DNA from: a virus
Taxonomy: Duplodnaviria; Heunggongvirae; Uroviricota; Caudoviricetes
Length of the DNA stretch: 38,517 bases
IMG/VR virus record: IMGVR_UViG_2713897161_000001
Span: 1 to 38,517 of that record
Direction: 5' to 3' (one strand)
The notes under the pieces: generated by a model
Databases searched by the model: none
Told to the model about the DNA's origin: nothing
What the model saw: the letters and a program-made list of their open reading frames with translations, nothing else
Position numbers and translations under genes: made by a program
In this document: positions 1 through 38,517 of the stretch, piece after piece
Numbering within the stretch: the stretch's first letter is position 1
Layout: each line of letters begins with the position of its first letter

Positions 1-143
1 ATCGCATTCAGATATTTGTTTTGATTCACTGATGGAAAAGAATTTCTCTTAAGCAATTCATCTCTCGATGGCATTGGCTTTACGCGTTGGCGAATAATCA
101 TTTCTGCCGGAAGAATGCCGGGATTGTATGTAAGTCCTCTCAT
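1..143 (-). CDS. Hypothetical protein, partial (N-terminal 47 codons; continues beyond window start)
   Basis: Open frame on minus strand from ATG at 141-143 to the window edge; ATGA overlap with the stop of the upstream gene at 140-142. Confidence 0.35.
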
Positions 144-421
144 GATTTACTCTCCACGAACTGGTCAACGGCCATGCTAAGTGACACACCTAAAGTATCG
201 ATATGCTGCTGAATATCCTGTAGCGTCCGCGCTTGAGATAACAGAATTTCACGGTTGCATAACTCTTTAACCAGATGCTCAAACTTGCTGTAATAACCGA
301 TACGACTTAGTGTTTCTTTCCCTGCATTCTCGCCTTCTTTGATAATTCCTCTTTCGCTAAGAATCAGGTCGTGTTTGGTTCCGGTAATAACGTATTTTCC
401 GAGGTCGATGTTTAGCTTCAT
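140..421 (-). CDS. Hypothetical phage early protein (93 aa)
   Basis: ORF in co-oriented, tightly packed minus-strand early operon; no recognisable family. Confidence 0.5.
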
Positions 422-437
422 TGTTAATTACTCCATG

Positions 438-752
438 TTAATTTATTCGTATGCCTGCTCTTTCTTCATCGAGTTTTTTTAGCTTGTATCGCATAGCTCT
501 TACTGAATAAATTGAGCGGCAGGTTGCAATTGCTATTTCTTCTGCGGAGAAATTACCGAAAAGTGATACTTCGGCTCTTGTCCAGCGTCTTCCACGAAGT
601 CGGCTAACAATATCAGCGCCAATTCTTGTTGCTTTCGCCATTACTGCTTTTTCAGTCCTTTCCAGTTTTTCAGCGATAACTTCAACTGGCATTGTCGCCG
701 CCACTTCGCGCAAGAAATCGACTTCCCATTTCTCCCATGGAGTCTTTTTCAT
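438..752 (-). CDS. Hypothetical phage early protein (104 aa)
   Basis: ORF in the same minus-strand operon; no recognisable family. Confidence 0.5.
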   Translation of the reverse strand: MKKTPWEKWEVDFLREVAATMPVEVIAEKLERTEKAVMAKATRIGADIVSRLRGRRWTRAEVSLFGNFSAEEIAIATCRSIYSVRAMRYKLKKLDEERAGIRIN

Positions 753-763
753 AGGCGATACCG

Positions 764-1252
764 TTATTTGATAAGAAGTGAAGGTTTCCCAACTTTGAGT
801 TGAGCGCCGGGGATATTTATTCCTGCTTTTAGTTGGTGTTTGATTGCCAGTTTGTCGGCTTTAATTGTCGTTTCAAACTCAACGTATTCAGGAGGAAGGG
901 CGCTTGAGTCGATGATTTCTACAATTTCTGACGGTTTGCGGATTGTTACCTGGTGAATACCTGCTCGAATATTTTTCTTGCCAACCATTTCAAGCGATGA
1001 CGCTATATATGATTTGATGCTGTCAATCTTATTTTGAATTACTGCTGCTCGTTCATTCAGTGACTTTGCCTCTTCCTTGAGGCGTTCAGCATAACCAGAT
1101 TCATTTTTAATAATGGCGAGAAGTTGTTCTATTTTATCGGTAAATTCTCCTTCCATGCCTTCTATTGTGTCAGCAATCATCTCTGGCTCTAAATCTGAAT
1201 CCATCAATTTTGCGTATTCATTGGCTATTTCATATAGTTTGCTCACTGGCAA
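764..1252 (-). CDS. Gp157-like protein (siphovirus Gp157 family, often adjacent to RecT)
   Basis: 162 aa, N-terminus MPVSKLYEIANEY, coiled-coil character and position immediately downstream of recT; family call from recall; start may be an internal Met (overlaps recT stop by 23 nt as listed). Confidence 0.45.
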   Translation of the reverse strand: MPVSKLYEIANEYAKLMDSDLEPEMIADTIEGMEGEFTDKIEQLLAIIKNESGYAERLKEEAKSLNERAAVIQNKIDSIKSYIASSLEMVGKKNIRAGIHQVTIRKPSEIVEIIDSSALPPEYVEFETTIKADKLAIKHQLKAGINIPGAQLKVGKPSLLIK

Positions 1253-2141
1253 CCTCCAGTTTCGCTTTGCATTCTATGTAAATGGCTTGTACGTTCTGCT
1301 GCAATTTCATTCCAGCTGTCAGGCGATATGCTTCTGCAAAATATCGCTTCAAATCATCCATGTTTTCTGCCTGAGCCATTTCATCGCAAAGAAGTTGTGC
1401 TTTATCCATTATTTCCTGCTGGCGTTTCCGTTCATCTTCGCGGATATCTTCCTCTGATTTGTGCGGCATAACTGGTTCAGTCCACACACCTTCTTCTTCG
1501 TTTAGTACGTGAATAGCACTATCAAGACGTGATGCCTTAGGCCAATACTTGCTTGCACGCTTTACGACCGTCTTTCGCGCCATCTCATTCCAGTGATTTA
1601 CCCATGGTCCTTTATCGCTGAATGCTGCCTTGCTTGTTTTCCTTACAGCCTCAATTTCAGCCAGACTCATCTCTTCTGTTAGATAATCACCTGCTGGTGT
1701 CTTAACTGTGCAGTAAACGCCAACGATATCACCACGATCACCGAAGGCGTTGTATTTATGGGTTGGTGCTTTATCAAGCCCGTTTGACTCATAGGTATCG
1801 TTAGCATGAACAAGTTTTGCCTGACCCCATGAGATAACACCAGACTCCATTGCAATATGGAGCAATCCCATATAACTGATATCAAGGCACACCATGCCGT
1901 CGCGAGGAACCAGATAAGCCAGTTTGCTGGCCGGGTTTAAGGTGATGCCGATCGCCGCAACATTGATGATGGCGTTCTGTGCGCTGGTTGGATTTGCCAG
2001 TGCTGTTTTAGCCAGGTAATCGTTTTTCTGGAAATACTGAATTGCAAACTGGCTTTCCTTAGCCCATGTCACCGTCTGTTCAGTCAATGCTCCGCAGAAT
2101 AACTGCTCCTGCTGTTTAACGAATTCAACGATATTGCTCAT
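1230..2141 (-). CDS. recT: RecT-family single-strand annealing recombinase
   Basis: 303 aa; sequence features recalled as RecT family; position in the early-left recombination module. Confidence 0.8.
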   Translation of the reverse strand: MSNIVEFVKQQEQLFCGALTEQTVTWAKESQFAIQYFQKNDYLAKTALANPTSAQNAIINVAAIGITLNPASKLAYLVPRDGMVCLDISYMGLLHIAMESGVISWGQAKLVHANDTYESNGLDKAPTHKYNAFGDRGDIVGVYCTVKTPAGDYLTEEMSLAEIEAVRKTSKAAFSDKGPWVNHWNEMARKTVVKRASKYWPKASRLDSAIHVLNEEEGVWTEPVMPHKSEEDIREDERKRQQEIMDKAQLLCDEMAQAENMDDLKRYFAEAYRLTAGMKLQQNVQAIYIECKAKLEVASEQTI

Positions 2142-2449
2142 GCAGCTTCTCCAGAAATGTGTCTGCGTTTGAATATTGCGAAGGCATATTCAGCCTTAAC
2201 TCTTTCGGTTATTGCATCCCAGAACCATTCAGCGGCTTTTTCCTGATAGTTACAGTCATCATCTTCCAGCCAGTCGATAGCGTCCTTAGTGTGTTCATCT
2301 GGTTTATATGAGCGAAGCATTTCGCTTATTGGGTCGCAACGTTTGCAGAGGCGATCAACTTCACTGTTGATTCGCTCGTAATCTTCATCAGTAAAACTTG
2401 CGATTATTTGCGATATTTCACGCTTATCATTCAGAGTCAGAATCATCAT
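2138..2449 (-). CDS. Hypothetical phage early protein (103 aa)
   Basis: ORF with 4-nt overlap to recT start; part of operon. Confidence 0.5.
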   Translation of the reverse strand: MMILTLNDKREISQIIASFTDEDYERINSEVDRLCKRCDPISEMLRSYKPDEHTKDAIDWLEDDDCNYQEKAAEWFWDAITERVKAEYAFAIFKRRHISGEAA

Positions 2450-2667
2450 CTTTCTCCTGTTCTTTGTGCTGATTGAGCATTTTGTTCATCTGACGAATGA
2501 ATTCTTCGTCTGACCAGTTATCTGTAAAACTCATTTCCTGCGATACCACGGAATGTTGATCGCTGATTTCATCGCTTTATTTGCTTCAAGCCACATTTTG
2601 GAATCACCAATAAATCTGGCTATTACTGCTTTGTTTTGTGCCGCACGAAGCATCTGGTGATTAATGG

Positions 2668-2802
2668 CTATTTCATTGCGCATAACGCCTCCAGTTGTTT
2701 CTTTGCTGCTCTGATTAATTGTTTAACACGGCGTGATAATTCAGATTCGTGCGGGTAGAAAGCGGACATGACGCCGCTACCCGCGAGCTGAAAGTGCATC
2801 AT
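2668..2802 (-). CDS. cIII-like protein (44 aa)
   Basis: Internal ATGATG start preceded by AAGGAG RBS (reverse complement of 2803-2820); peptide MMHFQLAGSGV...ESELSRRVKQLIRAAKKQLEAL resembles the lambda cIII core helix region as recalled; upstream part of listed ORF 2668..2907 rejected. Confidence 0.45.
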   Translation of the reverse strand: MMHFQLAGSGVMSAFYPHESELSRRVKQLIRAAKKQLEALCAMK

Positions 2803-2865
2803 GGGTAACTCCTTATATTTGATTGCATAACGAAAACGCCTCGAATGAAGCGTTATTGGTATGCA

Positions 2866-2892
2866 TATAAAAAGGCCCTCACACTGGAGGGC
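2866..2892 (-). terminator. Candidate intrinsic terminator (tL-like) upstream of cIII-like gene
   Basis: Hairpin GCCCTC/ACACTG/GAGGGC at 2875-2892 followed on the minus strand by a T-rich run (plus-strand ATATAAAAAG). Confidence 0.4.
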
Positions 2893-2996
2893 AAAGAAGA
2901 TTTCCAATAATCAGAACAAGTCGGCTCCTGTTTAGTTACGAGCGACATTGCTCCGTGTATTCACTCGTTGGAATGAATACACAGTGCTTATTTGTA

Positions 2997-3467
2997 CTAA
3001 TAAAATACCCAATTTTCTGTTTCTTGGTTGTGTCCAAAGTTATATTCAATATCTGGTGTTGATGTATCAATATTTTTCATCCCATCAACAAGAGTTGATA
3101 CAACAGCCAAATCTTGTTTTATTCTCATTAAATGGTATTTCTTCCGGCGCAATAAACTTTCAATAGCAAGTTTCTTCGTTGGGAATGCAAAAGATCTTTC
3201 TGCATTTTTTGCTACTTTCTTAATTGCATATCTATTTCTCCTTTGTTTCCATTCCTGTAACCACTGATTTGGTGCTGGTTTAAAATTAACAATCCAATGC
3301 GCAGGAACCAACCATGCATAATGCTCTGTCTGATGAAAAGCTATATATTGAAGTGCGAATATTTTTATCCCATCTTCTTCAACTGTCGCCTGGAATCTCC
3401 AGAAAACAGGCATTCCATCATGTTCAGTTTCTGATTCAGGAAAAGGTACGCTCCATGATTTTGTCAT
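2997..3467 (-). CDS. Hypothetical accessory protein (156 aa) in AT-rich segment
   Basis: ORF within a visibly AT-rich stretch (about 2930-3340) between cIII-like gene and N; no recognisable family. Confidence 0.5.
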   Translation of the reverse strand: MTKSWSVPFPESETEHDGMPVFWRFQATVEEDGIKIFALQYIAFHQTEHYAWLVPAHWIVNFKPAPNQWLQEWKQRRNRYAIKKVAKNAERSFAFPTKKLAIESLLRRKKYHLMRIKQDLAVVSTLVDGMKNIDTSTPDIEYNFGHNQETENWVFY

Positions 3468-3529
3468 ATCTCACCTCAAATAAGTGGTTTGCTGCCAAAA
3501 CAATGAACCATCCGGAAATTCCAGATAGT

Positions 3530-3757
3530 TCATAATTCACTCTTCAATACTTCCAACTTACTAATCGCCGATAGATATCCGCGCTGATAGGGCATCATCA
3601 TTCCTTCGAGCTTGCCACTTCTTAACTCCTCCCTGAGCAATTGTATTGCTTGATCAATAACCTCTGCCTTAGCGTCCTTTATGGCTTGCTTGCGGGGCTT
3701 TGCTTTCTGCTTTGGCAGATTTCTCAAGCATGATGGAATGTATGTCTGATTCATCAC
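3530..3757 (-). CDS. Hypothetical protein (75 aa) immediately downstream of N
   Basis: ORF abutting N stop; basic, coiled-coil-like; no family recognised. Confidence 0.4.
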   Translation of the reverse strand: MMNQTYIPSCLRNLPKQKAKPRKQAIKDAKAEVIDQAIQLLREELRSGKLEGMMMPYQRGYLSAISKLEVLKSEL

Positions 3758-4141
3758 TTACCTCGCTGTCAGTTGTTTTGATTTCCGGTAGCCTGCCGCG
3801 TAAATGGCTACGTTTGGAAGACATACACCAGTTTCTGGTTGCTTATGTCCAAACTCATTCGCGTACACAATGGCCGCTCGCTCCAGATTGCGTCTGTATT
3901 CTTTCTGTTGCCAGATCACGTCCTGTGCCATGAACTTAATTGGCTTAGCGTCTTCTATGCGCTCAGGCGTTTCGTGAGTACCTTTAGCCTGAATCTGCGC
4001 TCTGCTTAGAGTAGGGCGGTGTAATACTTCTGAACTTATTGCTTCTTCGCGGGCCAGCACGCCGTTAGCTAATGCCTTTGCCTTTAAACGCTCACGACGA
4101 CGAGAACGTGAATTGCCTTTGAACTGAGTTCTGCGTGTCAT
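3758..4141 (-). CDS. N: N-type transcription antiterminator (P22 gene 24-like)
   Basis: Arginine-rich motif near N-terminus (RSRRRERLKAKALA) and C-terminal end ...YAAGYRKSKQLTAR resembling P22 N as recalled; canonical boxB hairpins lie upstream in both nutL and nutR positions. Confidence 0.75.
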   Translation of the reverse strand: MTRRTQFKGNSRSRRRERLKAKALANGVLAREEAISSEVLHRPTLSRAQIQAKGTHETPERIEDAKPIKFMAQDVIWQQKEYRRNLERAAIVYANEFGHKQPETGVCLPNVAIYAAGYRKSKQLTAR

Positions 4142-4306
4142 ATAGACCTCCTGATGAACTTTGGTGGTGTGGTAGGTGGGAGACCCATTTCGACCTGTTT
4201 CGGCCTACTTTAATTCGGCAATAGTCCCGCAGGCCTCGCCGCTTTACGTGCGACATATTCCCGTCCATGAACCCTTCACCACACCCCAAAGTTCACTTTG
4301 GTTATT

Positions 4307-4321
4307 GCGCTTTGTCAGCGC
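4307..4321 (-). promoter_or_regulatory. nutL boxB hairpin
   Basis: Reverse complement reads GCGCTGACAAAGCGC, a 5-bp stem with GACAA-type loop matching the P22-type boxB as recalled; lies between putative pL and N. Confidence 0.6.
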
Positions 4322-4399
4322 CGTAGATTCATATTCGAATCGTTGTATATTCACCGCCCTGGTGAGTAGTGCGTCCTGCTGATGGGTAAACTTTATCGG

Positions 4400-4450
4400 A
4401 ATGATAAATTAATGGCAATAGCAAAATGATAAATTCTTTTGATTTTCAAA
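4400..4450 (-). promoter_or_regulatory. OL/pL operator-promoter region (putative)
   Basis: Two TGATAAAT motifs (4402-4409, 4427-4434) and near-palindrome TTTTGATTTTCAAA (4437-4450), the same motifs that occur between cI and cro. Confidence 0.4.
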
Positions 4451-4607
4451 TATCGTATTGATTCTTATGGTGTTTTATTTTGTTGTAGGAATTCGACAGG
4501 ATAAATAAAGAGATTTGAGGGAGATCTGGATTGCGTGGTTTAGCAAGTTGTATCAATCAGTTTTTCAATAAATACAATTGGTTATGTGTTTTTAGGTGGG
4601 GGATCGT

Positions 4608-4637
4608 GAGGCAAAGAAAACCCGGCTCTTGGCCGGG
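4608..4637 (-). terminator. Intrinsic terminator after KilA-N gene (end of cI operon)
   Basis: Hairpin CCCGGCTCTTGGCCGGG at 4621-4637; on minus strand followed by TTTTCTTTGCC. Confidence 0.55.
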
Positions 4638-4645
4638 AATAACAT

Positions 4646-5407
4646 TTAGGAATCAAGGTCAGGTAGCATGATTTTCTCAATCAACGTCAATGCCCTTTGG
4701 TCTCGTTCAGCAAAATATTTAGGAGCGTACTGAGGCAGCCACACTTCGTTGAAGTGTTGTTTGAAATCTGCAAGATATTCGTTTGGGTATAGACGTACCG
4801 GGAATGTCCGGCCATCTGGGTACTCATGGTTATATGTTGGGAATGTCTTCGGCTCAACCCCCCGGTTGTCACGGAGCCATTGCGAGAAAACCCTACCCTC
4901 TGAAATATCAGGGACCATTTTTTCTGGCAGCGTATATCCGGCCTGTTCAAGTGGCGCAACCAAGTTAAACGTCAGTTCATTAAGCATAGAAAAGTGCGTA
5001 TGAGGAACTCTGCCTCGGTTTGTCATATACCGCTTAAGGTGGATAGGGAGTTCGGCAGGCGCTCTTTCACCTGACATCCACTCACGCACCCATCTCGATA
5101 CTTGCACTGCAAATTTTGGAGATAGCCACTGAGCTAAATTAATTGCGATGTCTGGATGAACCCAAGTCCCTTGATTCTCTGCTCTTCCGCCTTTAAATGA
5201 TTGAATTAACTCCGATATGGGAATCCCCATATCGCGTGATAATTCATCAAAAAAATCTTGTGTTGTTTTTAGTCGTGTATAGTCAGCAAGTAGCTTCCCC
5301 GCAGACTTGCACATCGCGGTGGCATTGATGTATCCGTCTTTGGTGCGAAGATGGATGACTTCTCCATCAACTTCTCTAGCGATTAATGCAAGTTGAAACT
5401 GTGTCAT
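4646..5407 (-). CDS. KilA-N domain protein with uncharacterised C-terminal domain
   Basis: 253 aa; N-terminal region (HLRTKDGYINATAMCKSAGK) recalled as KilA-N/APSES-type domain; directly downstream of and co-oriented with cI. Confidence 0.65.
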   Translation of the reverse strand: MTQFQLALIAREVDGEVIHLRTKDGYINATAMCKSAGKLLADYTRLKTTQDFFDELSRDMGIPISELIQSFKGGRAENQGTWVHPDIAINLAQWLSPKFAVQVSRWVREWMSGERAPAELPIHLKRYMTNRGRVPHTHFSMLNELTFNLVAPLEQAGYTLPEKMVPDISEGRVFSQWLRDNRGVEPKTFPTYNHEYPDGRTFPVRLYPNEYLADFKQHFNEVWLPQYAPKYFAERDQRALTLIEKIMLPDLDS

Positions 5408-5489
5408 AAATCATCCTATTACGTGAAAAATAAAACAATCACCCAAACGTCTCTTCAGGCCACTGGCTATCAGCTATGTGACGATGAAG

Positions 5490-6194
5490 TCACGAACTTT
5501 TCAGCCACTCCCTTGCCTCGATGTCATCCAGATGGCGAGATTGCTTCAGAATACCAGCCACATACTCCACCTTTGCTACTTGATGATAAGGCAACGTTAT
5601 TGGCCTATGGTCCTGGTTGATGCTTGTAAACTGGTATTCTCCGTCTCTGTCATAGCCAAGAACTTTGATCATGTTGTGTCCTTCAACGGTTCTGACAAAC
5701 ACCTCATCACCCGGGAATACTTTGGTGTTAGGCTCAATGAGTACATATTCTCCTGATTTTATTCTAGGCCACATGCTGTCTCCTTTCACACGAAGACCAA
5801 AGGCATCTGGATCATCGCTATAAATTTTGAGCCACCCATCGCGCTCTTCGGTCATCTCGATGGCACCATCAACACCAAGAATTGCCTCACCAACCACGCG
5901 CACTAACCCTTTTCTTACCTGACCGACAAAAGTTAAAGAATCTGAGCATGATGCAATTGGTGTTACATCATGTACCAAATCAAGCCACCCATTAGGTAAC
6001 CCAAGTGCGGCTTCAAATTTTCTTGCTAGTTTATCCCCTATGTTTCGAGTGCTTTTTTCACCGGAGACTTGCGTGAGTTGAGAAGGGCTAACCCCAAGCT
6101 TATCGGCAAAGCTTGCATTAGTGTTACCCGCGATTTTTTTATGCTCATCTAGCAAAAACGCCAGATTCGATTTGCGAATATCTTTGTTTTCCAT
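5490..6194 (-). CDS. cI: cI-type repressor (HTH DNA-binding domain plus LexA/S24-like autocleavage domain)
   Basis: 234 aa; N-terminal HTH-like region, C-terminal S24 peptidase-like segment (GDSMWP...EYVLIEP, NMIKVL); divergent from cro across an operator-rich intergenic region. Confidence 0.85.
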   Translation of the reverse strand: MENKDIRKSNLAFLLDEHKKIAGNTNASFADKLGVSPSQLTQVSGEKSTRNIGDKLARKFEAALGLPNGWLDLVHDVTPIASCSDSLTFVGQVRKGLVRVVGEAILGVDGAIEMTEERDGWLKIYSDDPDAFGLRVKGDSMWPRIKSGEYVLIEPNTKVFPGDEVFVRTVEGHNMIKVLGYDRDGEYQFTSINQDHRPITLPYHQVAKVEYVAGILKQSRHLDDIEAREWLKSS

Positions 6195-6222
6195 CTCACA
6201 ATTTTCCCTCTATTTAGCAAAT

Positions 6223-6296
6223 GGATAAATACGCAATATGATAAATTTACATTGCGTTTGATTTATCAAAATGGTAAAGTTATTCTGTATGATAAA
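6223..6296. promoter_or_regulatory. OR operators with divergent pRM/pR (putative)
   Basis: Repeated GGATAAAT/TGATAAAT/TGATAAAC motifs at 6223-6230, 6239-6246, 6289-6296 and palindrome TTTGATTTATCAAA at 6257-6270 in the cI-cro intergenic region. Confidence 0.5.
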
Positions 6297-6307
6297 CGGA
6301 GGCACTA

Positions 6308-6541
6308 ATGAGTAATGAACTACTACGCTGGCGAAAAGAGGCTTCTAGTGAGGAATGGAAGCGACTCGCCGCATTAGCGAAAACTTCAGTTGGCTATCTT
6401 GACCAGATTGCATATGGATTTCGAAGAGCTTCCCCTGATAAAGCGAATGCAATCGAAGAAGCTACTCGTAATTTCACGGCCTATAAACCCGTGAAAAAGG
6501 AAAACCTGGTGTTCGTATCGCGTAGAGCATCAGCAGCATAA
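6308..6541 (+). CDS. cro: Cro-like transcriptional regulator
   Basis: 77 aa ORF divergent from cI, first gene of rightward operon; family call by position. Confidence 0.6.
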   Translation: MSNELLRWRKEASSEEWKRLAALAKTSVGYLDQIAYGFRRASPDKANAIEEATRNFTAYKPVKKENLVFVSRRASAA

Positions 6542-6548
6542 GTAACAC

Positions 6549-6594
6549 CGCTCTTTTCACAATGGACATTCGTCCTACGTCGCTGACAAAGCGA
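6549..6594 (+). promoter_or_regulatory. nutR (boxA CGCTCTTTT and boxB hairpin TCGCTGACAAAGCGA)
   Basis: boxA-like CGCTCTTTT at 6549-6557, boxB stem-loop at 6580-6594, between cro and cII. Confidence 0.6.
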
Positions 6595-6679
6595 GTCCCA
6601 ATATATCTGACCAACTAAGGCCACATGCGTTTCCACGCATACCTTTCAACTAACTATTCACTATTGGAAATATTAAGAA

Positions 6680-6976
6680 ATGGAACAAACAAGTTACAGC
6701 AAACTATCACAGCGTGACGTTGATCGCGCAGAAACAGATTTACTTATCAATCTGTCAACTATTACCCAGCGCGGTCTGGCAAAGATGATTGGCTGTCATG
6801 AATCGAAGATAAGCAGAACGGACTGGAGATTTATTGCTTCGGTCTTGTGTGCTTTCGGAATGGCATCAGACATCAGTCCGATTAGCAGGGCTTTTAAGTA
6901 TGCGCTTGATGAAATCACAAAGAAAAAATCCCCGGCTGCCACCGAGGATTTTAAGCAAATTGATATGCAATTCTGA
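6680..6976 (+). CDS. cII: cII-type transcriptional activator
   Basis: 98 aa; HTH region and C-terminus ...[18 protein letters not shown] closely resembling lambda cII C-terminus as recalled. Confidence 0.75.
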
Positions 6977-7008
6977 GGGAATTACTGGATCAATCCACAG
7001 GAGTAATT

Positions 7009-7155
7009 ATGACAAAACAACTCAGTCCTTACCAGGACAAAATTCACAAACACATACTACGTGATCGCTTCCTGTCCAGCTTCAAGCAGCCTGGTCGATT
7101 CCGGGCTGAGTTGGAAAAAGTGAAGCTGATGCAGAAGGAGAAAGGTCATGAGTAA
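7009..7155 (+). CDS. Small hypothetical protein (48 aa) between cII and O-like gene
   Basis: ATG at 7009 preceded by GGAG; overlaps O-like start by 8 nt; below ORF-track cutoff. Confidence 0.3.
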
Positions 7156-8047
7156 CATATCTAATCTAGCCGAAGCCAGAGAGGCCAGAAGGCTCCAACA
7201 ACCGCATCAAAGCAGCGGTAAGGGGTATGCCTTGCTGCACCGTAAAATTATGGATGTGCCGTTTTACAAGGACGCAGAAGCAGCGCATCTGTGGGTTCAC
7301 TTAATCCTCAAAGCAAAGCATACGCCTGAGTATGTAATGACTGACGCAGGAGAAATTCTGGTAGGCAGAGGGAAGCTACTTGGTGGTAGAAACTCTCTGG
7401 CGTTTGAAACAGGACTCAAACCAGATCGCGTTCAGTACCTGCTTAGAAAGTTCAAAAAACTCGGCATGATTGACTGGGTTTCACACGGTAAATTCTCAGT
7501 TTTCTCGGTAGAGAAATATGACGATTATCAGTCAAATTTTGTACCAGCAGATTACCAGCAAATTACCACCTCAAAGCCAGCAATACCAATGCCTGCAAGC
7601 AATACTGTACCAGCAGATTACCAGCAAATTACCACAGATAAAGAATATAATAATATTATCTCTAATACTGACGTATTAGAGAGTACCGCAGCAGACAAAA
7701 AGTCTGACAAGAAAAAACCTTCCGTCAGCTGTCAGGATGTTGTCGATGCTTACCACGAAATCCTTCCTGAAGCGCCAAGAATCCGCGCACTGAATGACAA
7801 GCGTAAAAACCAGATCCGAACGTTCTGGCGCAAAGCCGGAGTGATAACCCGCCAGCTTGACGGGCATGGGTTCACGATGCAGGACTGGAGAAATTATTTG
7901 AGCTACGTAGGCGAAAATTGCCGATGGATGTTCGAAGAGCGTCCAAACCATCAACGCGGAACTGTCTGGCACAAAAAGGGATTTGATTTCCTGCTTAACG
8001 ATAATACCTACCTGAAAGTTCGTGAGGGTGAACACGATGACCGATAA
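7148..8047 (+). CDS. Replication initiation protein (lambda O / P22 gene 18-like)
   Basis: 299 aa; position after cII; gene contains internal iteron repeats followed by AT-rich segment, as in lambdoid ori. Confidence 0.75.
7541..7635 (+). repeat. Origin iterons inside O-like gene: two 29-bp direct repeats, each built of ~10-bp TTACCAGCA-type units
   Basis: GTACCAGCAGATTACCAGCAAATTACCAC at 7541-7569 and again at 7607-7635; AT-rich stretch follows at about 7637-7680. Confidence 0.65.
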
Positions 8048-9473
8048 TTTTTATGCGCCGCCCCATAGCATCGAGGCAGAGCAGGCGGTGATTGGTGGAT
8101 TGCTTCTGGATGATGACAGCAGTGAGCGCGTCCAGAAAGTTCTGGCGATGCTGAAGCCTGATTCATTTTACAGCCGACCACACAAAATCATTTTCGAAGA
8201 AATAACCAGAATGCACCGTGAGCAAAAGCCAGTAGATGGCCTGACGCTTTTCGATGAACTGGAGCGTAAATCGTTAACTGTGTCTGTTGGCGGTTTTGCT
8301 TATATCGCTGAGATCGCAAAGAACACGCCAAGCGCAGCAAACATCGTTGCCTATGCAATGCAGGTTCGTGAAACCGCAATGGAACGCTACGCCATCAACC
8401 GCATGACTGAAGCGACGGAATTGCTCTATTCCCGCAACGGAATGACTGCAACGCAGAAGTACGAAGCTATTCAGTCGATTTTCACGCAACTGACAGACCA
8501 TGCAAAAACCGGATCGCGTCGCGGCCTTCGTTCATTTGGTGAGGTCATGGAAGACTGGGTTAGCGACCTTGAGAAGCGATTTGACCCATCAGGCGAACAA
8601 CGGGGAATGAGCACAGGGATCCCATCGCTGGACAGGATGCTGTCACCGAAAGGTCTGGTGAAAGGCTCTCTGTTTGTCATTGGCGCTCGCCCTAAGATGG
8701 GGAAAACGACGCTATACAGCCAGATGGCAATCAATTGCGCAGTGCATGAGAAAAAGCCCGCTTTGATGTTCAGCCTTGAAATGCCAGGTGATCAGATACT
8801 GGAAAAACTGGTAGGGCAGAAGTCTGGTGTTAACCCGAATATTTTTTACCTTCCGGCGACAAATGACGCTGATGACGGCTATCAGGGTGATTACGATGGT
8901 GACTTCAACAGGGCGATCGAAACAGCTAATCGCTTGAGTGAAATCGACATGCTTTACATCGACGACACGCCGGGATTATCTCTGGCTCAAATCGTCAGCG
9001 AAAGCCGTCGAATCAAGCGAGAAAAAGGATGTGTTGGCATGATTCTGGTCGATTACCTGACACTAATGACCGCTGAGAAGGCCGATCGCAACGACCTTGC
9101 TTACGGCATGATCACCAAAGGACTGAAGAACCTTGCCAAAGAGCTTGATTGCGTTGTTGTGCTTCTGACGCAGCTTAACCGCGCACTGGAAAGCCGAACC
9201 AATAAACGCCCATTACCAAGTGACTCGCGCGATACAGGGCAGATTGAACAGGATTGCGATTATTGGGTGGGGATCCATCGTGAAGGTGCTTTTGATGACA
9301 GTGTTCCGCCTGGTGAAACCGAACTAATCCTTCGTCTCAATCGTCATGGCAATACCGGCACGGTGTATTGCATTCAGGCAAATGGCGCTATTTATGACAC
9401 AGACCAACAGTCTGCTGAAATGCGCCGCCGTGAACGCGAGGAACCGCAGTCCAAGAAGAAAGGAGGATTCTGA
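8037..9473 (+). CDS. Replicative DNA helicase, DnaB family (P22 gene 12-like)
   Basis: Walker A-like GARPKMGKT, DnaB-like N-terminus; start placed at ATG 8037 (MTDNFYAPP) with GAGGGTG RBS, ATGA overlap with O-like stop. Confidence 0.85.
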   Translation: MTDNFYAPPHSIEAEQAVIGGLLLDDDSSERVQKVLAMLKPDSFYSRPHKIIFEEITRMHREQKPVDGLTLFDELERKSLTVSVGGFAYIAEIAKNTPSAANIVAYAMQVRETAMERYAINRMTEATELLYSRNGMTATQKYEAIQSIFTQLTDHAKTGSRRGLRSFGEVMEDWVSDLEKRFDPSGEQRGMSTGIPSLDRMLSPKGLVKGSLFVIGARPKMGKTTLYSQMAINCAVHEKKPALMFSLEMPGDQILEKLVGQKSGVNPNIFYLPATNDADDGYQGDYDGDFNRAIETANRLSEIDMLYIDDTPGLSLAQIVSESRRIKREKGCVGMILVDYLTLMTAEKADRNDLAYGMITKGLKNLAKELDCVVVLLTQLNRALESRTNKRPLPSDSRDTGQIEQDCDYWVGIHREGAFDDSVPPGETELILRLNRHGNTGTVYCIQANGAIYDTDQQSAEMRRREREEPQSKKKGGF

Positions 9474-9501
9474 TGACCATCTACATCACTGAGCTAATAA
9501 C

Positions 9502-9533
9502 AGGCCTGCTGGTAATCGCAGGCCTTTTTATTT
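9502..9533 (+). terminator. Intrinsic terminator (tR2-like) between replication and nin genes
   Basis: Hairpin AGGCCTGC/TGGTAATC/GCAGGCCT followed by TTTTTATTTG. Confidence 0.6.
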
Positions 9534-9549
9534 GGGGGAGAGGGAAGTC

Positions 9550-9990
9550 ATGAAAAAACTGACCTTTGAAATTCGATCTCCAGCACATCAGCAAAACGCT
9601 ATTCACGCAGTACAGCAAATCCTTCCAGACCCAACCAAACCAATCGTAGTAACCATTCAGGAACGCAACCGCAGCTTAGACCAGAATCGAAAGCTTTGGG
9701 CTTGCCTTGGTGACGTCTCTCGTCAGGTTGAATGGCATGGTCGCTGGCTGGATGCAGAAAGCTGGAAGTGTGTGTTTACCGCAGCATTAAAGCAGCAGGA
9801 TGTTGTTCCTAACCTTTCCGGGAATGGCTTTGTGGTAATAGGCCAGTCAACCAGCAGGATGCGTGTAAGCGAATTTGCGGAGCTATTAGAGCTTATACAG
9901 GCATTCGGTACAGAGCGTGGCGTTAAGTGGTCAGACGAAGCGCGACTGGCTCTCGAATGGAAAGCGCGATGGGGAGATCGGGCTGCATGA
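9550..9990 (+). CDS. ninB: NinB (Orf-family recombination protein)
   Basis: Protein from MKKLTFEIRSPAHQQ... recalled as nearly identical to lambda NinB; start at 9550 preferred over 9532. Confidence 0.85.
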   Translation: MKKLTFEIRSPAHQQNAIHAVQQILPDPTKPIVVTIQERNRSLDQNRKLWACLGDVSRQVEWHGRWLDAESWKCVFTAALKQQDVVPNLSGNGFVVIGQSTSRMRVSEFAELLELIQAFGTERGVKWSDEARLALEWKARWGDRAA

Positions 9991-10514
9991 CTATCAAATC
10001 AAATACGCCAGCACACGACAAGGACTGCTGGCAAACGCCGCTTTGGCTTTTTGATGCACTGGATATTGAGTTTGGATTCTGGCTGGATTCAGCTGCGAGC
10101 GACAAAAATGCTCTGTGCGCTCACTGGCTAACTGAGGCCGACGACGCGCTCAATTCTGAGTGGGTAAGCCACGGAGCAATCTGGAATAACCCACCGTACA
10201 GCAATATCAGGCCGTGGGTGGAAAAAGCCGCTGAGCAGTGCATACAACAGCGACAGACGGTAGTTATGCTTGTGCCAGAGGATATGTCAGTCGGATGGTT
10301 CAGCAAGGCTCTGGAGAGTGTCGACGAAGTTCGCATTATCACTGATGGACGGATTAATTTTATCGAACCATCGACAGGGCTGGAGAAGAAGGGAAACAGC
10401 AAAGGCTCCATGCTGCTGATTTGGCGACCGTTCATCAGTCCTCGACGGATGTTTACTACCGTATCCAAAGCGGCATTGATGGCGATCGGGCAGGGCGTCA
10501 GGAGGGCGGCATGA
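9987..10514 (+). CDS. Phage DNA N6-adenine methyltransferase
   Basis: NPPY catalytic motif (WNNPPYSN); start at ATG 9987 (MTIKS) overlapping ninB stop. Confidence 0.8.
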
Positions 10515-10693
10515 GGCGACAGCGACGAAGTTTCACCGACATCATCTGCGAAAACTGCAAATACATTCCAACGAAACGCTCCAGAAATAAACGCAAGCCA
10601 ATCCCAAAAGAATCTGACGTAAAAACCTTCAACTACACGGCTCACCTGTGGGATATCCGGTGGCTTAGAGAACGTGCGAGGAAAACAAGGTGA
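10511..10693 (+). CDS. ninE: NinE
   Basis: 60 aa [29 protein letters not shown]... recalled as lambda NinE; internal start of listed ORF. Confidence 0.8.
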
Positions 10694-10860
10694 TTGACCA
10701 AAATCGAAGTTACGAACAAGAAAGCGTCGAGCGAGCTTTAACGTGCGCTAACTGCGGTCAGAAGCTGCATGTGCTGGAAGTTAACGTGTGTGAGCACTGC
10801 TGCGCAGAACTGATGAGCGATCCGAATAGCTCAATGTACGAGGAAGAAGACGATGAATGA
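10690..10860 (+). CDS. ninF: NinF
   Basis: GTG start overlapping ninE stop; 56 aa Cys-rich peptide ([20 protein letters not shown]) recalled as lambda NinF. Confidence 0.7.
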
Positions 10861-11578
10861 GTTAATAAATGGCAATGCCATCAAAATGACAAGCATTGAA
10901 ATCGCTGAGTTGGTAGAAAGCCGCCATAGCAATGTAAAAGTATCCATAGATAGATTGGTGAAACGTGGCGTTATCAAGCCTCCTGCATTGCAGCACACTA
11001 ACATAATCAATGATTTAGGTGTTATTACCGGGAAGCGTGATTTCTACGTCTTCGAGGGCGAACAAGGAAAGCGAGACAGCATTATTGTCGTCGCCCAATT
11101 GTCGCCGGAATTCACCGCTCGTCTTGTTGACCGTTGGCGAGAGCTTGAAGAAACTGCGGTTAATATCCCCAAAACGCTACCAGAAGCGTTGCGCCTTGCT
11201 GCTGATCTTGCTGAGCAGAAAATGCAACTGGAAAACCAGCTCGCAATTGCCGCACCTAAAGTTGAGTTTGCCGATCGCGTTGGCGAGGCCAGCGGAATTT
11301 TGATTGGAAACTTTGCAAAGGTTGTTGGAATTGGTCCAAACAAACTGTTTGCGTGGATGCGCGATCACAAAATCCTTATTGCTTCAGGTTCCCGGCGCAA
11401 TGTGCCAATGCAGGAATATATGGATCGTGGCTATTTCGCAGTGAAAGAAACAGCGGTCAACACAAATCACGGAATACAGATATCGTTCACCACAAAAATC
11501 ACCGGGCGTGGTCAACAGTGGCTGACCAGAAAGCTGCTCGATAACGGAATGCTGAAAGTAACAGGGGAGGCTGCTTAA
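10853..11578 (+). CDS. Phage antirepressor-like protein (N-terminal regulatory domain plus KilA-C/Ant C-terminal domain)
   Basis: 241 aa; domain architecture recalled from Ant/KilAC proteins. Confidence 0.6.
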   Translation: MNELINGNAIKMTSIEIAELVESRHSNVKVSIDRLVKRGVIKPPALQHTNIINDLGVITGKRDFYVFEGEQGKRDSIIVVAQLSPEFTARLVDRWRELEETAVNIPKTLPEALRLAADLAEQKMQLENQLAIAAPKVEFADRVGEASGILIGNFAKVVGIGPNKLFAWMRDHKILIASGSRRNVPMQEYMDRGYFAVKETAVNTNHGIQISFTTKITGRGQQWLTRKLLDNGMLKVTGEAA

Positions 11579-11868
11579 TGGCTAACCTACGCAAAGAAGC
11601 ACGCGGCAGAGAATGCCAGGTACGTATTTACGGCGTATGCAATGGTAATCCTGAAACTACAGTTCTGGCACATTACCGGATGGCTGGAATTTGCGGAACG
11701 GGAATGAAGCCTGACGACCTGATCGGTGCATGGGCTTGTAGTGACTGCCACGCGGAGATCGACCGACGCACCCATAATCTCGACAACAAAGACGCCAGAC
11801 TTTACCACCTCGAAGGCGTGATCAGGACGCAGGCGATACTGCTGAAGGAGGGGAAGATTAAGTCATGA
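11578..11868 (+). CDS. YbcO-like protein (DUF1364, putative nuclease)
   Basis: 96 aa with Cys motif CQVR...CNGNPET...CSDCH recalled as DLP12 YbcO-like. Confidence 0.65.
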   Translation: MANLRKEARGRECQVRIYGVCNGNPETTVLAHYRMAGICGTGMKPDDLIGAWACSDCHAEIDRRTHNLDNKDARLYHLEGVIRTQAILLKEGKIKS

Positions 11869-12260
11869 AAACCTACCGAATAAAATTGCCGTGGCCTCCT
11901 TCAAACAACCGATATTGGCGACACTCAAGAGGGATCCACTACATCAGCGACTGGGGTAAGAGATACCAAGAAGAAGTAATCGAATTAATCCAGCAACAAC
12001 AGCTAGACATCAAAATCACACCTCGCATCAGAATAACCATCCACGCAGCACCTCCCGATAACCGCAAACGAGATTTGGACAATCTGCCAAAAGCCGTTTT
12101 TGACGCACTCACCAGTGCGGGCTTCTGGCTGGATGACGGTCAGATAGACGATATGCGCGTCATTCGCTATCAGGCGATTAAAGGTGGAATGCTTTTGTTG
12201 GTTGTGACTGAAACATGCGGCAGTTTGCCAATGATTACAGAGCTACTGGAGGCCGCATGA
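11865..12260 (+). CDS. rusA: RusA-family Holliday junction resolvase
   Basis: 131 aa; catalytic-acid region (DLDNLPKAVFDAL) recalled from RusA. Confidence 0.8.
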   Translation: MKTYRIKLPWPPSNNRYWRHSRGIHYISDWGKRYQEEVIELIQQQQLDIKITPRIRITIHAAPPDNRKRDLDNLPKAVFDALTSAGFWLDDGQIDDMRVIRYQAIKGGMLLLVVTETCGSLPMITELLEAA

Positions 12261-12463
12261 CGTTCTCAGTAAAAACCATTCCAGACATGCTCGTTGAAGC
12301 ATACGGAAACCAGACAGAAGTAGCACGCAGACTGAAATGTAGTCGCGGCACGGTCAGAAAATACGTTGATGATAAAGACGGGAAAATGCACGCCATCGTC
12401 AACGACGTTCTTATGGTTCATCGCGGATGGAGTGAAAGAGATGCGCTATTACGAAAGAATTGA
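12257..12463 (+). CDS. ninH: NinH
   Basis: 68 aa [36 protein letters not shown]... recalled as lambda NinH; ATGA overlap with rusA stop. Confidence 0.8.
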
Positions 12464-13112
12464 TGGCAGCAAATACCGAAATATTTGGGTAGTTGGCGAT
12501 CTGCACGGATGCTACACGAACCTGATGAAAAAACTGGAGACGATAGGATTCGACACCAAAAAAGACCTGCTTATCTCGGTTGGCGATTTGGTCGATCGCG
12601 GTACAGAGAACGTCGAATGCCTGGAATTAATCACATTCCCCTGGTTCATAGCTGTACGTGGAAACCATGAGCAAATGATGATTGATGGCTTATCAGAGTG
12701 CGGAAACGTCAATCACTGGCTGCTTAATGGCGGTAGTTGGTTCTTTAATCTCGATTACGACAAAGAAACTCTGGCTAAAGCTCTTGCCCATAAAGCAGAA
12801 GAACTTCCGTTAATCATCGAACTGGTGAGCAAAGATAAAAAATATGTCATCTGCCACGCCGATTATCCTTGTGACGAATACGAGTTTGGAAAGCCAGTTG
12901 ATCATCAGCAGGTAATCTGGAACCGCGAACGAATCAGCAACTCACAAGACGGGATCGTAAAAGAAATCAAAGGAGCGGACACGTTCATCTTTGGTCATAC
13001 GCCAGCAGTGAAACCACTCAAATTTGCCAACCAGATGTATATCGATACCGGCGCAGTGTTCTGCGGAAACCTCACATTGATTCAGGTACAGGGAGAAGGC
13101 GCGTGGGCATAA
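12441..13112 (+). CDS. Ser/Thr protein phosphatase (lambda PPase-like)
   Basis: Metallophosphatase motifs GDLHG, GDLVDRG, GNHE; sequence from [23 protein letters not shown] recalled as lambda phosphatase. Confidence 0.9.
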
Positions 13113-13621
13113 GAGAACTAAACCTCACCAAAGAACAGCATGAGTGGCTGAATGGCTGGCTTGAACTGTGGGGCGCATGGGTTTATTCAGGTCGTCTGGA
13201 AAAGCGCATGAGCAGCGTAATAGCGAAGTTCATGGAGAGCGTAGAGCCGGGAAGAGTTATGACAAGGCCAATGTGCAATGATGATGATGGAATGTTGATT
13301 TCTCAGGTCGTCGATTCCGTCATGTACATTGACAAGAAAGCCTTTGGCATCCTCCTCAGCTACTACGCTCATGGTTCATCTAAGCGAGCAATTGCATCCT
13401 ACTATCACGCGACTGCAAAGCCACGCAAGATGTGTGGACGTGGTGGCGAGGGATGGAGAAAACCTTCACTGGCAACCTGTAGAAACGAAATTGACGACAT
13501 CCTGAAAGCGTCGTTATTTGTTTTGTACCAGCCAATGCAAAATGCTTTCAAAATGCGTAAACGTGTTGAGAAAGTTAAGCATGTTGCTGTTAAAGGCCTT
13601 GACATGCAATTATCCATTTAG
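13103..13621 (+). CDS. Q: Late-gene antiterminator Q (phage 82-type family)
   Basis: 172 aa with WGAW, CNDDDGM and SYYAHG segments resembling 82-type Q as recalled; located between nin genes and a pR'-like promoter/terminator pair. Confidence 0.6.
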
Positions 13622-13628
13622 CCATAAT
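13599..13628 (+). promoter_or_regulatory. Late promoter pR' candidate
   Basis: TTGACA at 13599-13604, 18-nt spacer, CATAAT at 13623-13628; overlaps the 3' end of Q. Confidence 0.5.
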
Positions 13629-13669
13629 ATTCACATATGCTGCTGCTTTTGCATTCAGCAACCATCACA

Positions 13670-13694
13670 AGCCCACCTCCTGTGGGCTTTTTTG
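13670..13694 (+). terminator. tR'-like intrinsic terminator
   Basis: Hairpin AGCCCAC/CTCCT/GTGGGCT followed by TTTTTG, about 40 nt downstream of the putative pR' start. Confidence 0.55.
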
Positions 13695-13815
13695 CATTCG
13701 CGTGCAATCAAAACAAGAGTCTTAGTGATATGGGCCTGAGATATGGTGGTGGAAACATCGCTCCGCTCTTGGCTGTCATATCTACGCGAACAGGCTCTAT
13801 CCCTAAGGTAAAGCG

Positions 13816-14328
13816 ATGAAAGAAATAAAATTAACGCCAGAAATGGTGCTTTCTGTTGTTGATTACAATCCATCATCAGGCGACTTTCACTGGAGATGGA
13901 GGCAGGGGAGAGAGAGGACCACTTTGACATGGAACTCTCGTTTTGCTTTCAAGAAATGCTCATCAATAAATTCTGATGGGTATTTAATGATTATGATTAA
14001 TGGTAAAGCATACCCTGCTCACAGACTGGCATGGTTGATTGTTTATGGCACCATGCCCGATGGTTTTATTGATCACATCAACAGGGTAAGAACAGATAAC
14101 CGGATATCAAATCTTCGTCTTGTCACTCATTCCGAAAATATGCAAAACAGGAAAATTCAGAAGAATAATAAATCTGGATACCGTGGCGTGTCTTGGGATG
14201 CTAAGTACGGGAAATGGAGAGCAAGAATTAATGCGTCTGGAAAGTGTATTAACCTTGGATACCATGACACTGCCGAACTTGCCGCTGCGGCTTTTGAGGC
14301 AGCCAGAATGAAATATCATACCGTTTAA
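13816..14328 (+). CDS. HNH homing endonuclease with AP2-like DNA-binding domain
   Basis: 170 aa; HNH-like region (DHINRVRTDNRISNLRLVTHSEN) and AP2-like region (SGYRGVSWDAKYGKWRARI). Confidence 0.75.
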   Translation: MKEIKLTPEMVLSVVDYNPSSGDFHWRWRQGRERTTLTWNSRFAFKKCSSINSDGYLMIMINGKAYPAHRLAWLIVYGTMPDGFIDHINRVRTDNRISNLRLVTHSENMQNRKIQKNNKSGYRGVSWDAKYGKWRARINASGKCINLGYHDTAELAAAAFEAARMKYHTV

Positions 14329-14340
14329 AGATGTAAGCTG

Positions 14341-14380
14341 CCGTTAGTGACTCTTAAGTTGCAACGGTGGCTTTTTTTTA
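14341..14380 (+). terminator. Intrinsic terminator after HNH gene
   Basis: Hairpin CCGTTAG...CAACGG followed by TGGCTTTTTTTTATTT. Confidence 0.5.
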
Positions 14381-14383
14381 TTT

Positions 14384-14458
14384 GGGTCAGTCGTATAAAG
14401 GTCATTACGGAAGGCTGTTAACCTTCTTATCGTGGTTCGAGTCCACGCTGTCCCGCCA
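14384..14458 (+). tRNA. tRNA-Asn (anticodon GTT), phage-encoded
   Basis: Manual fold: acceptor GGGTCAG/CTGTCCC (one mismatch), anticodon stem GAAGG/CCTTC with loop CTGTTAA (anticodon at tRNA positions 34-36), T-arm CGTGG-TTCGAGT-CCACG, 3' GCCA. Confidence 0.6.
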
Positions 14459-14463
14459 AACAT

Positions 14464-14539
14464 GCTGGTTTAGCTCCAATGGTAGAGCGGTCGCCTTGTA
14501 AGCGAATGGGTAGCGGTTCAAGTCCGTTAACCAGCACCA
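14464..14539 (+). tRNA. tRNA-Thr (anticodon TGT), phage-encoded
   Basis: Manual fold: acceptor GCTGGTT/AACCAGC, D-arm GCTC-CAATGGTA-GAGC, anticodon loop CTTGTAA, T-arm AGCGG-TTCAAGT-CCGTT, 3' ACCA. Confidence 0.65.
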
Positions 14540-14781
14540 TAACTGAGCCGTAGCCACTGGCTATCCTGAATTCATCAGTGATAGTTATGCTGCGGCCTTT
14601 TACACATGACCTTCGTGAAAGCGGGTGGCAGGAGGTCGCGCTAACAACCTCCTGCCGTTTTGCCCGTGCATATCGGTCACGAACAAATCTGATTACTAAA
14701 CACAGTAGCCTGGATTTGTTCTATCAGTAATCGACCTTATTCCTAATTAAATAGAGCAAATCCCCTTATTGGGGGTAAGAC

Positions 14782-15105
14782 ATGAAGATGCCAGAAAAAC
14801 ATGACCTGTTGGCCGCCATTCTCGCGGCAAAGGAACAAGGCATCGGGGCAATCCTTGCGTTTGCAATGGCGTACCTTCGCGGCAGATATAATGGCGGTGC
14901 GTTTACAAAAACAGTAATCGACGCAACGATGTGCGCCATTATCGCCTGGTTCATTCGTGACCTTCTCGACTTCGCCGGACTAAGTAGCAATCTCGCTTAT
15001 ATAACGAGCGTGTTTATCGGCTACATCGGTACTGACTCGATTGGTTCGCTTATCAAACGCTTCGCTGCTAAAAAAGCCGGAGTAGAAGATGGTGGAAATC
15101 AATAA
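14782..15105 (+). CDS. S: Holin, class I (lambda S-like) with dual-start MKM motif
   Basis: 107 aa [22 protein letters not shown]... recalled as essentially lambda S. Confidence 0.9.
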
Positions 15106-15565
15106 TCAACGTAAGGCGTTCCTCGATATGCTGGCGTGGTCGGAGGGAACTGATAACGGACGTCAAAAAACCAGAAATCATGGTTATGACGTCATTGTAG
15201 GCGGAGAGCTATTCACTGATTACTCCGATCACCCTCGCAAACTTGTCACGCTAAACCCAAAACTCAAATCAACAGCCGCCGGGCGTTACCAGCTTCTTTC
15301 CCGTTGGTGGGATGCCTATCGTAAGCAGCTTGGCCTGAAAGACTTCTCTCCGAAAAGCCAGGACGCTGTGGCACTGCAACAGATTAAAGAACGTGGCGCT
15401 TTACCGATGATTGATCGCGGTGATATTCGTCAGGCAATTGACCGTTGCAGCAATATCTGGGCTTCACTTCCGGGCGCTGGTTATGGTCAGTTCGAGCATA
15501 AGGCTGACAGCCTGATTGCAAAATTCAAAGAAGCGGGCGGAACGGTCAGAGAGATTGAGGTATGA
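15089..15565 (+). CDS. R: Endolysin (lambda R-type lytic transglycosylase)
   Basis: 158 aa recalled as lambda R-like; overlaps S end. Confidence 0.9.
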
Positions 15566-15999
15566 GCAGAGTCACCGCGATTATTTCCGCTCTGGTTATC
15601 TGCATCATCGTTTGCCTGTTATGGGCTGTTAATCATTACCGTGATAACGCCATCGCCTACAAAGAGCAGCGCGACAAAGCCGCATCCATCATCGCTGACA
15701 TGCAGAAGCGTCAACGTGATGTAGCAGAACTAGACGCCAGATACACAAAGGAGCTTGCTGATGCTAACGCGACTATCGAAAGTCTCCGTGCTGATGTTTC
15801 TGCTGGGCGTAAGCGCCTGCAAGTCGCCGCCACCTGTGCAAAGTCAACGACCGGAGCCAGCAGCATGGGCGATGGAGAAAGCCCAAGACTTACAGCAGAT
15901 GCTGAACTCAATTATTACCGTCTCCGAAGTGGAATAGACAGGATAACCGCGCAGGTTAACTACCTGCAGGAGTACATCAGGACGCAATGCCTTCGATGA
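15562..15999 (+). CDS. Rz: Spanin inner-membrane subunit Rz
   Basis: N-terminal TM segment then coiled coil; position after R; embedded Rz1 frame. Confidence 0.85.
15755..15937 (+). CDS. Rz1: Spanin outer-membrane lipoprotein subunit Rz1 (embedded in Rz, +1 frame)
   Basis: 60 aa with lipobox (LGVSAC) and proline-rich segment, entirely inside Rz. Confidence 0.7.
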
Positions 16000-16218
16000 T
16001 AGCGATAATTTTACTCATCATCCTTCACATCTGGCTCTGTAGACAGGGTGGTGATCACTTCTGGAGTAAATCCAGATTAAACATCTCATTGCTGATGCTT
16101 GATATTGAGCATCTGGCGCGCAGTAAGGGGCTGCGTTGAGATAAGAGTCAGTTCATTACAAATACCAGGATTTAGCCTCGCATTTGCGGGGCTTTTTATT
16201 GCAACAAAGGTAAAGACG

Positions 16219-16506
16219 ATGGATGAAGAATATCGTAAAGACCTGCAACTGTGGTTTGGTCTTACGCATGCGCCGTTCTGCGTGATGCCGCGAGTATTCA
16301 TGGAGGCTATGCCGCCAGAATGGCAAGAGAAGATGGCTCAGTTGCTTTTTGAGTATAGCGACACAATAAAAACGGATGTCTGCGGAGTTCACAGCTGTTT
16401 TGTTACTGCCAAAGACGGCAACAACCGCTTTATGAGGATGCCAGAAGATATTCTGAACTATCGTCATCCCCGACGTGAATTCATCGAATCATTTCTGAAG
16501 AAGTAG
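16219..16506 (+). CDS. Hypothetical protein (95 aa from internal start MDEEYRKDL)
   Basis: ORF after lysis cassette; internal start chosen for plausible RBS; no family recognised. Confidence 0.4.
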   Translation: MDEEYRKDLQLWFGLTHAPFCVMPRVFMEAMPPEWQEKMAQLLFEYSDTIKTDVCGVHSCFVTAKDGNNRFMRMPEDILNYRHPRREFIESFLKK

Positions 16507-16800
16507 CCATTACAAAGCCTATCTACGGGTGGGCTTGATAATGAAACCGGAATTTATTCTGGGCAACCAGTTACGGCAGTACAGCGAAACAACCCAAGCC
16601 AGTAAGTGGGGAAATAACACTGGCAGCCACTGAAAGATGAACCTCCAGCCTTATGGCAAAAAAGATTCTTTGTGGTGGCGGACTGATGGAAAGACATCGG
16701 TTATTGCAGAGACCATTCAATGAGTGGTCTCGACAATGGCTTATACCCTGCACGGGATAACTTAACTGATATCCCTTTTAACGGATAAACGGAGCCAACA

Positions 16801-17355
16801 ATGGCAAAGCTCACAGACAAACAAGAGCTGTTTGCCCGTGAGTACCTGAAAGATTTAAACGCCACTCAGGCAGCTATCAGGGCGGGTTACAGCGAAAAAA
16901 CTGCTCGCGCCACTGGTAGCGAGAACCTGTCAAAACCTGACATAGCAGATCGCATTGCTGAGCTAAAGGCTGAACGCAATGAAGAGGTAGGTATAGACGC
17001 TGCCTATGTATTGCGACGGCTGACTGAAATAGACCAGATGGACGTGCTGGATATCCTGCTTGCCAATGGCGAACTGAAGCCGATTAAAGACTGGCCCAAA
17101 GTATGGAGAACGACTCTATCGGGTATGGATGTCGTCGAGATGGTATCCGCAGATAGCGCCGCACTTCTGAAGAAAATCAAATGGCCTGATAAGGTTAAAA
17201 ACCTTGAGTTGCTTGGGCGTCATGTTTCTGTTCAGGCGTTTAAAGACAACGTCAAAAATGAAGTGACTGGCGCTGATGGAGGACCAGTCAGAACAGAAAT
17301 TACCAACTTAACGCCGGAGCAGGCTGCAGAGGCGTATAGAAAAATGATGGGCTAA
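16801..17355 (+). CDS. Terminase small subunit
   Basis: 184 aa, N-terminal HTH-like region ([27 protein letters not shown]) typical of small terminase; immediately upstream of large subunit. Confidence 0.8.
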
Positions 17356-17357
17356 GT

Positions 17358-28280: not shown

Positions 28281-30351
28281 CGCAGATACGATTAAAGATT
28301 TCCTTGTTTCGCTGGGATTCGATATCGATCAGGCTGGCGCTAATAAGTTTGAAGCCGTGCTGAAAGGCGTTACCGCAAACGTTATGAAGGTCGGCGCGGT
28401 GGTGGAAGGCGCAGCGCTGAGCATTGTCGGATTTACCACCCAGATCGCGAATGGTCTGGATAAAATTTACTGGGCATCCCAGCGGACGGGGGCCAGCGTC
28501 CAGGGCATCAAAGCGCTGGGCTATGCCGCATCGCAAACTGGCGCCAGCGCTGAGTCGGCCATGTCCTCCCTCGAAGGGTTGGCTGGCTTCATGCGTAGCA
28601 ATCCGGGGGCGGAAGGGTTCCTGAACCGTCTTGGTGTCCAGACCCGCGATGCCAGCGGAAAGATGCGTGATACTGCTGCCATCTTTACTGGCGTTGGGCA
28701 AAAGCTCAACAACATGCCGTATTACCGCGCGAAGCAATACGCGCAGATGCTCGGTATCGATGAAAACACGCTGATGGCGATGCGGCGCGGCATGAATGGC
28801 TTTACCGCCGATTACCAGTCTATGCTGCAAAAGACGGGGTTCAACGCTGATAAGGCAGCCGTTCAGTCCAACAAATTCATGACGTCCATGCACGGGCTTA
28901 CGTCGCTGTTTGGCATTATGCGGGACAAGATCGGCTCAAATCTCGCTGGTGGCTTGGCTGGTTCGCTGGACAGCCTGCGGCGGCGCATCCTCGACAACTT
29001 CCCGAAGATTGAAGAGACTCTGACCAAAGTTATTAAGGGCGTGATCTGGCTTGCAAACGCCTTCACACGAATGGCGTGGCGGCTTATACAGGGCGCTGGC
29101 TCTGTCATTGACTGGTGGAAGCGTCTTGATGATGGCAGTAAAAATCTGCTGAAAATATTCGGTGCTCTACTGGTCGCATGGCGTCTGCTTAATTCTGCGT
29201 TCCTGAAATCCCCGATTGGAATTATCACCACACTGATTCTGGCGATCGGATTGCTGTACGACGATTACCAGACGTGGAAAGAGGGCGGTAAAAGCCTGAT
29301 TGACTGGTCCAAATGGCAGCCAGAAATTGAGCAGGCAAAGAAGGTGTTCAAGTGGCTGCGCGATAAGTTTCTGGAGCTCAAGGACAACCTCGGCGGCTGG
29401 AAAAATACGCTTACCATCCTGTTTGGCTTTCTGGCCGGTGCGAAGCTGTTCTCCATGCTCACTGGTATCGGGCGACTTGTCGCCGGATTTATGGGGCTCG
29501 GTAAGGCAATTGGCGGCTCTATTGGTGGGCTGGGTAAGCTGGCGCAGGGGATCGCTCAGTTGGCAATCAAGAATCCCTGGTTGCTTATGTTCATTCCTGC
29601 CAACAATACGCCGACCACCAGTGAAGAAATGGCGTCGATTGGCGGTATAGGCAGCAATATCGTACCTGAAAGGCAGCAGGCATATGAGGCGCTGAGAAAG
29701 GAAAATCCCGGCCAAGACTTTTTCACTGATGAGCAAATCCAGCGAAAAATTCAGGAGATGGGACTGGAGCCGGAGCAGCGAGCGCAGTCGGTTAAACGCC
29801 CACAAGCCACAGCGCAGGGCAAGGTTTTGCTCGACTGGATGGGGCCATTGTTCAATAAGCTGGAGTCTCTTTATCAGCTGCCTGCTGGCCTGTTGAAAAG
29901 CGTGGCGATCACCGAGTCGGGTGGTAACCAGTTCGCTGTGTCCGGCGCAGGCGCGAAAGGACTGTTTCAGTTTATGGATGGCACGGCGCGCGACATGGGC
30001 CTGCGTGGGAATGATGTATTCGACCCGGAAAAGTCAGCTCAGGCAGCCGCTAAGTACCTCAGCCAGCTGTTGCGGCAGAACGGCGGAGACCTTAGCAAAG
30101 CACTGGCATCATATAACTGGGGGATCGGGAATGTTAAGCGTTATGGAATGGGGCTAATGCCGCAGGAAACGCGCAACTACATTCCGAAAGTAATGAGCAA
30201 TATGCCCACCAGCGCCCCGGTGATTCAGCAGGAAACGAATATTAACATCCACGGTGTTTCCGATCCGCTTGAAGCTGCCCGTTTGACTGTTGACCGTCAA
30301 AAGGGCGTGAATTCACAGTTAACCCAGCAACTCCCCGCAGGACCGAGATAA
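28270..30351 (+). CDS. Tail tape measure protein with C-terminal lytic transglycosylase (SLT) domain
   Basis: 693 aa; hydrophobic central segments; C-terminal ESGGNQ...GAKGLFQF motif typical of SLT domains. Confidence 0.8.
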   Translation: MSGNADTIKDFLVSLGFDIDQAGANKFEAVLKGVTANVMKVGAVVEGAALSIVGFTTQIANGLDKIYWASQRTGASVQGIKALGYAASQTGASAESAMSSLEGLAGFMRSNPGAEGFLNRLGVQTRDASGKMRDTAAIFTGVGQKLNNMPYYRAKQYAQMLGIDENTLMAMRRGMNGFTADYQSMLQKTGFNADKAAVQSNKFMTSMHGLTSLFGIMRDKIGSNLAGGLAGSLDSLRRRILDNFPKIEETLTKVIKGVIWLANAFTRMAWRLIQGAGSVIDWWKRLDDGSKNLLKIFGALLVAWRLLNSAFLKSPIGIITTLILAIGLLYDDYQTWKEGGKSLIDWSKWQPEIEQAKKVFKWLRDKFLELKDNLGGWKNTLTILFGFLAGAKLFSMLTGIGRLVAGFMGLGKAIGGSIGGLGKLAQGIAQLAIKNPWLLMFIPANNTPTTSEEMASIGGIGSNIVPERQQAYEALRKENPGQDFFTDEQIQRKIQEMGLEPEQRAQSVKRPQATAQGKVLLDWMGPLFNKLESLYQLPAGLLKSVAITESGGNQFAVSGAGAKGLFQFMDGTARDMGLRGNDVFDPEKSAQAAAKYLSQLLRQNGGDLSKALASYNWGIGNVKRYGMGLMPQETRNYIPKVMSNMPTSAPVIQQETNINIHGVSDPLEAARLTVDRQKGVNSQLTQQLPAGPR

Positions 30352-30953
30352 TGGATATTTTATCAGCGATTTTTCGCCAGCAATCCCGGCGAATTGGCCT
30401 GCTGATCCCCAGCGTGGTCGTCTCCGAAAAGCATTCTGATGCGCTCGAAATTACTGAGCATCCGGTGGAGAAGCCAACAACGAATAGCGCGTCGGGTTTC
30501 ATCGCCGATCATGCGTATAAGCGTCCCAGCGAAGTCACAATGGAATGCGGCTTCGCTGGTGGCGGTTCGTTGCTGGACTTCATCGATACATCTTCAATCG
30601 GCCTCAGCGCCGGACTGAGCCCGAAAGAGACTTATCAGCAATTGCTGGATCTCCAGTCCTCTCGGGTGCCGTTCGATGTGGTGACTGGCAAGCGGGTGTA
30701 CAGCAATATGCTGGTGCGCGCCATCGAGGTGACGACCGATAAAACCAGCGAGAACGTGCTGAACTGCACGCTTACCCTGCGTGAAGTCATCATAACGCAG
30801 ACAAAAAATGTCACCGTTGCAGATAAATCAGATATGCAGGATGGCGTCAGCACATCGGCGGTGCAGAATTCCGGGATGAAATCCACTACACCGCCAAACG
30901 AATCCTTGCTGAGCCAGCTGGGCGGAAGCGTTACATCAGCATTCGGGGGATGA
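30351..30953 (+). CDS. Putative tail/baseplate protein
   Basis: 200 aa, ATGA overlap with tape measure stop. Confidence 0.45.
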   Translation: MDILSAIFRQQSRRIGLLIPSVVVSEKHSDALEITEHPVEKPTTNSASGFIADHAYKRPSEVTMECGFAGGGSLLDFIDTSSIGLSAGLSPKETYQQLLDLQSSRVPFDVVTGKRVYSNMLVRAIEVTTDKTSENVLNCTLTLREVIITQTKNVTVADKSDMQDGVSTSAVQNSGMKSTTPPNESLLSQLGGSVTSAFGG

Positions 30954-30954
30954 T

Positions 30955-31260
30955 ATGCAGTTTAACGAAATACCGCTTTCTCCTGACAATCAGCAGTTCC
31001 GCGTTTTGCTGGGCAATACCACGTATACACTCAGGATCATCTGGCGTGATGCGGCTGGCTGGATTATGGACGTGATGGATAGCGGCGGTGCCGCGCTTCT
31101 CTCTGGCGTACCTCTACTGACCGGCGTGAACCTATTACGACAATATCCACAGCTTGGCATTGATGGCGCGCTGGTGGTGGCGACCGATAAGGGCGCACCA
31201 GACGAGCCCACCAAAACCAACCTCGGCACATACAGCCACCTCATTTTCGTACAGGAGTAG
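30955..31260 (+). CDS. Putative tail protein
   Basis: 101 aa, coupled in tail operon. Confidence 0.45.
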   Translation: MQFNEIPLSPDNQQFRVLLGNTTYTLRIIWRDAAGWIMDVMDSGGAALLSGVPLLTGVNLLRQYPQLGIDGALVVATDKGAPDEPTKTNLGTYSHLIFVQE

Positions 31261-31262
31261 AA

Positions 31263-32330
31263 ATGTCTCTTAACTGGATGCGCCATTTTGAGTTGCAGCT
31301 GTTGGACCAGAACGGGCAGGGTATTTCCCTGTCTGACTTTAAGGTCACGTTCCAGATCGAGTGGGCAGATACACGCTGGCCGCGCGTGGCAAACGTGAAA
31401 ATTTATAACCTTTCGACCGATACCACGAACAAGATACTTGGGCAGGAGTTTGCCAAAATTCGCATCATTGCCGGGTATGACGGTATAGCGCCGGATGTTG
31501 ATGCGAGCCAGGTTGGTGTGTCCCGGGAGATTTCACCAGACCAGATAGGGCAGGTGAACGGTCAGAACTACGGCCTGATTTTTGACGGTGATATTCGCTT
31601 CACCGTCACCGGGAAGGACAACATTACGGATTCCTGGGTGTTGATTCAGGCCATTGGTGATCACGAAGCGTTCCTCTATGCGACCACCATCACCACGCTT
31701 GCCGCTGGCTATACCGTTGCGGATCTGCACCGGGCGACGATGCAGGATTTCAACGCGTTCGGCGTGACACAGGGCATTACCGGCGATTTTCCTGATACCG
31801 TGTTTCCTCGTGGCCGCGCGATTTACTCATCCAGCCGCAACGTGATGGATAATATTGCTGCGCAGTGCAAAGCGACATGGCAACTGGTGGATGGTCAGGT
31901 CCAGATGGTGCCGGAGGATAAATATATTCACGAAGCCATTGTGTTGAATGCCGATACTGGCCTGATCGGTATGCCGCAACAAACGATGGGCGGCGGAGTA
32001 AACGTGCGGTGCCTGATAAACCCAAACATCCGTATTAATGGTCTTATCCAGCTCGATCAGGCTTCGGTGTACCGCGCCACGCTCGGCAATAGCGAAATAG
32101 CACAGTCGCCCGGGCGTATCACCGAAACAGAAGAGAACGGCAACCGTGTGCTGACCGGCACGACGTCACAGGCTGCCAGCATTGCGACAGATGGCGTTTA
32201 TATCGTCAAAGCTATCGACTATACTGGCGACACCAGAGGTCAGGCGTGGTACATGGATTTGATGTGCTTTGCGCGTGGCGCTCGTGATCTGATTAGCCAG
32301 GCGACTATAGCTCGTTCAGGAGGAGGTTGA
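31263..32330 (+). CDS. Putative baseplate hub/tail protein
   Basis: 355 aa, position after tape measure. Confidence 0.45.
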   Translation: MSLNWMRHFELQLLDQNGQGISLSDFKVTFQIEWADTRWPRVANVKIYNLSTDTTNKILGQEFAKIRIIAGYDGIAPDVDASQVGVSREISPDQIGQVNGQNYGLIFDGDIRFTVTGKDNITDSWVLIQAIGDHEAFLYATTITTLAAGYTVADLHRATMQDFNAFGVTQGITGDFPDTVFPRGRAIYSSSRNVMDNIAAQCKATWQLVDGQVQMVPEDKYIHEAIVLNADTGLIGMPQQTMGGGVNVRCLINPNIRINGLIQLDQASVYRATLGNSEIAQSPGRITETEENGNRVLTGTTSQAASIATDGVYIVKAIDYTGDTRGQAWYMDLMCFARGARDLISQATIARSGGG

Positions 32331-33221
32331 GTGTATAAGAACATGAATGGACTTCGATACAGTGTGATTTTCCTGTCGGTGCTGCTCGTTTCTGGATGCG
32401 CAAATGCAGGCTTCAATTCTGATAAGAATGTTAGTTACAAAAAACGCCCCGGGTGGCAGCCAATTTTAATCTTATCGGCAGACGATTGCCAAACATGGCA
32501 ATCGAAAGGTAAGTCACTTATCGACTGGAGTGGGGAATCTTGCGGTCCCGAAGGGTTGATTAAGGCGATTAATAAAAAACCAGAGATGATCCCTATTTTT
32601 TATGCTGCATATCATGAGTACGGTACCGGTGGCGTTGGGGCTATCGATGTAAGAGATAATTCCCCGCTAAATTACCTTAACTTTGAAAATAACTTAGCTA
32701 AAAATCTTTCATCATTAACTGTAATATCAAAGATATATGATGACTACACCATTGACAGAAAACCAATGGGTCTTGCAGAGGTTTCACGTGAGGTTTTTGT
32801 TAAGAGGCTAAATGATTTTTCTTTGCAGCAGCCTGCTATCTATCAAAAGATGAATGATGTAGCGAAGGCCGATTATGAGAAAAGCAAAAAAGCACACAGC
32901 AACGAAAAACTTGGTGTGAACTACAAGACTACTTGTGGGCCTTATACGATAGACCTGTCGTCTGCTGATGGTTGGGCCAGAATTAATGGCGTGAAACCAG
33001 AGACGCAAAAAATTACTCCAATTGGTACTGGTGGCAGCACAAACCGTGAGCCGGATAACGTCAAAATGGAGTGGATGGTCGATACTGACCAACCTGGCCG
33101 GTGGGTAGGGCTCGAGTACATCAAGCGCAACGGCAAAGCCATTCTCAATGCTCAGTGGCTGCAAGCCAGCATGGATTCGCCGCGTCAGTATGCAACATAC
33201 GACTGCCGAAAAGTAAAATAG
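32331..33221 (+). CDS. Accessory lipoprotein (296 aa) in AT-rich insert; carries tape-measure-like motif
   Basis: GTG start after AGGAGG; signal peptide with lipobox LLVSGC; AT-rich relative to flanks; residues DDCQTWQSKGKSLIDWS (32481-32531) mirror tape measure DDYQTWKEGGKSLIDWS (29260-29310). Confidence 0.6.
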   Translation: MYKNMNGLRYSVIFLSVLLVSGCANAGFNSDKNVSYKKRPGWQPILILSADDCQTWQSKGKSLIDWSGESCGPEGLIKAINKKPEMIPIFYAAYHEYGTGGVGAIDVRDNSPLNYLNFENNLAKNLSSLTVISKIYDDYTIDRKPMGLAEVSREVFVKRLNDFSLQQPAIYQKMNDVAKADYEKSKKAHSNEKLGVNYKTTCGPYTIDLSSADGWARINGVKPETQKITPIGTGGSTNREPDNVKMEWMVDTDQPGRWVGLEYIKRNGKAILNAQWLQASMDSPRQYATYDCRKVK

Positions 33222-33239
33222 CCCGCCAGATAGGCGGGC
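33209..33239 (-). terminator. Intrinsic terminator for the minus-strand DUF4236-like gene
   Basis: Hairpin GCCCGCC/AGATA/GGCGGGC at 33221-33239 with T-run on the minus strand (plus AAAAGTAAAATA). Confidence 0.45.
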
Positions 33240-33244
33240 ATGCG

Positions 33245-33535
33245 TCAAAAATATTGAGCTTTAATTATAATAAACACAATAATTACGAACAGGATGTTTC
33301 TAATTATTTTTTGCTTATGAGTAAGTTGTTTTTTTTCTGTCGATTTCCCGGGAGAGTAAAGGTTAGTGGTATGCGACAGCCCCGTGCCGGGAAGGCCATT
33401 TGTCATCTTTACGCCTTTTTTTCCGATGTTAATGGTGGAACCTTTACCACCAATTGAAGTGCTTACTCCGCTTTTACTAATGTTGATCGCGAGTCCGGGC
33501 GCAATCCGGATTCTTTTACGAAATCTAAATCCCAT
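33245..33535 (-). CDS. DUF4236-like small membrane protein (96 aa)
   Basis: N-terminus MGFRFRKRIRIAPGLAINISKSGVSTSIGGKG recalled as DUF4236 signature; C-terminal hydrophobic segment ILFVIIVFIII; opposite strand to all flanking tail genes. Confidence 0.55.
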   Translation of the reverse strand: MGFRFRKRIRIAPGLAINISKSGVSTSIGGKGSTINIGKKGVKMTNGLPGTGLSHTTNLYSPGKSTEKKQLTHKQKIIRNILFVIIVFIIIKAQYF

Positions 33536-33722
33536 TTGTTACTCCTGTAGTCAATAATGCGATGGTGCAGGTCCACTCTATGGCGGCTTCATGGCTGAAA
33601 TTGATTTTCAATGCTTACTTGTTGCAAATATATCCTAATACACCTTGTGAATATGTGCCATTGCAGTGGAAAAGCCTTACTTCACACTGATGTAGCTTAG
33701 TTACTAAGAGATAATTGATACC

Positions 33723-33747
33723 AAACCAGCTTCGGCTGGTTTTTTTA
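33723..33747 (+). terminator. Plus-strand intrinsic terminator immediately upstream of baseplate V-like gene
   Basis: Hairpin AAACCAGC/TTCG/GCTGGTTT followed by TTTTTTT, ending 11 nt before ATG 33758. Confidence 0.45.
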
Positions 33748-33757
33748 TGGGGTTTTT

Positions 33758-34498
33758 ATGCCAATTCCTACTCAATCACAGATCGGCGGCGAGCAGCAGA
33801 CCGCGCAGGCCATTGCCGATTCGGTGTCTACTCAGATGCGCGTAGCGATGCCTGGCATCATTCAGTCGTTCGATCCTGACGCTGTAACCTGCACAGTAGA
33901 GGTGGCGCTTCGCGGTATTGTTGGCGACGACTCCACCGAATTAAAACCGCTGGTGGATGTGCCTGTCATCTTCCCGCGCGGAGGCGGTTGCACGCTGACC
34001 TTTCCGGTAAAAGAAGGCGATGAGTGCCTGCTGATCTTTGCCGACCGTTGCATCGATTTCTGGTGGCAGAGCGGCGGCGTTCAGGAGACCGTCGATCCGC
34101 GACAGCATGACTTATCTGATGCGTTTGCCATCGTTGGCCCGCAGTCGCAAGCACAGAAAATCAGCGGTATCAGTACCAGCGCCGCGCAGCTGCGAACCGA
34201 TGATGGTGCGGCGTTCGTAGAGGTTTCCGCAGGACATAACATCACCGTTCAAACACCGGGCCAGCTCACGGCTACGGCTGAAGGTGGAACGACAATCACA
34301 TCCCCGACTATCACGCTGAACGGCAACGTAACGATTAATGGCAATCTGTCTCAGGGAATGGGAGAAAGTGGTGGTACTGCGACGATGCTTGGGCCGGTTA
34401 CGGTAACGAATGATGTGACAGCTTCAGGTATAAGTGTCGCCACGCATAAACATGGCGGAGTTCAGACAGGCGGGGGAACTACTGGAGGGCCGCAATAA
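33758..34498 (+). CDS. Baseplate spike/assembly protein V-like
   Basis: 246 aa; Gly/Thr-rich C-terminal repeats typical of spike beta-helix; position at start of baseplate cluster. Confidence 0.6.
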   Translation: MPIPTQSQIGGEQQTAQAIADSVSTQMRVAMPGIIQSFDPDAVTCTVEVALRGIVGDDSTELKPLVDVPVIFPRGGGCTLTFPVKEGDECLLIFADRCIDFWWQSGGVQETVDPRQHDLSDAFAIVGPQSQAQKISGISTSAAQLRTDDGAAFVEVSAGHNITVQTPGQLTATAEGGTTITSPTITLNGNVTINGNLSQGMGESGGTATMLGPVTVTNDVTASGISVATHKHGGVQTGGGTTGGPQ

Positions 34499-34851
34499 TG
34501 CGATACCGACGAGAAGATGCTGACGGCGATTACACTTTCGGGCAAGGTGACGACACCTTCCTTATCGACAGTCCGGAATGTGTCGCCCAGGCCGTAAAAA
34601 CCCGTTTCGAGCTCTGGCGCGGTCAGTGGTTTCTCGATCTGACGGAAGGCACGCCGTATGTTCAGTCAGTGCTTGGGAAACAGCGATCAGACGTCTACAT
34701 CCTGGCTATACGCGAACGCATACAGGACACGCCGGGCGTTCTGTCGATTCTTTCCTTCGATACCAATTATGACGGCACCAGCCGCCGCGTCACTTTCACT
34801 TCCTCCATTGACACAATCTACGGCCAGACGACTGTAACAAGCGAGGCATAA
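34498..34851 (+). CDS. Baseplate protein (W/gp25-like)
   Basis: 117 aa, ATGA overlap with V-like stop, precedes J-like gene. Confidence 0.5.
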   Translation: MRYRREDADGDYTFGQGDDTFLIDSPECVAQAVKTRFELWRGQWFLDLTEGTPYVQSVLGKQRSDVYILAIRERIQDTPGVLSILSFDTNYDGTSRRVTFTSSIDTIYGQTTVTSEA

Positions 34852-36051
34852 ATGGCTTTGAACCTCGACACGCTGGGGCTATCGGCAACGGTAACCGCCC
34901 AGGGGATTAGTGCGCCTGATTACCAGACAATCCTCGATACACTGACCAGCTATTTCAGGCAGATTTACGGTAGTGATGCCTACCTCGAACCAGACAGCAA
35001 AGATGGGCAAATGGTCGCGCTGGTGGCTCTGGCTGTGCATGATGCTAACAATACCGCTATCGAGATCTACAACTCGTTTTCACCGACGACAGCGCAGGCC
35101 GCAGCGCTTAGCAGCAATGTGAAAATTAACGGGATCACGCGAAAAGTAGCGACAAACTCTACTGCTGACCTTCTGTTAACCGGTACGGCGGGCACGACTA
35201 TCACGAATGGCTCCGCACGGGATAAAAACGGCATTATCTGGAATTTTCCCGCGAGTGTAGCAATCGGGGTTGATGGTACTGTGCTGGTGACGGCCACATG
35301 TGCGAATAGCGGTTCGGTTGCGGCGATGGCCGGAACTATCACCACCATTAACACACCGACTCGCGGCTGGGTGTCGGTAACCAACCCAGCAGCGGCTACT
35401 GTCGGTTCACCAGCCGAAACCGACGCAGAGCTGCGCATTCGGCAGGGGCAAAGCGTCGCGCTACCATCGATCACACCGTTTGAAAGTGTCGACGGTGCAA
35501 TAGCTAACGTTGCTGGCGTGACACGTCACAAGCTGTATGAGAACGACACAGGAGCAACCGACAGCAATGGTCTGCCGCCGCATTCAATTTCCGCGATTGT
35601 TGACGGTGGCGATGTGACAGAAATTGCCCAGACAATCCGGGGGAATAAGGGGCAGGGAACTGCGACTTACGGGACGACCTCTGTCACGGTGCCGGATACT
35701 TACGGTAATCCTCACGTCATCAGTTTTTCACGCTCTACCGATGTGCCAATTTTCGTAGCCATTACCCTGAAAGTTTTTACCGGGTATACCTCTCAAATCG
35801 GCGAGCAGATCAAACAGGCTGTTGCCGGCTATATTAATGGCCTGGCAATTGGCGATGACGTTCTGCTGAGTCGTATTTATTCCCCGGCAAACCTTGGCGT
35901 GGTAAGCGGAGGCAGTGCTCGCTATTACGACATTCAGGAGCTGCTCATCGGCAAATCCTCTGACTCAGTCGCAAGCGGAAATATCGATATTGCTTATGAC
36001 GAATCTGCGTCATGCGTTGCGAGTCACGTCACTATCACGGTGACCTCATGA
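34852..36051 (+). CDS. Baseplate J-like protein
   Basis: 399 aa; size and position in V-W-J-I order. Confidence 0.6.
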   Translation: MALNLDTLGLSATVTAQGISAPDYQTILDTLTSYFRQIYGSDAYLEPDSKDGQMVALVALAVHDANNTAIEIYNSFSPTTAQAAALSSNVKINGITRKVATNSTADLLLTGTAGTTITNGSARDKNGIIWNFPASVAIGVDGTVLVTATCANSGSVAAMAGTITTINTPTRGWVSVTNPAAATVGSPAETDAELRIRQGQSVALPSITPFESVDGAIANVAGVTRHKLYENDTGATDSNGLPPHSISAIVDGGDVTEIAQTIRGNKGQGTATYGTTSVTVPDTYGNPHVISFSRSTDVPIFVAITLKVFTGYTSQIGEQIKQAVAGYINGLAIGDDVLLSRIYSPANLGVVSGGSARYYDIQELLIGKSSDSVASGNIDIAYDESASCVASHVTITVTS

Positions 36052-36728
36052 GCAAATACACCGAACTGATCACTAACTACCATGCTACCAAGCCACTCTT
36101 TTTTGACCATATAGATCTGAGCACCCGCCCGCTGATTGATGTGTCCAGCACTATGTCAGGGCTTATAACAGCCTTCGATATCGATACTGCTGTCGGTGTA
36201 CAGCTCGACATCCTCGGTCTGTGGATCGGACGCAGTCGCATAGTCAGCCAGCCAATTAGCGGAGTTTATTTCAGCTGGGACACTGACGGGCTTGGGTATG
36301 ACCAGGGCATCTGGCAAGGGCCATATGATCCTGATTCTGGCTATACGACGCTAAGCGATGAGACGTACCGCATCATTCTGAAAGCGAAAATCGCTATCAA
36401 CAACTGGGACGGTCGGAACGACTCTCTGCCTCCCATCCTTGACGCTGCTACCGCAGGCTCAGGCCTGAGGATGCAGATCGTCGACAACCAGGACATGACG
36501 ATTTCGGTCTGGGTTTTCCCTGAAACTGATATTTCTGATGTGTCTCTCGAACTGATCGCCGCTATCAAACAGGGCTATCTCACCGTTAAATCAGCTGGCG
36601 TATGGGCCGGTGATGTTGAAACGCCTTCGGTAGAAACACCGTCAGAAGGCTCTAAATTCTTTGGGTTTGATATGGATAACGAATACATCGGCGGGTTCGA
36701 TGTTGGAGCATGGGGGACAATACTCTAA
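36048..36728 (+). CDS. Tail protein I-like (baseplate wedge)
   Basis: Start at internal ATG 36048 overlapping J-like stop; position after J. Confidence 0.5.
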   Translation: MSKYTELITNYHATKPLFFDHIDLSTRPLIDVSSTMSGLITAFDIDTAVGVQLDILGLWIGRSRIVSQPISGVYFSWDTDGLGYDQGIWQGPYDPDSGYTTLSDETYRIILKAKIAINNWDGRNDSLPPILDAATAGSGLRMQIVDNQDMTISVWVFPETDISDVSLELIAAIKQGYLTVKSAGVWAGDVETPSVETPSEGSKFFGFDMDNEYIGGFDVGAWGTIL

Positions 36729-37633
36729 TGGCAATAAACAACTTTAAACCTTTCGCGCTTGATCCGAACGCTAACGTCACCTCACAAGCTGACTGGGAAG
36801 CACTTCCGGCTCTGCTTTCAGGGTTTACGGCAGGTAAAGCATCCAGCGCACAGGTCAACAAAGCTATTCGGCAAGCCAGCTTTATCGCGGCAGCGTTGGC
36901 GCAGTACACCGCCAACAAAAGCGGGCTGGATGTGCTTGATGATGGAGACCTGAACGGGTTTATATCCAAAATGGGGACCGCTTTCGGGAAAGATTTCCAG
37001 GCGCTTGATGCCACGCTGTCGGCATTAGCTGGGCTCGCAACAGGTGCAAATAAACTCCCATATTTCACTGGAAATGATACAGCAGCGCAGACTGATTTAA
37101 CTTCTGTTGGCCGTGACATTATTGGGAAAAATACTATTGCTGACATTCTCACATACCTTGGTTTGGGAGAAGGTTCTGCGTTGCCTGTTGGCGTACCAGT
37201 TCCTTGGCCTTCAGCCACACCGCCTACTGGCTGGCTGAAATGCAACGGTGCGGCTTTTTCTGCTGAAGAATACCCGGAACTGGCAAAGGTTTATCCGACA
37301 AATAAATTGCCTGATTTACGCGGCGAATTCATTCGTGGGTGGGATGATGGGCGCAATGTGGATTCAGGGCGGGCGTTACTTTCACAGCAAAGTGACGCGA
37401 TGCAAAAGATAAGTGGTTCTGTTGCAGATAACTCTATGGGGGCATCAGCATCCGGTAGTGGTGCCATGACAATTACTGGAGCAGCGGGTACCACATATTA
37501 CGCAAGTGCAACGGCATCATCTTCATACATATATTATAAGACAATAGGTATCGATTCTTCGTTAGTTGCAAGAACCGCGAACGAAAACCGACCGCGCAAC
37601 ATCGCATTTAACTACATTGTAAGGGCGGCATAA
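36728..37633 (+). CDS. Tail fibre protein
   Basis: Start at ATG 36728 (MAINNFKPF); conserved fibre N-terminus style, variable C-terminus; followed by fibre assembly gene. Confidence 0.6.
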   Translation: MAINNFKPFALDPNANVTSQADWEALPALLSGFTAGKASSAQVNKAIRQASFIAAALAQYTANKSGLDVLDDGDLNGFISKMGTAFGKDFQALDATLSALAGLATGANKLPYFTGNDTAAQTDLTSVGRDIIGKNTIADILTYLGLGEGSALPVGVPVPWPSATPPTGWLKCNGAAFSAEEYPELAKVYPTNKLPDLRGEFIRGWDDGRNVDSGRALLSQQSDAMQKISGSVADNSMGASASGSGAMTITGAAGTTYYASATASSSYIYYKTIGIDSSLVARTANENRPRNIAFNYIVRAA

Positions 37634-38238
37634 TGGACACGAAAGAAATCACTTTAGACGAAAACGGATTTGCCACGGAAGCTGGCTTTATTACCGTTTA
37701 CAACTACAATGGCGAAACGCGGGAATATATTTCTTCATCGCTTGAATTCCTGCCTTTTGGTGTTGGTGTTCCTGCTCATTCCAGCACTGATGCGCCAGGG
37801 GAAAGCAAGGCTGGCTTTGCCATCCGCAGGACCGCTGATTTGACTGGTTGGGAGCTTGTGCCAGACCATCGCGGCGAAACGGTTTACAGCACGGACAGTG
37901 GCAAGCCTGTGACCGTATCACAGTTGGGAGAATACCCGGAAGGAACAACCACCACAGCACCATCAACGCCATATGACAAATGGGATGGCGCAAAGTGGGC
38001 TACCGATAACGATGAACAGCACGCGGCGAACGTGTCCGCAGCCGAGCAACAGAAAACAAATCTGCTGAACGCCGCAAATTCAAAAATCAGCCTGTGGCAA
38101 ACGGAACTTCGGTTAGGCATTATCAGCGATGAAGACAAGGCAAGCCTTATTGCCTGGATTGGCTACATCAAAGCGGTGACGGCAACAGATACCAGCACCG
38201 CGCCGGATGTCATCTGGCCTGAACTGCCGGAGGCGTAG
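37633..38238 (+). CDS. Tail fibre assembly protein (Tfa-like chaperone)
   Basis: 201 aa; C-terminal region (LIAWIGYIKAVTATDTS...WPELP) typical of Tfa proteins as recalled. Confidence 0.7.
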   Translation: MDTKEITLDENGFATEAGFITVYNYNGETREYISSSLEFLPFGVGVPAHSSTDAPGESKAGFAIRRTADLTGWELVPDHRGETVYSTDSGKPVTVSQLGEYPEGTTTTAPSTPYDKWDGAKWATDNDEQHAANVSAAEQQKTNLLNAANSKISLWQTELRLGIISDEDKASLIAWIGYIKAVTATDTSTAPDVIWPELPEA

Positions 38239-38470
38239 GCCATTCAATATCTGGCGCACAGGACAAAACTGAGACACACAAGGCTTTGCACTGGGCGCAA
38301 GGCTTTGTGCTCTTCTATGCTGGGTGGCTACATGTTTGAAGATCGTTGTGCCGTATTTGTGACATACACATGACAACATCATGCATCAACTTTCTGTTTG
38401 TGCCATCAACTATTGCTTGGTGAATGCGGTTAATGCTTGCTAAAACAGATAGTTATGATTGGTGCTACAG

Positions 38471-38516
38471 ATTCGTAATGCGAAGGTCGTAGGTTCGACT
38501 CCTATTATCGGCACCA
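38471..38516 (+). other. att core: 46-nt 3' fragment of tRNA-Thr (thrW-type, anticodon CGT) at the prophage end (attR)
   Basis: ATTCGTAATGCGAAGGTCGTAGGTTCGACTCCTATTATCGGCACCA matches my recollection of the 3' part of E. coli thrW; upstream sequence does not form the 5' half of a tRNA. Confidence 0.6.
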
Positions 38517-38517
38517 T

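What the first reader, a model, noticed from the sequence alone, without database searches (positions are those of the whole stretch)
2930..3470. AT-rich accessory ORF (156 aa) between the cIII-like gene and N
The segment is conspicuously AT-rich compared with neighbouring early genes and encodes a protein with no recognisable family, in the region where lambdoid phages carry variable accessory genes (restriction alleviation, exclusion). A candidate terminator at 2866-2892 lies just downstream, so expression may depend on N antitermination.
Basis: partly seen in the sequence, partly recalled or inferred. Interest (0 to 1): 0.5.

Follow-up and report, generated by a model that had tools for sequence, protein, structure and literature searches.

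The report
Uncharacterised early phage gene behind N
The AT-rich 156-codon ORF is a real and very common lambdoid-phage accessory gene (HK97 gene 45, 933W L0079) that sits just behind the antiterminator gene N; its function is untested, and its small basic protein has a predicted fold unlike any solved structure.

Summary
ORF 2997-3467 (minus strand, 156 aa) has 35.2% GC. That is the lowest of any 471-nt stretch and of 36 ORFs in a 50% GC window.

It is a real gene:
- It has a strong Shine-Dalgarno site.
- dN/dS is 0.07-0.16.
- The AlphaFold model has pLDDT 94.8.

It is not new as a sequence. It is 99% identical to HK97 gp45 and 100% identical to Phi24B vb_24B_11c, and its DNA is 98-99% identical to the 933W L0079 region. 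It belongs to PHROG 1636 ("unknown function") and occurs in 598 of 5,426 complete E. coli genomes.

It moves as a 635-bp cassette (2865-3499): SD, gene, a 14-bp hairpin and an intrinsic terminator. In 73 of 77 viral contigs an N gene of one of three types lies upstream; in 51 it is within 120 nt. The downstream neighbour varies.

The protein is soluble and basic (net +11 over residues 75-130). The Phi24B copy rises 43-fold on prophage induction.

My best reading is a dispensable early lytic-phase accessory protein that probably binds nucleic acid, for counter-defence or host takeover. That function is inferred, not shown.

The parts
2865..3499 (-). Mobile cassette: 32 nt of leader with SD, the 156-codon gene, a 3' hairpin and an intrinsic terminator
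   Evidence: blastn breakpoints against 933W (2865-3499, 98.4%), H-19B (2869-3499, 98.7%) and phi367 (2826-3483). The five-phage alignment is invariant up to the terminator stem and diverges right after it. The 3' UTR co-travels in 68 of 72 IMG/VR loci that have enough downstream sequence.
2997..3467 (-). CDS, 156 aa. Equals HK97 gp45, 933W L0079 and Phi24B vb_24B_11c; PHROG 1636
   Evidence: ORF listing. PHROG 1636 E 2.7e-112. 155/156 identical to HK97 gp45; 156/156 to vb_24B_11c. dN/dS 0.07-0.16. AF2 pLDDT 94.8, pTM 0.81.
3471..3477 (-). Shine-Dalgarno sequence GAGGTGA, 3 nt before the ATG
   Evidence: Read directly from the sequence. The leader is identical in 933W.
2950..2987 (-). Strong hairpin starting 10 nt after the stop codon (14 contiguous pairs, no U tract). 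Probably a 3' stabiliser or processing site
   Evidence: RNA fold dG -21.7 kcal/mol, z -7.6, matched by 0 of 200 shuffles. Invariant in HK97, 933W, H-19B and phi367.
2865..2892 (-). Intrinsic terminator: GCCCUC-cagugu-GAGGGC followed by CUUUUUAUAU.
   Evidence: Terminator scan. Fold dG -10.7, z -2.7. Same site annotated 'putative terminator' in HK97. Stem conserved, with a U tract retained in both junction variants. It is the first convincing intrinsic-terminator match downstream of pL in HK97 and 933W; the only other hit is a weak 5-bp hairpin inside N.
2835..2854 (-). Second terminator-like hairpin just upstream of cIII. It lies outside the cassette and is shared with HK97 and phi367
   Evidence: Scan. 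Fold dG -9.9, z -3.8. Alignment.
3503..3533 (-). 14-bp hairpin followed by UGUUUUGG, overlapping the stop of ORF75, upstream of the gene. Possibly a tL1-like terminator specific to phages with the ORF75 insert
   Evidence: Scan. Fold dG -20.3, z -5.9. Absent from the 933W N-L0079 spacer.
3530..3757 (-). ORF75, a separate small cassette between N and the gene (PHROG 5305, unknown function)
   Evidence: Present in phi367 and mEp506, absent from 933W, HK97 and H-19B.
3758..4141 (-). Antiterminator gene N (933W/HK97 type), the conserved upstream neighbour
   Evidence: Pfam N_peptide E 2e-15. 99.4% nt identity to the 933W N region. An N homologue lies upstream in 73 of 77 loci.
4307..4373 (-). nutL, assigned by homology only
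   Evidence: The 933W record annotates nutL at L001 4176-4242. Window 3760-4382 aligns to L001 3629-4251 at 99.4%.
2668..2802 (-). cIII, the first gene beyond the cassette's terminator
   Evidence: Pfam PF08134 E 2e-30.

Best explanation
The segment is one more copy of a common, uncharacterised lambdoid accessory cassette (HK97 gene 45, 933W L0079, Phi24B vb_24B_11c; PHROG 1636).

Shown:
- It is a real protein-coding gene under purifying selection.
- It travels as a 635-bp unit (SD, gene, 3' hairpin, intrinsic terminator) with no room for its own promoter. It must therefore be read from pL.
- It sits behind the antiterminator gene N whichever N allele is present, while its downstream neighbour varies. 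Many lambdoid phages lack it, so it is dispensable.
- An identical copy in Phi24B goes from near-silent in the lysogen to 43-fold higher on induction, in step with the other pL genes.
- The product is a soluble, basic 18.6-kDa protein with no membrane segment. Its confidently predicted alpha/beta fold has no detectable relative among solved structures. About 87 distant clusters, all unannotated, exist in other phages and prophages.

Inferred:
- The protein acts early in lytic growth or induction, not in the lysogen.
- It binds a polyanion, most likely DNA or RNA, otherwise an acidic host protein. The binding surface would be the conserved basic face of strand 4 and the long helix (superfamily consensus K-x3-RFA-x-TK-x2-A-x3-L-x2-RK-x2-QL-x-HL-x-R-x-L).
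- Its role is host takeover or counter-defence.
- Its place as first gene after N, ahead of the first convincing intrinsic terminator in HK97 and 933W, suits a function needed as early as N itself.
- The terminator at 2865-2892 makes cIII, kil and the recombination genes N-dependent, not this gene.
For: Identity and prevalence:
- PHROG 1636 E 2.7e-112.
- 99% identical to HK97 gp45 and 100% to vb_24B_11c.
- Present in 598 of 5,426 complete E. coli genomes. The exact protein was seen on at least 1,000 contigs.

Real gene:
- SD site.
- dN/dS 0.07-0.16.
- 40 invariant residues across 20 homologues of 55-85% identity.
- pLDDT 94.8.

Cassette and position:
- Breakpoints at 2865 and 3499; 3' UTR alignment.
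- An N homologue upstream in 73 of 77 loci, within 120 nt in 51. Downstream neighbours are ea10/ssb, gene 17, a 322-aa gene, or cIII directly.
- No sigma-70 match upstream on the coding strand.

Expression:
- vb_24B_11c rises 43-fold on norfloxacin induction, against cro 45x, cIII 70x, gam 137x. Lysogen-expressed stk (1.8x), res (1.2x) and bor (1.4x) stay flat (PMC4651098 SI Table 4).

Terminator logic.

Protein properties:
- pI 9.07; net +11 with 15 K/R in residues 75-130; superfamily median pI 9.0.
- Superfamily-wide basic positions: 24, 75, 83, 84, 87 (98% basic), 92, 98 and 109.
- Highest 19-aa hydropathy window 0.56, so no TM helix.

Orphan status:
- Pfam, NCBIfam and PADLOC give nothing.
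- BFVD gives 12 hits at E<1e-3, all uncharacterised.

Context of distant homologues:
- Early-left operons running toward int, among recombination genes and orphan DNA methylases.
- Or lone inserts elsewhere in the genome.
Against: - No experiment on any member of the family was found.
- The basic patch is the only pointer to nucleic-acid binding. No known DNA- or RNA-binding fold or motif was detected.
- The superfamily-conserved E46 is Q in this subfamily. That argues against catalysis but says nothing positive.
- Placement next to N could reflect recombination hot-spots rather than function. More distant homologues in other genera are not next to an antiterminator.
- The Phi24B fold change carried P = 0.273 in the authors' test. 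So did exo, bet, gam and ssb.
- Rho-dependent termination between N and the gene cannot be excluded by sequence scans.
- 'Counter-defence' rests on guilt by position only.
Confidence: 0.5

Rival explanations
1. A regulator or helper of the phage's own development. It would be a DNA- or RNA-binding protein that tunes pL transcription, the lysis-lysogeny choice, recombination or replication, rather than acting on host defences.
For: - The conserved basic face fits nucleic-acid binding.
- The gene always lies in the regulatory and recombination arm: next to N and cIII here, and next to RecE, Erf, SSB or YqaJ genes in distant homologues.
- It is induced together with early genes.
Against: - Lambda-type development proceeds without it in lambda itself (own knowledge of the lambda map), mEp506 and Sp5.
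- No HTH, RHH or other regulator fold was found.
- It combines freely with three N types and with Bet/Exo, RecT or Erf recombination modules, so no phage partner is conserved.
Confidence: 0.2
2. A specific anti-restriction (Ral-like restriction-alleviation) function.
For: - The slot holds ral in lambda (own knowledge) and in phi367.
- The gene is first after N, so expressed very early.
- Distant homologues often lie near orphan DNA methylases.
Against: - No similarity to Ral or to any solved anti-restriction protein.
- phi367 carries ral and this gene side by side, so they are not alternatives.
- The protein is basic, unlike DNA-mimic anti-restriction proteins such as Ocr and ArdA (own knowledge; pI).
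Confidence: 0.1
3. A prophage-borne defence gene (superinfection exclusion or abortive infection, in the manner of SieB or Rex) that benefits the lysogen.
For: - The slot holds sieB in lambda and P22 (own knowledge).
- The gene is AT-rich and terminator-bounded, like a moron.
- In two distant phages it sits as a lone opposite-strand insert within structural genes.
Against: - The cassette has only 32 nt of leader and no promoter match.
- The Phi24B copy behaves like a repressed pL gene rather than a lysogen-expressed one.
- No TM segment and no PADLOC match.
- Homologues exist in virulent-type phages, such as N4-like and Ackermannviridae-like entries in BFVD.
Confidence: 0.1
4. It is not a functional gene: a chance ORF, or decaying passenger DNA in an AT-rich spacer.
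For: The composition is deviant and no function is known.
Against: - dN/dS 0.07-0.16 with saturated synonymous sites between genera.
- 40 invariant residues.
- A high-confidence structure from a 63-sequence alignment.
- A strong SD site.
- A length of 156-159 aa kept across Escherichia, Salmonella, Pectobacterium, Brenneria and Rosenbergiella.
- The plus-strand ORFs overlapping it recur only in near-identical DNA.
Confidence: 0.02

Closest known systems
HK97 gene 45 / 933W L0079 / Phi24B vb_24B_11c (PHROG 1636, 'unknown function')
   Same: The same gene. Protein identity is 99% to HK97 gp45 and 100% to vb_24B_11c; DNA identity to the 933W L0079 region is 98-99%. The position behind N, the 3' hairpin and the terminator all match.
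   Different: Only the neighbours differ. This window has an extra 75-aa cassette between N and the gene, and cIII follows directly as in HK97. 933W adds ea10/ssb and H-19B adds gene 17.
Morons of lambdoid phages (as defined for HK97/HK022: promoter, gene and terminator inserted between conserved genes, with deviant composition; own knowledge of Juhala et al. 2000)
   Same: It is a discrete insert between genes that are adjacent in other phages. Its GC is 9-15 points below its neighbours and it ends in an intrinsic terminator.
   Different: No promoter of its own was found, and only 32 nt of leader travel with it. It is induction-dependent rather than lysogen-expressed.
Other occupants of the lambda N-cIII slot: Ral, SieB, Ea10; P22 gene 17
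   Same: Same genomic slot, same pL transcription unit, and equally dispensable and mosaic.
   Different: No sequence or fold similarity to any of them. The gene co-occurs with ral (phi367), ea10/ssb (933W) and gene 17 (H-19B), so it is not an allele of these. Unlike SieB, it has no TM segment.
PHROGs 13631, 25384 and 28215, and BFVD models from Erwinia phiEa2809, Achromobacter phiAxp-3, Delftia RG-2014, and Rhizobium, Sinorhizobium, Cellulophaga and Tenacibaculum phages
   Same: Distant homologues of 130-160 aa with the same predicted fold. They share the signature (Y/W)R...G...ET...K...RFA.TK..A...L..RK..QL.HL.R.L and a basic pI.
   Different: Only 18-26% identity. This subfamily has Q in place of the conserved E46. 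It ends in the GH-type C-terminal tail (YNFGHNxETExW.F), which only some distant members share. Genome contexts differ. None is characterised.

Membership tests
PHROG 1636 / HK97 gp45 family | Full-length sequence match to the family profile and to named members | tested here: met
   E 2.7e-112 over 1-156 of 156. 155/156 identical to HK97 gp45 and 156/156 to Phi24B vb_24B_11c.
PHROG 1636 / HK97 gp45 family | Position in the pL operon directly downstream of N, followed by the conserved 3' hairpin and terminator | tested here: met
   In this window a 75-aa cassette lies in between.
Moron (promoter-gene-terminator insert) | Deviant base composition relative to flanking genes | tested here: met
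   35.2% against 44.3% for early-left neighbours and 50.2% for the window. Also 5-10 points below flanks in five other loci.
Moron (promoter-gene-terminator insert) | Intrinsic terminator at the 3' end of the insert | tested here: met
   2865-2892.
Moron (promoter-gene-terminator insert) | Own promoter allowing expression from the repressed prophage | tested here: not met
   No sigma-70-like site on the coding strand between 3468 and 4389. The shared leader is only 32 nt. The Phi24B copy is 43-fold induction-dependent. A consensus scan cannot exclude a weak or non-canonical promoter.
Ral (restriction alleviation) | Sequence similarity to Ral, or mutual exclusivity with ral in the slot | tested here: not met
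   No Ral PHROG or Pfam hit. It co-occurs with an annotated ral in phi367.
Ral (restriction alleviation) | Alleviation of type I restriction in vivo | not testable with these tools
   Needs plating assays.
SieB/Rex-type prophage exclusion proteins | Membrane association or a match to a known defence-system model | tested here: not met
   Highest 19-aa hydropathy window 0.56. PADLOC best E 0.018, which is noise.
SieB/Rex-type prophage exclusion proteins | Expression in the lysogen | tested here: not met
   Indirect evidence from the identical gene in Phi24B, which behaves like repressed pL genes.
Nucleic-acid-binding proteins (functional class) | Conserved positively charged surface | tested here: met
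   Net +11 in residues 75-130. Basic residues are conserved across the superfamily at eight positions.
Nucleic-acid-binding proteins (functional class) | A recognised DNA/RNA-binding fold or motif (HTH, RHH, AP2/Int-arm, OB, Sso7d-like) | tested here: not met
Nucleic-acid-binding proteins (functional class) | Measured binding to DNA or RNA | not testable with these tools
   Needs EMSA, ChIP or CLIP.

The most novel reading that the evidence does not exclude
gp45/L0079 would be the best-sampled member of a phage-restricted superfamily with a fold that has no solved relative (PHROGs 1636, 13631, 25384, 28215). That superfamily would be a new class of early effector. In E. coli lambdoid phages it would be co-transcribed with N, ahead of the first intrinsic terminator. 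It would bind nucleic acid, or an acidic host factor, to neutralise a host defence or nuclease.
Probability: 0.2. Interest if true: 0.65.

Novelty: already known. Interest (0 to 1): 0.35.

Why it matters
The gene occurs in about 11% of complete E. coli genomes, in up to four copies, and in many Shiga-toxin phages: 933W, H-19B, Phi24B, BP-4795, Min27 and numerous Stx1a and Stx2a phages. No function has been assigned since it was first annotated in 933W (AF125520) and HK97 (AF069529).

Three results make it a workable target:
- It is a self-contained cassette that sits behind N whichever N allele is present.
- It probably belongs to the earliest pL transcript in HK97 and 933W.
- Its protein has a confidently predicted fold with no solved relative and a conserved basic face.

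If it proves to be a counter-defence or host-takeover factor, it would bear on Stx-phage host range and induction biology. It would also annotate about 87 protein clusters in other phages.

As it stands, the finding is an ordinary known unknown, not a discovery.

Tried and rejected
Family and structure searches that found nothing:
- Pfam, NCBIfam and PADLOC scans of the protein. A Pfam scan of all 63 superfamily members gave only noise.
- PDB sequence search with the single sequence and with the profile gave nothing below E 0.1.
- The first AF2 model, from 20 close homologues, was poor (pLDDT 59.5) and was not used. The 63-sequence alignment gave pLDDT 94.8.

Ideas considered and dropped:
- Ribbon-helix-helix or HTH. 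The predicted secondary structure does not fit.
- A conserved partner gene. All-against-all comparison of ORFs from 17 loci found none.
- Multi-domain relatives. P0066 (940 aa) is a repetitive protein and the match is spurious.
- Known RNA families in 2300-4800. Rfam found none.

- The search for related loci could not use the distant alignments, which had no conserved stretch.

Literature:
- Searches for L0079, HK97 gp45, vb_24B_11c, and the slot between N and cIII found no functional study.
- The one useful item was the Phi24B RNA-seq supplement.

Full report
**1. Observation**

The minus strand carries an ATG-started ORF at 2997-3467 (156 aa). It is preceded by GAGGTGA, 3 nt before the ATG.

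- Its GC content is 35.2%. The window averages 50.2% (sd 5.3) for 471-nt windows, and the only stretch at or below the ORF's value is 2891-3471.
- Among 36 ORFs it is lowest in both GC (z -2.8) and GC3 (25.5%, z -2.7). The other early-left genes average 44.3 +/- 2.8%.
- The candidate terminator at 2866-2892 is real. It has a 6-bp GC-rich stem and a 6-nt loop followed by CUUUUUAU, with dG -10.7 kcal/mol.

**2. It is a real gene**

- Twenty full-length homologues of 55-85% identity, from Escherichia, Salmonella, Cronobacter, Pectobacterium, Brenneria, Rosenbergiella and metagenomes, keep a length of 156-163 aa and share 40 invariant residues.
- Where synonymous sites are not saturated, dN/dS is 0.07-0.16.
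- A 63-sequence alignment gives an AlphaFold2 model with mean pLDDT 94.8 and pTM 0.81.
- The plus-strand ORFs that overlap it recur only where the DNA itself is nearly identical.

**3. It is already catalogued**

- It matches PHROG 1636 ('unknown function') end to end, E 2.7e-112.
- It is 155/156 identical to HK97 gp45 and 156/156 identical to Phi24B vb_24B_11c.
- Its DNA is 98-99% identical to the 933W L0079 region. The ORF is present but unannotated in H-19B.
- 85 phage records hold at least 80% of the protein.
- 598 of 5,426 complete E. coli genomes carry it, in up to four copies, always annotated 'hypothetical protein'.
- The exact protein was seen on at least 1,000 contigs.
- The HK97 record annotates a 'putative terminator' at exactly the position of the window's 2892-2869.

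**4. Anatomy of the cassette**

blastn breakpoints against 933W, H-19B and phi367 fall at about 2865 and 3499. The shared unit consists of:

- 32 nt of leader carrying the SD site;
- the gene;
- a 14-bp hairpin at 2950-2987, starting 10 nt after the stop codon (dG -21.7, z -7.6, no U tract);
- the terminator stem.

The five-phage alignment is invariant up to the last base of that stem and diverges just beyond it. Both junction variants keep a U tract.

Among 80 IMG/VR loci that encode the identical protein:

- 73 of the 77 with upstream sequence have an N homologue upstream (933W type, phi367 type or Huey type). In 51 it lies within 120 nt.
- The 3' UTR co-travels in 68 of the 72 loci with enough downstream sequence.
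- The downstream neighbour varies: ea10/ssb, P22-type gene 17, a 322-aa gene, or cIII directly.

mEp506 and Sakai Sp5 hold other small genes in the slot. The gene is therefore a dispensable, mosaic cassette with a fixed address behind N. It coexists with ral (phi367), ea10/ssb (933W) and gene 17 (H-19B), so it is not an alternative allele of those.

**5. Transcription logic**

- No sigma-70-like site lies on the coding strand between the gene and the pL region. The 32-nt leader leaves no room for a promoter inside the cassette. The gene must be read from pL.
- nutL maps to 4307-4373 by 99.4% identity to the annotated 933W site.
- In HK97 and 933W the scan finds nothing between N and the gene. 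Its only other hit is a weak 5-bp hairpin inside the N coding sequence. The first convincing intrinsic terminator downstream of pL is therefore the one after this gene.
- In those phages the gene may be part of the N-independent immediate-early transcript, unless rho-dependent termination occurs, which sequence scans cannot reveal.
That terminator gates cIII, kil and the recombination genes.
- In this window the inserted ORF75 cassette brings its own hairpin at 3533-3503 (dG -20.3, z -5.9, followed by UGUUUUGG), upstream of the gene. That could make expression N-dependent here.
- Published RNA-seq of a Phi24B lysogen shows the identical gene rising 43-fold on norfloxacin induction. Compare cro 45x, cII 47x, cIII 70x, kil 84x and gam 137x. 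Lysogen-expressed stk (1.8x), res (1.2x) and bor (1.4x) stay flat (PMC4651098, SI Table 4).
- Its P value was 0.273, the same as for exo, bet, gam and ssb.

**6. The protein**

- It is 18.6 kDa with pI 9.07, seven Trp and no Cys. The highest 19-residue hydropathy window is 0.56, so there is no membrane helix.
- Residues 75-130 hold 15 K/R and a net charge of +11. Both termini are acidic.
- The model has long antiparallel strands at 19-30, 33-46 and 50-55, two short helices, a short strand at 83-86, a 33-residue helix at 98-130, and an ordered aromatic C-terminal tail.
- An exhaustive profile search of 1.84 billion representatives found 87 clusters at E<1e-3. Most are proteins of 130-160 aa. 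All 63 aligned members hit PHROG 1636, and subsets hit PHROGs 13631, 25384 and 28215, all 'unknown function'.
- Positions conserved across the superfamily are (Y/W)23, R24, G33, E46 (Q in this subfamily), T47, K87, A101 and K109. Basic residues also recur at 75, 76, 83, 84, 92, 98 and 108.
- The median pI of the superfamily is 9.0.

**7. No known relative**

- Pfam, NCBIfam, PADLOC and PDB sequence searches give nothing.
- Foldseek against 350,542 PDB chains (releases to April 2026) gives a best E of 1.0.
- BFVD gives 12 matches at E<1e-3, all uncharacterised. They come from Erwinia, Achromobacter, Delftia, Rhizobium, Sinorhizobium, Tenacibaculum and Cellulophaga phages.
- A second database search with the profile returned only 'hypothetical protein' names.
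- No paper on the gene's function was found.

**8. Context of distant homologues**

- In Pectobacterium, Marinobacterium, Pseudomaricurvus and another prophage, the homologue lies in the early-left operon that runs toward xis/int. Its neighbours are small unknown genes, recombination genes (YqaJ, SSB, RdgC) and orphan DNA methylases.
- In Vibrio phage PvVp04 and Pseudomonas phage Skulduggery it lies near RecE-like genes.
- In Pseudomonas phage Touem01 it lies 0.8 kb from a DNA methylase.
- In Salmonella phage NX263 and one metagenomic phage it is a lone insert, or the first gene of a short opposite-strand operon, among structural genes.
- No partner gene is conserved.
- In every one of five other loci the gene's GC is 5-10 points below its flanks. 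AT-richness is a property of the family.

**9. Interpretation**

Shown: identity, coding status, cassette structure, address behind N, dispensability, induction-linked expression of an identical copy, a soluble basic protein, and no relative among solved structures.

Inferred:
- The protein acts during lytic growth or induction.
- It binds a polyanion through the conserved basic face of strand 4 and the long helix.
- It serves host takeover or counter-defence.

The grounds for the inferred role are positional. This slot and these operons are where lambdoid phages keep inhibitors of host functions: Ral, Gam, Kil and CIII (established lambda biology, own knowledge). Expression as early as N also suits such a role. 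The E-to-Q change at the most conserved acidic position argues against catalysis.

The rivals are a phage-development regulator, a specific anti-restriction function, a prophage defence gene, and a non-gene. They are weighed in the Rival explanations section. None is excluded except the non-gene.

**10. Verdict**

The feature is an already catalogued gene of unknown function, and an ordinary occupant of a known variable slot. Interest is modest. The gene is very common in Shiga-toxin phages, its predicted fold has no solved relative, and its address behind N is conserved. These make it a reasonable experimental target, but nothing here shows a new mechanism.

Noticed in passing
window 4646-5407 (-), with terminator 4637-4621: A BstA-like abortive-infection gene with a KilA-N N-terminal domain lies between cI (5490-6194) and the pL/nutL region. 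This is where 933W has stk and lambda has rexAB. Scores: PHROG 6287 E 1.8e-82, PADLOC BstA E 2.5e-20.
   Followed up: partly
window 3530-3757 (-) and hairpin 3503-3533: A 75-aa ORF (PHROG 5305, unknown function) forms a separate cassette directly after N. Its stop codon lies inside a 14-bp hairpin followed by UGUUUUGG. It is present in phi367 and mEp506 and absent from HK97, 933W and H-19B. The exact protein is recorded from Salmonella enterica.
   Followed up: partly
window 2950-2987 (-): A hairpin with 14 contiguous pairs starts 10 nt after the stop codon of the 156-aa gene (dG -21.7, z -7.6). It has no U tract and is invariant in five phages. It may be an mRNA 3' stabiliser or an RNase III site.
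   Followed up: partly
window 14384-14458 and 14464-14539 (+): Two adjacent phage tRNA genes, tRNA-Asn(GTT) and tRNA-Thr(TGT). A 2026 preprint read for another reason reports that phage tRNA-Thr(UGU) copies counteract the P2 OLD tRNase. No link was tested here.
   Followed up: no
window 4300-4600: This is a second AT-rich stretch (GC 0.35) with an unusually strong G>C skew on the plus strand (+0.32). It covers the presumed oL/pL/nutL region, including a pL-like promoter match at 4418-4390.
   Followed up: no
L021 (E. coli Sakai Sp5) 4721-4972; L015 (mEp506) 2205-2762: The same N-cIII slot holds unrelated small hypothetical genes in phages that lack the 156-aa gene: ECs_1180 (83 aa) in Sp5 and three small ORFs in mEp506. 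The slot may be worth a systematic catalogue.
   Followed up: no
L007 (Salmonella phage NX263) 3501-5901: A 64%-identical homologue heads a short operon that runs opposite to the surrounding structural genes. The operon also contains genes annotated 'DNA binding protein', a MarR-family regulator and a 'DNA polymerase III beta subunit'.
   Followed up: no

Follow-up and report, generated by a model that had tools for sequence, protein, structure and literature searches.

A BstA-like gene with a KilA-N domain downstream of cI in a lambdoid phage, a candidate prophage abortive-infection gene

Gene layout and transcription signals

The window, which is the whole 38,517-nucleotide stretch of phage DNA analyzed here, carries a gene for a 253-aa protein directly downstream of a cI repressor gene. 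The features of this locus are collected in Table 1. As the sequence-only reading had stated, the gene (4646-5407) follows cI (5490-6194) on the same strand, here minus, after a gap of 82 nt (5408-5489). The repressor contained a Peptidase_S24 domain (E 3.8e-16) and a weak HTH_3 match in Pfam. Operator-like ATGATAAAT sites were located in two clusters, an OL cluster at 4401, 4426 and 4498 (4498 with one mismatch) and an OR cluster at 6238, 6261 and 6289. The intrinsic terminator that had been proposed ahead of OL/pL was recovered as a CCCGGCCAAGAGCCGGG stem-loop with a TTTTCTTT tail at 4637-4612. Its 6-bp stem is all GC and closes a 5-nt loop, it lies within the conserved cassette described below, and about 200 nt separate it from the OL/pL operators.

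No terminator-like site was found on the minus strand between cI and the BstA-like gene, and the 82-nt gap held no consensus match to a separate promoter. Since the gap has no promoter consensus and the native spacer is only 31 nt long, a promoter of the gene's own within the gap was rejected and co-transcription with cI is preferred. In lysogens, the downstream gene is presumably transcribed from pRM, the cI promoter.

Further features of the same phage were observed away from this locus. The nin region contained a 241-aa antirepressor-type gene (10853-11578, plus strand) that combines a Rha-like domain (weak, below the Pfam cutoff) with an ANT (KilAC) domain, and it represents a second modular protein of the Bro/KilA/Ant class in the window. 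Two plus-strand tRNA genes, tRNA-Asn (GTT) at 14384-14458 and tRNA-Thr (TGT) at 14464-14539, precede the lysis genes, an arrangement also seen in mEp506.

Table 1. Coordinates of genes, domains and sequence elements at the cI-downstream locus of the window.
Feature	Position	Strand	Details
N gene	3758-4141	minus	Pfam N_peptide; beyond the pL-like promoter
OL operators and pL-like promoter	4390-4434	minus	operators 4401-4409 and 4426-4434; pL-like promoter 4418-4390
Mobile cassette	4591-5468	minus	878 bp; cI remnant, spacer, gene, terminator
Intrinsic terminator of the cI-gene transcript, ahead of pL	4612-4637	minus	stem-loop CCCGGCCAAGAGCCGGG 4637-4621, then TTTTCTTT
KilA-N + BstA_C gene (BstA-like)	4646-5407	minus	ATG start, 253 aa; ORF list, PHROG 6287
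BstA_C domain (PF26567)	4688-5050	minus	residues ~120-240
KilA-N / APSES-fold DNA-binding-type domain	5072-5371	minus	residues 13-112; Pfam, PDB profile search, Foldseek
Intragenic palindrome CGATATGGG-gatt-CCCATATCG	5213-5234	gene strand	gene nt 174-195, codons R-D-M-G-I-P-I-S
Native spacer with AGGA ribosome-binding site	5408-5438	minus	31 nt; same in PhiR5_2 and ML35
AGGA Shine-Dalgarno of the BstA-like gene	5414-5417	minus	
Remnant of the lambda-type cI 3' end	5439-5468	minus	30 nt, codons SQWPEETFG + TGA; upstream cassette boundary
cI repressor, HTH + Peptidase_S24	5490-6194	minus	234 aa; S24/LexA-type

Domain composition of the encoded protein

The N-terminal half of the protein had been read as KilA-N, an assignment that held, and the C-terminal half as belonging to no recognizable family, which did not hold. 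Residues 13-112 matched the KilA-N domain (PF04383) in Pfam with an E of 8.2e-27 and 93.6 bits against a gathering cutoff of 23.8. When PDB sequences were searched with a profile of 61 homologs, yeast Mbp1 was the only match. An AF2 model of the 253-aa protein had a mean pLDDT of 89.6, and its N-domain, compared with the PDB using Foldseek, matched Mbp1, a PCG2-DNA complex and Bqt4 with probabilities of 0.99-1.0.

The domain search that had been suggested for the C-terminal half returned BstA_C (PF26567) by way of PHROG, PADLOC, BLASTP and hhalign, and not a regulator without a defence role. BstA was described by Owen et al. (2021, PMC8585504) as a prophage protein that acts by abortive infection. 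PHROG 6287, 'BstA abortive infection system, replication inhibitor', matched the full-length protein (E 1.8e-82). The same profile was matched by BstA of Salmonella prophage BTP1 (BstA-BTP1; st313-td) and by an Ec-type BstA, and it therefore spans both the window protein and BstA-BTP1. The PADLOC BstA model matched residues 120-237 (E 2.5e-20) over positions 149-271 of its 292 (42%), short of a full-length match, so standard defence finders may not call the gene. BLASTP against BstA-BTP1 aligned residues 133-251 at 29% identity (E 5e-15), and hhalign paired residues 124-237 with BTP1 residues 163-281 (probability 98.1%, E 1e-13). According to precomputed Pfam annotation, homologs of the window protein carry PF04383 together with PF26567, and homologs of BstA-BTP1 carry PF26567 alone, some under the UniRef name 'BstA-like C-terminal domain-containing protein'. 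The window protein had no match in NCBIfam. Fold relatives of BstA_C were also sought, with nothing below E 0.07 in BFVD, and Foldseek against the PDB with the full model matched the N-domain only.

BstA_C is presumed to be an effector or partner-binding module. Residues that are invariant in the alignments of both clades and paired by hhalign are P135, E144, D167, S169, G171, H194, P208 and F215, among which D167-x-S169-x-G171 forms a motif; F139, S140, Y196 and P197 are invariant or nearly so in both. Such conservation could reflect either an active site or an unchanging interaction surface.

Distribution and domain partners of the clade

Judged by its sequence, the window gene belongs to a separate KilA-N + BstA_C clade, apart from validated BstA. 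The best 120 of 2,748 matches were 56-87% identical, about 250 aa long, and included alpha-, beta- and gamma-proteobacteria. The BstA_C superfamily as a whole is small, with 416 cluster representatives (E up to 1e-3) among 1.84 billion. We found no experimental work on the KilA-N + BstA_C clade in the literature searched, and searches for BstA with KilA-N since 2022 and for PF26567 gave nothing relevant.

BstA_C was found behind several N-terminal domains, namely KilA-N, Bro-N, Rha (with a DUF559/REase-like domain) and ORF6N. A 1230-aa protein fused PriCT_2, DUF3987, KilA-N and BstA_C, although this is a single metagenomic sequence and a possible gene-calling artefact. In Limnobaculum and Rhizobium elements, which are non-lambdoid, the BstA-like gene adjoins primase or primase-helicase genes. 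Among 80 viral loci from IMG/VR, a repressor gene of at least four types was adjacent upstream on the same strand in 46; it was further upstream in three and none was detectable in 31. Variants of 86-87% identity were not next to a repressor and were found near hokD or in the nin region, and Shewanella copies were situated between host genes in a non-phage context.

A mobile cassette in the cI-downstream slot

The gene travels with its surroundings. The 878-bp cassette was 95.5-99.8% identical in 22 complete E. coli genomes, where it stands beside different repressor genes: a lambda-type cI in ML35 and PhiR5_2, an XRE-type repressor in H6 and another LexA-family repressor in DY612. In a Proteus phage, a protein of 80% identity is encoded downstream of that phage's own cI. 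PhiR5_2 encodes a 100% identical protein 31 nt after a lambda-type cI, in the place of lambda's rexAB. We take the PhiR5_2 cI to be near-identical to lambda cI. It ends in ...ASQWPEETFG, and homology among cassette hosts begins at about 5468. Because positions 5439-5468 of the window encode the exact C-terminus of the PhiR5_2 cI and the gene begins 31 nt further on, the 82-nt gap represents a recombination scar. The source of the cassette was a lambda-immunity phage, where it occupies the position of rexAB.

Several candidate elements of the cassette were set aside. Half of a 'conserved 61-nt leader', considered as a regulatory element, is the remnant of the lambda cI 3' end. The first 34 nt of the 78%-identity variants, considered as a special signal, reflect ordinary divergence that shortened the megablast alignment. 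Direct repeats at 4641-4651/4714-4724 (11 nt, one mismatch, straddling the stop codon) and 4800-4808/4839-4847 (9 nt, perfect, intragenic) are by estimate at about chance level in 940 nt. A decayed copy of the same cI remnant was seen between cI and bstA of BTP1 (extract ~2442-2474), and the conserved cI 3' end may be a recurrent crossover point for cargo exchange. The cassette copy in E. coli H6 and H5 (H6 extract 3061-3822) is annotated as two 113-aa ORFs, and the BstA-like gene is probably disrupted in these strains.

The survey of the cI-downstream slot that had been called for showed that prophages with the window's cI (WP_000428098.1, or DNA 98% identical) hold other cargo there, either toxin-antitoxin or hypothetical genes, in addition to the rexAB-like placement in PhiR5_2. 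Specifically, ECONIH5 has two hypothetical genes, strain 472 a decayed remnant, O103:H2 and O157 genomes a HigB-like toxin with an HTH gene and a hypothetical gene, and mEp506 HicA/HicB/HicC. The window's exact cI-gene junction was found in no complete E. coli genome.

A covarying palindrome within the KilA-N coding region

The one perfect inverted repeat of the cassette is a 22-bp palindrome with perfect 9+9 arms (5213-5234; extended region ~5198-5248), and it lies within the coding region of the KilA-N domain. Shuffling the codons of the gene gave a stem of at least 9 bp in only 3% of cases. Across 53 distinct gene sequences, the position of the palindrome was kept while its arms changed in step. 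The co-varying arm versions were CGATATGGGAATTCCCATATCG; CGAAACGGGAATTCCCGTTTCG; CCGATGCGGGAATTCCCGCATCGG; and GGTCCATGGGAATTCCCATGGACC, with arm types such as CGAAACGGG and CGATGCGGG. In 26 distinct segments, 81% of cells paired, compared with 33-50% when the partners were slid, and changes on both sides were observed at 9/10 pairs. The covariation score of 0.303 exceeded that of shuffles (0.111 ± 0.021) and was reached by 0/500 of them. A further control fixed the amino acids of each lineage and drew synonymous codons at random; it gave about 6/10 pairs compared with the observed 9-10 (P ~0.006-0.06 per lineage, with at least eight lineages that have different arms). In most lineages the Ile partner codon in the palindrome is ATA, which E. 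coli uses rarely. Between the window and the 77%-identity clade, DNA identity peaks at 93-97% exactly at the palindrome.

The palindrome is shared beyond the BstA_C clade. Five KilA-N genes without BstA_C, from Bacteroides LoVEphage, Planktothrix PaV-LD, two uncultured podoviruses and Moraxella Mcat21, carried a palindrome at the corresponding position that was perfect or nearly so, and the KilA-N gene of Synechococcus phage S-SRP02 had a weak one. It was absent from the KilA-N gene of a Nodularia phage, from the KilA-N-P63C gene of mEp506 and from four members of the BstA_C clade, and bstA of BTP1 and of the Ec type contained no palindrome of at least 8 bp. No further copies were present elsewhere in the window, where half-sites were marginally enriched (14 matches vs. 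7.7 expected). Together, the covariation, the synonymous-codon control and the presence across phyla support maintenance of the palindrome at the nucleic-acid level.

Which nucleic acid is involved was considered from the pairing itself. As RNA, the palindrome region folds with z = -4.65, and an mRNA hairpin is one candidate explanation. An outer RNA helix around the palindrome had 74% of cells paired, many of them as G-U, with double changes at only three pairs and weak covariation, and in Rfam no credible match turned up across 4400-5600, the palindrome included. Pairing between the arms is almost exclusively Watson-Crick and the centre is usually a self-complementary AATT, which together favour a DNA site. 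A quasi-palindrome maintained by template-switch mutation, with neither function nor selection, is another possible explanation.

In phage BTP1, a 63-bp DNA element termed aba, consisting of 29 bp upstream and the first 34 bp of bstA, lets the phage escape BstA; it has terminal CCCGCC direct repeats, requires a high copy number to act and is specific for its own variant of BstA (PMC8585504). We tentatively propose, as one possibility that still has the odds against it, that the palindrome (22-24 bp) is the recognition site of the encoded protein and the equivalent of aba in the BstA-like clade, that its arms set variant specificity, and that many phage KilA-N genes are built likewise. The palindrome would then be a concrete candidate for a self-immunity site. 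If it is the protein's own site, KilA-N genes would in general have a feature that the searched literature does not describe (searches on KilA-N palindromes gave nothing relevant), and, more broadly, a large class of them in phages would contain the binding site of their product within the stretch that codes for the DNA-binding domain.

Proposed function and alternative explanations

We read the gene as a BstA-like prophage abortive-infection gene expressed from the cI operon, with a probability of roughly two in three, on the basis of sequence relationships and analogy. That an exclusion or abortive-infection gene occupies the rexAB slot had been suggested before, and BstA_C homology and synteny now lend support to it. 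The idea is not new in kind, as the BstA family was published in 2021, and the window gene is a distant relative whose N-terminal head differs. In prophage BTP1, bstA lies after cI, in a slot that Owen et al. likened to that of rexAB, and lysogens express it at a high level. When another phage enters, BstA gathers on that phage's replicating DNA and stops its replication, and the infection is aborted (PMC8585504).

From this precedent we infer lysogen expression, defence activity, a replication target and a self-immunity element for the window gene. It would be a prophage accessory gene (moron) that lysogens transcribe together with cI, from the repressor promoter to the gene's own terminator. 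The KilA-N/APSES N-domain of its product would bind DNA, and BstA_C would act as the shared family module. If it behaves like BstA of BTP1, E. coli and Klebsiella, the protein would be inert in the lysogen. Upon superinfection, it would move to the replicating DNA of the incoming phage, block replication and abort the infection, and the lysogen population would thereby be protected. To escape its own protein when induced, the phage that carries the gene would require a matching DNA element acting in cis. The primase neighbours, the primase-helicase fusion and the exchangeable heads fit a role at origins or forks of replication, to which a replaceable DNA-targeting head would bring BstA_C. Such a role agrees with the published replication block.

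Several observations weigh against the BstA-like reading. Identity to validated BstA is 22-29% and confined to the C-domain, the N-domains are unalignable, BTP1-type aba repeats are absent, and 31/80 loci have no adjacent repressor. In addition, the C-domain has no fold relative that would hint at a biochemical activity.

An alternative, which appears unlikely, is that the product plays no part in defence and serves the lytic-lysogenic circuit of its own phage as a KilA-N-type transcription regulator or antirepressor. The N-domain does match PHROG 129, 'transcriptional regulator' (E 8e-24), annotations of KilA-N proteins as regulators or antirepressors are common, and BstA_C also occurs behind Bro-N, Rha and ORF6N, N-domains that are typical of antirepressor-like proteins. 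However, the C-domain is common to experimentally validated BstA defence proteins, and an antirepressor made from the cI operon in lysogens would oppose lysogeny. Phages of the same immunity also carry toxin-antitoxin cargo in place of the gene, and it is thus dispensable for the immunity circuit.

The neighbourhood of primase or primase-helicase genes in two non-lambdoid elements, the single primase-helicase-KilA-N-BstA_C fusion and a conserved cis-like palindrome within the gene, as is often found in replication initiator genes, could also indicate an accessory factor for the element's own replication (origin or primase-helicase loading, or copy control) instead of an anti-phage effector. 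This seems a little less probable again, because the lambdoid copies lie outside the O/P module, in the immunity operon, as replaceable cargo, and BstA proper inhibits phage replication and does not support it (PMC8585504). RexAB-like exclusion by membrane depolarisation, to which genomic position alone would point, is extremely improbable for a single gene encoding a protein of DNA-binding fold with no Rex-related family in Pfam, PHROG or PADLOC, and Owen et al. call Rex 'not mechanistically comparable to BstA' (PMC8585504).

BstA is among the few prophage defences with a described DNA-based self-immunity element, and the KilA-N + BstA_C clade may be under-counted in defence surveys, as the PADLOC BstA profile only partly covers its members.

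Comparison with known systems

Lambda RexA/RexB share with the window gene the slot between cI and tImm/OL. Lambda Rex is an exclusion system expressed in lysogens, and the same role is presumed for the window gene. The two differ in that lambda has two genes, for a sensor and a membrane channel, where the window has one, and they have no sequence or domain relationship.

KilA-N + P63C proteins, such as the 'KilA-N-P63C' protein of mEp506, and KilA-N/Rha + ANT proteins, such as the Rha + ANT product of 10853-11578, resemble the BstA-like protein in joining an N-terminal DNA-binding module to an exchangeable C-terminal module. KilA-N identity is 27%. The C-module of the BstA-like protein is BstA_C in place of P63C or ANT, and the mEp506 KilA-N-P63C gene does not have the palindrome. 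The KilA-N + BstA_C clade provides natural domain swaps, which could help to tell target recognition apart from effector function and to tie BstA_C to the replication machinery.

The Ec-type BstA (E. coli NCTC10963 / 2012C-4431, WP_000026554.1) is likewise a prophage gene product encoded after cI and contains BstA_C. Its similarity to the window protein is limited to the C-domain (22% identity), whereas it is 42% identical to BstA-BTP1 over the full length. The cI upstream of it is a 714-bp gene of the LexA family, with an accession adjacent to that of the ML35 lambda-type cI. In the locus of E. coli 2012C-4431, ATCCCT(A/G)C repeats lie 57 nt apart (extract 2934-2929 and 2877-2872), and this pair is a candidate position for the aba of BstA-Ec; a hexamer shared across the start codon is near chance, as about 23-29% of shuffles have one, and it is the matching spacing that stands out.

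The aba-type repeats that flank the start codon are CCCGCCA, 56 nt apart, in BTP1 and ATCCCT, 57 nt apart, in the Ec type. The corresponding signature (a 6/6 or 7/8 direct repeat at 45-70 nt spacing, flanking the ATG) was absent in the window and in nine relatives, and general repeat searches of 5300-5500 gave only short repeats at chance level. By this sequence signature, a BTP1-type aba around the start codon of the window gene was rejected, as the repeat pair is missing. An aba of another form, such as the intragenic palindrome, may be present.

BstA-BTP1 has 307 aa and the window protein 253 aa, and only the C-domain aligns between them (29% identity); neither BLASTP nor profile-profile comparison (hhalign) aligned the N-domains. 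BstA-BTP1 had no Pfam match in the local library, whereas the window protein has a canonical Pfam KilA-N domain. Owen et al. called the BTP1 N-domain 'KilA-N(-like)' on remote homology (PMC8585504). Both proteins share BstA_C, PHROG 6287 and a two-domain build with an N-terminal domain of DNA-binding type, and both loci have the same arrangement on one strand, namely cI, a short gap, the gene with its own terminator, and then N.

Follow-up and report, generated by a model that had tools for sequence, protein, structure and literature searches.

Several origins closely related to the one described here have already been annotated. In AP000422 (VT2-Sakai) two misc_binding features are named ‘ori iteron 1’ and ‘ori iteron 2’, with the O protein as the bound moiety, and the exact 30-mers of the present DNA stand at just these coordinates of that record. 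In the record of phage L the homologous place is marked rep_origin, ‘putative origin of replication’, and in the record of Sf6 the homologous site is a rep_origin described as ‘repeat region reminiscent of the phage lambda origin’. Six 11-bp repeats in gene 18 of phage L have been reported as its likely origin (PMC8022706). The replication module that carries these repeats is the ‘Eru3’ type of the Stx phages, which includes VT2-Sakai (Llarena 2021, PMC8044961). Hence, the repeats were already known as origin iterons from public annotation and the phage L literature. A search of the available literature returned no binding or replication experiments on the HK022/L-type origin, only sequence-based inferences. 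The experimental work on Stx-phage origins that we found concerns a lambda-type O with six 19-bp iterons (PMC7466680). Effective toxin production is regarded as depending on replication of the Stx phages (PMC7466680).

Three other kinds of origin serve here as references. In lambda four iterons of ~19 bp, dyad-symmetric, are bound by O dimers (PMC5043065). In P22 the origin lies inside gene 18, whose product is only ~25% identical to the L-type initiator (PMC8022706). The iterons of the plasmids P1, F, RK2, pSC101 and R6K are helix-phased direct repeats by an AT-rich region, and their winged-helix initiators bind as monomers (PMC5043065). The role of the palindrome, which is discussed below, is not addressed in recent origin papers (PMC7466680, PMC5043065).

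Here we describe the corresponding locus of a tailed-phage genome. We suggest that positions 7540–7682 are very probably the replication origin of a lambdoid replicon of the HK022/L type (‘Eru3’), placed inside the linker codons of the initiator gene. An origin within an O-like gene had been proposed in an earlier, sequence-only reading of this DNA, and the comparative evidence supports it. What we add to the known picture is the fixed geometry of the origin in its family, a co-varying palindrome, a junction between the iterons and the AT-rich DNA, and alleles with three and four copies of a 66-bp unit.

Architecture of the probable origin

The window is the whole 38,517-nucleotide stretch of DNA that was analysed. 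The 30-mer TGTACCAGCAGATTACCAGCAAATTACCAC is present in it twice, exactly, at 7540–7569 (block 1, plus strand, the counterpart of ‘ori iteron 1’) and at 7606–7635 (block 2, plus strand, the counterpart of ‘ori iteron 2’). There is no third copy in the 38.5-kb window with up to 3 mismatches allowed, and the 30-mer has 0 occurrences in 100 shuffles. Each block is built of three 11-bp direct units with the consensus KTACCAGCARA. The sub-units read GTACCAGCAGA, TTACCAGCAAA and TTACCAC..., and Tandem Repeats Finder returns a period of 11. The units occupy 7541–7551, 7552–7562 and 7563–7573 in block 1, and 7607–7617, 7618–7628 and 7629–7639 in block 2. The start-to-start distance of the blocks is 66 bp, that is 6 × 11, which places all units in one register. 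The two triplets of units are separated by a spacer of 33 bp (3 × 11; 7574–7606, plus strand), and a degenerate fourth unit, AAGCCAGCAAT, is found at its beginning (7574–7584) with the CCA still in register. The sequence-only reading had described two identical 29-bp blocks 66 bp apart, each made of three ~10-bp units; the duplication, the distance and the number of units are as described, but the exact match is 30 bp long and the period is 11.

Both blocks encode the same 10-residue peptide, as had been noticed earlier, at residues 132–141 and 154–163 of the initiator (ORF 7148–8047). However, the 11-bp units are translated in three different frames within one block, and a repeat of the peptide therefore cannot create the unit.

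No inverted repeats are found within or between the iteron blocks, and the units have no dyad symmetry. Nor are the iterons hairpins: folded as single-stranded DNA, their region forms no structure of significance (z +0.6). Between 7000 and 8400 neither a second repeat cluster nor a DnaA box is found, and DnaA boxes show no excess across the window. An Rfam scan of 5400–9600 at a relaxed threshold returned two chance-level matches only, none of them at the origin. The minimum of the cumulative GC skew lies near 6–8 kb; it coincides with the switch of gene orientation at the immunity region and is hence uninformative.

Block 2 is followed by an AT-rich segment (7636–7658), the presumed DNA-unwinding element, judged by its low GC and duplex stability. 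The GC content over 7638–7667 is 0.10, against a window mean of 0.50, and no other 31-mer duplex of the 38.5 kb is as unstable as 7637–7667, in agreement with the AT-rich stretch that had been seen after the repeats. Next to it stands a perfect palindrome, TCTCTAATAC-TGAC-GTATTAGAGA (7659–7682), with 10-nt arms and a 4-nt centre. The earlier reading ended the element at 7680, which takes in the repeats and the AT-rich DNA; the palindrome was missed and extends 2 bp past that end. As single-stranded DNA the palindrome folds with −8.6 kcal/mol on the plus strand and −8.4 kcal/mol on the minus strand (z −5.7 and −4.5).

The initiator and its gene neighbourhood

The locus represents the immunity and replication part of a lambdoid phage genome, in which a cI-type repressor gene, cro, cII and orf48 are located upstream of the initiator gene. 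orf48 (7009–7155, plus strand; DUF2740, PF10872, E 8.9e-29) is small and conserved; it stands just before O, and it is found at the equivalent position in HK022, L, P22 and VT2-Sakai. The initiator gene itself (7148–8047, plus strand) contains the origin and encodes a protein of 299 aa, assigned by homology and by its match to phrog_345, ‘replication initiation O-like’ (E 5.6e-88), as an HK022-type ‘O’. Downstream of it is the gene of a phage DnaB-family replicative helicase of the P22 gp12 / HK022 ‘P’ type (8037–9473, plus strand). It matches TIGR03600 (phage_DnaB) with E 2.8e-175 and 583 bits against a cut-off of 498.65, and Pfam DnaB and DnaB_C also match. The start at 8037 is the one annotated in AP000422; an alternative GTG start is at 8022. 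Thus, the O-like initiator gene of the earlier reading is confirmed as an HK022-type O, followed by the phage's own helicase.

The initiator is identical to the O of mEp235 (100%), 98% identical to the O of HK022 (gp54) and 66% identical to gp18 of Salmonella phage L; for the O proteins of HK022, VT2-Sakai, Stx2 phage 86 and an Stx1 phage the identity is 98–99.7%. In VT2-Sakai, HK022 and mEp235, with initiators 98–100% identical, the order cII–orf48–O–DnaB-type helicase is common and we see no substantive difference from the window; a single mismatch in block 2 is seen in HK022. Taken as a whole, the window is mosaic, and no phage record matches it end to end. An identification with phage phi80 was considered and rejected: the 100%-matching locus in a genome labelled DH5alpha is a lambdoid prophage that has this module too. 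The pair of origin and initiator is a common replication module of lambdoid and Shiga-toxin prophages. Among 5426 complete E. coli genomes, 374 match the origin region, and in 227 of them the match extends over 80% or more of the query.

No curated Pfam or NCBIfam family matched the initiator, Phage_rep_O (PF04492) included, while lambda O, taken as a control, matches Phage_rep_O at 5.7e-36. There was also no Pfam match to a Rep family; DUF7376, Phage_rep_org_N and assorted winged-helix families matched below threshold, and a PDB search with the sequence gave nothing meaningful. An AlphaFold2 model, built on a 60-sequence alignment, has two folded domains. The N-terminal one (aa 26–125, codons 7223–7522, plus strand; pLDDT 81–93) is predicted to be a winged helix-turn-helix, and the C-terminal one (aa 190–299, codons 7715–8044, plus strand; pLDDT 73–91) is the presumed docking site of the helicase partner. 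Between them, aa 133–191 have pLDDT < 50 and are predicted to be a disordered linker. It is the codons of residues 132–179, that is of this linker, that hold the units, the AT-rich DNA and the palindrome. In a Foldseek search of the PDB the best matches to the model are all winged-helix DNA binders (CodY, SmtB/ArsR, CRP, MarR, TubR), at weak scores (E >= 4e-3), and the Pfam matches below threshold agree with them. A winged helix is thus likely but not proven for the modelled N-domain, which we presume, from the sequence comparisons below, to be the reader of the iterons.

Conservation and coupling in the family

The comparison set comprises 30 sequences with 32–100% amino acid identity: the window, 5 phage records and 24 bacterial genome loci. 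These sequences are related and mosaic, and conservation statistics drawn from them do not represent independent samples; they are to be taken as indicative. In all 30 the layout is three units, a 33-bp spacer and three further units (9 × 11 bp), followed by AT-rich DNA and then by the palindrome. The 11-bp units are direct repeats in which CCA occupies positions 4–6 of the unit, in register. The AT-rich stretch, found at the same place in every member, is 15–30 nt long, with the last CCA most often 24 nt from the palindrome, whose arms measure 9–11 nt. The spacer is constant in length and poorly conserved in sequence. In remoter relatives, from Pseudomonas and Vibrio phages, 11-bp direct units likewise adjoin AT-rich DNA in the corresponding part of the gene.

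The layout is fixed and the unit sequence varies, with at least six types among the 30 relatives. TACCAGCA is the type of the window, HK022 and an Enterobacter prophage, and TGTCCAACG that of L, Sf6 and others; further types are TGTCCAGCC, GTGCCAACA / TTACCAACA, AATCCAA and GCCAACGAA. L and Sf6 resemble the window in the 3+3 11-bp units, the AT-rich stretch and the palindrome arms (L differs in the 4-nt centre only), but their unit core is of the second type, and their N-domain is ~50% identical to that of the window, against 93–100% for the C-domain. ST64T and HK620, too, have homologous origins.

Synonymous sites were compared pairwise within three unit types, at the third positions of codons with unchanged amino acid. 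Third-codon identity is 89–98% in the iteron blocks and 55–71% in the N-domain, although the N-domain is conserved as well as or better than the blocks at the protein level. The spacer has the lowest amino acid identity of the region (0.38–0.49), and for two of the three unit types its nucleotide identity, 0.66–0.73, is also the lowest of the region. These comparisons are indicative of selection on the unit DNA itself.

For the palindrome, 36-nt segments centred on it were aligned for the 22 distinct sequences of the family. Each of the 10 stem pairs has changes on both sides, and pairing is kept in 97.3% of the cells; when the 3′ partner is slid by 1–3 columns, pairing falls to 28–47%. The changes are 65 double-sided and 0 one-sided (G-U type). 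As G-T/G-U intermediates are lacking, the pattern is that expected of a true DNA dyad and not of an RNA stem. We suggest from this co-variation that the conserved palindrome would also be part of the origin.

The two domains of the initiator follow different parts of the DNA. For the N-domain (residues 25–125) the identity is 0.83 among sequences of one unit type and 0.52 across types. The C-domain is uncoupled from the unit type, with identities between types of up to 1.00, and tracks the type of the palindrome instead (0.83 within, 0.47 between). Hence, the claim that the repeats define replicon specificity holds on comparative evidence, as the unit sequence co-varies with the N-domain and not with the C-domain. 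The partial matches in E. coli all start at query position 199, corresponding to window position 7638, among the matches listed. This is the boundary of block 2 and the AT-rich DNA, and thus a recombination junction lies between the N-domain with the units on one side and the palindrome with the C-domain on the other.

Three hybrids keep the N-domain, the units and the palindrome and have a different C-domain: Erwinia phage 59 and the prophages Pantoea L032 and Dryocola L033. The C-domain of L032 is 69% identical to residues 178–299 of lambda O, L032 being the one hybrid for which the likeness to lambda was tested directly. In the hybrids a lambda-P-type loader follows, and no helicase, according to Pfam PF06992 for L032 and L033 and to the record annotation for Erwinia phage 59. 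These exchanges support, at the level of sequence, the usual division of labour, in which the N-domain would read the origin and the C-domain would recruit the partner.

Comparison with lambda, P22 and plasmid origins

In lambda, as in the window, the origin lies in the interdomain linker, in the middle of the gene for a 299-aa initiator, and the repeats are followed by A/T-rich DNA and a palindrome, in lambda with 12-nt arms and a 4-nt centre. The lambda N-domain sets specificity and the C-domain sets the partner, as they appear to do in the window type. However, the window has six 11-bp direct units without dyad symmetry, unlike the dyads of the lambda iterons. Its initiator falls outside Pfam Phage_rep_O and has no detectable sequence relation to lambda O: with hhalign, lambda O scores a probability of 0.3% against the profile of the initiator family, a shallow profile of 6 sequences that leaves room for remote homology. 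Its partner is a DnaB-family helicase and not a P-type loader, which in lambda captures the DnaB of the host. The window origin is therefore similar to that of lambda in outline and, judged by iteron form, initiator family and partner, is not lambda-type in the strict sense. Accordingly, the lambda-like arrangement proposed earlier holds for the layout: repeats, AT-rich DNA and a palindrome in the initiator linker are seen in lambda and in P22 as well. Lambda-like iterons and a sequence relative of lambda O are not found.

P22 is close to the window in context (orf48–18–12), with the origin upstream of gene 12, which encodes a DnaB-type helicase. Its order is also that of the window: iterons, A-rich DNA and a short palindrome, CCCCCT-AA-AGGGGG. 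Unlike the window, P22 has four ~20-bp dyad iterons with the lambda-like spacing 20/24/23. Thus, with three types of initiator, those of the window, lambda and P22, the repeats come first, then A/T-rich DNA and then a palindrome.

With the plasmid origins the window shares the form of the repeats, namely a period of 11, blocks 6 units apart and AT-rich DNA adjacent to them. The plasmid iterons differ in being ~17–22 bp long and outside the rep gene, and in usually needing DnaA boxes, of which the window origin has none nearby. The plasmid Rep proteins have no sequence relationship to the window initiator and carry tandem winged-helix domains, in contrast to the single N-terminal winged-helix-like domain of the model.

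Suggested mechanism and alternatives

The mechanism that we propose is modelled on the lambda paradigm and on the plasmid iteron origins reviewed in PMC5043065. Transcription from pR would lead to synthesis of the initiator, and its N-terminal winged-helix domain would bind the six 11-bp direct units. The two triplets of units, exactly six units apart, would lie roughly on one face of the helix. The units are helically phased, which makes head-to-tail binding with one domain per unit probable. Our guess is that the initiator binds as monomers, or with a single subunit on each unit, in the manner of plasmid iterons and unlike the dimers of lambda O. The nucleoprotein complex would then bend, wrap or distort the DNA and melt the adjacent 23–30 bp of AT-rich DNA, and the C-terminal domain would bring the phage's own DnaB-family helicase. 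The palindrome would be the third conserved element, acting as a dyad at the DNA level. Its role is again a guess: it may form a hairpin or cruciform for opening or for helicase entry, or it may be a symmetric binding site.

The repeats might instead be nothing but a duplicated peptide in a flexible linker with no role as DNA. A linker predicted to be disordered would tolerate such a duplication, and the natural alleles with three and four copies of the 22-aa unit fit this as well. Yet the basic unit is 11 bp long and runs through three frames, conservation at synonymous sites is far higher in the blocks than in the folded N-domain, and the peptide varies by lineage while 30/30 sequences keep the 3+3 units, the 33-bp spacer, the AT-rich segment and the palindrome, so that we find this explanation scarcely credible. 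We regard it as very unlikely, too, that the repeats are initiator sites for control (autoregulation, titration or handcuffing) and that replication truly starts elsewhere in the module. Plasmid iterons do serve both initiation and negative control (PMC5043065). Against this stand the position of the repeats beside the least stable duplex of the window, which is the classic pairing of an origin, a layout as at the experimentally defined lambda origin, and the lack of both a second cluster in 7000–8400 and another copy of the 30-mer in the window.

A further alternative concerns the palindrome alone, which would be an RNA element outside the origin, either a leftward intrinsic terminator or an mRNA hairpin. 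A terminator scan does call a minus-strand stem followed by TAATATTATT, and in the phage L record a minus-strand terminator is predicted at the corresponding position. However, the stem contains just 3 G-C pairs and the T-run is interrupted, there is no known leftward transcript crossing the middle of O, and the palindromes of lambda and P22 stand at the same position of their origins. Together with the exclusively double-sided changes, which point to a DNA dyad, this makes an RNA element very improbable. We thus favour the reading of 7540–7682 as one origin that includes the palindrome.

Last but not least, the HK022/L type may represent a distinct kind of lambdoid origin, with single winged-helix domains arranged head-to-tail on two triplets of phased units in a plasmid-like manner, and not as dimers on dyads as in lambda. 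The palindrome, present in lambda and P22 as well, may be a general structure-specific element whose sequence does not matter and which, as a hairpin or cruciform, marks the entry point of the helicase. We put this forward as a speculative extension, which we would not expect to hold in full. The anatomy gives targets for tests, namely the unit cores, the length of the spacer, the unwinding element, the palindrome and the copy-number variants, for which natural alleles with three and four copies of the 66-bp (22-aa) unit exist.

Iteron copy number in natural initiator alleles

The initiator gene of the window carries two copies of the 30-mer iteron block (7540-7569 and 7606-7635), versus three in the alleles L038 and L039:1893-2054 and four in the allele L037:1893-2120, the regions of these alleles being homologous to window 7540-7635 and the initiators comprising 321 and 343 aa, respectively. 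In all three natural alleles the 30-mer copies sit in a perfect 66-bp tandem array, which in L037 contains 3.5 copies of the 66-bp unit with 100% identity. Since alleles with two, three and four copies of the 30-mer exist, the iteron-triplet copy number is polymorphic among prophages of E. coli, E. albertii and Salmonella. This polymorphism recalls that of lambda-type origins, with four versus six iterons.

The middle of the 33-bp spacer (window 7585-7595 and the equivalent position in relatives) often reads ACCAATGCCTG or ACCAAGCGCTG. This motif spans lineages with differing iteron types, while the remaining spacer is variable. The recurring motif could have been inherited from a common ancestor or could be an additional binding site.

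Palindrome and mosaic junction

The AT-rich segment is followed by a palindrome (window 7659-7682), which is found at the equivalent place in 29 relatives from the initiator family. In the alignment of the window with these relatives the complementarity is perfect across at least 12 different arm sequences, and compensatory changes are present in all ten of the palindrome pairs, none of the changes being of the wobble type. Palindromes are also located at the equivalent positions in lambda (L036:563-590) and P22 (L042:1471-1484). No discussion of the palindrome was found in those recent papers on origins that were searched for the term.

A mosaic junction is located at about window 7636-7640, where the second iteron block meets the AT-rich DNA. 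Partial matches in E. coli genomes begin at window 7638, among the matches listed. In the Pantoea (L032) and Dryocola (L033) prophages and in Erwinia phage 59 (L044), DNA resembling lambda GTCAGAGAATT starts directly 3' of the palindrome, and the C-domain of the L032 initiator is 69% identical to that of lambda O. In lambda itself the GTCAGAGAATT motif is the place of two misc_recomb sites in the NC_001416 record (L036:558-567).

Neighboring and overlapping elements

A strong terminator-like hairpin with 12 pairs and a following T-run lies on the − strand within the 3' end of cII (window 6925-6952), and a conserved GGAGTAATTATGACAAA stretch is found directly upstream of orf48 (about 6985-7019). 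The two together correspond to the terminator and promoter region of the oop antisense RNA, which is annotated in P22 and has been described (PMC3349717). Rfam contains no family matching this region of the window.

Two additional ORFs overlap O and look like by-products rather than genes. The 119-aa antisense ORF (7676-8035, − strand) lies inside O; the Stx1 phage record AP005153 lists it under the name ORF b66, with the annotation hypothetical protein. The 53-aa ORF in another frame (7518-7679, + strand) is created by the repeats themselves.

Enterobacterial-phage initiator genes also occur in a contig labelled Chryseobacterium sp., a member of Flavobacteriia (L014), and in a 386-bp contig labelled Xanthomonas pisi (L031), where 84 aa match the window with 100% identity; both are probably contamination of the assemblies. 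A lambdoid prophage whose origin region shows 100% identity is also present in a genome labelled E. coli DH5alpha (L040), although such a prophage would not be expected in this laboratory strain.

Follow-up and report, generated by a model that had tools for sequence, protein, structure and literature searches.

A probable phage 21-type late-gene switch with an exchanged leader, an HNH gene insertion and two terminators

The stretch of viral DNA analyzed here, 38,517 nt long and called the window below, contains a gene for a Q-like antiterminator whose 3′ end runs into a predicted late promoter. Promoter, putative Q site, pause signal and terminator are all packed into ∼100 bases. The features of this compact segment and of the Q gene are as follows.

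13103–13621, + strand: Q antiterminator gene of the Q21 family (PF06530 match), 172 aa, GTG start
13375–13628, + strand: block diverged from phage 21, recognized by a drop in DNA identity, covering the H5-loop-H6 DNA-reading helices of Q and the promoter QBE
13599–13604, + strand: −35 hexamer TTGACA of pR′, within Q codons 166–168, in alignment with the −35 that is annotated for phage 21 pR′
13608–13615, + strand: putative upstream subsite QBEu, AATTATCC, with C at −21 (13614), in the same register as phage 21 QBEu, ATTGAGCA
13616–13623, + strand: putative downstream subsite QBEd, ATTTAGCC, with C at −13 (13622), containing the Q stop TAG
13623–13628, + strand: −10 hexamer CATAAT of pR′, beginning on the last QBEd base, as in phage 21
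13635, + strand: predicted transcription start, A, +1, placed by position as the base 5′ of the pause element, like the annotated phage 21 start
13636–13641, + strand: sigma-dependent pause element (SDPE) TATGCT, +2 to +7, in the register of phage 21 TAAGCT
13638–13660, + strand: small leader hairpin, +4 to +26, a predicted fold (z = −1.76 alone)
13650–13652, + strand: predicted promoter-proximal pause region, T16, G17 and +18, from family conservation of T16/G17
13669–13693, + strand: tR′1, promoter-proximal intrinsic terminator, +35 to +59, with its stem at 13669–13689 and its T-run at 13688–13693 (+54 to +59)

The predicted promoter pR′ matches the sigma-70 consensus at 11 of 12 positions over an 18-nt spacer. 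When both strands of the 38.5-kb window were scanned, it was the sole site scoring at least 11/12, and 100 dinucleotide-preserving shuffles of the window contained on average 0.31 sites of this quality each. The Q stop codon (TAG, 13619–13621) lies inside the spacer, and the −10 hexamer starts two bases later. The terminator stem begins 40 nt after the −10 hexamer and comprises eight pairs, five of them G-C, closed by a 5-nt loop and followed by the T-run. In 11 family members the homologs of tR′1 keep this stem, with pairing in 96% of cells and changes on both sides in 4/7 pairs, whereas controls in which the partner was slid by one to three columns reach only 31–61% pairing. Thus, the TTGACA and CATAAT hexamers that an earlier note on this DNA had placed at the end of a Q-like gene, and the intrinsic terminator that it had placed ∼40 nt downstream, both hold. 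The span it gave, 13599–13694, encloses a real unit but is one base too long, since the T-run ends at 13693 and 13694 is a G.

The protein encoded upstream belongs to the same family as the Q protein of phage 21. A Pfam scan matched the window Q to PF06530 (E = 1.1e-25; score 90.3 bits, cutoff 26), which is the Q21 family, PF06323 being Q82 (PMC9388147). With phmmer, the phage 21 Q chains of PDB 6JNX and 6P18 were matched at E = 1.6e-92. Overall identity to phage 21 Q is 86%, and it is unevenly distributed. Residues 1–102 match with the single exception of R95 for H95, the protein diverges after about residue 95 in changes that include H95R and R128N, and DNA identity is ∼98% over 13103–13372 and 55–80% thereafter. 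The window Q is also 10 residues longer than that of phage 21, and its gene therefore extends into the promoter. PF03589, the lambda Q family, was absent from the same Pfam scan, which returned PF06530 and a weak DUF1133 match only. The switch described here works like that of lambda but is not a member of the lambda-type Q/6S RNA cassettes.

Phage 21 (Q21, pR′21 and tR′21; structures 6P18, 6P19 and 6JNX) is the natural reference for this locus, and its curated GenBank record annotates the −35, QBEu and QBEd, −10, transcription start, SDPE, terminator and tRNA-Asn. The earlier identification of a pR′-tR′ unit at the end of Q is borne out by a base-by-base correspondence to this record, as well as by homology to the annotated pR′ of Sf6 and HK75. 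As in phage 21, a TTGACA −35 hexamer is followed by a spacer that holds two direct repeats of 8 bp, the −10 hexamer begins on the last repeat base, an A start stands just 5′ of a TAnnnT at +2 to +7, 12 nt separate QBEd from the pause element, and T16-G17 is present. In the window the repeats are tandem and occupy 13608–13623, and the two subsites differ from each other at base 6; both carry the C whose C:G pair, at −21 and −13, is essential in phage 21 according to mutagenesis (PMC6606751). Across the unique family leaders T2, A3 and T7 of the pause hexamer are invariant, G5 is found in 42/44, T16 in 38/44 and G17 in 36/44; both T16 and G17 are invariant in A5. Phage 21 itself pauses 18 bp downstream of its start (bioRxiv 10.1101/2022.01.24.477500), and both its sigma-dependent pause and the Q-dependent read-through of its terminator have been described (PMC6606751; bioRxiv 10.1101/651190, 10.1101/2022.01.24.477500). 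The differences from phage 21 are a TTA(T/G)CC repeat core where phage 21 has TGAGCA, a spacer of 18 nt rather than the 17 nt usual for the Q21 family, the pause hexamer TATGCT rather than TAAGCT, and a promoter-proximal leader and terminator that are unrelated to those of phage 21 past about +10, with the T-run ending at +59 rather than +46.

Both loci have a short leader and carry tRNA-Asn and tRNA-Thr downstream. Unlike in phage 21, an HNH gene separates the window promoter from an exact copy of tR′21, so that the region beyond the −10 hexamer reads as follows.

13629–14332, + strand: cassette of ∼704 nt made up of a yong1-type leader, tR′1 and the HNH gene, in place of the 6–7 nt that otherwise lead from the −10 to the resident pause element
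13816–14328, + strand: HNH-AP2 endonuclease gene, 170 aa, between the two terminators (PF13392, E = 2.1e-18; PF00847, E = 1.6e-8)
14334–14339, + strand: promoterless phage 21-type pause hexamer TAAGCT, preceding tR′2
14335–14379, + strand: tR′2, phage 21-type terminator, with its stem at 14335–14373 and its T-run at 14372–14379
14384–14458, + strand: tRNA-Asn, first gene of the predicted late transcript, annotated likewise in phage 21 and Sf6
14464–14539, + strand: tRNA-Thr, after tRNA-Asn, an arrangement as annotated in phage 21 and Sf6
14782–15105, + strand: lysis gene S (holin), an ORF matching PF05106; same gene annotated in HK629
15089–15565, + strand: lysis gene R, an ORF; same gene annotated in HK629
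15562–15999, + strand: lysis gene Rz, an ORF; same gene annotated in HK629

The segment holding the second pause element and tR′2 is identical to phage 21 +2 to +39, and the tR′2 fold has a predicted energy of −20.2 kcal/mol (z = −4.7). A scan upstream of this second copy found no promoter-like site scoring at least 9/12. Both terminators lie upstream of the tRNAs and of S-R-Rz, which would be Q-dependent late genes; since tR′2 comes after it, tR′1 is not strictly required for silence of the lysis genes. The HNH gene and this second, phage 21-type tR′ ahead of the late genes do not appear in the earlier note.

Taken together, we consider 13599–13693 to be very probably (probability roughly 0.88) the cassette that regulates the late genes of a lambdoid prophage of the phage 21 type, with a Q of the Q21 family. 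Switches of this kind are known; the present one is a rarer version in which the leader has been exchanged, a homing-endonuclease gene has been inserted and another terminator follows. What the sequences show directly is the elements with their register, the way these are conserved and covary throughout the family, and the mosaic make-up of the locus, and phage 21 biochemistry and structures suggest how they would act as start site, pause, terminator, Q-binding site and read-through switch. By homology, every functional step would run in the window allele as follows. Without Q, the constitutive sigma-70 promoter would initiate at about A13635, sigma region 2 would rebind TATGCT at +2 to +7, and RNA polymerase would pause near +16 to +18 before escaping and terminating at tR′1; a leader of ∼58 nt would be released and the late genes would stay off. 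With Q, two protomers would bind the direct repeats AATTATCC and ATTTAGCC and then load onto the paused complex, where the upstream protomer would form a ring (“nozzle”) at the RNA-exit channel and block formation of the terminator hairpin. The polymerase modified in this way would pass tR′1, the HNH gene and tR′2, and transcription would proceed into tRNA-Asn, tRNA-Thr, and the lysis and structural genes.

The short terminated leader, which the earlier note had expected unless antitermination intervened, is predicted by correspondence with phage 21 to measure ∼58 nt from A13635. The note had gone on to suggest that so short a leader meant that the site of Q engagement is spaced differently, and this does not stand. 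The pR′/QBE/pause architecture is present in 111/113 Q21-family loci from many Enterobacterales, all with the same Q-loading geometry. Of the 35 loci measured first, 34 have a 12-nt gap between QBEd and the pause element; in the enlarged set the gap is one base shorter in 6/111 loci. Leader length, by comparison, is free: the T-run of family terminators ends anywhere from +44 to +114 (median +69; phage 21 near +46). Short leaders are therefore normal in this family, and that of the window exceeds phage 21's own. Because QBE and pause element both lie upstream of whatever determines leader length, a short leader does not imply an altered Q spacing. This fixed distance beside a free leader length is comparative evidence as to where the phage 21 structures are constrained.

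Within the leader, a 66-nt segment folds with −21.5 kcal/mol (z = −4.2), and 0/200 shuffles fold equally well. The small leader hairpin (+4 to +26) is identical in Hafnia phage yong1 and near-identical in an IMG/VR locus, L178, with one wobble-compatible change among the three copies. Between +8 and about +30, the window leader does not have the motif common to most family leaders (GCCGTWNGTG..TCTTAAG), and the contribution of that motif may be missing here or otherwise supplied. A candidate inner hairpin of most other family leaders, at +15 to +30, shows 60.5% pairing against 38–52% in slid controls, in an ungapped alignment that misfits variable loops. A 60-codon ORF at 13637–13819, whose ATG lies within the pause hexamer, was rejected as a gene: it crosses the terminator, is reduced to 9 codons in yong1 and gave no Pfam match.

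Comparison with other phages brings out the mosaic structure of the locus. Sf6/HK75/CUS-3-type regions, in which pR′, qut and tR′ are annotated, carry a Q allele 98–99% identical to that of the window and share its promoter, with repeats of the TTAGCC class, through the last −10 base. Homology stops there, exactly at 13628. In these regions the −10 hexamer leads directly into TAGAAGG-TAAGCT and the 21-type terminator, which they share with the window (Sf6 also shares the tRNAs), whereas in the window the ∼704 nt are inserted at this point. The right junction of this cassette is identical in the five loci listed and the spacing of its elements is equal in 12/13 variant-leader loci; it is missing from ∼66/80 viral loci that share the Q allele and from 339/379 E. 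coli genomes. By its domains and relatives, the HNH-AP2 gene is of the free-standing homing-endonuclease type, optional at a conserved intergenic position. A tblastn search found relatives in 3783 phage records, many of them labeled homing endonucleases. Lying between tandem tR′ terminators, its expression should be strictly Q-dependent, and the two-terminator arrangement is a natural case for processive read-through of two different terminators.

This arrangement raises the question of which terminator makes the decision. If tR′1 had arrived with the HNH cassette and served mainly to silence the endonuclease gene, the Q decision would fall at the resident tR′2. That terminator is intact, forms the stronger hairpin, ends in eight T's and is the same as the tR′ used experimentally in phage 21. 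Moreover, tR′1 and the HNH gene co-occur with the equal spacing and shared right junction described above, and without it a gene that had come to lie after a constitutive pR′ and ahead of tR′ would be on in lysogens. The contrary evidence comes from yong1, which has the same leader type, is identical to the window from −6 to +25, has the same two-hairpin fold, and ends its leader in a terminator homologous to tR′1 (AGCCCAC...GTGGGCT, then T's and GCATT). It differs in having a phage 21-class site (TGAGCA) and a Y95/R128 Q, and in having neither the HNH gene nor a second terminator, with the holin gene ∼100 nt later. Since this homolog is the only hairpin-plus-T-run seen between pR′ and the holin gene, with no HNH gene, the tR′1 type is a genuine tR′ in itself. 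In addition, a polymerase halted at tR′1 never gets to tR′2, which puts the first decision at tR′1, wherever this terminator came from. We regard a decision at tR′2 in place of tR′1 as improbable; it is largely compatible with the late-gene switch proposed here, not exclusive of it.

A second possibility is that the leader acts in trans. The lambda pR′-6S RNA-tR′ region shares the logic of the window: a constitutive late promoter after Q, a terminated leader, and processive antitermination by a nozzle at the exit channel. The lambda leader, 6S RNA, is 194 nt, much longer than that of the window. As in the window, the QBE of lambda lies between −35 and −10 and the earliest transcribed bases include a −10-like element; the lambda pause falls at +16/17 compared with +18 in phage 21 (PMC6606751; bioRxiv 10.1101/2022.01.24.477500). 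This agreement in broad layout likewise speaks against an altered Q spacing in the window. Lambda Q, on the other hand, belongs to the unrelated family PF03589, binds a nonrepeat site as a monomer and needs NusA (PMC9388147). Shiga-toxin phages likewise make a short constitutive pR′ RNA that ends at tR′ in lysogens, as is predicted for the window leader. Their terminated transcript, a 258-nt leader, is processed by RNase E to the 74-nt small RNA StxS, for which Hfq binding and targets have been demonstrated, and short pR′ RNAs have been reported for phages 21, phi80, 82 and P22 (PMC7547250). The window leader ends in a hairpin and U-run, the usual Hfq-binding 3′ module, and the E. coli and Hafnia phages share every base from +1 to +27 whereas the linker differs. 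However, the pause module already accounts for the conservation of +1 to +17, and the leader matches no Rfam family (a permissive scan of 13400–14800 returned the two tRNAs and a nonsignificant P9 hit, E = 0.55). That the ∼58-nt leader might be a trans-acting Hfq-binding small RNA in lysogens, like StxS, thus seems to us unlikely, and such a role would add to the antitermination role rather than replace it.

A third reading comes from the GenBank record of HK629, which is 99.3% identical to the window over the late region. It labels the homologous hairpin a “rho-independent terminator” and puts a “putative late promoter pR′” at 42745–42750, window 13781–13786, ∼90 nt beyond the hairpin. The hairpin at 13669–13693 would then end the Q or early transcript, and the true pR′ would stand near 13781–13786, ahead of the HNH gene. 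The annotated hexamer is TCTACG in the window, with no consensus match and no promoter-like site scoring at least 9/12 there. Q-binding repeats and a pause element are likewise absent at that position, whereas 13599–13641 has all of these in the phage 21 register. The proposed promoter cannot be the late promoter of the family, because the cassette that contains it is optional and most phages with this Q do not have it. Finally, Sf6 and HK75 place pR′ at the homologous TTGACA-N18-CATAAT. We therefore hold the HK629 reading to be very improbable, and the record appears to have pR′ in the wrong spot. The pR′-tR′ unit itself is textbook biology, so the main practical value of placing it here is corrective, the more so as the late region carries no RefSeq annotation in some strains, among them EPEC E2348/69, where the same cassette lies at NC_011601 2612197–2613422. 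As for a chance and functionless adjacency of promoter and hairpin, terminator-like patterns are frequent (7 observed against 3.5 expected in 3.5 kb), but the single promoter site, an architecture kept in 111/113 relatives with protein/DNA covariation, and a covarying terminator stem refute it for practical purposes, leaving it a negligible probability.

The comparison also bears on how Q proteins of this family choose their sites. Shi et al. identified by cryo-EM four Q residues that contact bases, and QBE bases covary with exactly these four, which suggests orthogonal Q/QBE pairs. Counting nonredundant combinations, R128 goes with G4 in 26/26 and N128 with T4 in 10/10, R95 with C8 in 15/16 and non-R95 with A8 in 21/21, and R124 with G5 in 5/5. 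A simple reading code may follow. Base 4 may be read by residue 128 (R with G, N with T), base 5 by residue 124 (R with G, any other residue with A), and base 8 by residue 95 (R with C; H, Y or L with A), while the invariant R127 may read the invariant C at base 7. The R95/A124/N128 of the window predicts T4-A5-C8, with which ATTTAGCC agrees; the TTAGCC class of its QBE, as judged by this covariation, matches the altered DNA-reading residues of its Q, and this pairing, R95/A124/N128 with TTAGCC, would make up a common class.

We think it rather probable, on these comparative grounds, that the Q21 family is divided by such a code into mutually orthogonal specificity classes, each a linked unit of Q and site to which leaders can be exchanged. 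The reading helices are encoded within ∼250 bp of their site (13375–13628), so that the pair would recombine as a linked unit, and the leader and terminator 3′ of the −10 may form a separate, freely exchangeable module. In the literature searched we found no earlier description of QBE specificity classes or of the yong1-type leader, and one may exist elsewhere. If the code is true, antiterminator/promoter pairs that do not cross-react are already at hand, and the family is a natural experiment in the codivergence of a regulator and its site. Consistent with a separate leader module, L178 carries the leader type of the window behind a third site class, TGAGCC, and one leader type is thus found behind Q proteins of three DNA-specificity classes, those of the window, yong1 and L178.

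The 3′ end of the Q gene in the window carries a compact late promoter–terminator unit of the Q21 type. The open reading frame at 13103-13621 is predicted to encode a Q21-family antiterminator: it matches PF06530 (E = 1.1e-25), a family separate from those of lambda (PF03589) and 82 (PF06323) (PMC9388147), and, among solved structures, phage 21 Q (6JNX, 6P18; E = 1.6e-92). Residues 1-102 are those of phage 21 Q bar one (R95 for H95), and divergence begins beyond them. The elements at this gene end are as follows.

13103-13621, plus strand: Q open reading frame, TAG stop at 13619-13621
13599-13604, plus strand: −35 hexamer TTGACA of the late promoter pR′, inside Q codons 166-168
13608-13615, plus strand: direct repeat AATTATCC, the upstream Q-binding subsite (QBEu) when set side by side with phage 21
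13616-13623, plus strand: direct repeat ATTTAGCC, the downstream subsite (QBEd) in the same comparison
13623-13628, plus strand: −10 hexamer CATAAT, 18 nt after the −35 and beginning two bases past the Q stop
13669-13689, plus strand: hairpin of the terminator tR′1, 8 pairs and a 5-nt loop, with its T-run at 13688-13693

An earlier note had described these hexamers, their spacer and the hairpin that follows, and all are present. The promoter scores 11/12 against consensus and is the only site at or above that score on either strand of the whole window, where 100 dinucleotide-preserving shuffles give a mean of 0.31. For the 66-nt leader, the predicted folding energy is −21.5 kcal/mol (z = −4.2). 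Across 11 homologous terminators of two-hairpin leaders, which share the frame AAGCC...GGGGC-TTTTT and differ in their stem interiors, 96% of cells are paired and 4/7 pairs have changed on both sides; sliding the partner as a control lowers pairing to 31-61%. A 60-codon frame at 13637-13819 starts at an ATG within the pause hexamer and crosses the terminator; Pfam gives no match to it, its yong1 counterpart is just 9 codons long and so is not conserved there, and it is probably not a gene.

The layout is that of phage 21 (genome record OL657228), in which an annotated −35 is followed by QBEu ATTGAGCA and QBEd AATGAGCA, the −10 begins at the final base of QBEd, the sigma-dependent pause element (SDPE) comes immediately after the start site, and the terminator ends ~50 nt from the start; the record also marks tRNA-Asn and tRNA-Thr. 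The window likewise has two direct repeats and a −10 that begins at the last repeat base, with ATTCACA for the 7-nt segment ATTCGCA of phage 21 and, at the equivalent position, the pause hexamer TATGCT (13636-13641) for TAAGCT. C:G pairs at −21 and −13 are essential according to Shi et al. (PMC6606751); with A13635 as +1, these positions are C13614 and C13622. By megablast, window DNA is found in HK629 at 99.3% identity, and its Q gene and promoter are shared more widely, among others with Sf6, HK75, CUS-3 and many P22-like Salmonella phages. In the records of Sf6 and HK75, the homologous TTGACA-N18-CATAAT is already labeled pR′, with a qut site and tR′ after it. The note was thus right to see a pR′–tR′ unit with a short leader at the end of Q. 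This core reading is already known for the Q21 family, to which the window adds a specific arrangement that combines a QBE of the TTAGCC class, a leader of the yong1 type and an HNH gene flanked by tandem terminators.

We surveyed 32 loci (one genome per species), 80 more divergent viral loci, and phage 21, yong1 and Sf6. The Q21 late-switch layout is present in 111/113 loci. QBEd and the SDPE are 12 nt apart in 34/35 of the first loci and one base closer in 6/111 of the enlarged set. In the window's sub-lineage the −35/−10 spacer is 18 nt, versus 17 in most family loci (window 13599-13628 vs 1996-2024 of locus L004); the extra base sits between the −35 and QBEu, which leaves the QBE-to-pause-element distance unchanged. 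All 44 unique family leaders have T2, A3 and T7, while G5 occurs in 42/44, T16 in 38/44 and G17 in 36/44; the window has all six. Published pauses lie at +18 in phage 21, +16/17 in lambda and +25 in phage 82 (bioRxiv 10.1101/2022.01.24.477500). Among unique leaders, the 15 of phage 21 type end their T-run at +44-47, the 3 of window type at +58-59, another 28 at +67-78 and 5 at +102-114; the family median is +69. With a gap that differs by one base at most in these counts and a T-run end that ranges from +44 to +114, engagement geometry is fixed and leader length is free to vary. For its family the leader in the window is unremarkable, and it is longer than that of phage 21; hence the note is wrong in its further suggestion that so short a leader points to an altered spacing of the Q engagement site. 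Most family leaders also carry a motif, GCCGTWNGTG..TCTTAAG, just past the pause element (+8..+30 in the leader alignment; e.g., L004 2038-2060), including where terminators differ; the leaders of the window, yong1 and locus L178 lack it except for C9, T16 and G17. A tentative hairpin at +15..+30 of family leaders shows 60.5% pairing.

Homology to Sf6 and HK75 ends exactly past the −10, at 13628, where an optional cassette begins.

13629-14332, plus strand: cassette of ~704 nt, with the leader as its left end
13816-14328, plus strand: HNH-AP2 endonuclease gene of homing-endonuclease type, carried by the cassette between the two late-leader terminators
14334-14339, plus strand: promoterless TAAGCT, where phage 21-type sequence resumes directly past the cassette
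to 14379, plus strand: tR′2, an intact tR′21 hairpin (−20.2 kcal/mol)

The insertion point falls exactly after the −10 of pR′ and ahead of the resident pause element. The segment 14334-14379 repeats the pause hexamer and tR′ of phage 21 exactly, ~700 nt past the predicted start, so that two different terminators stand in tandem ahead of the tRNAs of the late operon; tRNA-Asn, tRNA-Thr and S-R-Rz follow tR′2. The Q end and promoter occur in 379 of 5426 complete E. coli genomes, and the window's downstream sequence in 40 of those; ~66 of 80 viral loci with the window's Q allele pass from the −10 directly into a phage 21-type leader. The window's leader nonetheless recurs elsewhere: the full set searched holds 13 such loci, including HK629 and PhiR12_1, with equal element spacing in 12/13 and an identical right junction in the five printed. 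EPEC E2348/69 has the same arrangement, and PhiR12 phages carry the cassette in truncated form. Hafnia phage yong1 has the window-type leader behind a phage 21-class QBE, identical from −6 to +25 and with a homologous terminator; its holin gene lies ~100 nt past the leader, and no further hairpin-plus-T-run was seen between the two. Locus L178 has this leader behind a third QBE class.

By analogy with the nozzle mechanism derived from phage 21 structures (bioRxiv 10.1101/651190; PMC6606751), we infer the functional steps for the window's allele. The promoter would be constitutive, with polymerase making a sigma-dependent pause at the SDPE and, without Q, terminating at tR′1 to give a leader of ~58 nt. 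As Q accumulates, two protomers would bind the repeats, and Q would load on the paused complex and build an exit-channel nozzle, so that the modified polymerase may read processively through tR′1, HNH, tR′2 and the late genes. Because a gene lying after a constitutive promoter and before tR′ would otherwise be transcribed in lysogens, it is reasonable to suppose further that tR′1 makes HNH expression Q-dependent. A further, less likely role for the leader would be that of a small RNA like StxS of Stx phages; short pR′ RNAs are known for phages 21, phi80, 82 and P22 (PMC7547250). Rfam has no match to the leader. The HK629 record (JQ182735) looks misannotated in the segment that corresponds to window 13671-13786 (2080-2195 of locus L001), where the tR′1 hairpin has no label but that of a rho-independent terminator and a “putative late promoter pR′” is set further downstream, near window 13781: that hexamer reads TCTACG, no consensus match lies near 13781, the position is within the optional cassette, and the labeling is at odds with the homology-based assignment of pR′.

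For pR′ at the Q end, the repeats at 13608-13623 are the predicted binding site of the window's own Q. Identity to phage 21 DNA is ~98% over 13103-13372 and 55-80% afterwards; thus, the Q reading helices lie next to the site they read, in a single block that has diverged. The Q stop TAG falls within the downstream subsite, and the two subsites encode Q's last four codons. In the window's lineage the gene is 10 codons longer than in phage 21, extending into its own promoter. On the minus strand at 13415-13428, GCAAAGCCACGCAA reads TTGC-N6-TTGC, in the same place as the CII-binding site that the phage 21 record gives for paQ, an antisense promoter within Q.

Of the side results, the most interesting is that Q residues and QBE bases covary across the Q21 family, for which we found no prior description in the literature searched. 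Shi et al. list H95, A124, R127 and R128 as base-contacting. We counted 37 nonredundant protein/site combinations, which are distinct combinations rather than independent evolutionary events. R128 goes with G at QBEd base 4 (26/26) and N128 with T (10/10); R95 goes with C at base 8 (15/16) and H, Y or L with A (21/21); R124 goes with G at base 5 (5/5) and other residues with A (32/32). Covariation of bases 4, 5 and 8 with residues 128, 124 and 95, the contacts seen by cryo-EM, is thus nearly perfect. Q127 occurs in one locus, also the sole one without C at base 7, and all four combinations of residue 95 and 128 states are seen. For the window's Q (R95, A124, R127, N128), these rules predict the QBEd ATTTAGCC. 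At least five QBE classes exist among family loci L087-L198 and window 13608-13623: TGAGCA, TGAGCC, TTAGCC, TTAGCA and TGGACA.

Follow-up and report, generated by a model that had tools for sequence, protein, structure and literature searches.

The locus studied here raises the question of how a nuclease gene and two tRNA genes can be accommodated between the antiterminator gene Q and the lysis genes of a mosaic lambdoid (lambda-like) prophage, in the leader of its Q-controlled late operon. We analyzed it in the whole stretch of 38,517 nt (IMG/VR record IMGVR_UViG_2713897161_000001), hereafter the window, in which an HNH endonuclease gene and genes of tRNA-Asn and tRNA-Thr had been predicted between Q and the lysis cassette from the sequence alone; all three were found there by Pfam, ARAGORN, and Rfam. 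The order of the elements was pR', pause element, tR'A, a 125-nt leader, HNH, a promoter-less second leader with tR'B, tRNA-Asn, and tRNA-Thr (Table 1), the first late genes downstream of the tRNAs being those of holin S, endolysin R, and Rz. Two independent accessory modules thus share the late leader: the HNH cassette of about 700 bp and the tRNA pair. The late region of the window was of the baseplate and contractile-tail type.

The site had been described in the original prediction as a recognised plastic one, and the relatives agreed with this: between tR' and the holin gene they carried tRNA arrays (Asn-Thr, Asn-Gly, Asn-Thr-Gly, Asn-Phe-Thr-Arg, or Asn-Leu), an 'X' module without tRNAs, or tciAB, or this place was empty. 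The locus is still to be classified as a plastic site, already known as such, with phage tRNAs and the gene of a homing-type endonuclease. Each part is of a known kind; the housing of the nuclease gene seems to have gone undescribed so far, and no relevant description of this HNH gene or of its leader RNA was found in the open-access papers searched. Taken as a whole, the locus probably represents a homing-endonuclease cassette in a Q-controlled late leader, accompanied by a tRNA pair serving as OLD-resistant spares.

Table 1. Features of the late leader and neighbouring genes (positions in the window).
Feature	Position	Strand	Basis or details
NinI	12366-13112		Pfam; upstream of the HNH gene
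Late antiterminator Q, Q21 family (phage L/Sf6 subtype)	13103..13621	+	Pfam PF06530, 90.3 bits
Late promoter pR'	13599..13628	+	-35 TTGACA 13599-13604; -10 CATAAT 13623-13628
Putative Q-binding element (QBE), AATTATCC/ATTTAGCC	13608-13623	+	Between -35 and -10; identical to the phage L QBE
Late leader A	13635..13693	+	Inferred start site A13635, pause element, tR'A
Sigma-dependent pause element (SDPE), TATGCTG	13636-13642	+	Register of the phage 21 TSS and SDPE TAAGCTG
Intrinsic terminator tR'A	13669-13693	+	Terminator scan; stem-loop 13669-13689, T-run to 13693
Structured HNH 5' leader, widespread 'post-terminator' leader RNA family	13694..13818	+	Covariance model R1; covariation
HNH(HNH_3)-AP2 endonuclease gene, free-standing homing-endonuclease type	13816..14328	+	Pfam; 170 aa, ATG..TAA
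Promoter-less second late leader B, phage 21/Sf6 type	14334..14379	+	Homology to phage 21 tR'
Pause-element remnant TAAGCTG	14334-14340	+	In leader B
Terminator tR'B	14335-14379	+	Stem 14335-14373, T8 14372-14379
tRNA-Asn (GUU), CCA encoded	14384..14458	+	ARAGORN; Rfam RF00005, 55.3 bits
tRNA-Thr (UGU), CCA encoded	14464..14539	+	ARAGORN; Rfam RF00005, 61.2 bits
Lysis cassette S, R, Rz	14782..15999	+	Pfam Phage_holin_3_1, Phage_lysis; homology to S, R, Rz of Sf6/HK629
terS	16801-17355		2.5 kb downstream of the HNH gene, whole lysis cassette between

The assignment of the nuclease was upheld by both Pfam domains: the protein matched HNH_3 (PF13392) over the full profile (1-46) with 66.1 bits (cut-off 24.8) and AP2 with 35.1 bits (cut-off 33.3). 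It also matched PHROG 99 (E 2.8e-73). The catalytic motif D-H...N...N was intact and aligned with the VDH..NLR..N motif of I-HmuI. In an alignment of 41 HNH proteins, D86, H87, N89, N99, and N111 were invariant and N108 was nearly so; the catalytic and DNA-binding residues were under purifying selection. In its fold the protein was similar to an HNH homing endonuclease of known structure, and its DNA-binding module was separate. Judged by its sequence, the protein belongs to the HNH-AP2 family typical of free-standing homing endonucleases, which is multi-copy and patchily distributed in lytic phages (for the HNH-AP2 class of homing endonucleases, see Magnani et al. 2004, as cited in a passage of PMC10448857). 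I-HmuI of phage SPO1 (PDB 1u3e) is intron-encoded (group I), with a C-terminus of the helix-turn-helix type, whereas the HNH-AP2 gene of the window is free-standing in a non-coding leader, and its product has 22% sequence identity with I-HmuI. Encoding within a group I intron was rejected for the gene of the window: Rfam identified no such intron at 13000-15200 (E <= 1), the matches there being the two tRNAs and two of chance level.

Phage HNH proteins may also act in packaging, and the position of the gene suggests that it is expressed with the late genes, as would fit an HK97 gp74-type accessory cutting DNA together with terminase. This idea was effectively refuted by gene context. The gene lies 2.5 kb upstream of terS with the lysis cassette between them, its product combines an AP2 domain with an N-terminus like that of I-HmuI, terminases of unrelated types (Terminase_2/3; Sf6_terminase/Terminase_6) accompany its relatives, and it is missing from most phages with the same late genes. 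We therefore consider a packaging role extremely unlikely.

The Q protein was of the subtype described for phage L (PMC8022706). Its residues 1-102 were almost identical to Q21 of PDB 6jnx/6p18 (phmmer, E 1e-92), while the C-terminal half was diverged. The putative QBE, AATTATCC/ATTTAGCC, consists of two tandem 8-bp subsites overlapping the 3' end of Q; the same sequence was reported as the QBE of phage L (PMC8022706). According to the promoter scan, pR' was the only sigma-70-like site on the + strand of 13400-14900, with 11 of 12 positions matched, and the HNH gene had no promoter of its own. Both pR' and the QBE were in register with the curated record of phage 21, in which the QBE, -10, TSS, SDPE, and tR' are placed (the latter citing PMID 1704887). 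HK629, a deposited complete phage genome with a region identical to that of the window, is annotated with a 'putative pR'' in the HNH 5' leader (window ~13781-13786); this site was supported neither by the promoter scan nor by homology to phage 21 and phage L.

The first terminator, tR'A (dG -21.5, z -3.0), located upstream of the HNH gene, was absent from the original prediction. The RNA predicted to be made from pR' without Q is ~59 nt long. Leader A was the sole late leader in the HNH-less Hafnia phage yong1 and E. coli WCHEC115106. Across 13 lineages, ACATATGCTGCT was invariant in this leader and the following ~15 nt were nearly invariant; a compensatory stem change was found in the leader A of L067.

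The second terminator, tR'B, had been taken for the HNH gene's own. The hairpin and the T8 following the HNH stop codon are real (dG -20.2 kcal/mol, z -4.7), but they represent the ancestral phage-21-type tR': leader B was 100% identical over 94-96% of its length to tR' of phage 21, Sf6, HK75, and BTP1. The late region of phage 21 (Guo et al. 1991; Yin et al. 2019) resembles that of the window in its Q family and -35/QBE/-10 layout. Both have a pause element at +2..+8, tR'B, and the tRNA pair, which is 99.4% identical over 167 nt. The window differs from phage 21 in the phage L/Sf6 QBE subtype, the diverged C-terminal half of Q, and the presence of the first leader A with its own terminator; 698 bp including HNH separate its pause element from the phage-21-type leader.

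By its anatomy (Q gene, QBE, pause element, and terminator), the region is a Q21-type antitermination cassette, and read-through of this leader would be Q-dependent. Q21-loaded complexes were formed on a template that had only -40..-1 of pR'21 and a correctly placed SDPE (bioRxiv 10.1101/651190, Yin et al.). We propose that RNA polymerase would start at pR', pause at the -10-like TATGCTG and, without Q, halt at tR'A before reaching the nuclease gene. Because the HNH gene lacks its own promoter, it would be transcribed only when Q-modified polymerase passes tR'A, which is expected late in lytic growth; tRNA-Asn and tRNA-Thr would be cut out of the same late transcript. As tR'B would keep the lysis and structural genes off in the lysogen, the insertion would leave the control of late genes undisturbed. 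The HNH gene would in this way borrow the Q switch for its timing and supply a second terminator, and the locus shows a selfish nuclease gene housed in a tightly regulated non-coding stretch of a temperate phage, which remains unbroken.

An ORF of 60 aa at 13637-13819, with a stop codon overlapping the HNH ATG, was rejected as coding. It had no Pfam match, began within the pause element, was interrupted or devoid of an ATG in L049, L053, and L055, and its region contained 1-4-nt indels in relatives. Gene callers join part of this ORF to the HNH ORF in L057 and L060, resulting in a 199-aa call.

The 125-nt leader of the HNH gene scored 127.5 bits against covariance model R1 and was more conserved than the coding sequence that it precedes (88% and 65% identity, respectively). 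When only the 8 HNH-linked leaders were used, 11 of 500 shuffles reached the observed covariation. Later tests took in diverged non-HNH members of the leader family: 13 sequences gave 8 compensatory pairs, and 19 distinct sequences gave compensatory double changes in 20 of 24 helix pairs, with none of 500 shuffles as high in either case. In the 19 distinct copies, 97.8% of the helix cells were paired, compared to 76.6% in shuffled and 34-44% in slid alignments. No family of Rfam 15 was found in this region of the window at E <= 1 or at the leader positions of L003, L035, and L006 at E <= 0.1. The leader family was present in at least 120 viral contigs, where it preceded Rha, KilA-N, ANT, T5orf172, TciA, and HNH genes of lambdoid late operons in a single orientation relative to transcription, extending from the T-run of a terminator to the start codon. 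It may constitute a new cis-regulatory RNA of these phages.

Conservation far exceeding that of the HNH gene could also be expected if the stretch acted as DNA with no RNA fold, being a recombination 'linker' or boundary or a nuclease-binding site; 'boundary sequences' are indeed annotated at lambdoid module joints in the Sf6 and CUS-3 records. Such a role is very unlikely in view of the compensatory changes and the pairing in excess of shuffled alignments, the fixed orientation from T-run to start codon, and the many unrelated genes that the element precedes.

As to the function of the leader RNA, the base of its helix was predicted to be formed by UCUUAG (~13721-13726) and CUAAGG (~13803-13808), the latter being the ribosome-binding site. 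This pairing was predicted in a 206-nt context and in the alignment, and was absent from the MFE structure of the isolated 135-nt piece. Pairing with the ribosome-binding site would limit translation of HNH, and from the structural model the hairpin probably keeps it low or conditional. Hairpins sequestering the ribosome-binding site control translation of I-TevI and gene e of T4, while the leaders of lambda N and T7 early mRNAs are processed by RNase III. By analogy only, the HNH leader resembles those of I-TevI and gene e, having a long 5' hairpin with the Shine-Dalgarno sequence in its base before a potentially toxic nuclease gene; the HNH gene would also be transcribed by read-through, as in the analogues with such hairpins. 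Unlike in the T4, lambda, and T7 cases, to which it has no sequence relationship, the leader here is a conserved post-terminator family.

The supposition that the HNH gene is a mobile insertion was substantiated by a presence/absence polymorphism with exact boundaries; endonuclease-driven homing of the cassette is proposed. The gene was absent from Sf6, HK75, BTP1, and phage 21, and present in HK629, E2348/69, 38 IMG/VR contigs, and 41 of 5426 complete E. coli genomes. The surrounding region was matched by about a quarter of the complete E. coli genomes, and the cassette was rare among them (41 of 1463). Sf6, HK75, and BTP1 had 6 bp in place of the 704 bp of the window. Between L044 and phage 21, the flanks were identical and the difference was a 698-bp indel bounded by TATGCTGC/TAAGCTGC, which repeat the pause element. 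The 704-bp insert of HK629, encoding gp62, was 100% identical to that of the window; unlike in the window, a tRNA-less module replaces the tRNAs in HK629. In E2348/69 (EPEC, E. coli O127:H6), the insert was 99.6% identical, and the same arrangement (Q, HNH, tRNA-Asn, tRNA-Thr, S) with the same tRNA pair is already annotated in the prophage, with locus E2348C_RS13490 as 'HNH endonuclease'. We failed to find a functional study of HK629 gp62 or E2348C_RS13490 in the open-access literature.

The core of the cassette was 97.5-100% identical in all 38 IMG/VR loci, and its flanks were mosaic: Q varied from 87 to 99.8% identity, and NinI, the tRNAs, and holin were variable. The right junction was identical in 41 loci, all of them close copies, and the left boundary tracked whichever Q/pR' allele was present. 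PhiR12 phages contained a truncated, decayed copy. Relatives of ~60-86% identity from E. coli, Pantoea, Serratia, and metagenomes were all located directly after a PF06530 Q gene and shared the layout of leader A, terminator, UTR, HNH, and terminator. The slot was kept while the lineage diverged to synonymous-site saturation and came to span several genera and at least four QBE subtypes. An identical position in all relatives had been named as evidence against a mobile insertion; the position was indeed identical wherever the gene was present, down to 60% identity, but most relatives were without the gene. GTDB representative genomes had no match to the HNH protein or to the invariant 23-mer; the element resides in E. 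coli strains and prophages outside the species representatives.

Most likely, the I-HmuI-like HNH and AP2 protein would nick or cut HNH-less leaders of the Q21 type in co-resident phages, and the cassette would be copied into the cut leaders by recombination via the flanking Q/pR' and leader/tRNA homology. One right junction in all close copies fits a single origin and ordinary homologous recombination equally well. The cassette could accordingly be a passive passenger (a 'moron') of single origin, shuffled by homologous recombination, with a nuclease irrelevant to its spread that may serve otherwise, e.g., by breaking down the DNA of the host or of competitors at a late stage of infection. 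The left boundary following the Q/pR' allele, the mosaicism of each neighbouring module, and the low frequency in E. coli genomes are consistent with this, as is the search for a homing target, which yielded only chance-level leader/UTR matches of 9-13 nt elsewhere in the window and in HNH-less loci. A passive passenger, however, would hardly be expected to hold one exact slot over such divergence or to have its catalytic and DNA-binding residues under purifying selection; its architecture is archetypal for free-standing homing endonucleases, multi-copy and patchy in lytic phages, and the decayed PhiR12 copy is as expected of the life cycle of a homing element. We regard passive carriage as rather unlikely and prefer homing.

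A more specialised form of homing may be considered tentatively, at a similarly low probability: HNH, its leader, and the flanking terminators would constitute a homing element co-evolved with the Q21 switch and targeting the pause element/leader, the terminators would preserve late control, and the leader RNA would restrict toxic genes (HNH, T5orf172, Rha, KilA-N, ANT) to Q-antiterminated transcripts. If so, the late leader of phage 21 would be a deletion scar, the cassette having dropped out when the pause-element copies recombined. Natural pairs differing only by the cassette (HK629 and HK75; the L044 type and phage 21) make homing directly testable.

The second module consists of the two tRNA genes, predicted as Asn-GTT and Thr-TGT; both were called by ARAGORN and scored well above the Rfam RF00005 gathering score of 29. 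ARAGORN identified no further tRNAs in the 38.5-kb window. Their stems are slightly imperfect, as had been noticed upon folding by hand: tRNA-Asn has U4.U69 and U13.U22, and tRNA-Thr has G27.A43. Read from the sequences, the identity elements for AsnRS (G73 and GUU) and ThrRS (G1-C72, C2-G71, G35, and U36), reportedly as compiled by Giege et al. in 1998, were present. The pair shared 99.4% identity with its counterparts in phage 21 and Sf6. The tRNA-Asn was identical to the phage 21 copy, and tRNA-Thr differed from its phage 21 counterpart solely at nt 26 (G26 instead of A26), with an identical anticodon arm; 54 of its 76 nt were identical to E. coli thrU. In Klebsiella phage, pairs 6:67 and 7:66 and one anticodon-stem pair of tRNA-Asn, and pairs 3:70 and 6:67 of tRNA-Thr, were changed on both sides.

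What the tRNAs may do is suggested by tRNA-targeting defences, which are evaded by phage tRNAs with variant anticodon loops (PMC10264068). P2-OLD cleaves tRNA-ThrU at paired CNG motifs, while tRNA-Thr21 resists and protects; a change of the CNG motif was by itself insufficient to protect tRNA-ThrU (PMC12445682). Paired CNG motifs and A37 are present in the host thrU and asnT and missing from both phage tRNAs. In tRNA-Thr, positions 28-30 and 40-42 are UCG and CGA, with U28-A42 in place of C28-G42, so that CNG motifs are absent, and the G27.A43 mismatch shortens the anticodon stem. In tRNA-Asn, the CNG motif is likewise absent (AAG/CUU), and the full 5-bp anticodon stem is kept. The sequence features that define an OLD-resistant rescue tRNA (PMC12445682) were accordingly found in tRNA-Thr and only partly in tRNA-Asn. 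OLD resistance is known for the tested tRNA-Thr21, which has A26 rather than the G26 of the window (PMC12445682).

The pair most likely serves as nuclease-resistant spares for the host tRNA-Thr(UGU) and tRNA-Asn(GUU) cut by P2-OLD. Since the nearly identical tRNA-Thr of phage 21 is experimentally resistant and protective, anti-defence fits these tRNAs better than codon compensation. We predict that tRNA-Asn, besides tRNA-Thr, is a nuclease-resistant spare. The pair thereby connects a prophage module of very common occurrence with the mechanism of P2-OLD, which was solved recently. The full anticodon stem of tRNA-Asn, together with the failure of an altered CNG motif alone to protect tRNA-ThrU, counts against this reading. 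Also against it, no Pfam match to a Gam-type RecBCD inhibitor, the trigger of OLD, was found among the early-left ORFs inside the window, and the operon may extend beyond it.

The original prediction had instead suggested that the tRNAs compensate for the codon usage of late genes. Asn, Thr, and ACA codons were somewhat more frequent in late than in early genes, and the late structural genes contained 46 Asn, 72 Thr, and 11.2 ACA codons per 1000, exceeding the E. coli averages of ~39, ~54, and ~7, respectively. The capsid gene had 20 Asn codons, 15 of them AAC. E. coli has several tRNA-Asn genes, which argues against a need for supplementation, as do the modest size of the enrichment and the complete lack of ACA codons in the major capsid gene. 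ACA was commonest in the early-left genes, whose expression precedes that of the tRNAs, and the same tRNA pair occurs beside unrelated virion gene sets (siphovirus phage 21, podovirus Sf6, and the contractile-tail type of the window). The codon argument has also been made for phage L (PMC8022706), and the experimental anti-OLD role of tRNA-Thr21 speaks against it (PMC12445682). Supplementing the decoding of codons used more by late genes than by the host is thus doubtful, if possible, as the main function of the pair. The two roles are mutually compatible, and topping up Asn and Thr decoding for late proteins would be at most a secondary benefit of the OLD-resistant spares.

The original prediction had placed an HNH endonuclease gene and two tRNA genes between Q and the lysis genes, and this arrangement was borne out by Pfam, ARAGORN, and Rfam (see the table). 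ARAGORN called these two tRNA genes and no others in all 38.5 kb, and both were accepted by the Rfam tRNA model, which has a gathering score of 29; the 3' CCA is encoded in both. The locus is real, its component parts are all of known kinds, and the identical sequence is already present in databases. A 704-bp block (13629–14332) was 100% identical to phage HK629 and occurred with at least 99.3% identity in 39–41 of 5426 complete E. coli genomes, always with a Q gene alongside. About half of these genomes, EPEC E2348/69 included, also carried the two tRNAs, so the whole arrangement had already been annotated; as sequence, it is not new. The tRNA pair was 99.4% identical to that of phages 21, Sf6, and SfI. 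One full copy of Q, HNH, tRNAs, and holin was found in a 178,896-bp record of E. coli CDF6 counted as a plasmid (NZ_CP158430.1, 104126–105525), which may be a phage-plasmid or carry a prophage.

As a lambdoid prophage, the window is mosaic, with 97% identity to mEp506, Sf6, and HK022 in the early region. For the baseplate- and contractile-tail-type late region, identity was 95% with Citrobacter phage Omnitron and 79% with Hafnia phage yong1. A lambda/P22/HK022-like early region is joined over 1–38517 to a late region with the families PF03592 (terminase small subunit), PF06381 (portal), PF09950 (capsid), and DUF3383.

Features of the Q–lysis interval in the window and members of the leader RNA family in other records
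Record	Feature	Position	Strand	Evidence or context
Window	Q gene, Q21 family	13103–13621	+	Pfam; neighbour, NinI also adjoins
Window	-35 TTGACA	13599–13604	+	in register with phage 21 record
Window	putative QBE AATTATCC/ATTTAGCC	13608–13623	+	in register with phage 21 record; same letters as phage L QBE
Window	-10 CATAAT	13623–13628	+	in register with phage 21 record
Window	ATTCAC, then inferred start site	A13635	+	in register with phage 21 record
Window	TATGCTG at pause-element position	13636–13642	+	in register with phage 21 record
Window	intrinsic terminator tR'A	13669–13693	+	terminator scan and fold
Window	HNH-AP2 ORF, 170 aa	13816–14328	+	Pfam HNH_3 66.1 bits, AP2 35.1 bits
Window	tR' terminator in leader B (tR'B)	14335–14379	+	dG -20.2, z -4.7; abuts tRNA-Asn directly
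Window	tRNA-Asn(gtt)	14384–14458	+	ARAGORN; Rfam 55.3 bits
Window	tRNA-Thr(tgt)	14464–14539	+	ARAGORN; Rfam 61.2 bits
Window	lysis genes S, R, Rz	14782–15999	+	Pfam; neighbours
L003 (HK75)	leader family member	3821–3968		
L006 (yong1)	leader family member	3908–4051		
L051	leader family members	6454–6591, 6789–6925		
L049	leader family member	6540–6675		
L004 (BTP1)	leader family member	3767–3898		
L115 (JLK-2012)	leader family member	1782–1910		
L116–L235	leader family members			IMG/VR

The late promoter pR' was aligned in register with the curated phage 21 record OL657228, in which the -35, two Q-binding subsites, -10, start site, sigma-dependent pause element (SDPE) TAAGCTG, terminator tR', and two tRNAs are marked. 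Phage L has a Q protein of the subtype seen in the window, and its published Q-binding element (QBE) is exactly AATTATCC/ATTTAGCC (PMC8022706). In the HNH-less phage yong1 and the E. coli WCHEC115106 prophage, the entire late leader consists of the first late leader with its terminator tR'A (leader A). In the window, tR'A is followed by 125 non-coding nt, the HNH ORF, 4 nt, and then GTAAGCTGCCG, the start of a second leader of the phage 21/Sf6 type from its +1 onward (leader B). The HNH gene had been credited with its own terminator; the terminator exists, but since leader B with its tR' is of the phage 21/Sf6 type, it is the ancestral tR'. The HNH gene is thus bracketed by two alternative late-leader terminators. 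A 60-aa ORF (13637–13819), which begins within the pause element, crosses tR'A, and overlaps the start codon of HNH at ATGA, was unconserved in relatives and is probably spurious; gene callers join its 3' part to the HNH ORF (199 aa) in L057 and L060.

Q21 loading worked on a template with only positions -40 to -1 of pR'21 and a correctly placed pause element (Yin et al., bioRxiv 10.1101/651190), so leader A, swapped but with TATGCTG in register, should remain responsive to Q. With pR' the only promoter-like site found by the promoter scan on the + strand of 13400–14900, the HNH gene would be silent in the lysogen and expressed as a Q-dependent late gene, while tR'B would keep the lysis genes tightly controlled.

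At its 5' end, the short pR' transcript has ~27 nt (ACAUAUGCUGCUGCUUUUGCAUUCAGC, 13635–13661) that are near-invariant among the lineages compared (yong1 and L049–L067): the first 12 nt do not vary, 2–4 positions vary in L053, L057, L062, and L067, and the promoters are only ~70% identical. This conservation exceeds the need of a 7-nt pause element. The ~59-nt terminated pR' RNA should be made constitutively in lysogens; a regulatory role, as for the sRNA StxS of Stx phages (PMC7547250), is one possibility, and extra constraints from Q loading are another.

The suggestion that the HNH gene is a mobile insertion was supported to the limit of sequence comparison, an exact indel being found against HNH-less relatives. 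Sf6, HK75, and BTP1 have CATAAT-TAGAAG-GTAAGCTGCC, and the window has 704 bp instead of TAGAAG. The cleanest pair is the IMG/VR locus L044 and phage 21, which have in common a phage-21-type Q, QBE, -10, ATTCGCA, and identical downstream sequence and differ by a 698-bp indel; at its ends, the pause element itself forms an imperfect direct repeat, TATGCTGC...TAAGCTGC. Either the cassette arrived with a duplicate pause element, or deletion between the repeats produced the leader now seen in phage 21. The core (leader A, leader RNA, HNH, leader B) was 97.5–100% identical in 38 IMG/VR loci with mosaic surroundings: Q was 87–99.8% identical, NinI present or absent, tRNAs present, variant, or absent, and holins different. 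The right junction was the same in 41 of 41 occupied loci; the left boundary tracks the local Q/pR' allele. In PhiR12 phages (PhiR12_1, 2501–2755) and NCTC9112 (NZ_LR134079), the cassette is a decayed or replaced copy: leader A and the leader RNA are present, but the HNH ORF is cut off after its first 68 nt and gives way to unrelated, Stx-phage-like sequence.

Outside the window clade, relatives of the HNH protein were below 46% identity and spread over 3783 phage records, frequently with more than one in a genome (Xp10/Xop411, Felixounaviruses, T1-like phages), a pattern typical of free-standing homing endonuclease genes. Intermediate relatives (60–86% identity) came from E. coli, Pantoea, Serratia, and metagenomes, and all those examined lie directly 3' of a PF06530 Q gene and 5' of lysis genes. 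Their common layout is pR' (at least four QBE subtypes), leader A, tR'A, leader RNA, HNH, and a second terminator; in the L049 type, the sequence after the latter is exactly what follows tR'A in the empty yong1 site. Synonymous sites of HNH are saturated between lineages and dN/dS is 0.05–0.26 where computable; this lineage has therefore long been tied to the late-leader site, and its protein is under selection. What is added here is the architecture: two late-leader terminators enclose a nuclease gene of homing type, with pause-element repeats at its bounds and faithful to its site over deep divergence.

Extra HNH genes were also found in the nin/Q region (L049 and L051, 2776–3297; L053, 1959–2549; L055, 2544–3098; L056, 2042–2518; L062, 1651–2178). 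These related prophages have another HNH_3+AP2 gene (37% identity to that of the window) that overlaps the Q start, and HNH_3 genes adjoin ninG. Q is sometimes enclosed by nuclease genes, an arrangement reminiscent of the idea of nucleases at boundaries of exchange (PMC10448857).

Among nine lineages, mean pairwise identity was 70% for the promoter, 85% for leader A with tR'A and only 65% for the HNH coding sequence. The 125 nt that precede the HNH start codon averaged 88%, with a minimum of 80%. This stretch contains small indels and no conserved ORF. Its invariant 22–23-mer occurs only 5' of HNH genes of the window lineage; a profile of the whole stretch found weaker copies away from HNH genes, and in HK75, yong1, L051, and others these lie right after the terminator that follows Rz and right before another gene. 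RNAalifold on 13 sequences gave a 24-pair structure with 96.4% of cells paired (88.9% in shuffles, 32–47% with slid partners) and compensatory changes in 8 pairs against 4.0+-1.2 expected; none of 500 shuffles reached any measure. A covariance model recovered members outside its training set before rha in BTP1, L049, and L051 and, in JLK-2012, before tciA and 3' of a tRNA array. When 19 distinct sequences were used, covariation extended to 20 of 24 pairs and 97.8% of cells are paired (76.6% shuffled, 0/500; 34–44% slid) in an alignment that is model-fitted and so favours structure. In every member, a CUUU directly 5' of the helix is able to pair with the AAAG(G) Shine–Dalgarno sequence directly 3' of it. 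The core motif was found in at least 120 IMG/VR contigs, a lower bound, and a T-run stood at a fixed distance of ~58 nt upstream in 104 of the 120 matches listed. Among these matches, the genes 3' of the motif encode Rha, KilA-N, ANT, T5orf172, a membrane protein and, most commonly, an unknown 198-aa family. The named members lie in lambdoid late operons, 3' of a terminator T-run and ending at an accessory-gene start codon (TciA included).

This structured RNA is read as a cis-acting element that would sequester the ribosome-binding site of accessory genes of late operons. That it responds to a trigger such as processing by RNase III is speculative and rests on analogy to I-TevI and gene e of T4 and to the lambda N leader. 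We failed to find a matching family in Rfam 15 or a description in the open-access literature; the family, likewise added here, was previously unannotated.

The window tRNA-Asn and tRNA-Thr are identical to host asnT and thrU at 48 and 54 of 76 positions, respectively, and are therefore not recent copies of host genes. They match the host tRNAs in their 7-nt anticodon loops and retain the established identity elements (tRNA-Asn, G73; tRNA-Thr, G1-C72, C2-G71, and A73). Compensatory stem changes in the copies of a Klebsiella phage and JLK-2012 indicate that the genes are maintained as tRNAs.

The proposal that the tRNAs supplement decoding of late genes received weak support. Asn and Thr codons are modestly enriched in late structural genes (46 and 72 per 1000) relative to early-left genes (37 and 47); however, ACA is highest in early-left genes (19.7 vs. 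11.2 per 1000) and absent from the major capsid gene (Asn 64 per 1000, 15 AAC and 5 AAT; Thr about 61, 19 codons), and the same tRNA pair serves unrelated virion modules. A link to the P2 prophage nuclease OLD, also added here, is better supported for tRNA-Thr. Killing of lambda-infected cells by OLD is due mainly to cleavage of host tRNA-Thr(UGU), whose anticodon stem is cut at paired CNG motifs; OLD cuts further tRNAs, tRNA-Asn(GUU) among them, and the tRNA-Thr of phage 21 is OLD-resistant and protective via an altered CNG motif and shortened stem (PMC12445682, 2025). The window tRNA-Thr differs from it solely at nt 26, the anticodon arm being identical (U28-A42, G27.A43). CNG at 28–30 and 40–42 with A37 is present in host thrU and asnT and absent from both phage tRNAs. 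Thus, anti-defence is the better-supported role of the window tRNA-Thr, and a reasonable prediction for tRNA-Asn. A Gam-like OLD trigger was not found in the part of the early region within the window.

Diverged HNH lineages lack the tRNAs; therefore, the HNH and tRNA modules are independent. Arrays after tR' (L011, 3568–3801; L114, 1501–1817; L115, 1506–1739) include Asn-Gly, Asn-Phe-Thr-Arg, and Asn-Thr-Gly, with Asn-Leu in phage L; tRNA-Asn is first in all. In HK75 (2090–2300), HK629 (2788–2986), and WCHEC115106 (2566–2766), the tRNAs are replaced by a module ('X') of ~200 bp in which ARAGORN found no tRNA. Its 3' end has a T-arm-like hairpin (GCCGGTTCGATTCCGGC) and an acceptor-like end, with a weak Rfam tmRNA/tRNA-like match (20 bits, E 9e-5); the module may represent a tRNA that has degenerated, or else some tRNA-like element.

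What the first reader, a model, noticed from the sequence alone, without database searches (positions are those of the whole stretch)
32331..33560. AT-rich two-gene cargo island (lipoprotein plus DUF4236-like membrane protein) inserted inside the tail/baseplate module
Between the baseplate hub-like gene and the V-like spike gene there is a compositionally distinct, AT-rich insert. It carries a lipobox lipoprotein (32331-33221, plus) and a convergent small membrane protein with a DUF4236-like N-terminus (33245-33535, minus). The minus-strand gene is the only one in 17 kb of late genes on the opposite strand, so it needs its own promoter and may be expressed in the lysogen. Envelope-targeted cargo in a tail module is the classic architecture of superinfection-exclusion or host-interaction genes, but I cannot assign this pair to any described system.
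Basis: partly seen in the sequence, partly recalled or inferred. Interest (0 to 1): 0.85.

Follow-up and report, generated by a model that had tools for sequence, protein, structure and literature searches.

The report
Accessory-gene slot inside prophage baseplate operon
Between two baseplate genes of a temperate E. coli phage lies a swappable accessory-gene slot, holding here an outer-membrane lipoprotein and a small inner-membrane protein of an unstudied family (DUF4236) that recurs next to the DNA-injection genes of many unrelated phages, probably to block rival phages, though this is untested.

Summary
Window 32300-33735 has 43% GC against 55% for the late genes. It carries a lipobox lipoprotein (32331-33221, +) and a convergent DUF4236 protein with a C-terminal membrane helix (33245-33535, -), between the baseplate hub and the V-like spike.

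"Inserted two-gene island" is only partly right. This is a standing accessory slot in a Q-antiterminated myovirus family. Slot 1, just after the hub, always encodes a secreted protein. Slot 2 holds DUF4236, Phd/Doc, HicAB or other small envelope proteins. Every E. coli, Citrobacter and Hafnia variant read ends in a terminator hairpin just before V, with five different complementary stems in the E. coli/Citrobacter set.

DUF4236 and the beta-barrel half of the lipoprotein are old residents. DUF4236 keeps this position and strand even where baseplate proteins are only 24-32% identical. Only the helical N-terminal module is rare (4 of 5,426 E. coli genomes).

DUF4236 membrane proteins also sit beside tape-measure or tail-tip genes in lambda-like and other siphoviruses, often next to unrelated secreted proteins.

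No fold, family or defence-database match assigns a function. My best guess is envelope-level superinfection exclusion, by analogy with HK97 gp15, Llp and Cor. This is a new member of a known kind and a good experimental lead.

The parts
13103..13621 (+). Lambda-type Q antiterminator gene. Context only: it makes late transcription terminator-resistant.
   Evidence: Pfam PF06530 Phage_antitermQ, E 1.1e-25
31263..32330 (+). Baseplate hub gene, the left flank. Its last 30-40 nt (from about 32290) already belong to the variable region.
   Evidence: phrog_196 'baseplate hub' E 2e-83; PF22759 E 8.9e-6, below its cut-off. Homology to relatives ends at 32288-32301.
32331..33221 (+). Slot-1 gene: a 296-aa lipoprotein precursor whose GTG start abuts the hub stop codon.
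   Evidence: 19 homologous clusters, 17 of which keep the lipobox Cys. AF2 mean pLDDT 76.
32331..32399 (+). Signal peptide and lipobox (LLVSG|C; Cys23 at 32397-32399). Residue +2 is Ala, which predicts outer-membrane sorting.
   Evidence: Read from the sequence. Outer-membrane sorting is inferred from the E. coli +2 rule.
32433..32897 (+). N1 module: an all-helical periplasmic domain (about residues 35-189) with invariant Cys53 and Cys71. This is the most AT-rich coding part and the rare addition.
   Evidence: AF2 block pLDDT 70-96, mostly above 80; GC 0.404; found in only 4 of 5,426 E. coli genomes; 24% identical to the N-terminus of the L007 lipoprotein, E 6e-8.
32913..33218 (+). Domain X: a small up-and-down beta-barrel with Cys202 and Cys292. 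It equals phrog_3443 and NCBI's 'STY1065/STY2022 family phage-derived protein'.
33221..33243 (.). GC-rich hairpin (GCCCGCC / GGCGGGC) between the convergent genes; a two-way terminator.
   Evidence: dG -16.4 and -16.7 kcal/mol, z -3.8 and -3.9. Different hairpins occupy the same place in L030, L034 and L035.
33245..33535 (-). Slot-2 gene: a 96-aa DUF4236 protein. The domain is residues 3-55 (33371-33529), followed by a basic linker and a C-terminal membrane helix at residues 73-95 (33251-33319).
   Evidence: PF14020 E 1.8e-20. AF2 pLDDT 81: six-strand beta-meander plus helix.
33536..33722 (-). Spacer that must hold the DUF4236 promoter and 5' leader. The promoter was not located.
   Evidence: No sigma-70 match on the minus strand. 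A conserved block is shared with L001, L002 and L009. No Rfam match.
33723..33749 (+). Intrinsic terminator (AAACCAGC-TTCG-GCTGGTTT plus T7) ending 9 nt before the V start codon. It marks the right boundary of the slot.
   Evidence: Same position in every E. coli, Citrobacter and Hafnia variant, with 5 complementary stem versions in the E. coli/Citrobacter set.
33758..34498 (+). V-like membrane-piercing spike gene, the right flank.
   Evidence: PF18352 E 1.4e-41; PF18946 Apex E 5.9e-9.

Best explanation
Window 32300-33749 is a standing accessory-gene ('moron') slot between the baseplate hub and the spike gene of a temperate, Q-antiterminated myovirus-like prophage.

It holds two independent envelope-targeted genes:
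1. An outer-membrane lipoprotein translated with the late operon. It consists of a rare helical module fused to the slot's usual periplasmic beta-barrel.
2. A DUF4236 protein, anchored in the inner membrane by a C-terminal helix with its conserved basic beta-sheet domain in the cytoplasm. It is transcribed against the late operon from its own promoter.

Hairpin terminators insulate the cassette. They would stop ordinary transcripts in the lysogen and be read through by Q-modified polymerase during lytic growth.

Shown: the anatomy, the slot variability, the terminators, the secretion and anchor signals, the age of the residents, and the recurrent placement of DUF4236 beside tape-measure, hub or tail-tip genes.

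Inferred: both proteins act at the cell envelope to keep other, probably related, phages out. The periplasmic or outer-membrane protein would act at or after adsorption. The DUF4236 protein would act at the inner membrane where the tape measure and tail tip deliver DNA, as HK97 gp15 does. Convergent late transcription would turn the DUF4236 gene down once the prophage itself goes lytic.
For: Slot and cargo.
- Homology among 9 related loci stops at 32288-32301 and resumes at 33726-33740.
- Of 5,426 complete E. coli genomes, about 41 carry both flanks. 19 have DUF4236 and 2 have Phd/Doc; the rest have small secreted or membrane proteins.
- One metagenomic relative adds Arc, Bro-N and HicAB at this position.

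Slot 1 is always a secreted protein, built from shuffled modules: X alone, N1-X, N1-like-Y and linker-Y.

Terminators. A hairpin plus T-run sits just before V in every E. coli, Citrobacter and Hafnia variant. The E. coli/Citrobacter set shows 5 stem versions that stay complementary, and the Hafnia lineage keeps one too. The phage has a lambda-type Q.

Age of the residents. The layout hub, X, hairpin, DUF4236 on the opposite strand, V is kept in Klebsiella, Hafnia and a second E. coli lineage. There DUF4236 is 52-64% identical and X 30-35%. In a distant lineage the baseplate proteins are 24-32% identical, yet DUF4236 is 54% identical and still in place.

DUF4236 in other phages.
- At least 542 viral contigs encode relatives.
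- Of the best 80, at least 66 lie in tail modules: 51 in the hub-V slot, 9 between tape measure and gpM of lambda-like phages on the opposite strand, and 5 just upstream of a siphovirus tape measure.
- It also lies between the tail chaperone and the tape measure in phiCD146 and another siphovirus. That is the position of HK97 gene 15 (PMC3594210).
- Other copies lie in defence-island-like contexts.

Precedent for an opposite-strand immune gene interrupting a Q-driven late operon, expressed in the lysogen and reduced by Q: phi80 taiEcA (PMC11364771) and JBD26 tab (PMC10884400).
Against: - No sigma-70-type promoter was found for the DUF4236 gene, so expression in the lysogen is assumed.
- The slot-1 gene abuts the hub gene and looks late-expressed, which fits a lytic-cycle role as well as exclusion.
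- The conserved DUF4236 domain is cytoplasmic and is also found in large lytic phages, which a pure entry blocker does not obviously need.
- The 80 viral loci were chosen by similarity to the query, so the tail-module fraction is inflated by close relatives.
Confidence: 0.5

Rival explanations
1. A defence and counter-defence pair of the Tab/anti-Tab or Tai/Ati type. DUF4236, made in the lysogen, would use its cytoplasmic domain to bind tape-measure, hub or spike proteins of incoming phages and block their tail assembly. A late-expressed gene of the same slot, or antisense late transcription, would protect the prophage's own assembly.
For: - The gene layout matches. [quoted passage not shown]
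- The DUF4236 domain is cytoplasmic, where tails assemble (and the positive-inside rule).
- DUF4236 sits next to tape-measure, hub or tip genes in several unrelated phages.
- X and DUF4236 are kept together across Klebsiella, Hafnia and E. coli lineages.
Against: - The slot-1 protein is exported, so it cannot reach a cytoplasmic domain.
- X occurs without DUF4236 in about half of the E. coli prophages, and DUF4236 occurs without X (L036, L104-L114 and lambda-like phages).
- Sequence similarity to Tab or Tai was not tested, because their sequences were not in hand.
Confidence: 0.13
2. Lysogenic-conversion factors unrelated to phage exclusion. The lipoprotein and the membrane protein would change the host envelope for the host's benefit (serum resistance, adhesion, stress tolerance), as lambda Bor and Lom do.
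For: - The moron anatomy, envelope targeting and compositional difference fit.
- Morons are known to have such roles (PMC3594210).
- The hosts include clinical and animal E. coli isolates.
Against: - DUF4236 sits persistently beside injection-machinery genes in phages of very different hosts (Pseudomonas, Acinetobacter, Clostridioides, enterobacteria), and it is present in lytic phages. Both point to a phage-centred role.
- Its slot-mates are toxin-antitoxin modules.
- There is no similarity to known virulence families.
Confidence: 0.15
3. Helpers of the phage's own lytic cycle. A late-made periplasmic protein and a membrane protein would tune lysis timing, mask receptors on debris so progeny are not lost, or control the virion's wall-degrading enzyme.
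For: - Slot 1 directly abuts the hub gene in the late operon.
- A secreted protein occupies this slot in every relative examined.
- DUF4236 also occurs in lytic jumbo phages and 140-kb phages.
- The tape measure carries an SLT lytic transglycosylase domain, E 2.8e-25.
Against: - X is present where the tape measure has no SLT domain (L030, L038), which weakens the enzyme-inhibitor version.
- The phage has a complete holin / Rz lysis cassette elsewhere.
- The DUF4236 gene is antisense to late transcription, an odd choice for a late helper.
- Slot contents are freely replaced by unrelated genes.
Confidence: 0.15
4. Not functional genes: chance ORFs or decaying remnants in AT-rich junk between tail genes.
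For: - RefSeq annotates the long lipoprotein gene as a truncated pseudogene in one genome, and 101-aa fragments are deposited.
- No known function.
Against: - Both ORFs are intact in all copies seen.
- The lipoprotein has 19 homologous clusters down to 34% identity, with invariant cysteines.
- DUF4236 matches a curated Pfam family far above its cut-off, and the family has 12,880 clusters at 50% identity.
- Both give confident fold predictions.
Confidence: 0.02

Closest known systems
HK97 gene 15 moron (Cumby et al. 2012; reviewed in PMC3594210)
   Same: A small inner-membrane protein encoded by an add-on gene inside the tail operon. DUF4236 genes occupy the very same chaperone / tape-measure position in phiCD146 and another siphovirus. 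The unit is compositionally distinct and self-contained. HK97 gp15 blocks DNA entry in a way that depends on the incoming phage's tail.
   Different: No Pfam family other than DUF4236 matches the protein, so it is not a YebO relative. Direct alignment to gp15 was not done. DUF4236 is anchored at its C-terminus and has a conserved cytoplasmic beta-sheet domain. No exclusion phenotype has been tested.
Superinfection-exclusion lipoproteins Llp (T5) and Cor (phi80, N15, HK022)
   Same: Phage-encoded outer-membrane lipoproteins or periplasmic proteins encoded among tail or receptor-binding genes. They act on the envelope to stop further infection.
   Different: No family match. The window gene lies about 3.5 kb from the tail-fibre genes, not beside them. 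The same DUF4236 protein is found with different fibres. No receptor is known. Llp and Cor are single small domains, whereas this protein is two modules.
P2 Z/fun accessory hotspot downstream of a baseplate gene (Rousset et al. 2022, as described in bioRxiv 10.1101/2024.10.15.618418)
   Same: A fixed, conserved-flank position inside a myovirus tail gene cluster where unrelated accessory and defence genes are exchanged.
   Different: A different phage family, different flanking genes and different cargo. None of the cargo here matches PADLOC models.
Tab/anti-Tab (JBD26) and Tai/Ati (phi80) 'noncontiguous operon' defence systems (PMC10884400, PMC11364771)
   Same: An opposite-strand gene with its own promoter interrupts a late operon, next to a plus-strand gene that abuts the upstream late gene. 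The targets are tape-measure or tail-tip proteins.
   Different: Those systems sit near the packaging genes, their proteins are soluble, and the two partners bind each other. Here one partner is exported, the other is a membrane protein with a cytoplasmic domain, and each occurs without the other.
T4 Spackle and the MliC/PliC periplasmic inhibitors of wall-degrading enzymes
   Same: Small, signal-peptide-bearing periplasmic proteins, with both soluble and lipoprotein versions. MliC and PliC are eight-stranded barrels. The tape measure here carries an SLT domain that could be a target.

Membership tests
Moron (Juhala/Hendrix sense, as summarised in PMC3594210) | Present in some but not all closely related phages at the same position | tested here: met
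   The content of the slot differs among about 41 E. coli prophages with identical flanks. N1 is in 4 of 5,426 genomes and DUF4236 is in 19.
Moron (Juhala/Hendrix sense, as summarised in PMC3594210) | Base composition differs from the surrounding genes | tested here: met
   0.430 against 0.548. The same holds in 8 lineages.
Moron (Juhala/Hendrix sense, as summarised in PMC3594210) | Own terminator | tested here: met
   Hairpins at 33221-33243 and 33723-33749. The second has 5 complementary stem versions across relatives.
Moron (Juhala/Hendrix sense, as summarised in PMC3594210) | Own promoter | tested here: inconclusive
   The opposite orientation requires one, but no sigma-70 consensus was found in 33536-33722. 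For slot 1 there is only a weak match inside the hub gene.
Moron (Juhala/Hendrix sense, as summarised in PMC3594210) | Expressed from the repressed prophage | not testable with these tools
   Needs RNA-seq or reporter fusions in the lysogen.
Pfam DUF4236 (PF14020) | Match to the family model above its gathering score | tested here: met
   73.6 bits against a cut-off of 27, E 1.8e-20, residues 3-55 covering the whole model.
Bacterial lipoprotein | Signal peptide ending in a lipobox with an invariant Cys | tested here: met
   The sequence ...SVLLVSG|C fits the PROSITE-type lipobox pattern (read by eye). The Cys is kept in 17 of 19 homologues. Lipidation itself was not tested.
phrog_3443 / NCBI 'STY1065/STY2022 family phage-derived protein' | Sequence match of the C-terminal domain | tested here: met
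   E 3.8e-35 over residues 198-296. A homologue in L025 carries the NCBI name. The family has no known function and no literature.
Known anti-phage defence systems (PADLOC-DB 2.0) | Match to any model | tested here: not met
   No match at E up to 1 for either protein or for two slot-mates.
Superinfection exclusion proteins (functional class) | Expression lowers infection by blocking adsorption or DNA entry | not testable with these tools
   Needs plating, adsorption and DNA-entry assays.
MliC/PliC lysozyme-inhibitor family | Family sequence match, and pairing with a wall-degrading target | tested here: not met
   No Pfam match; only a generic barrel fold. X is present with tape measures that lack SLT.
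Tab/anti-Tab-type defence pair | The two genes always occur together and can meet in one compartment | tested here: not met
   Each gene occurs without the other. One product is exported, and the other has its domain in the cytoplasm.

The most novel reading that the evidence does not exclude
DUF4236 membrane proteins are a large, unrecognised class of phage-borne factors (12,880 clusters at 50% identity) that act on the genome-delivery machinery (tape measure, hub, tail tip) from the cytoplasmic face of the inner membrane. Their repeated pairing with unrelated secreted or lipoprotein partners across unrelated phages would reflect a two-compartment exclusion device, periplasm plus inner membrane. 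The device would be switched off by antisense late transcription when the resident phage goes lytic.
Probability: 0.2. Interest if true: 0.75.

Novelty: new member of a known kind. Interest (0 to 1): 0.5.

Why it matters
If the inference holds, one uncharacterised domain family would explain a recurrent add-on gene beside the DNA-injection genes of many temperate phages, in enterobacteria, Pseudomonas, Acinetobacter and Clostridioides. That would add a widespread entry-level barrier to the list of prophage defences. It bears on phage therapy host range and on prophage competition in the gut. The hub-spike slot is also a ready-made place to look for further accessory genes: at least nine unrelated cargo types were seen here, none with a known function except the toxin-antitoxin pairs. 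Even if the function differs, the slot shows cleanly how a Q-antiterminated late operon tolerates insulated foreign cassettes.

Tried and rejected
- Function by sequence family. Pfam, PHROGs, NCBIfam and PADLOC gave only DUF4236 and phrog_3443, both of unknown function. Other slot cargo gave nothing.
- Function by solved structures. Profile searches of PDB sequences gave nothing usable.
- X as inhibitor of the tape measure's SLT transglycosylase (Spackle / PliC idea). Weakened, because X is present where the tape measure lacks SLT.
- X or DUF4236 as a receptor-specific blocker tied to the tail fibre. The same DUF4236 protein occurs with different fibre genes. This was not pursued further, because linkage would confound it.
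- Obligate two-gene system. Rejected by the independent occurrence of each gene.
- Partners of DUF4236 in other phages as homologues of X. Rejected (HMM E above 0.3).
- Promoter of the DUF4236 gene. Not found by consensus scan or by eye.
- Structured RNA in the spacer. No Rfam match.
- Formal pair-count on the terminator alignment. Abandoned because MAFFT put the stems in two registers. Complementarity was read directly instead.
- Literature. 'DUF4236' occurs in one unrelated paper, and 'STY1065/STY2022' in no biological paper.
Full report
**1. Observation**

The composition dip is real. GC falls from about 0.54 to 0.37-0.47 across 32250-33750. The variable region 32300-33735 is 0.430, against 0.548 for the late genes, 0.537 for the hub and 0.564 for V.

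The dip is uneven. It is 0.404 for the first 591 nt of the plus-strand gene, 0.503 for its last 300 nt, 0.388 for the minus-strand gene and 0.392 for the spacer.

ORF 32331-33221(+) encodes 296 aa. It starts at a GTG that directly follows the hub TGA, behind GGAGGAGG. Residues 1-23 end in LLVSG|C, a lipobox, with Ala at +2.

ORF 33245-33535(-) encodes 96 aa. It matches Pfam DUF4236 at E 1.8e-20 over residues 3-55.

The left neighbour is a baseplate hub (phrog_196, E 2e-83). The right neighbour is a spike with the phi92-type N-terminal domain (E 1.4e-41) and the GpV apex motif. Upstream genes are Dit-like and a baseplate plug; downstream are the sheath initiator and baseplate J.

The window is a nearly whole temperate phage. 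It has an S24 repressor, a lambda-type Q antiterminator (E 1.1e-25), a holin / Rz lysis cassette, and a tape measure with a C-terminal SLT domain.

**2. The place is a standing accessory slot, not a one-off insertion**

Megablast of 31000-35000 finds this tail segment in 55 of 5,426 complete E. coli genomes and in Citrobacter phage Omnitron. In nine fetched relatives, homology to the window stops at 32288-32301, inside the last codons of the hub gene, and resumes at 33726-33740.

Between those points the content differs.

- Directly after the hub there is always a gene for a secreted protein ('slot 1').
- After it comes a second position ('slot 2'). It holds DUF4236 on the opposite strand (19 of about 41 genomes), Phd/Doc (2 genomes), a 53-aa ORF, 106-aa or 128-aa signal-peptide proteins, a 185-aa four-helix membrane protein plus a 70-aa ORF, or nothing.
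- A metagenomic relative carries an Arc-DUF4236 operon, a second Arc, Bro-N and HicAB there.

**3. Terminators**

The window has two hairpins. A GC-rich one lies between the convergent genes (33221-33243; dG -16.4 kcal/mol, z -3.8). A hairpin plus T7 ends 9 nt before the V start codon (33723-33749).

The second is present in every E. coli, Citrobacter and Hafnia variant read. It always sits just ahead of the V start codon. Its stem comes in five versions in the E. coli/Citrobacter set, each complementary:

- AACCAGC / GCTGGTT
- AACCCGC / GCGGGTT
- GACCCGC / GCGGGT
- AAGCCGC / GCGGCTT
- ACCCACC / GGTGGGT

. In the Klebsiella lineage the hairpin remains but the T-run is lost.

Late transcription here is Q-antiterminated. 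Such a terminator can therefore only matter for ordinary transcripts, that is, those made from cassette promoters in a lysogen. This is the classical moron logic (PMC3594210). It is an inference, because no transcript data exist.

**4. The lipoprotein is a mosaic**

Its C-terminal 100 residues match phrog_3443 (E 3.8e-35). In most relatives the slot-1 gene is just that domain ('X') behind an ordinary signal peptide, at 111-125 aa.

NCBI names one such protein 'STY1065/STY2022 family phage-derived protein'. The name appears in no biological paper. The X family has 74 clusters, all from Enterobacterales.

The window version replaces the signal peptide with a lipobox signal plus a helical module of about 155 residues ('N1'). 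The full-length form has only 19 clusters among 5.8 billion sequences. It occurs in 4 of 5,426 E. coli genomes.

N1 is distantly related (24% identity, E 6e-8) to the N-terminus of another slot-1 lipoprotein, L007, whose C-terminus is a different domain ('Y'). Y also occurs behind a charged linker in L006. The modules therefore combine as X, N1-X, N1-like-Y and linker-Y.

Conserved cysteine pairs (C53/C71 invariant; C202/C292 nearly so) suit a periplasmic protein.

**5. The DUF4236 protein**

The model (pLDDT 81) is a six-strand antiparallel sheet at residues 6-60, a basic linker, and a C-terminal helix at residues 73-95. The strands alternate hydrophobic and basic or polar residues.

The strongly basic N-terminus and the few residues after the helix place the conserved domain in the cytoplasm. 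This is inferred from the positive-inside rule.

The family is large: 12,880 clusters at 50% identity, with the domain almost always starting at residue 1. The commonest form is the 90-110-aa domain-plus-anchor type. Others add a periplasmic SH3 domain or an FtsK-gamma domain.

Only one paper in the library contains the word DUF4236, and only in passing. PADLOC and NCBIfam have no model for it.

**6. DUF4236 and X are old residents**

The order hub, short X, hairpin, DUF4236 on the opposite strand, V is found in three other lineages: Klebsiella (phage GZ7 and metagenomic contigs), Hafnia and a second E. coli lineage. There the structural proteins are 45-85% identical to the window's, DUF4236 52-64% and X 30-35%.

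In a far branch the baseplate proteins are only 24-32% identical. DUF4236 (177 aa, 54% identical over the domain) still lies between hub and V on the opposite strand, without X.

The DUF4236 gene is 5-17 GC points below its flanks in all eight lineages checked. Low GC is therefore a lasting property, not a sign of recent arrival.

**7. DUF4236 in other phages**

At least 542 viral contigs encode relatives. I classified the neighbours of the best 80 with a small set of reference tail proteins.

| Location | Loci |
|---|---|
| Hub-V slot, opposite strand | 51 |
| Between tape measure and gpM of lambda-like prophages, opposite strand | 9 |
| One or two genes upstream of an 1,146-1,298-aa tape measure (Acinetobacter-like siphoviruses) | 5 |
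| Other positions close to a tape-measure or tail-tip gene (L068; also L085, L093) | 1-3 |
| At least in tail modules, total | 66 |

Independent look-ups agree.

- In a Pseudomonas syringae lambda-like prophage the gene lies between gpK and gpI/J.
- In Leclercia it lies between the tape measure and gpM.
- In another siphovirus it lies between the tail chaperone and the tape measure.
- The same holds in Clostridioides phage phiCD146. That is the position of HK97 gene 15.

The sample is biased toward close relatives, so the fraction is an upper estimate. The number of independent phage types, at least six, is the firmer figure.

Non-phage copies sit beside restriction, Abi and toxin-antitoxin genes, or beside a type III CRISPR locus. 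In Vibrio and Photobacterium the copy pairs with a 179-aa partner that carries an Rx4H motif and a faint HEPN match.

ORFs adjacent to DUF4236 carry an N-terminal signal or anchor in 11 of 53 cases, against 16 of 367 for other ORFs in the same loci (odds ratio 5.7, Fisher p 1.3e-4). Several of these are X, and one is a spurious antisense ORF. Unrelated lipoproteins or secreted proteins do flank DUF4236 in L023, L032, L068, L080, L089 and L102.

**8. Mechanism**

What is shown: a conserved, insulated accessory slot; two exported or membrane proteins that cannot be virion parts; and a family-wide tie between DUF4236 and the injection-machinery genes.

What I infer (confidence about 0.5) is that both proteins act on the envelope to exclude other phages. 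The lipoprotein or periplasmic barrel would act outside the inner membrane. DUF4236 would act at the inner membrane, by analogy with HK97 gp15, Llp, Cor and P22 SieA.

The opposite orientation inside a Q operon has precedents in phi80 taiEcA and JBD26 tab. Both are made in the lysogen, and TaiEcA drops when Q is expressed. The same could silence DUF4236 during the phage's own lytic growth.

A Tab-like defence and counter-defence pair is a live rival. It is weakened by the compartment mismatch and by the independent occurrence of the two genes. A role for X as inhibitor of the tape measure's SLT domain is weakened, because X persists where SLT is absent.

**9. Verdict**

The feature is a new member of a known kind: a moron or accessory hotspot in a tail operon. 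It is built from protein families that nobody has studied.

Its main value is as a lead. DUF4236 membrane proteins look like a widespread, tail-module-linked accessory class that deserves a direct exclusion test.

Noticed in passing
window 14384-14536: Two adjacent tRNA genes (Rfam 55 and 61 bits) lie between the Q/HNH region and the lysis cassette.
   Followed up: no
window 13816-14328: A 170-aa HNH endonuclease with an AP2 DNA-binding domain, a homing-endonuclease-like gene, lies between Q and the tRNAs.
   Followed up: no
window 28270-30351: The tape measure carries a C-terminal SLT lytic transglycosylase domain (residues 527-627, E 2.8e-25). Related Klebsiella and Hafnia tape measures of similar length lack it.
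   Followed up: partly
L001 3435-3722; proteins P0140 and P0141: RefSeq annotates the 296-aa lipoprotein gene as a truncated pseudogene or as 101-aa fragments. The likely reasons are its GTG start and its lack of named homologues. The ORF is intact in all copies read.
   Followed up: partly
L022 about 5350-5683 (Klebsiella phage GZ7, minus strand of the locus): An unannotated 110-aa domain-X gene with a signal peptide lies between the hub and the DUF4236 gene in the deposited phage genome.
   Followed up: yes
L009 4422-4649 and L027 3582-3809: In two E. coli prophages a gap of about 228 bp separates V from the sheath-initiator gene. In the window these two genes abut (34498). This may be a second small insertion site.
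   Followed up: no
L018-L021 6001-7184: In Vibrio and Photobacterium, a DUF4236 + membrane helix + SH3 protein is always followed by a 179-191-aa protein with an RNSLVH (Rx4H) motif and a faint HEPN match. The pair lies in variable islands and on a plasmid. It may be a two-gene conflict system.
   Followed up: partly
L038 2440-5315: In one relative the hub-V slot is expanded to an Arc-like repressor co-oriented with DUF4236, a second Arc, a Bro-N protein and a HicAB pair.
   Followed up: partly
window 32328-32333: The hub gene and the lipoprotein gene are in the same reading frame, separated only by TGA. The frame relation is not kept in all relatives (L003 is out of frame), so read-through fusion is unlikely to matter.
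   Followed up: partly
window 1-3500: The early (leftward) region is as AT-rich (about 0.40) as the cassette, so low GC alone does not single out the finding within this window.
   Followed up: no
L025 1986-2543: One slot-2 alternative is a 185-aa protein with a soluble N-terminal part and four predicted membrane helices, followed by a 70-aa ORF. Neither has a family match.
   Followed up: no

What the first reader, a model, noticed from the sequence alone, without database searches (positions are those of the whole stretch)
32481..32531. Cargo lipoprotein carries a 17-residue motif nearly identical to a segment of the phage's own tape measure protein
Lipoprotein residues DDCQTWQSKGKSLIDWS match tape measure residues DDYQTWKEGGKSLIDWS (nt 29260-29310), with 13 of 17 positions identical including the run GKSLIDWS. 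The nucleotides differ at many synonymous positions (agc ctg att versus tca ctt atc), so this is not a recent DNA duplication. A periplasm-facing lipoprotein that mimics a tape measure segment could compete for the host factor or channel the tape measure uses during DNA injection; tape-measure-directed exclusion has been described for other phages, as I recall.
Basis: seen in the sequence. Interest (0 to 1): 0.85.

Follow-up and report, generated by a model that had tools for sequence, protein, structure and literature searches.

The report
Phage lipoprotein copies a tape-measure segment
A secreted, lipid-anchored accessory protein of a temperate phage carries a conserved copy of the most invariant stretch of the phage's own tape measure protein; this probably lets it block DNA injection by related phages, but that function has not been tested.

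Summary
Lipoprotein residues 51-67 (DDCQTWQSKGKSLIDWS, nt 32481-32531) match tape measure protein (TMP) residues 331-347 (DDYQTWKEGGKSLIDWS, nt 29260-29310) at 13 of 17 positions. The DNA is only 33/51 identical. Pairwise BLASTP gives E 6e-6; a profile-profile comparison of the two families gives E 1e-7.

In TMPs of this myophage lineage, [DE]D[YF]xTWKEGGxSLIDW is the most conserved block. It directly follows a hydrophobic hairpin.

The lipoprotein has a lipobox signal, an uncharacterised all-helical N-domain that holds the motif, and a small beta-barrel C-domain (phrog_3443). The motif (DDCxTxKxGGKSLxxW...C) is conserved across the N-domain family.

N-domain proteins occur in three settings:
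- In the variable slot between the hub and gpV genes of prophages with this tail type.
- On integrase-primase islands that look like phage satellites.
- In a third form, as a secreted protein encoded right after the TMP gene of an Acinetobacter-like phage.

Best reading (about 40%): an envelope-located exclusion or defence protein that uses a TMP-derived helix-loop as a decoy during DNA entry. No function was tested. The motif shows no covariation with the cognate TMP, and the N-domain matches no known family or fold. I class it as a new variant of prophage exclusion proteins, of fairly high interest.

The parts
28270..30351 (+). Tape measure protein gene (693 aa) with a C-terminal SLT lytic transglycosylase domain
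   Evidence: phrog_2276 E 7.6e-215. PF01464 SLT E 2.8e-25 at aa 527-627. It sits between the chaperone/DUF6889 genes and the Dit-like baseplate gene, as in relatives.
29146..29268 (+). Hydrophobic hairpin of the TMP (aa 293-333), immediately N-terminal to the motif
   Evidence: Kyte-Doolittle 19-residue window means of 1.5-1.98. AF2 predicts helices that end at K337.
29260..29310 (+). TMP motif DDYQTWKEGGKSLIDWS (aa 331-347)
   Evidence: This is the most conserved block of the TMP mid-region. L, D, T, W, E, G, G, S, I, D and W are invariant in alignment A3. It is present in TMPs of Enterobacterales, Acinetobacter and Ralstonia phages and in at least 120 IMG/VR contigs.
31263..32330 (+). Baseplate hub gene; its last codons (GGA GGA GGT) form the Shine-Dalgarno sequence of the lipoprotein gene
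   Evidence: PF22759 E217_GP41 E 9e-6, just below the curated cut-off. The sequence ggaggaggttgaGTG is seen. The same stop+1 junction occurs in L006, L008, L019 and L021.
32331..33221 (+). Lipoprotein gene (296 aa, GTG start)
   Evidence: ORF. Twenty homologues with equivalent N-termini. It lies in a low-GC island.
32331..32399 (+). Lipoprotein signal peptide MYKNMNGLRYSVIFLSVLLVSG|C, with lipobox VSGC, Cys23 and Ala at +2
   Evidence: Read directly from the sequence. A lipobox Cys is present in most of the 20 homologues; in the alignment P0003 (SGG) and P0009 (SGY) lack it and P0011 is N-terminally truncated. It is also present in the 350-374 aa relatives.
32430..32906 (+). All-helical N-domain (aa 34-192), with no known family or fold
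   Evidence: AF2 block pLDDT 74-97 up to residue 180, with helices 42-57, 73-81, 84-96, 112-125, 129-146, 153-164 and 167-188. No Pfam, PHROG, PADLOC or NCBIfam hit. No PDB or BFVD fold match.
32481..32531 (+). TMP-like motif DDCQTWQSKGKSLIDWS (aa 51-67), bracketed by invariant Cys53 and Cys71
   Evidence: D52, C53, G60, W66 and C71 are invariant; D51, T55, K61 and L63 are at least 90% conserved. The end of helix 42-57 plus a loop gives the same local helix-loop-helix as in the TMP model.
32922..33218 (+). C-terminal 8-stranded beta-barrel domain (aa 198-296)
33222..33240 (.). GC-rich hairpin GCCCGCC-agata-GGCGGGC between the convergent lipoprotein and DUF4236 genes
   Evidence: Scored as a terminator on the minus strand. 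Sequence.
33245..33535 (-). DUF4236 gene, the second gene of the low-GC island, on the opposite strand
   Evidence: PF14020 E 1.8e-20. It is conserved next to the slot in E. coli prophages.
33723..33742 (+). Intrinsic-terminator-like hairpin plus T-run closing the island, 16 nt before gpV
   Evidence: Eight-pair stem followed by TTTTTTTATGG.
33758..34498 (+). Baseplate spike gpV gene, the right-hand border of the variable slot
   Evidence: PF18352 E 1.4e-41 and the Apex motif PF18946.

Best explanation
The lipoprotein is an accessory envelope protein, not a virion part. It is exported, lipid-modified and, because it lacks Asp at +2, sorted to the periplasmic face of the outer membrane.

Its N-domain displays a copy of the TMP's most conserved element: the end of a helix (DDxxTWK), a Gly-Gly break and the loop KSLIDW. 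In the lipoprotein this element is probably stapled by a Cys53-Cys71 disulfide.

I propose that the module was captured long ago from a TMP of this myophage lineage and now serves as a decoy. When a phage with this tail type injects, its TMP leaves the tube in the periplasm and must assemble or insert through the hairpin-plus-motif region. The tethered mimic occupies the partner surface of that motif. That partner could be another TMP chain, a tail-tip protein or a periplasmic host factor. DNA entry then stops after adsorption.

Shown: the shared motif, its conservation in both families, the export signal, the domain architecture and the genomic contexts.

Inferred: localisation, the disulfide, the direction of capture, exclusion activity and the decoy mechanism.
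For: The motif match is significant and specific:
- Pairwise and shuffle tests support it.
- The profile-profile comparison gives E 9.6e-8.
- The N-domain HMM picks out 140 TMPs and nothing else among 10,571 ORFs.

Both motifs are under purifying selection. Serine codon classes switch within each family while the residue is kept. D, G and W are invariant in both families.

The TMP motif abuts a hydrophobic hairpin and has the highest AF2 confidence in that region. The lipoprotein model has the same helix-loop-helix.

The protein has a lipobox signal and no Asp at +2.

The locus looks like an accessory island. It is low in GC, closed by a terminator, and its content varies between relatives. 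The phage is temperate, with an S24 repressor.

N-domain proteins recur where phage-phage conflict genes are expected:
- In the hub|gpV slot of Klebsiella prophages, in a second architecture.
- On integrase-AlpA-primase islands, one of which is inserted into the capsid gene of a prophage of the same type.
- As a secreted motif-bearing protein encoded directly after the TMP gene in L146.

Precedents exist. The Ltp lipoprotein targets a TMP (PMC3952083, reference list). The HK97 gp15 tail-operon moron blocks entry in a tail-dependent way (PMC3594210). SNIPE binds TMPs, and some of its homologues carry a segment homologous to the P22 tail needle (PMC13190303). Satellites and prophages hold defence hotspots (PMC9122126, PMC11364771).
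Against: - No functional data of any kind exist.
- The lipoprotein motif does not track its cognate TMP motif in six pairs.
- Only 1 of 51 motif-bearing viral contigs with enough downstream sequence carries the long form, so the arrangement is rare.
- The gene abuts the hub gene and has no convincing promoter of its own, so expression in lysogens is unproven.
- W56, E58 and D65, which are invariant in TMPs, vary in the lipoprotein family.
- A mimic of a TMP segment need not bind anything; the segment could be only a folding element.
- The TMP AF2 model has low confidence (mean pLDDT 54).
Confidence: 0.4

Rival explanations
1. Host-factor competition. The TMP motif is the docking site for a periplasmic or inner-membrane host factor needed for DNA entry. 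The lipoprotein titrates or blocks that factor instead of touching the incoming phage.
For: It rests on the same motif evidence as the main explanation. [quoted passage not shown] Lambda TMP associates with ManYZ (PMC13190303).
Against: The outer-membrane anchor (no Asp at +2) and a tether of only about 12-20 residues before the N-domain place the motif far from the inner membrane. Constitutive titration of a host chaperone would carry a cost. No host partner is known for this phage lineage.
Confidence: 0.15
2. Shared building block without mimicry. The helix-GG-loop, rich in Trp and Asp, is a self-contained structural or membrane-interface element. It was inherited from an old gene fragment or arrived at convergently. 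The lipoprotein then serves an unrelated lysogenic-conversion role, such as envelope fitness or serum resistance, like lambda Bor.
For: The similarity is confined to about 20-38 residues. The TMP hairpin is flanked on both sides by IDW-type elements in 70 of 107 distinct TMPs, which suggests an interfacial aromatic belt. Several positions that are invariant in TMPs are free to vary in the lipoprotein. There is no covariation with the cognate TMP. Phage outer-membrane lipoproteins with functions unrelated to phages exist (Bor; PMC3594210, reference list).
Against: Interfacial or capping elements are not usually conserved at the level of GGKSLxxW across proteins that are otherwise 20-25% identical. 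The motif-bearing module recurs in three unrelated architectures, nearly always next to or within genomes of phages whose TMP has the motif. No unrelated protein carries the motif.
Confidence: 0.25
3. Lytic-cycle helper. The protein is made late, together with the tail genes, and acts for the producing phage. For example, it might modify the envelope of the infected cell to prevent wasteful injection by sibling virions or to aid release. In this reading it is not a prophage-expressed defence.
For: The start codon lies at the hub gene's stop + 1, with the Shine-Dalgarno sequence inside the hub gene, in every relative. There is no above-background promoter. T5 Llp is a precedent for a lipoprotein made during lytic growth (PMC9586334, by title; the details are from my own knowledge).
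Against: Related N-domain lipoproteins sit on satellite-like islands with no tail genes. The low GC and the terminator fit a moron. The long form is dispensable, because most relatives lack it.
Confidence: 0.1
4. Chance resemblance between two unrelated proteins.
For: Within the window alone, the all-against-all E-value of 4e-4 is only borderline after multiple testing.
Against: The family-level tests argue strongly against chance. Both motifs are conserved. The motif recurs in a third protein type.
Confidence: 0.02

Closest known systems
Ltp of Streptococcus thermophilus phage TP-J34 (superinfection-exclusion lipoprotein whose target is the TMP; Bebeacua et al. 2013, cited in PMC3952083)
   Same: It is a prophage-encoded lipoprotein displayed outside the cytoplasmic membrane. 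It blocks DNA injection after adsorption, and the TMP is the component it engages.
   Different: There is no sequence or fold similarity. To my knowledge, Ltp is built of helix-turn-helix-like repeat domains and is not reported to contain a TMP segment. Its host is Gram-positive and its phage is a siphophage. Its gene lies in the lysogeny module, not in the tail operon.
HK97 gp15 (the first described moron; PMC3594210)
   Same: It is an accessory gene inserted inside the tail operon next to the TMP region. It prevents genome entry without blocking the receptor, and its specificity is determined by the tail of the incoming phage.
   Different: gp15 is a small inner-membrane protein derived from host YebO. 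It is not a lipoprotein and has no reported TMP-like segment.
SNIPE membrane nuclease (PMC13190303)
   Same: It is a defence protein that acts at the site of genome injection and contacts TMPs. Some homologues have N-terminal regions homologous to a phage envelope-penetration protein (the P22 tail needle), so a defence protein has borrowed a piece of the injection machinery.
   Different: It is a cytoplasmic-face nuclease acting on siphophages. The lipoprotein here has no nuclease or any other enzymatic domain, and it faces the periplasm.
Receptor-blocking phage lipoproteins T5 Llp and Cor (PMC9586334; PMC3594210)
   Same: They are phage-encoded outer-membrane lipoproteins that exclude superinfecting phages.
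   Different: They bind the FhuA receptor and block adsorption. They show no homology here (no Pfam or PHROG hit). Nothing links the present protein to a receptor.
phrog_3443 short exported proteins of SEN34-like/Omnitron-like myophages
   Same: The C-terminal 99 residues belong to this family, and these proteins occupy the same hub|gpV slot.
   Different: Those proteins are about 115 aa long, have a plain signal peptide, and lack both the N-domain and the motif. Their function is unknown.

Membership tests
Bacterial lipoproteins (Lgt/LspA substrates) | N-terminal signal with a positive n-region, a hydrophobic h-region and a lipobox [LVI][ASTVI][GAS]C | tested here: met
   The signal reads MYKNMNGLRYSVIFLSVLL-VSG-C23. 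The lipobox Cys is conserved in most homologues and in the 350-374 aa relatives.
Bacterial lipoproteins (Lgt/LspA substrates) | Outer-membrane sorting: no Asp at +2 (the E. coli Lol rule, established knowledge) | tested here: met
   Position +2 is Ala; in homologues it is A, V, T, S or G. The localisation itself was not measured.
Moron (Juhala/Hendrix definition, PMC3594210) | Inserted between two conserved genes and absent from close relatives | tested here: met
   The hub|gpV slot holds different content in Omnitron, in E. coli prophages and in 51 viral contigs.
Moron (Juhala/Hendrix definition, PMC3594210) | Nucleotide composition unlike the flanking genes | tested here: met
   GC is 0.37-0.48 across 32250-33750, against 0.50-0.61 in the flanks.
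Moron (Juhala/Hendrix definition, PMC3594210) | Own promoter and terminator, and expression from the prophage | tested here: inconclusive
   A terminator-like site is present at 33723-33742. Promoter-like sites do not exceed the shuffle expectation, and the start codon abuts the hub gene's stop codon. Expression was not testable.
Ltp-type superinfection-exclusion lipoproteins | Sequence or fold homology to TP-J34 Ltp | tested here: not met
Ltp-type superinfection-exclusion lipoproteins | Blocks DNA injection, with escape mutations in the TMP | not testable with these tools
   This needs plating, adsorption and injection assays.
Tape measure proteins (phrog_2276), for ORF 28270..30351 | Full-length match to the family, and a position between the tail chaperone and baseplate genes | tested here: met
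   E 7.6e-215 over residues 1-692. Synteny is shown.
phrog_3443, for the C-domain | Match to the family profile | tested here: met
   E 3.8e-35, residues 198-296 against profile positions 21-114 of 115.
Known anti-phage defence systems (PADLOC-DB 2.0) | Match to any model | tested here: not met
   No families at E <= 0.1.
Receptor-blocking lipoproteins (Llp, Cor) | Sequence homology | tested here: not met
   No Pfam or PHROG match for the N-domain.

The most novel reading that the evidence does not exclude
Prophages and satellite-like islands have repeatedly fused the single most conserved segment of a myophage tape measure protein to export signals. This appears in three protein architectures. 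The segment would then act in the periplasm as a tethered dominant-negative copy that stops TMP assembly or insertion during DNA injection. That would be a 'TMP-mimic' class of exclusion proteins, and it would also identify the DDxxTWKEGGKSLIDW loop as the key functional interface of these TMPs.
Probability: 0.3. Interest if true: 0.82.

Novelty: new variant of a known kind. Interest (0 to 1): 0.64.

Why it matters
How tape measure proteins carry DNA across the periplasm and inner membrane is poorly understood, especially for contractile-tailed phages. A natural, exported copy of the most conserved TMP element would point to the residues that matter. It would also provide a ready-made inhibitor to probe that step.

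If the decoy idea holds, defence by mimicry of a virion protein would extend to the injection stage. It would also define a new, so far unannotated gene family for prophage and satellite defence catalogues. This matters for predicting cross-resistance among SEN34-like and Omnitron-like temperate phages of E. coli, Salmonella, Klebsiella and Citrobacter.

Tried and rejected
- **Covariation with the cognate TMP.** I compared the lipoprotein motif with the cognate TMP motif in six pairs. The TMP motif is almost invariant, so the test has no power. In one pair both proteins depart from Lys at the same position (TMP GGN, lipoprotein GGD in L008), which is anecdotal.
- **Serine codon classes.** I used AGY versus TCN codons at the invariant Ser to separate convergence from divergence. 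Both classes occur in both families, so the test does not discriminate.
- **Family libraries.** Pfam, NCBIfam, PHROG and PADLOC gave nothing for the N-domain.
- **Lipoprotein profile against 1.8 billion representative proteins.** No TMP reached E <= 1e-3, as expected for a module of about 20 residues.
- **Homologue search with a TMP sub-segment.** It returned mostly fragments.
- **Promoter scan.** The result was not above background.
- **Att repeats of the island in L009.** I found no exact repeat in the windows I searched.
- **MliC/PliC-type lysozyme inhibitor.** I considered this reading for the C-terminal barrel, given the TMP's SLT domain. No Pfam hit supports it, and TMPs without SLT are paired with the same domain, so I did not pursue it.

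Full report
**1.

ORF 32331..33221 (+, 296 aa) contains DDCQTWQSKGKSLIDWS at nt 32481-32531. ORF 28270..30351 (+, 693 aa) contains DDYQTWKEGGKSLIDWS at nt 29260-29310. That is 13 of 17 identical residues, including the run GKSLIDWS.

The DNA is 33/51 identical inside the motif and at random level on either side. Seven of the 13 conserved residues use different codons.

**2. The locus**

The window is a temperate phage. It encodes RecT, KilA-N, an S24 repressor, a DnaB helicase and an antirepressor. Its contractile tail is of the E217/XM1/Pam3/phiTE-like "simple baseplate" kind.

The 693-aa ORF is the tape measure protein (TMP): phrog_2276 E 8e-215, with a C-terminal SLT domain. Downstream lie a Dit-like protein, a Pam3_gp18-like plug and the hub gene (31263..32330).

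Next comes a low-GC island, with GC 0.37-0.48 against 0.50-0.61 in the flanks. The island holds:
- the lipoprotein gene;
- a GC-rich hairpin (33222-33240);
- a DUF4236 gene on the opposite strand (33245..33535);
- a terminator-like hairpin at 33723-33742, 16 nt before gpV.

The lipoprotein start codon GTG follows the hub stop codon directly, and the last hub codons (GGAGGAGG) serve as its ribosome-binding site. The same stop+1 junction is seen in L006, L008, L019 and L021; in L025/L026 the two genes overlap by four bases. The gene is therefore likely to be translated with the late operon as well. No promoter stands out.

**3. The lipoprotein**

The N-terminus MYKNMNGLRYSVIFLSVLLVSG|C is a canonical lipoprotein signal with Ala at +2. 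By the E. coli sorting rule (established knowledge) this predicts an outer-membrane anchor facing the periplasm.

AlphaFold2 with 21 sequences gives mean pLDDT 79. It shows two domains:
- **N-domain**, residues about 34-192: all-helical, with 10-residue block means of pLDDT 74-97 up to residue 180.
- **C-domain**, residues 198-296: a beta domain.

The motif occupies the end of helix 42-57 and the following loop. Cys53 and Cys71 bracket it and are invariant in the family.

**4. The motif is conserved in both families**

*Lipoprotein family.* Twenty homologues, down to 41% identity or lower, keep RPGWxxLxxLxxDDCxTxKxGGKSLxxWxxxxC. D52, C53, G60, W66 and C71 are invariant.

A profile search of 1.8 billion representative proteins found 65 proteins. 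They fall into three groups: the long form, many proteins of about 115 aa with only the C-domain, and lipoproteins of 350-374 aa that combine the N-domain with a different C-terminus. The core DD...GGKSL persists in most of these remote members, although a few (for example P0060, P0065, P0074) fell outside the pattern I searched with.

*TMP family.* [DE]D[YF]xTWKEGGxSLIDW is the most conserved block of the mid-region. It is found in phages of Enterobacterales, Acinetobacter and Ralstonia. It persists where the C-terminal enzymatic domain has been swapped. The exact 11-mer WKEGGKSLIDW occurs in at least 120 IMG/VR contigs, always about 340 residues into a TMP-sized ORF.

The motif directly follows a hydrophobic hairpin (aa 293-333) and precedes a charged stretch of 48 residues before the next hydrophobic cluster. 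AF2 of this region is weak overall (mean pLDDT 54), but confidence is highest at the motif, and the model gives helix, EGGKSLID loop, helix. This is the same local architecture as in the lipoprotein.

**5. Statistics**

| Test | Result |
|---|---|
| BLASTP, this pair | E 6e-6 |
| Smith-Waterman against 3000 shuffles | 76 vs 37 +/- 5; none reached it; Gumbel p 3e-5 |
| All-against-all, six-frame ORFs of the window | top cross-hit, E 4e-4; borderline after multiple testing |
| hhalign, lipoprotein profile vs TMP profile | probability 94%, E 9.6e-8, columns 46-83 vs 332-369 |
| N-domain HMM vs 10,571 ORFs (1.34 M residues) | 17 family members, 140 motif-bearing TMPs (E 4e-6 to 0.06) |

The family-level tests are the decisive ones. 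Apart from family members and TMPs, the N-domain HMM returned three other short hits: a truncated family member, a variant TMP, and the L146 protein described in section 6. No unrelated ORF was hit.

The positions shared as invariant or nearly invariant are DD, T, G, K, L and W. W56, E58 and D65 are fixed only in TMPs.

**6. Where the motif-bearing domain occurs**

- **Most relatives lack the N-domain.** The hub|gpV slot usually holds only the short C-domain protein. This is so for Omnitron, for many E. coli prophages, and for 38 of 51 viral contigs with enough downstream sequence. Twelve contigs had neither domain and only one had the long form.
- **A second architecture in the same slot.** P0071 (368 aa) occupies the slot in Klebsiella prophages.
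- **Satellite-like islands.** The 350-374 aa type also sits on integrase-AlpA-primase islands next to yicC in E. coli and Serratia.
- **An island inside a prophage.** One such island is inserted inside the major capsid gene of a prophage of the same type. The capsid fragments align to residues 1-141 and 130-313 of the intact protein.
- **A third architecture.** In L146, whose TMP resembles Acinetobacter TMPs, the gene right after the TMP gene encodes a signal-peptide protein with DDFKTWLTGGKSIYNWSGY. It matches the N-domain over 48 columns (hhalign probability 94%, E 2e-7) and differs elsewhere.

So one module of about 40-50 residues has been combined with three different bodies and two kinds of export signal. 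It is found in or beside phages whose TMP carries the motif, or on mobile islands of the kind known to collect anti-phage genes (PMC9122126, PMC11364771).

**7. Most likely mechanism**

A lipoprotein cannot be a virion component, because virions assemble in the cytoplasm. Known roles for phage outer-membrane lipoproteins are exclusion, lysis (o-spanins, which are much smaller) and host-fitness functions.

The TMP-like module, the mobile contexts and the precedents favour exclusion at the DNA-entry step. The precedents are:
- Ltp, a lipoprotein that targets a TMP (Bebeacua 2013, via PMC3952083);
- HK97 gp15, a tail-operon moron that blocks entry in a tail-dependent way (PMC3594210);
- SNIPE, which binds TMPs and has homologues carrying a P22 tail-needle-like segment (PMC13190303).

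I propose that the tethered, probably disulfide-stapled copy of the TMP loop occupies the partner surface that the incoming TMP's own loop needs. The short tether to the outer membrane favours contact with the emerging tail tip or TMP over competition for an inner-membrane factor.

My confidence in each step:

| Step | Confidence |
|---|---|
| The motif is shared and selected in both families | ~0.9 |
| The protein is an exported accessory lipoprotein | ~0.85 |
| It acts in exclusion or defence | ~0.5 |
| It works by mimicry of the TMP | ~0.3-0.35 |

**8. Rivals**

- A shared structural or membrane-interface element with no mimicry (0.25). In support, the TMP hairpin is flanked on both sides by IDW-type elements in 70 of 107 distinct TMPs, which suggests an aromatic belt.
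- A late-expressed function that benefits the producing phage (0.1).
- Chance (0.02).

**9. Novelty**

No library or paper I could search describes the N-domain family, the motif, or any exported protein that carries a TMP segment.

The kind of system, a prophage envelope protein that blocks injection, is known. A TMP-derived decoy module would be a new variant of it.

The evidence is entirely computational. The limits are:
- no test of function, localisation or expression;
- a low-confidence TMP model;
- small numbers of lipoprotein-TMP pairs;

Noticed in passing
L009 8008-20034 (also L010): A mobile island of about 12 kb is inserted inside the major capsid gene of a prophage of the same tail type. 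It carries two integrases, a Zn-ribbon/Toprim/DUF927 primase and an N-domain lipoprotein (P0020). The capsid fragments align to residues 1-141 and 130-313 of the window's capsid protein. The island is seen on 15 contigs.
   Followed up: partly
L146 3548-4252 (IMGVR_UViG_2645727700_000004): A gene directly after the TMP gene of an Acinetobacter-like phage encodes a signal-peptide protein (MRKLLLGISFILFSTVSFA|EK). It carries DDFKTWLTGGKSIYNWSGY and matches only the first ~50 residues of the N-domain. It has no relative in GenBank phages.
   Followed up: partly
L002 6001-6891 and L003 6001-6891 (E. coli EC2001, SY3626): The full-length 296-aa lipoprotein ORF is intact in both genomes. RefSeq nevertheless annotates only a C-terminal piece (a 123-aa CDS) or a pseudogene 'missing N-terminus', probably because of the GTG start that abuts the hub gene.
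   Followed up: yes
window 32922-33218; L004 6311-6661; L005 6295-6639: The barrel domain (phrog_3443) exists alone as a ~115-aa signal-peptide protein with two conserved Cys residues. In that form it fills the hub|gpV slot of most phages of this lineage. Its function is unknown, and it may be the ancestral occupant of the slot.
   Followed up: partly
window 33245-33535 (-): A DUF4236 gene lies on the opposite strand inside the tail operon, convergent with the lipoprotein gene. It is conserved next to the slot in many E. coli prophages even where the lipoprotein N-domain is absent.
   Followed up: no
window 33723-33742 (+): A strong intrinsic-terminator-like hairpin plus T-run lies on the coding strand 16 nt upstream of gpV, in the middle of the late tail operon. 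This implies either read-through or antitermination, or a separate promoter for the baseplate genes.
   Followed up: no
L006 6035-8041, L008 6062-8032 vs window 28270-30351: The TMPs of relatives keep the N-terminal and mid regions, including the motif. Their C-terminal SLT domain is replaced by a different domain (GIRNNNPGNI...), so the muralytic end of the TMP has been swapped as a module.
   Followed up: no
L004 TMP (2047-4314), motif DDYQTRKEGGKSLIDW: In E. coli O18ac:H14 873.10 the otherwise invariant Trp of the TMP motif is Arg. The same prophage has a truncated tail-fibre gene and a frameshifted recombinase, so it is probably decaying.
   Followed up: no
window 29095-29118 (TMP aa 276-283) and 29812-29844 (aa 515-525): The TMP holds two weaker echoes of the motif. 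GSVIDWW lies before the hydrophobic hairpin; an [ILVF]x[DEN]W[WF] element is found there in 70 of 107 distinct TMPs. QGKVLLDWMG lies just before the SLT domain and is found in 13 of 107.
   Followed up: partly
window 13816-14328 (+): An HNH endonuclease fused to an AP2 DNA-binding domain is encoded in the early region. It looks like a homing-endonuclease-type insertion.
   Followed up: no

Follow-up and report, generated by a model that had tools for sequence, protein, structure and literature searches.

A likely thrW attachment half-site at the right end of a contractile-tail Escherichia coli prophage and the terminator-like hairpin beside it

Because the stretch of DNA studied here stops one base past a segment of tRNA gene sequence shortly behind phage tail genes, it raises the question of what kind of prophage boundary it contains and which of the neighbouring sequences belong to the integration machinery. 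The window, i.e., the whole stretch analysed, is the complete 38,517-bp contig JWHN01000001.1. It comes from the draft assembly GCA_000806175.1, for which an enteropathogenic isolate of E. coli O146 was sequenced in 2 x 150 reads and assembled by Velvet with k = 131 (PMC4319573). The contig starts about 2 kb into the early-left region, to the right of the position of int and xis in comparable phages, and ends 1 nt past the core of the attachment (att) site considered below, with the host flank and the int end outside the window. No integrase or xis gene was found in the ORF list of the 38,517-nt window. We consider it likely that the last 200 bases are the P-O half of a thrW att site of a lambdoid contractile-tail prophage with a P22-related tyrosine integrase, which would be attR in the integrated state, and that the repeat noticed next to it is a hairpin lying outside the att machinery.

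The tail module is of the myovirus type, as Baseplate_J and Wedge1 domains are found in the window, and its last gene encodes a tail fibre assembly protein (tfa). The exact tfa protein is on record at two places only, JWHN01000001.1 and a 3-kb Logan contig. The same prophage was absent from the complete E. coli genomes searched, where the best full-length match to the last 918 bases had 83.8% identity, and close tfa matches in complete E. coli genomes had other integration modules attached. No gtr genes were found in the window. A gene for a DUF4236 protein of 96 aa (33245-33535, minus strand) lies on the opposite strand within the baseplate cluster and has a moron-like look; at the matching position, the ES3 prophage has Arc-family and P22 antirepressor-like genes. 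A tandem of phage-borne tRNA-Asn(GTT) and tRNA-Thr(TGT) genes is located at 14384-14539, between the early-right and lysis genes, and is unrelated to the thrW fragment at the window end. Features of the end region are listed in Table 1.

Table 1. Features at the right end of the window; site distances are counted from the first base of the core
Feature	Position	Strand	Basis
Gene of the 201-aa tail fibre assembly protein, final late gene ahead of the att region	37633..38238	+	ORF list; Pfam Caudo_TAP, E = 4e-35
End-of-late-operon module, consensus GACAAAACTGAGACACACAAAGCTTTGCACTGGATTGCAAGGCTTTGTGCTCTTCT, not att-type specific	38262..38318	.	Shared with phages of different att/int types
13-bp hairpin, arms 38277-38289 and 38297-38309, loop ACTGGGC (7 nt), both CAAGGCTTTG copies inside, tail CTCTTCTATG; terminator-like	38277..38309	.	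Terminator scan, RNA folds
P arm specific to this att type, ~155 bp (thrW attP family that includes mEp213, HK75 and SfX)	38316..38470	+	Annotated attP arms; AMSCJX03 attR; family alignment
Candidate Int arm-type site 1, TGTGCCGT, -124	38347..38354	+	TGTGCC invariant in 22 distinct P arms; position of P22 TGGGAC (-125) and SfII TGAGAC
Candidate Int arm-type site 2, TGTGACAT, -113	38358..38365	+	Tandem with site 1, 11-bp spacing; P22/SfII site at -114
Candidate Int arm-type site 3, TGTGCCAT, -72	38399..38406	+	Conserved block in 22 arms; P22/SfII third site at -60
GTGAATGCGG box, invariant 10-mer in 22 distinct arms	38420..38429	+	P22 counterpart GTGAGCGCAG at matching place
TAAAACAG-N-TAGTTA box adjoining the core, conserved in the family	38441..38455	+	Conserved alignment columns
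46-nt stretch identical to thrW positions 31-76, from the anticodon loop to CCA; att core in the wide sense	38471..38516	+	Exact match
Equivalent of the 23-bp attP core in the P22 record, ATGCGAAG-GTCGTAG-GTTCGACT	38478..38500	+	BK000583 core feature = positions 8-30 of the 46-nt identity
Last contig base T, common to all known continuations	38517	+	Comparison of the P'/int side with the host/island side

An earlier note on this DNA had described the window end as the 3' 46 nt of a thrW-type tRNA gene lying behind a tail fibre assembly gene, and both parts of this description were borne out. The 46-mer ATTCGTAATGCGAAGGTCGTAGGTTCGACTCCTATTATCGGCACCA is present only once in the window (0 expected from shuffles), preceded by the Caudo_TAP gene, and is identical to the last 46 nt of thrW in E. 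coli ES3. Identity ends at exactly 46 nt; the 5' half of the tRNA gene is missing, and the 30 nt upstream of the core are phage sequence differing from thrW. ARAGORN called no tRNA at the core, its only two calls in the window being distant phage-borne tRNAs, and the Rfam tRNA model scored 15.7 bits at the core against a gathering score of 29; the segment is therefore a 3' fragment and not a gene. The core was also to be compared with that of P22, and the 46 nt proved to be identical. This agrees with the literature, in which the published 46-base core of SfI, SfII, SfV, SfX, and P22 is the identical 46-mer (PMC3636060). By analogy with P22, strand exchange is presumed to take place within the 23-bp part, whose 8/7/8 split we infer. 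Just upstream of the core, the stretch 38445-38470 has a faint likeness to the 5' half of a tRNA: with it, the Rfam tRNA model aligns over its full length at the above score, and TTGGT and GATA align with thrW. This likeness could be left over from a tRNA gene from which the att site arose.

The sequence in front of the core belongs to a known type. From 38249 or 38262 to 38517, over about 255-270 bp, the window is 92-94% identical to mEp213, mEp043, HK542, HK75, HK446, mEpX2, ECP1, and SfX, and in the 230 bp preceding the core, identity to the attP P arms annotated for thrW-integrating phages (mEp213, mEp043, HK542, HK75, HK446, mEpX2, and SfX) is 93-94%. Several of these related records annotate the matching stretch as a prophage attachment site at thrW ("type CP4-6 / similar to thrW"). 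The order in mEp213 is tail fibre assembly gene, arm of about 225 bp, core, int, and xis, with int and xis on the opposite strand and beginning 13 bp past the core. In the nomenclature of phage lambda, the P arm is the arm on the side away from int; the window thus holds P-O, which is attR in a lysogen. The complete genome of E. coli ES3 provides the integrated arrangement, in which proB, proA, and an intact thrW are followed by int, xis, and, further on, baseplate, tail fibre, and tfa genes, the arm, and the core, and then by an unrelated island. At the attR of a prophage of E. coli AMSCJX03, the arm is nearly identical to that of the window, the core is one base shorter in the record, and CP4-6-type genes come next.

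Two further records with this arm were observed. The Logan contig with the exact tfa (ERR9716434_354, 1-3040) has each of its ends within a copy of the core; between the two copies lie, in order from the 3' part of the first copy to the 5' part of the second, an N-terminally truncated int (266 aa), a truncated baseplate wedge gene, the fibre gene, tfa, and an arm which is that of the window up to the end of the Logan contig, 17 nt short of the window end. It appears to be what remained of a prophage, flanked by partial core copies, after about 35 kb from int to the wedge gene had been deleted. In E. coli E8 (NZ_CP104526.1, 6640-11250), a lambda-like prophage near dacD, far away from thrW, contains tfa, the same thrW-type P arm, and all 46 nt of the core. 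An IS5-family element and a gtrABC cluster come next, and the hairpin module occurs a second time at about 11211; the att region there appears rearranged or composite.

For a wider comparison, IMG/VR was scanned for the 46-nt core, and the 122 occurrences found included 22 distinct P arms of the window type and 17 distinct P' arms. The P arms are strongly diverged and retain TGTGCC...TTTGTG.C, TGTGCCAT, GTGAATGCGG, and the TAAAACAG..AGTTA box, while the P' arms keep, besides the int coding sequence, only a tandem CTTGTGCCRTATTTGTGCCATT. Both sets diverge almost everywhere except at the arm motifs. To locate sites, the window, mEp213, P22, and SfII were aligned on the core that they share, leaving aside one row (ES3_attL) with wrong coordinates, and a motif scan followed. 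The motif is TGGGAC in P22, which, from the present pattern analysis, is probably the arm-type site of that phage, and TGAGAC or TGGGAC in SfII; in both of these phages it is found at -125, -114, and -60 of the P arm and at +95 and +106 of the P' arm. The window-type motif TGTG[AC]C is at -124, -113, and -72 of the P arm and, in mEp213 (the window containing no P' arm), at +95 and +106 of the P' arm. The same layout of five sites in one orientation is thus found by motif scan in three att families. The longer form TGTG[AC]C[AG]T matches eight times on both strands of the 38.5 kb, and three of the eight are inside a 60-bp stretch of the P arm. From this conservation, these three sites are likely to be better candidates for arm-type sites than the CAAGGCTTTG repeat. 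The outermost candidate sites span an att site of about 250 bp, and the attP of P22 is listed as about 260 bp (PMC4111918). The integrases are also related, as the Int of mEp213 has 54% identity to P22 Int and 56% to SfII Int, and the Xis belonging to the arm type of the window has 42% identity to P22 Xis. The invariance of GTGAATGCGG and TAAAACAG-N-TAGTTA suggests that they are likely binding sites of some factor, and our guess would be Xis or a host bending protein. Inspection of the window P arm by eye for the IHF consensus gave no convincing match; in relatives, a perfect WATCAANNNNTTR is present just past the core (AATCAATGAGTTA) in the P' arm, which is outside the window.

Next to this arm, the earlier note had reported a 10-bp direct repeat. 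The repeat CAAGGCTTTG is indeed present twice, at 38279-38288 and 38298-38307, i.e., 10 nt off the reported 38289-38298 and 38308-38317. Two copies compare with 0.14 expected in the whole window, and two were reached in one of 100 shuffles. Because CAAGGCTTTG is almost its own reverse complement, the inverted repeat forming the hairpin of Table 1 also reads as a direct repeat. The hairpin starts 38 nt past the tfa stop codon and was matched by the terminator scan on the plus strand with 13 pairs, six of which are G-C. Its predicted RNA fold has -22.2 kcal/mol (z = -2.0) on the plus strand and -22.1 kcal/mol (z = -2.75) on the minus strand. Most homologues have the perfect palindrome CAAAGCTTTG as their first copy, and no more than 6 of 22 have an exact direct repeat. 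Across these 22 homologues, 91.3% of the stem cells are paired, three pairs (four cells) are changed on both sides, and the covariation score of the stem was reached by 1 of 500 shuffles, the sequences being related to each other; this pairing lends modest support to the structure. Even at a permissive threshold, Rfam assigned the hairpin to no family and yielded only a sub-threshold tRNA match.

The hairpin is contained in a 57-bp module (38262-38318), and within the region it is this module alone that also has matches in phages carrying different integration modules. The module was found in HK106, which has a lambda-type attP, in mEp234 and Stx2 phage 1717 (Stx2-1717), which have an sbcB-type site, and in EC.P3, the P22-like podovirus Gally, and HZ41, which is also filed under Lederbergvirus. 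The hairpin part is present in lambda (NC_001416) at about 27466-27510, approximately 230-265 bp to the left of the lambda core. In strain C 236-04A, a prophage with IntS at argW has a tfa 98.7% identical to that of the window, followed by the module and at once by the 3' end of intS, beside argW; the module there stands between the convergent tfa and intS with no att site involved, and homology to the window ends at 38315. Within the att family of the window, the module is missing from about half of the 22 P arms (12 or so divergent members). In related phages, it is positioned downstream of the last tail gene, mostly close behind it.

On these grounds, the proposal of the earlier note that the CAAGGCTTTG copies are arm-binding sites of the integrase did not survive. 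An exact 10-bp direct repeat, with copies 19 bp apart and adjoining an att arm, is what such sites might look like, and in P22 and SfII the homologous stretch does fall within the P arm. However, the module accompanies unrelated integrases, namely those of the lambda type (HK106 and lambda), the sbcB type (mEp234 and Stx2-1717), and argW/IntS, and about 12 divergent arms in the window's own att family do without it. The copies are at -192 to -164 from the core, while the conserved sites stop at -124 and the P22 attP measures about 260 bp in all (PMC4111918). With no copy of CAAGGCTTTG in the P' arm of mEp213 either, and the repeat inexact in most homologues, we regard arm-type binding of both copies as highly improbable. 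Most likely, the hairpin is a transcription terminator closing the tail-gene operon, and possibly one acting in both directions. Its T-tracts are not those of a textbook terminator: on the plus strand, the tract after the hairpin is weak and interrupted (CTCTTCTAT), and on the minus strand, the T run begins 8 nt past the stem. In addition, the non-stem GACAAAACTGAGAC is conserved beyond the needs of a plain terminator. This conservation favours an explanation, possible in our estimation but doubtful, in which the module has no RNA function and is a relic of a P22/SfII-type P arm left after a swap of integration modules and shared as a recombination linker. In P22 and SfII, the distal P arm, consisting of two arm-type motifs (tandem TGGGACA/TGAGACA) and then TTTGCA-type repeats, is homologous to the hairpin module. 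The P22 sequence TTTGGGACAAAAATGGGACATACAAATCTTTGCATCGGTTTGCAAGGCTTTGCATG (about 21170-21225 of BK000583) and its SfII equivalent align with 38262-38318, the GATGAGACAAAACTGAGACAC of HZ41 is identical to SfII, and the module copy in the window still reads AGGACAAAACTGAGACAC. The relic would comprise two degenerate arm-type sites (AGGACAA and TGAGACA, 11 bp apart) and TTTGCA-like repeats that may have bound Xis, and the breakpoints of homology with other prophages are right at the module edge, 38315. On the other side, phages whose Int cannot use the module have retained it, 91% of the stem cells still pair and some of the changes are compensatory, and outside P22/SfII the module is found downstream of the last late gene, mostly close to it. 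An origin as a relic is compatible with a terminator role. From its sequence relationships, the module may be, or derive from, a P22/SfII-type P arm surviving as a junction for the exchange of tail and integration modules. We offer only tentatively the combined view that these approximately 57 bp are a shared, possibly bidirectional terminator or linker at the boundary between late operon and integration genes, and a protein-binding distal P arm in the P22/SfII types.

A role for the minus-strand hairpin as a terminator or retroregulation site of int, like lambda tI/sib, reached in attP only and split from int in the prophage, seems rather unlikely. The order int, core, P arm, and hairpin in the attP of relatives would make it the first hairpin met by int transcripts, in the SfII record this very hairpin is labelled a putative rho-independent terminator of the int strand, and the minus-strand fold is stable (z as given above). 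However, lambda and HK106 have a separate canonical hairpin with T6 (TTAGCGCAAG...CTTGCGCTAATTTTTT, minus strand) between module and P arm, whose position in lambda we take to be that of tI; the minus-strand T run is distant from the stem, and in the argW prophage no att site intervenes between intS and the module downstream of it. Homology of the module to lambda tI/sib was considered separately and is ruled out by the separate tI-like hairpin in lambda and HK106. Turning from the hairpin, which is most likely a late terminator, to the junction itself, what follows the core in relatives is tttaaatc in attP and attL (towards int), tcttttct at the attR of ES3, and tcacctag in E8. Since the last T of the contig is common to all these continuations, the contig stops where attR diverges from attP and attL. 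From the sequence comparison, we regard the junction as very likely attR. The earlier note had proposed an attR of a thrW phage of the P22/SfV type; the P arm and core of a thrW-specific site were confirmed, with 93-94% arm identity, while attR itself is unproven, as the contig ends at the core. For this strain, attR is thus a well supported yet unproven reading, and integration is something we infer. It is quite unlikely that the junction is instead attP, or an attP-like joint of tandem copies, with the P' arm and int coming next from excised circles or a tandem lysogen; the sequence would then read on into TTTAAATCAATGAG... and int. Both kinds of junction occur in IMG/VR, and a stop at the last base common to attP, attL, and attR would suit an attP. 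At the Velvet setting of k = 131, a repeat of 46 bp should by itself be too short to interrupt the assembly, whereas a fork after at least 131 shared bases (arm and core) would do so; the break thus gives a hint of a second continuation in the reads, for which excised circles, tandem copies, or another element having this arm would be candidates. This hint is drawn from the assembler settings only, and the break is possibly due to unrelated causes, e.g., scaffold splitting. Against attP, the absence of int and xis at the other contig end excludes a closed phage circle, the source is a bacterial isolate genome, in which the integrated state is the norm, and complete genomes of relatives show attR.

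Taking the junction as attR, the following mechanism can be proposed by analogy with lambda and P22. A P22-related tyrosine integrase would insert the prophage into the 3' part of thrW, giving at attR the order of phage P arm, displaced 46-nt copy of the thrW 3' end, and host DNA beyond the contig. The catalytic and core-binding domains of Int would act on core-type sites in the 46-nt segment, probably at about 38478-38500, and its N-terminal domain would bridge to TGTG[AC]C[AG]T at -124, -113, and -72, while Xis and bending proteins would shape the P arm for excision. The hairpin would halt late transcription before the att region and, in the attP configuration, perhaps int transcription too. 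Protein binding at the sites, the position of strand exchange, and terminator activity are all predicted here from the known systems.

The window end is an ordinary prophage end of a well-known type, and the earlier note recognised it correctly. Its value is mainly for annotation, and the understanding of site-specific recombination is unchanged. The right boundary of the prophage is fixed to the base, with the core ending at 38516 and thrW as the insertion site, and a draft contig is shown to break at an att core. As a likely integrase motif, TGTG[AC]C[AG]T could aid att prediction and the mapping of prophage borders for thrW prophages of E. coli, Shigella, and Salmonella.

Among known systems, mEp213, mEp043, HK542, HK75, HK446, mEpX2, ECP1, and SfX are closest to the window, sharing the 46-nt core, the arm at 92-94% identity, the place after tfa, and the TGTG[AC]C motifs. 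These mEp213-type relatives are mostly siphoviruses, and SfX is a podovirus (PMC3636060); they are known as free genomes in which core and int are contiguous, whereas the window has a myovirus-type tail and ends at the core. P22, whose attP and attR have been studied experimentally, has the identical core, an Int with 54% identity, and five motifs at the same distances from the core. Outside the core, however, its arms cannot be aligned with the window by BLAST, its motif is TGGGAC instead of TGTG[AC]C, and its hairpin module is inside the P arm, between sites 2 and 3, while that of the window is outside the arm. For SfI, SfII, SfIV, and SfV, the thrW core and integration next to proA have been published (PMC3636060). 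SfI, SfII, and SfV are myoviruses, as the tail genes suggest for the prophage of the window, but the Shigella phages SfI, SfII, SfIV, and SfV carry gtrABC between the tail genes and attP, where the window has no gtr, and the arms of these four phages are of the TGAGAC/TGGGAC type, unlike that of the window. The attR of lambda (P-O-B', with P1, P2, Xis, Fis, and IHF sites) resembles the window in its heterobivalent Int, a P arm of about 150 bp, and tandem arm sites, and lambda also carries the hairpin module; it differs in a core not derived from a tRNA gene, another arm-type consensus, an unrelated arm sequence, and a separate tI hairpin.
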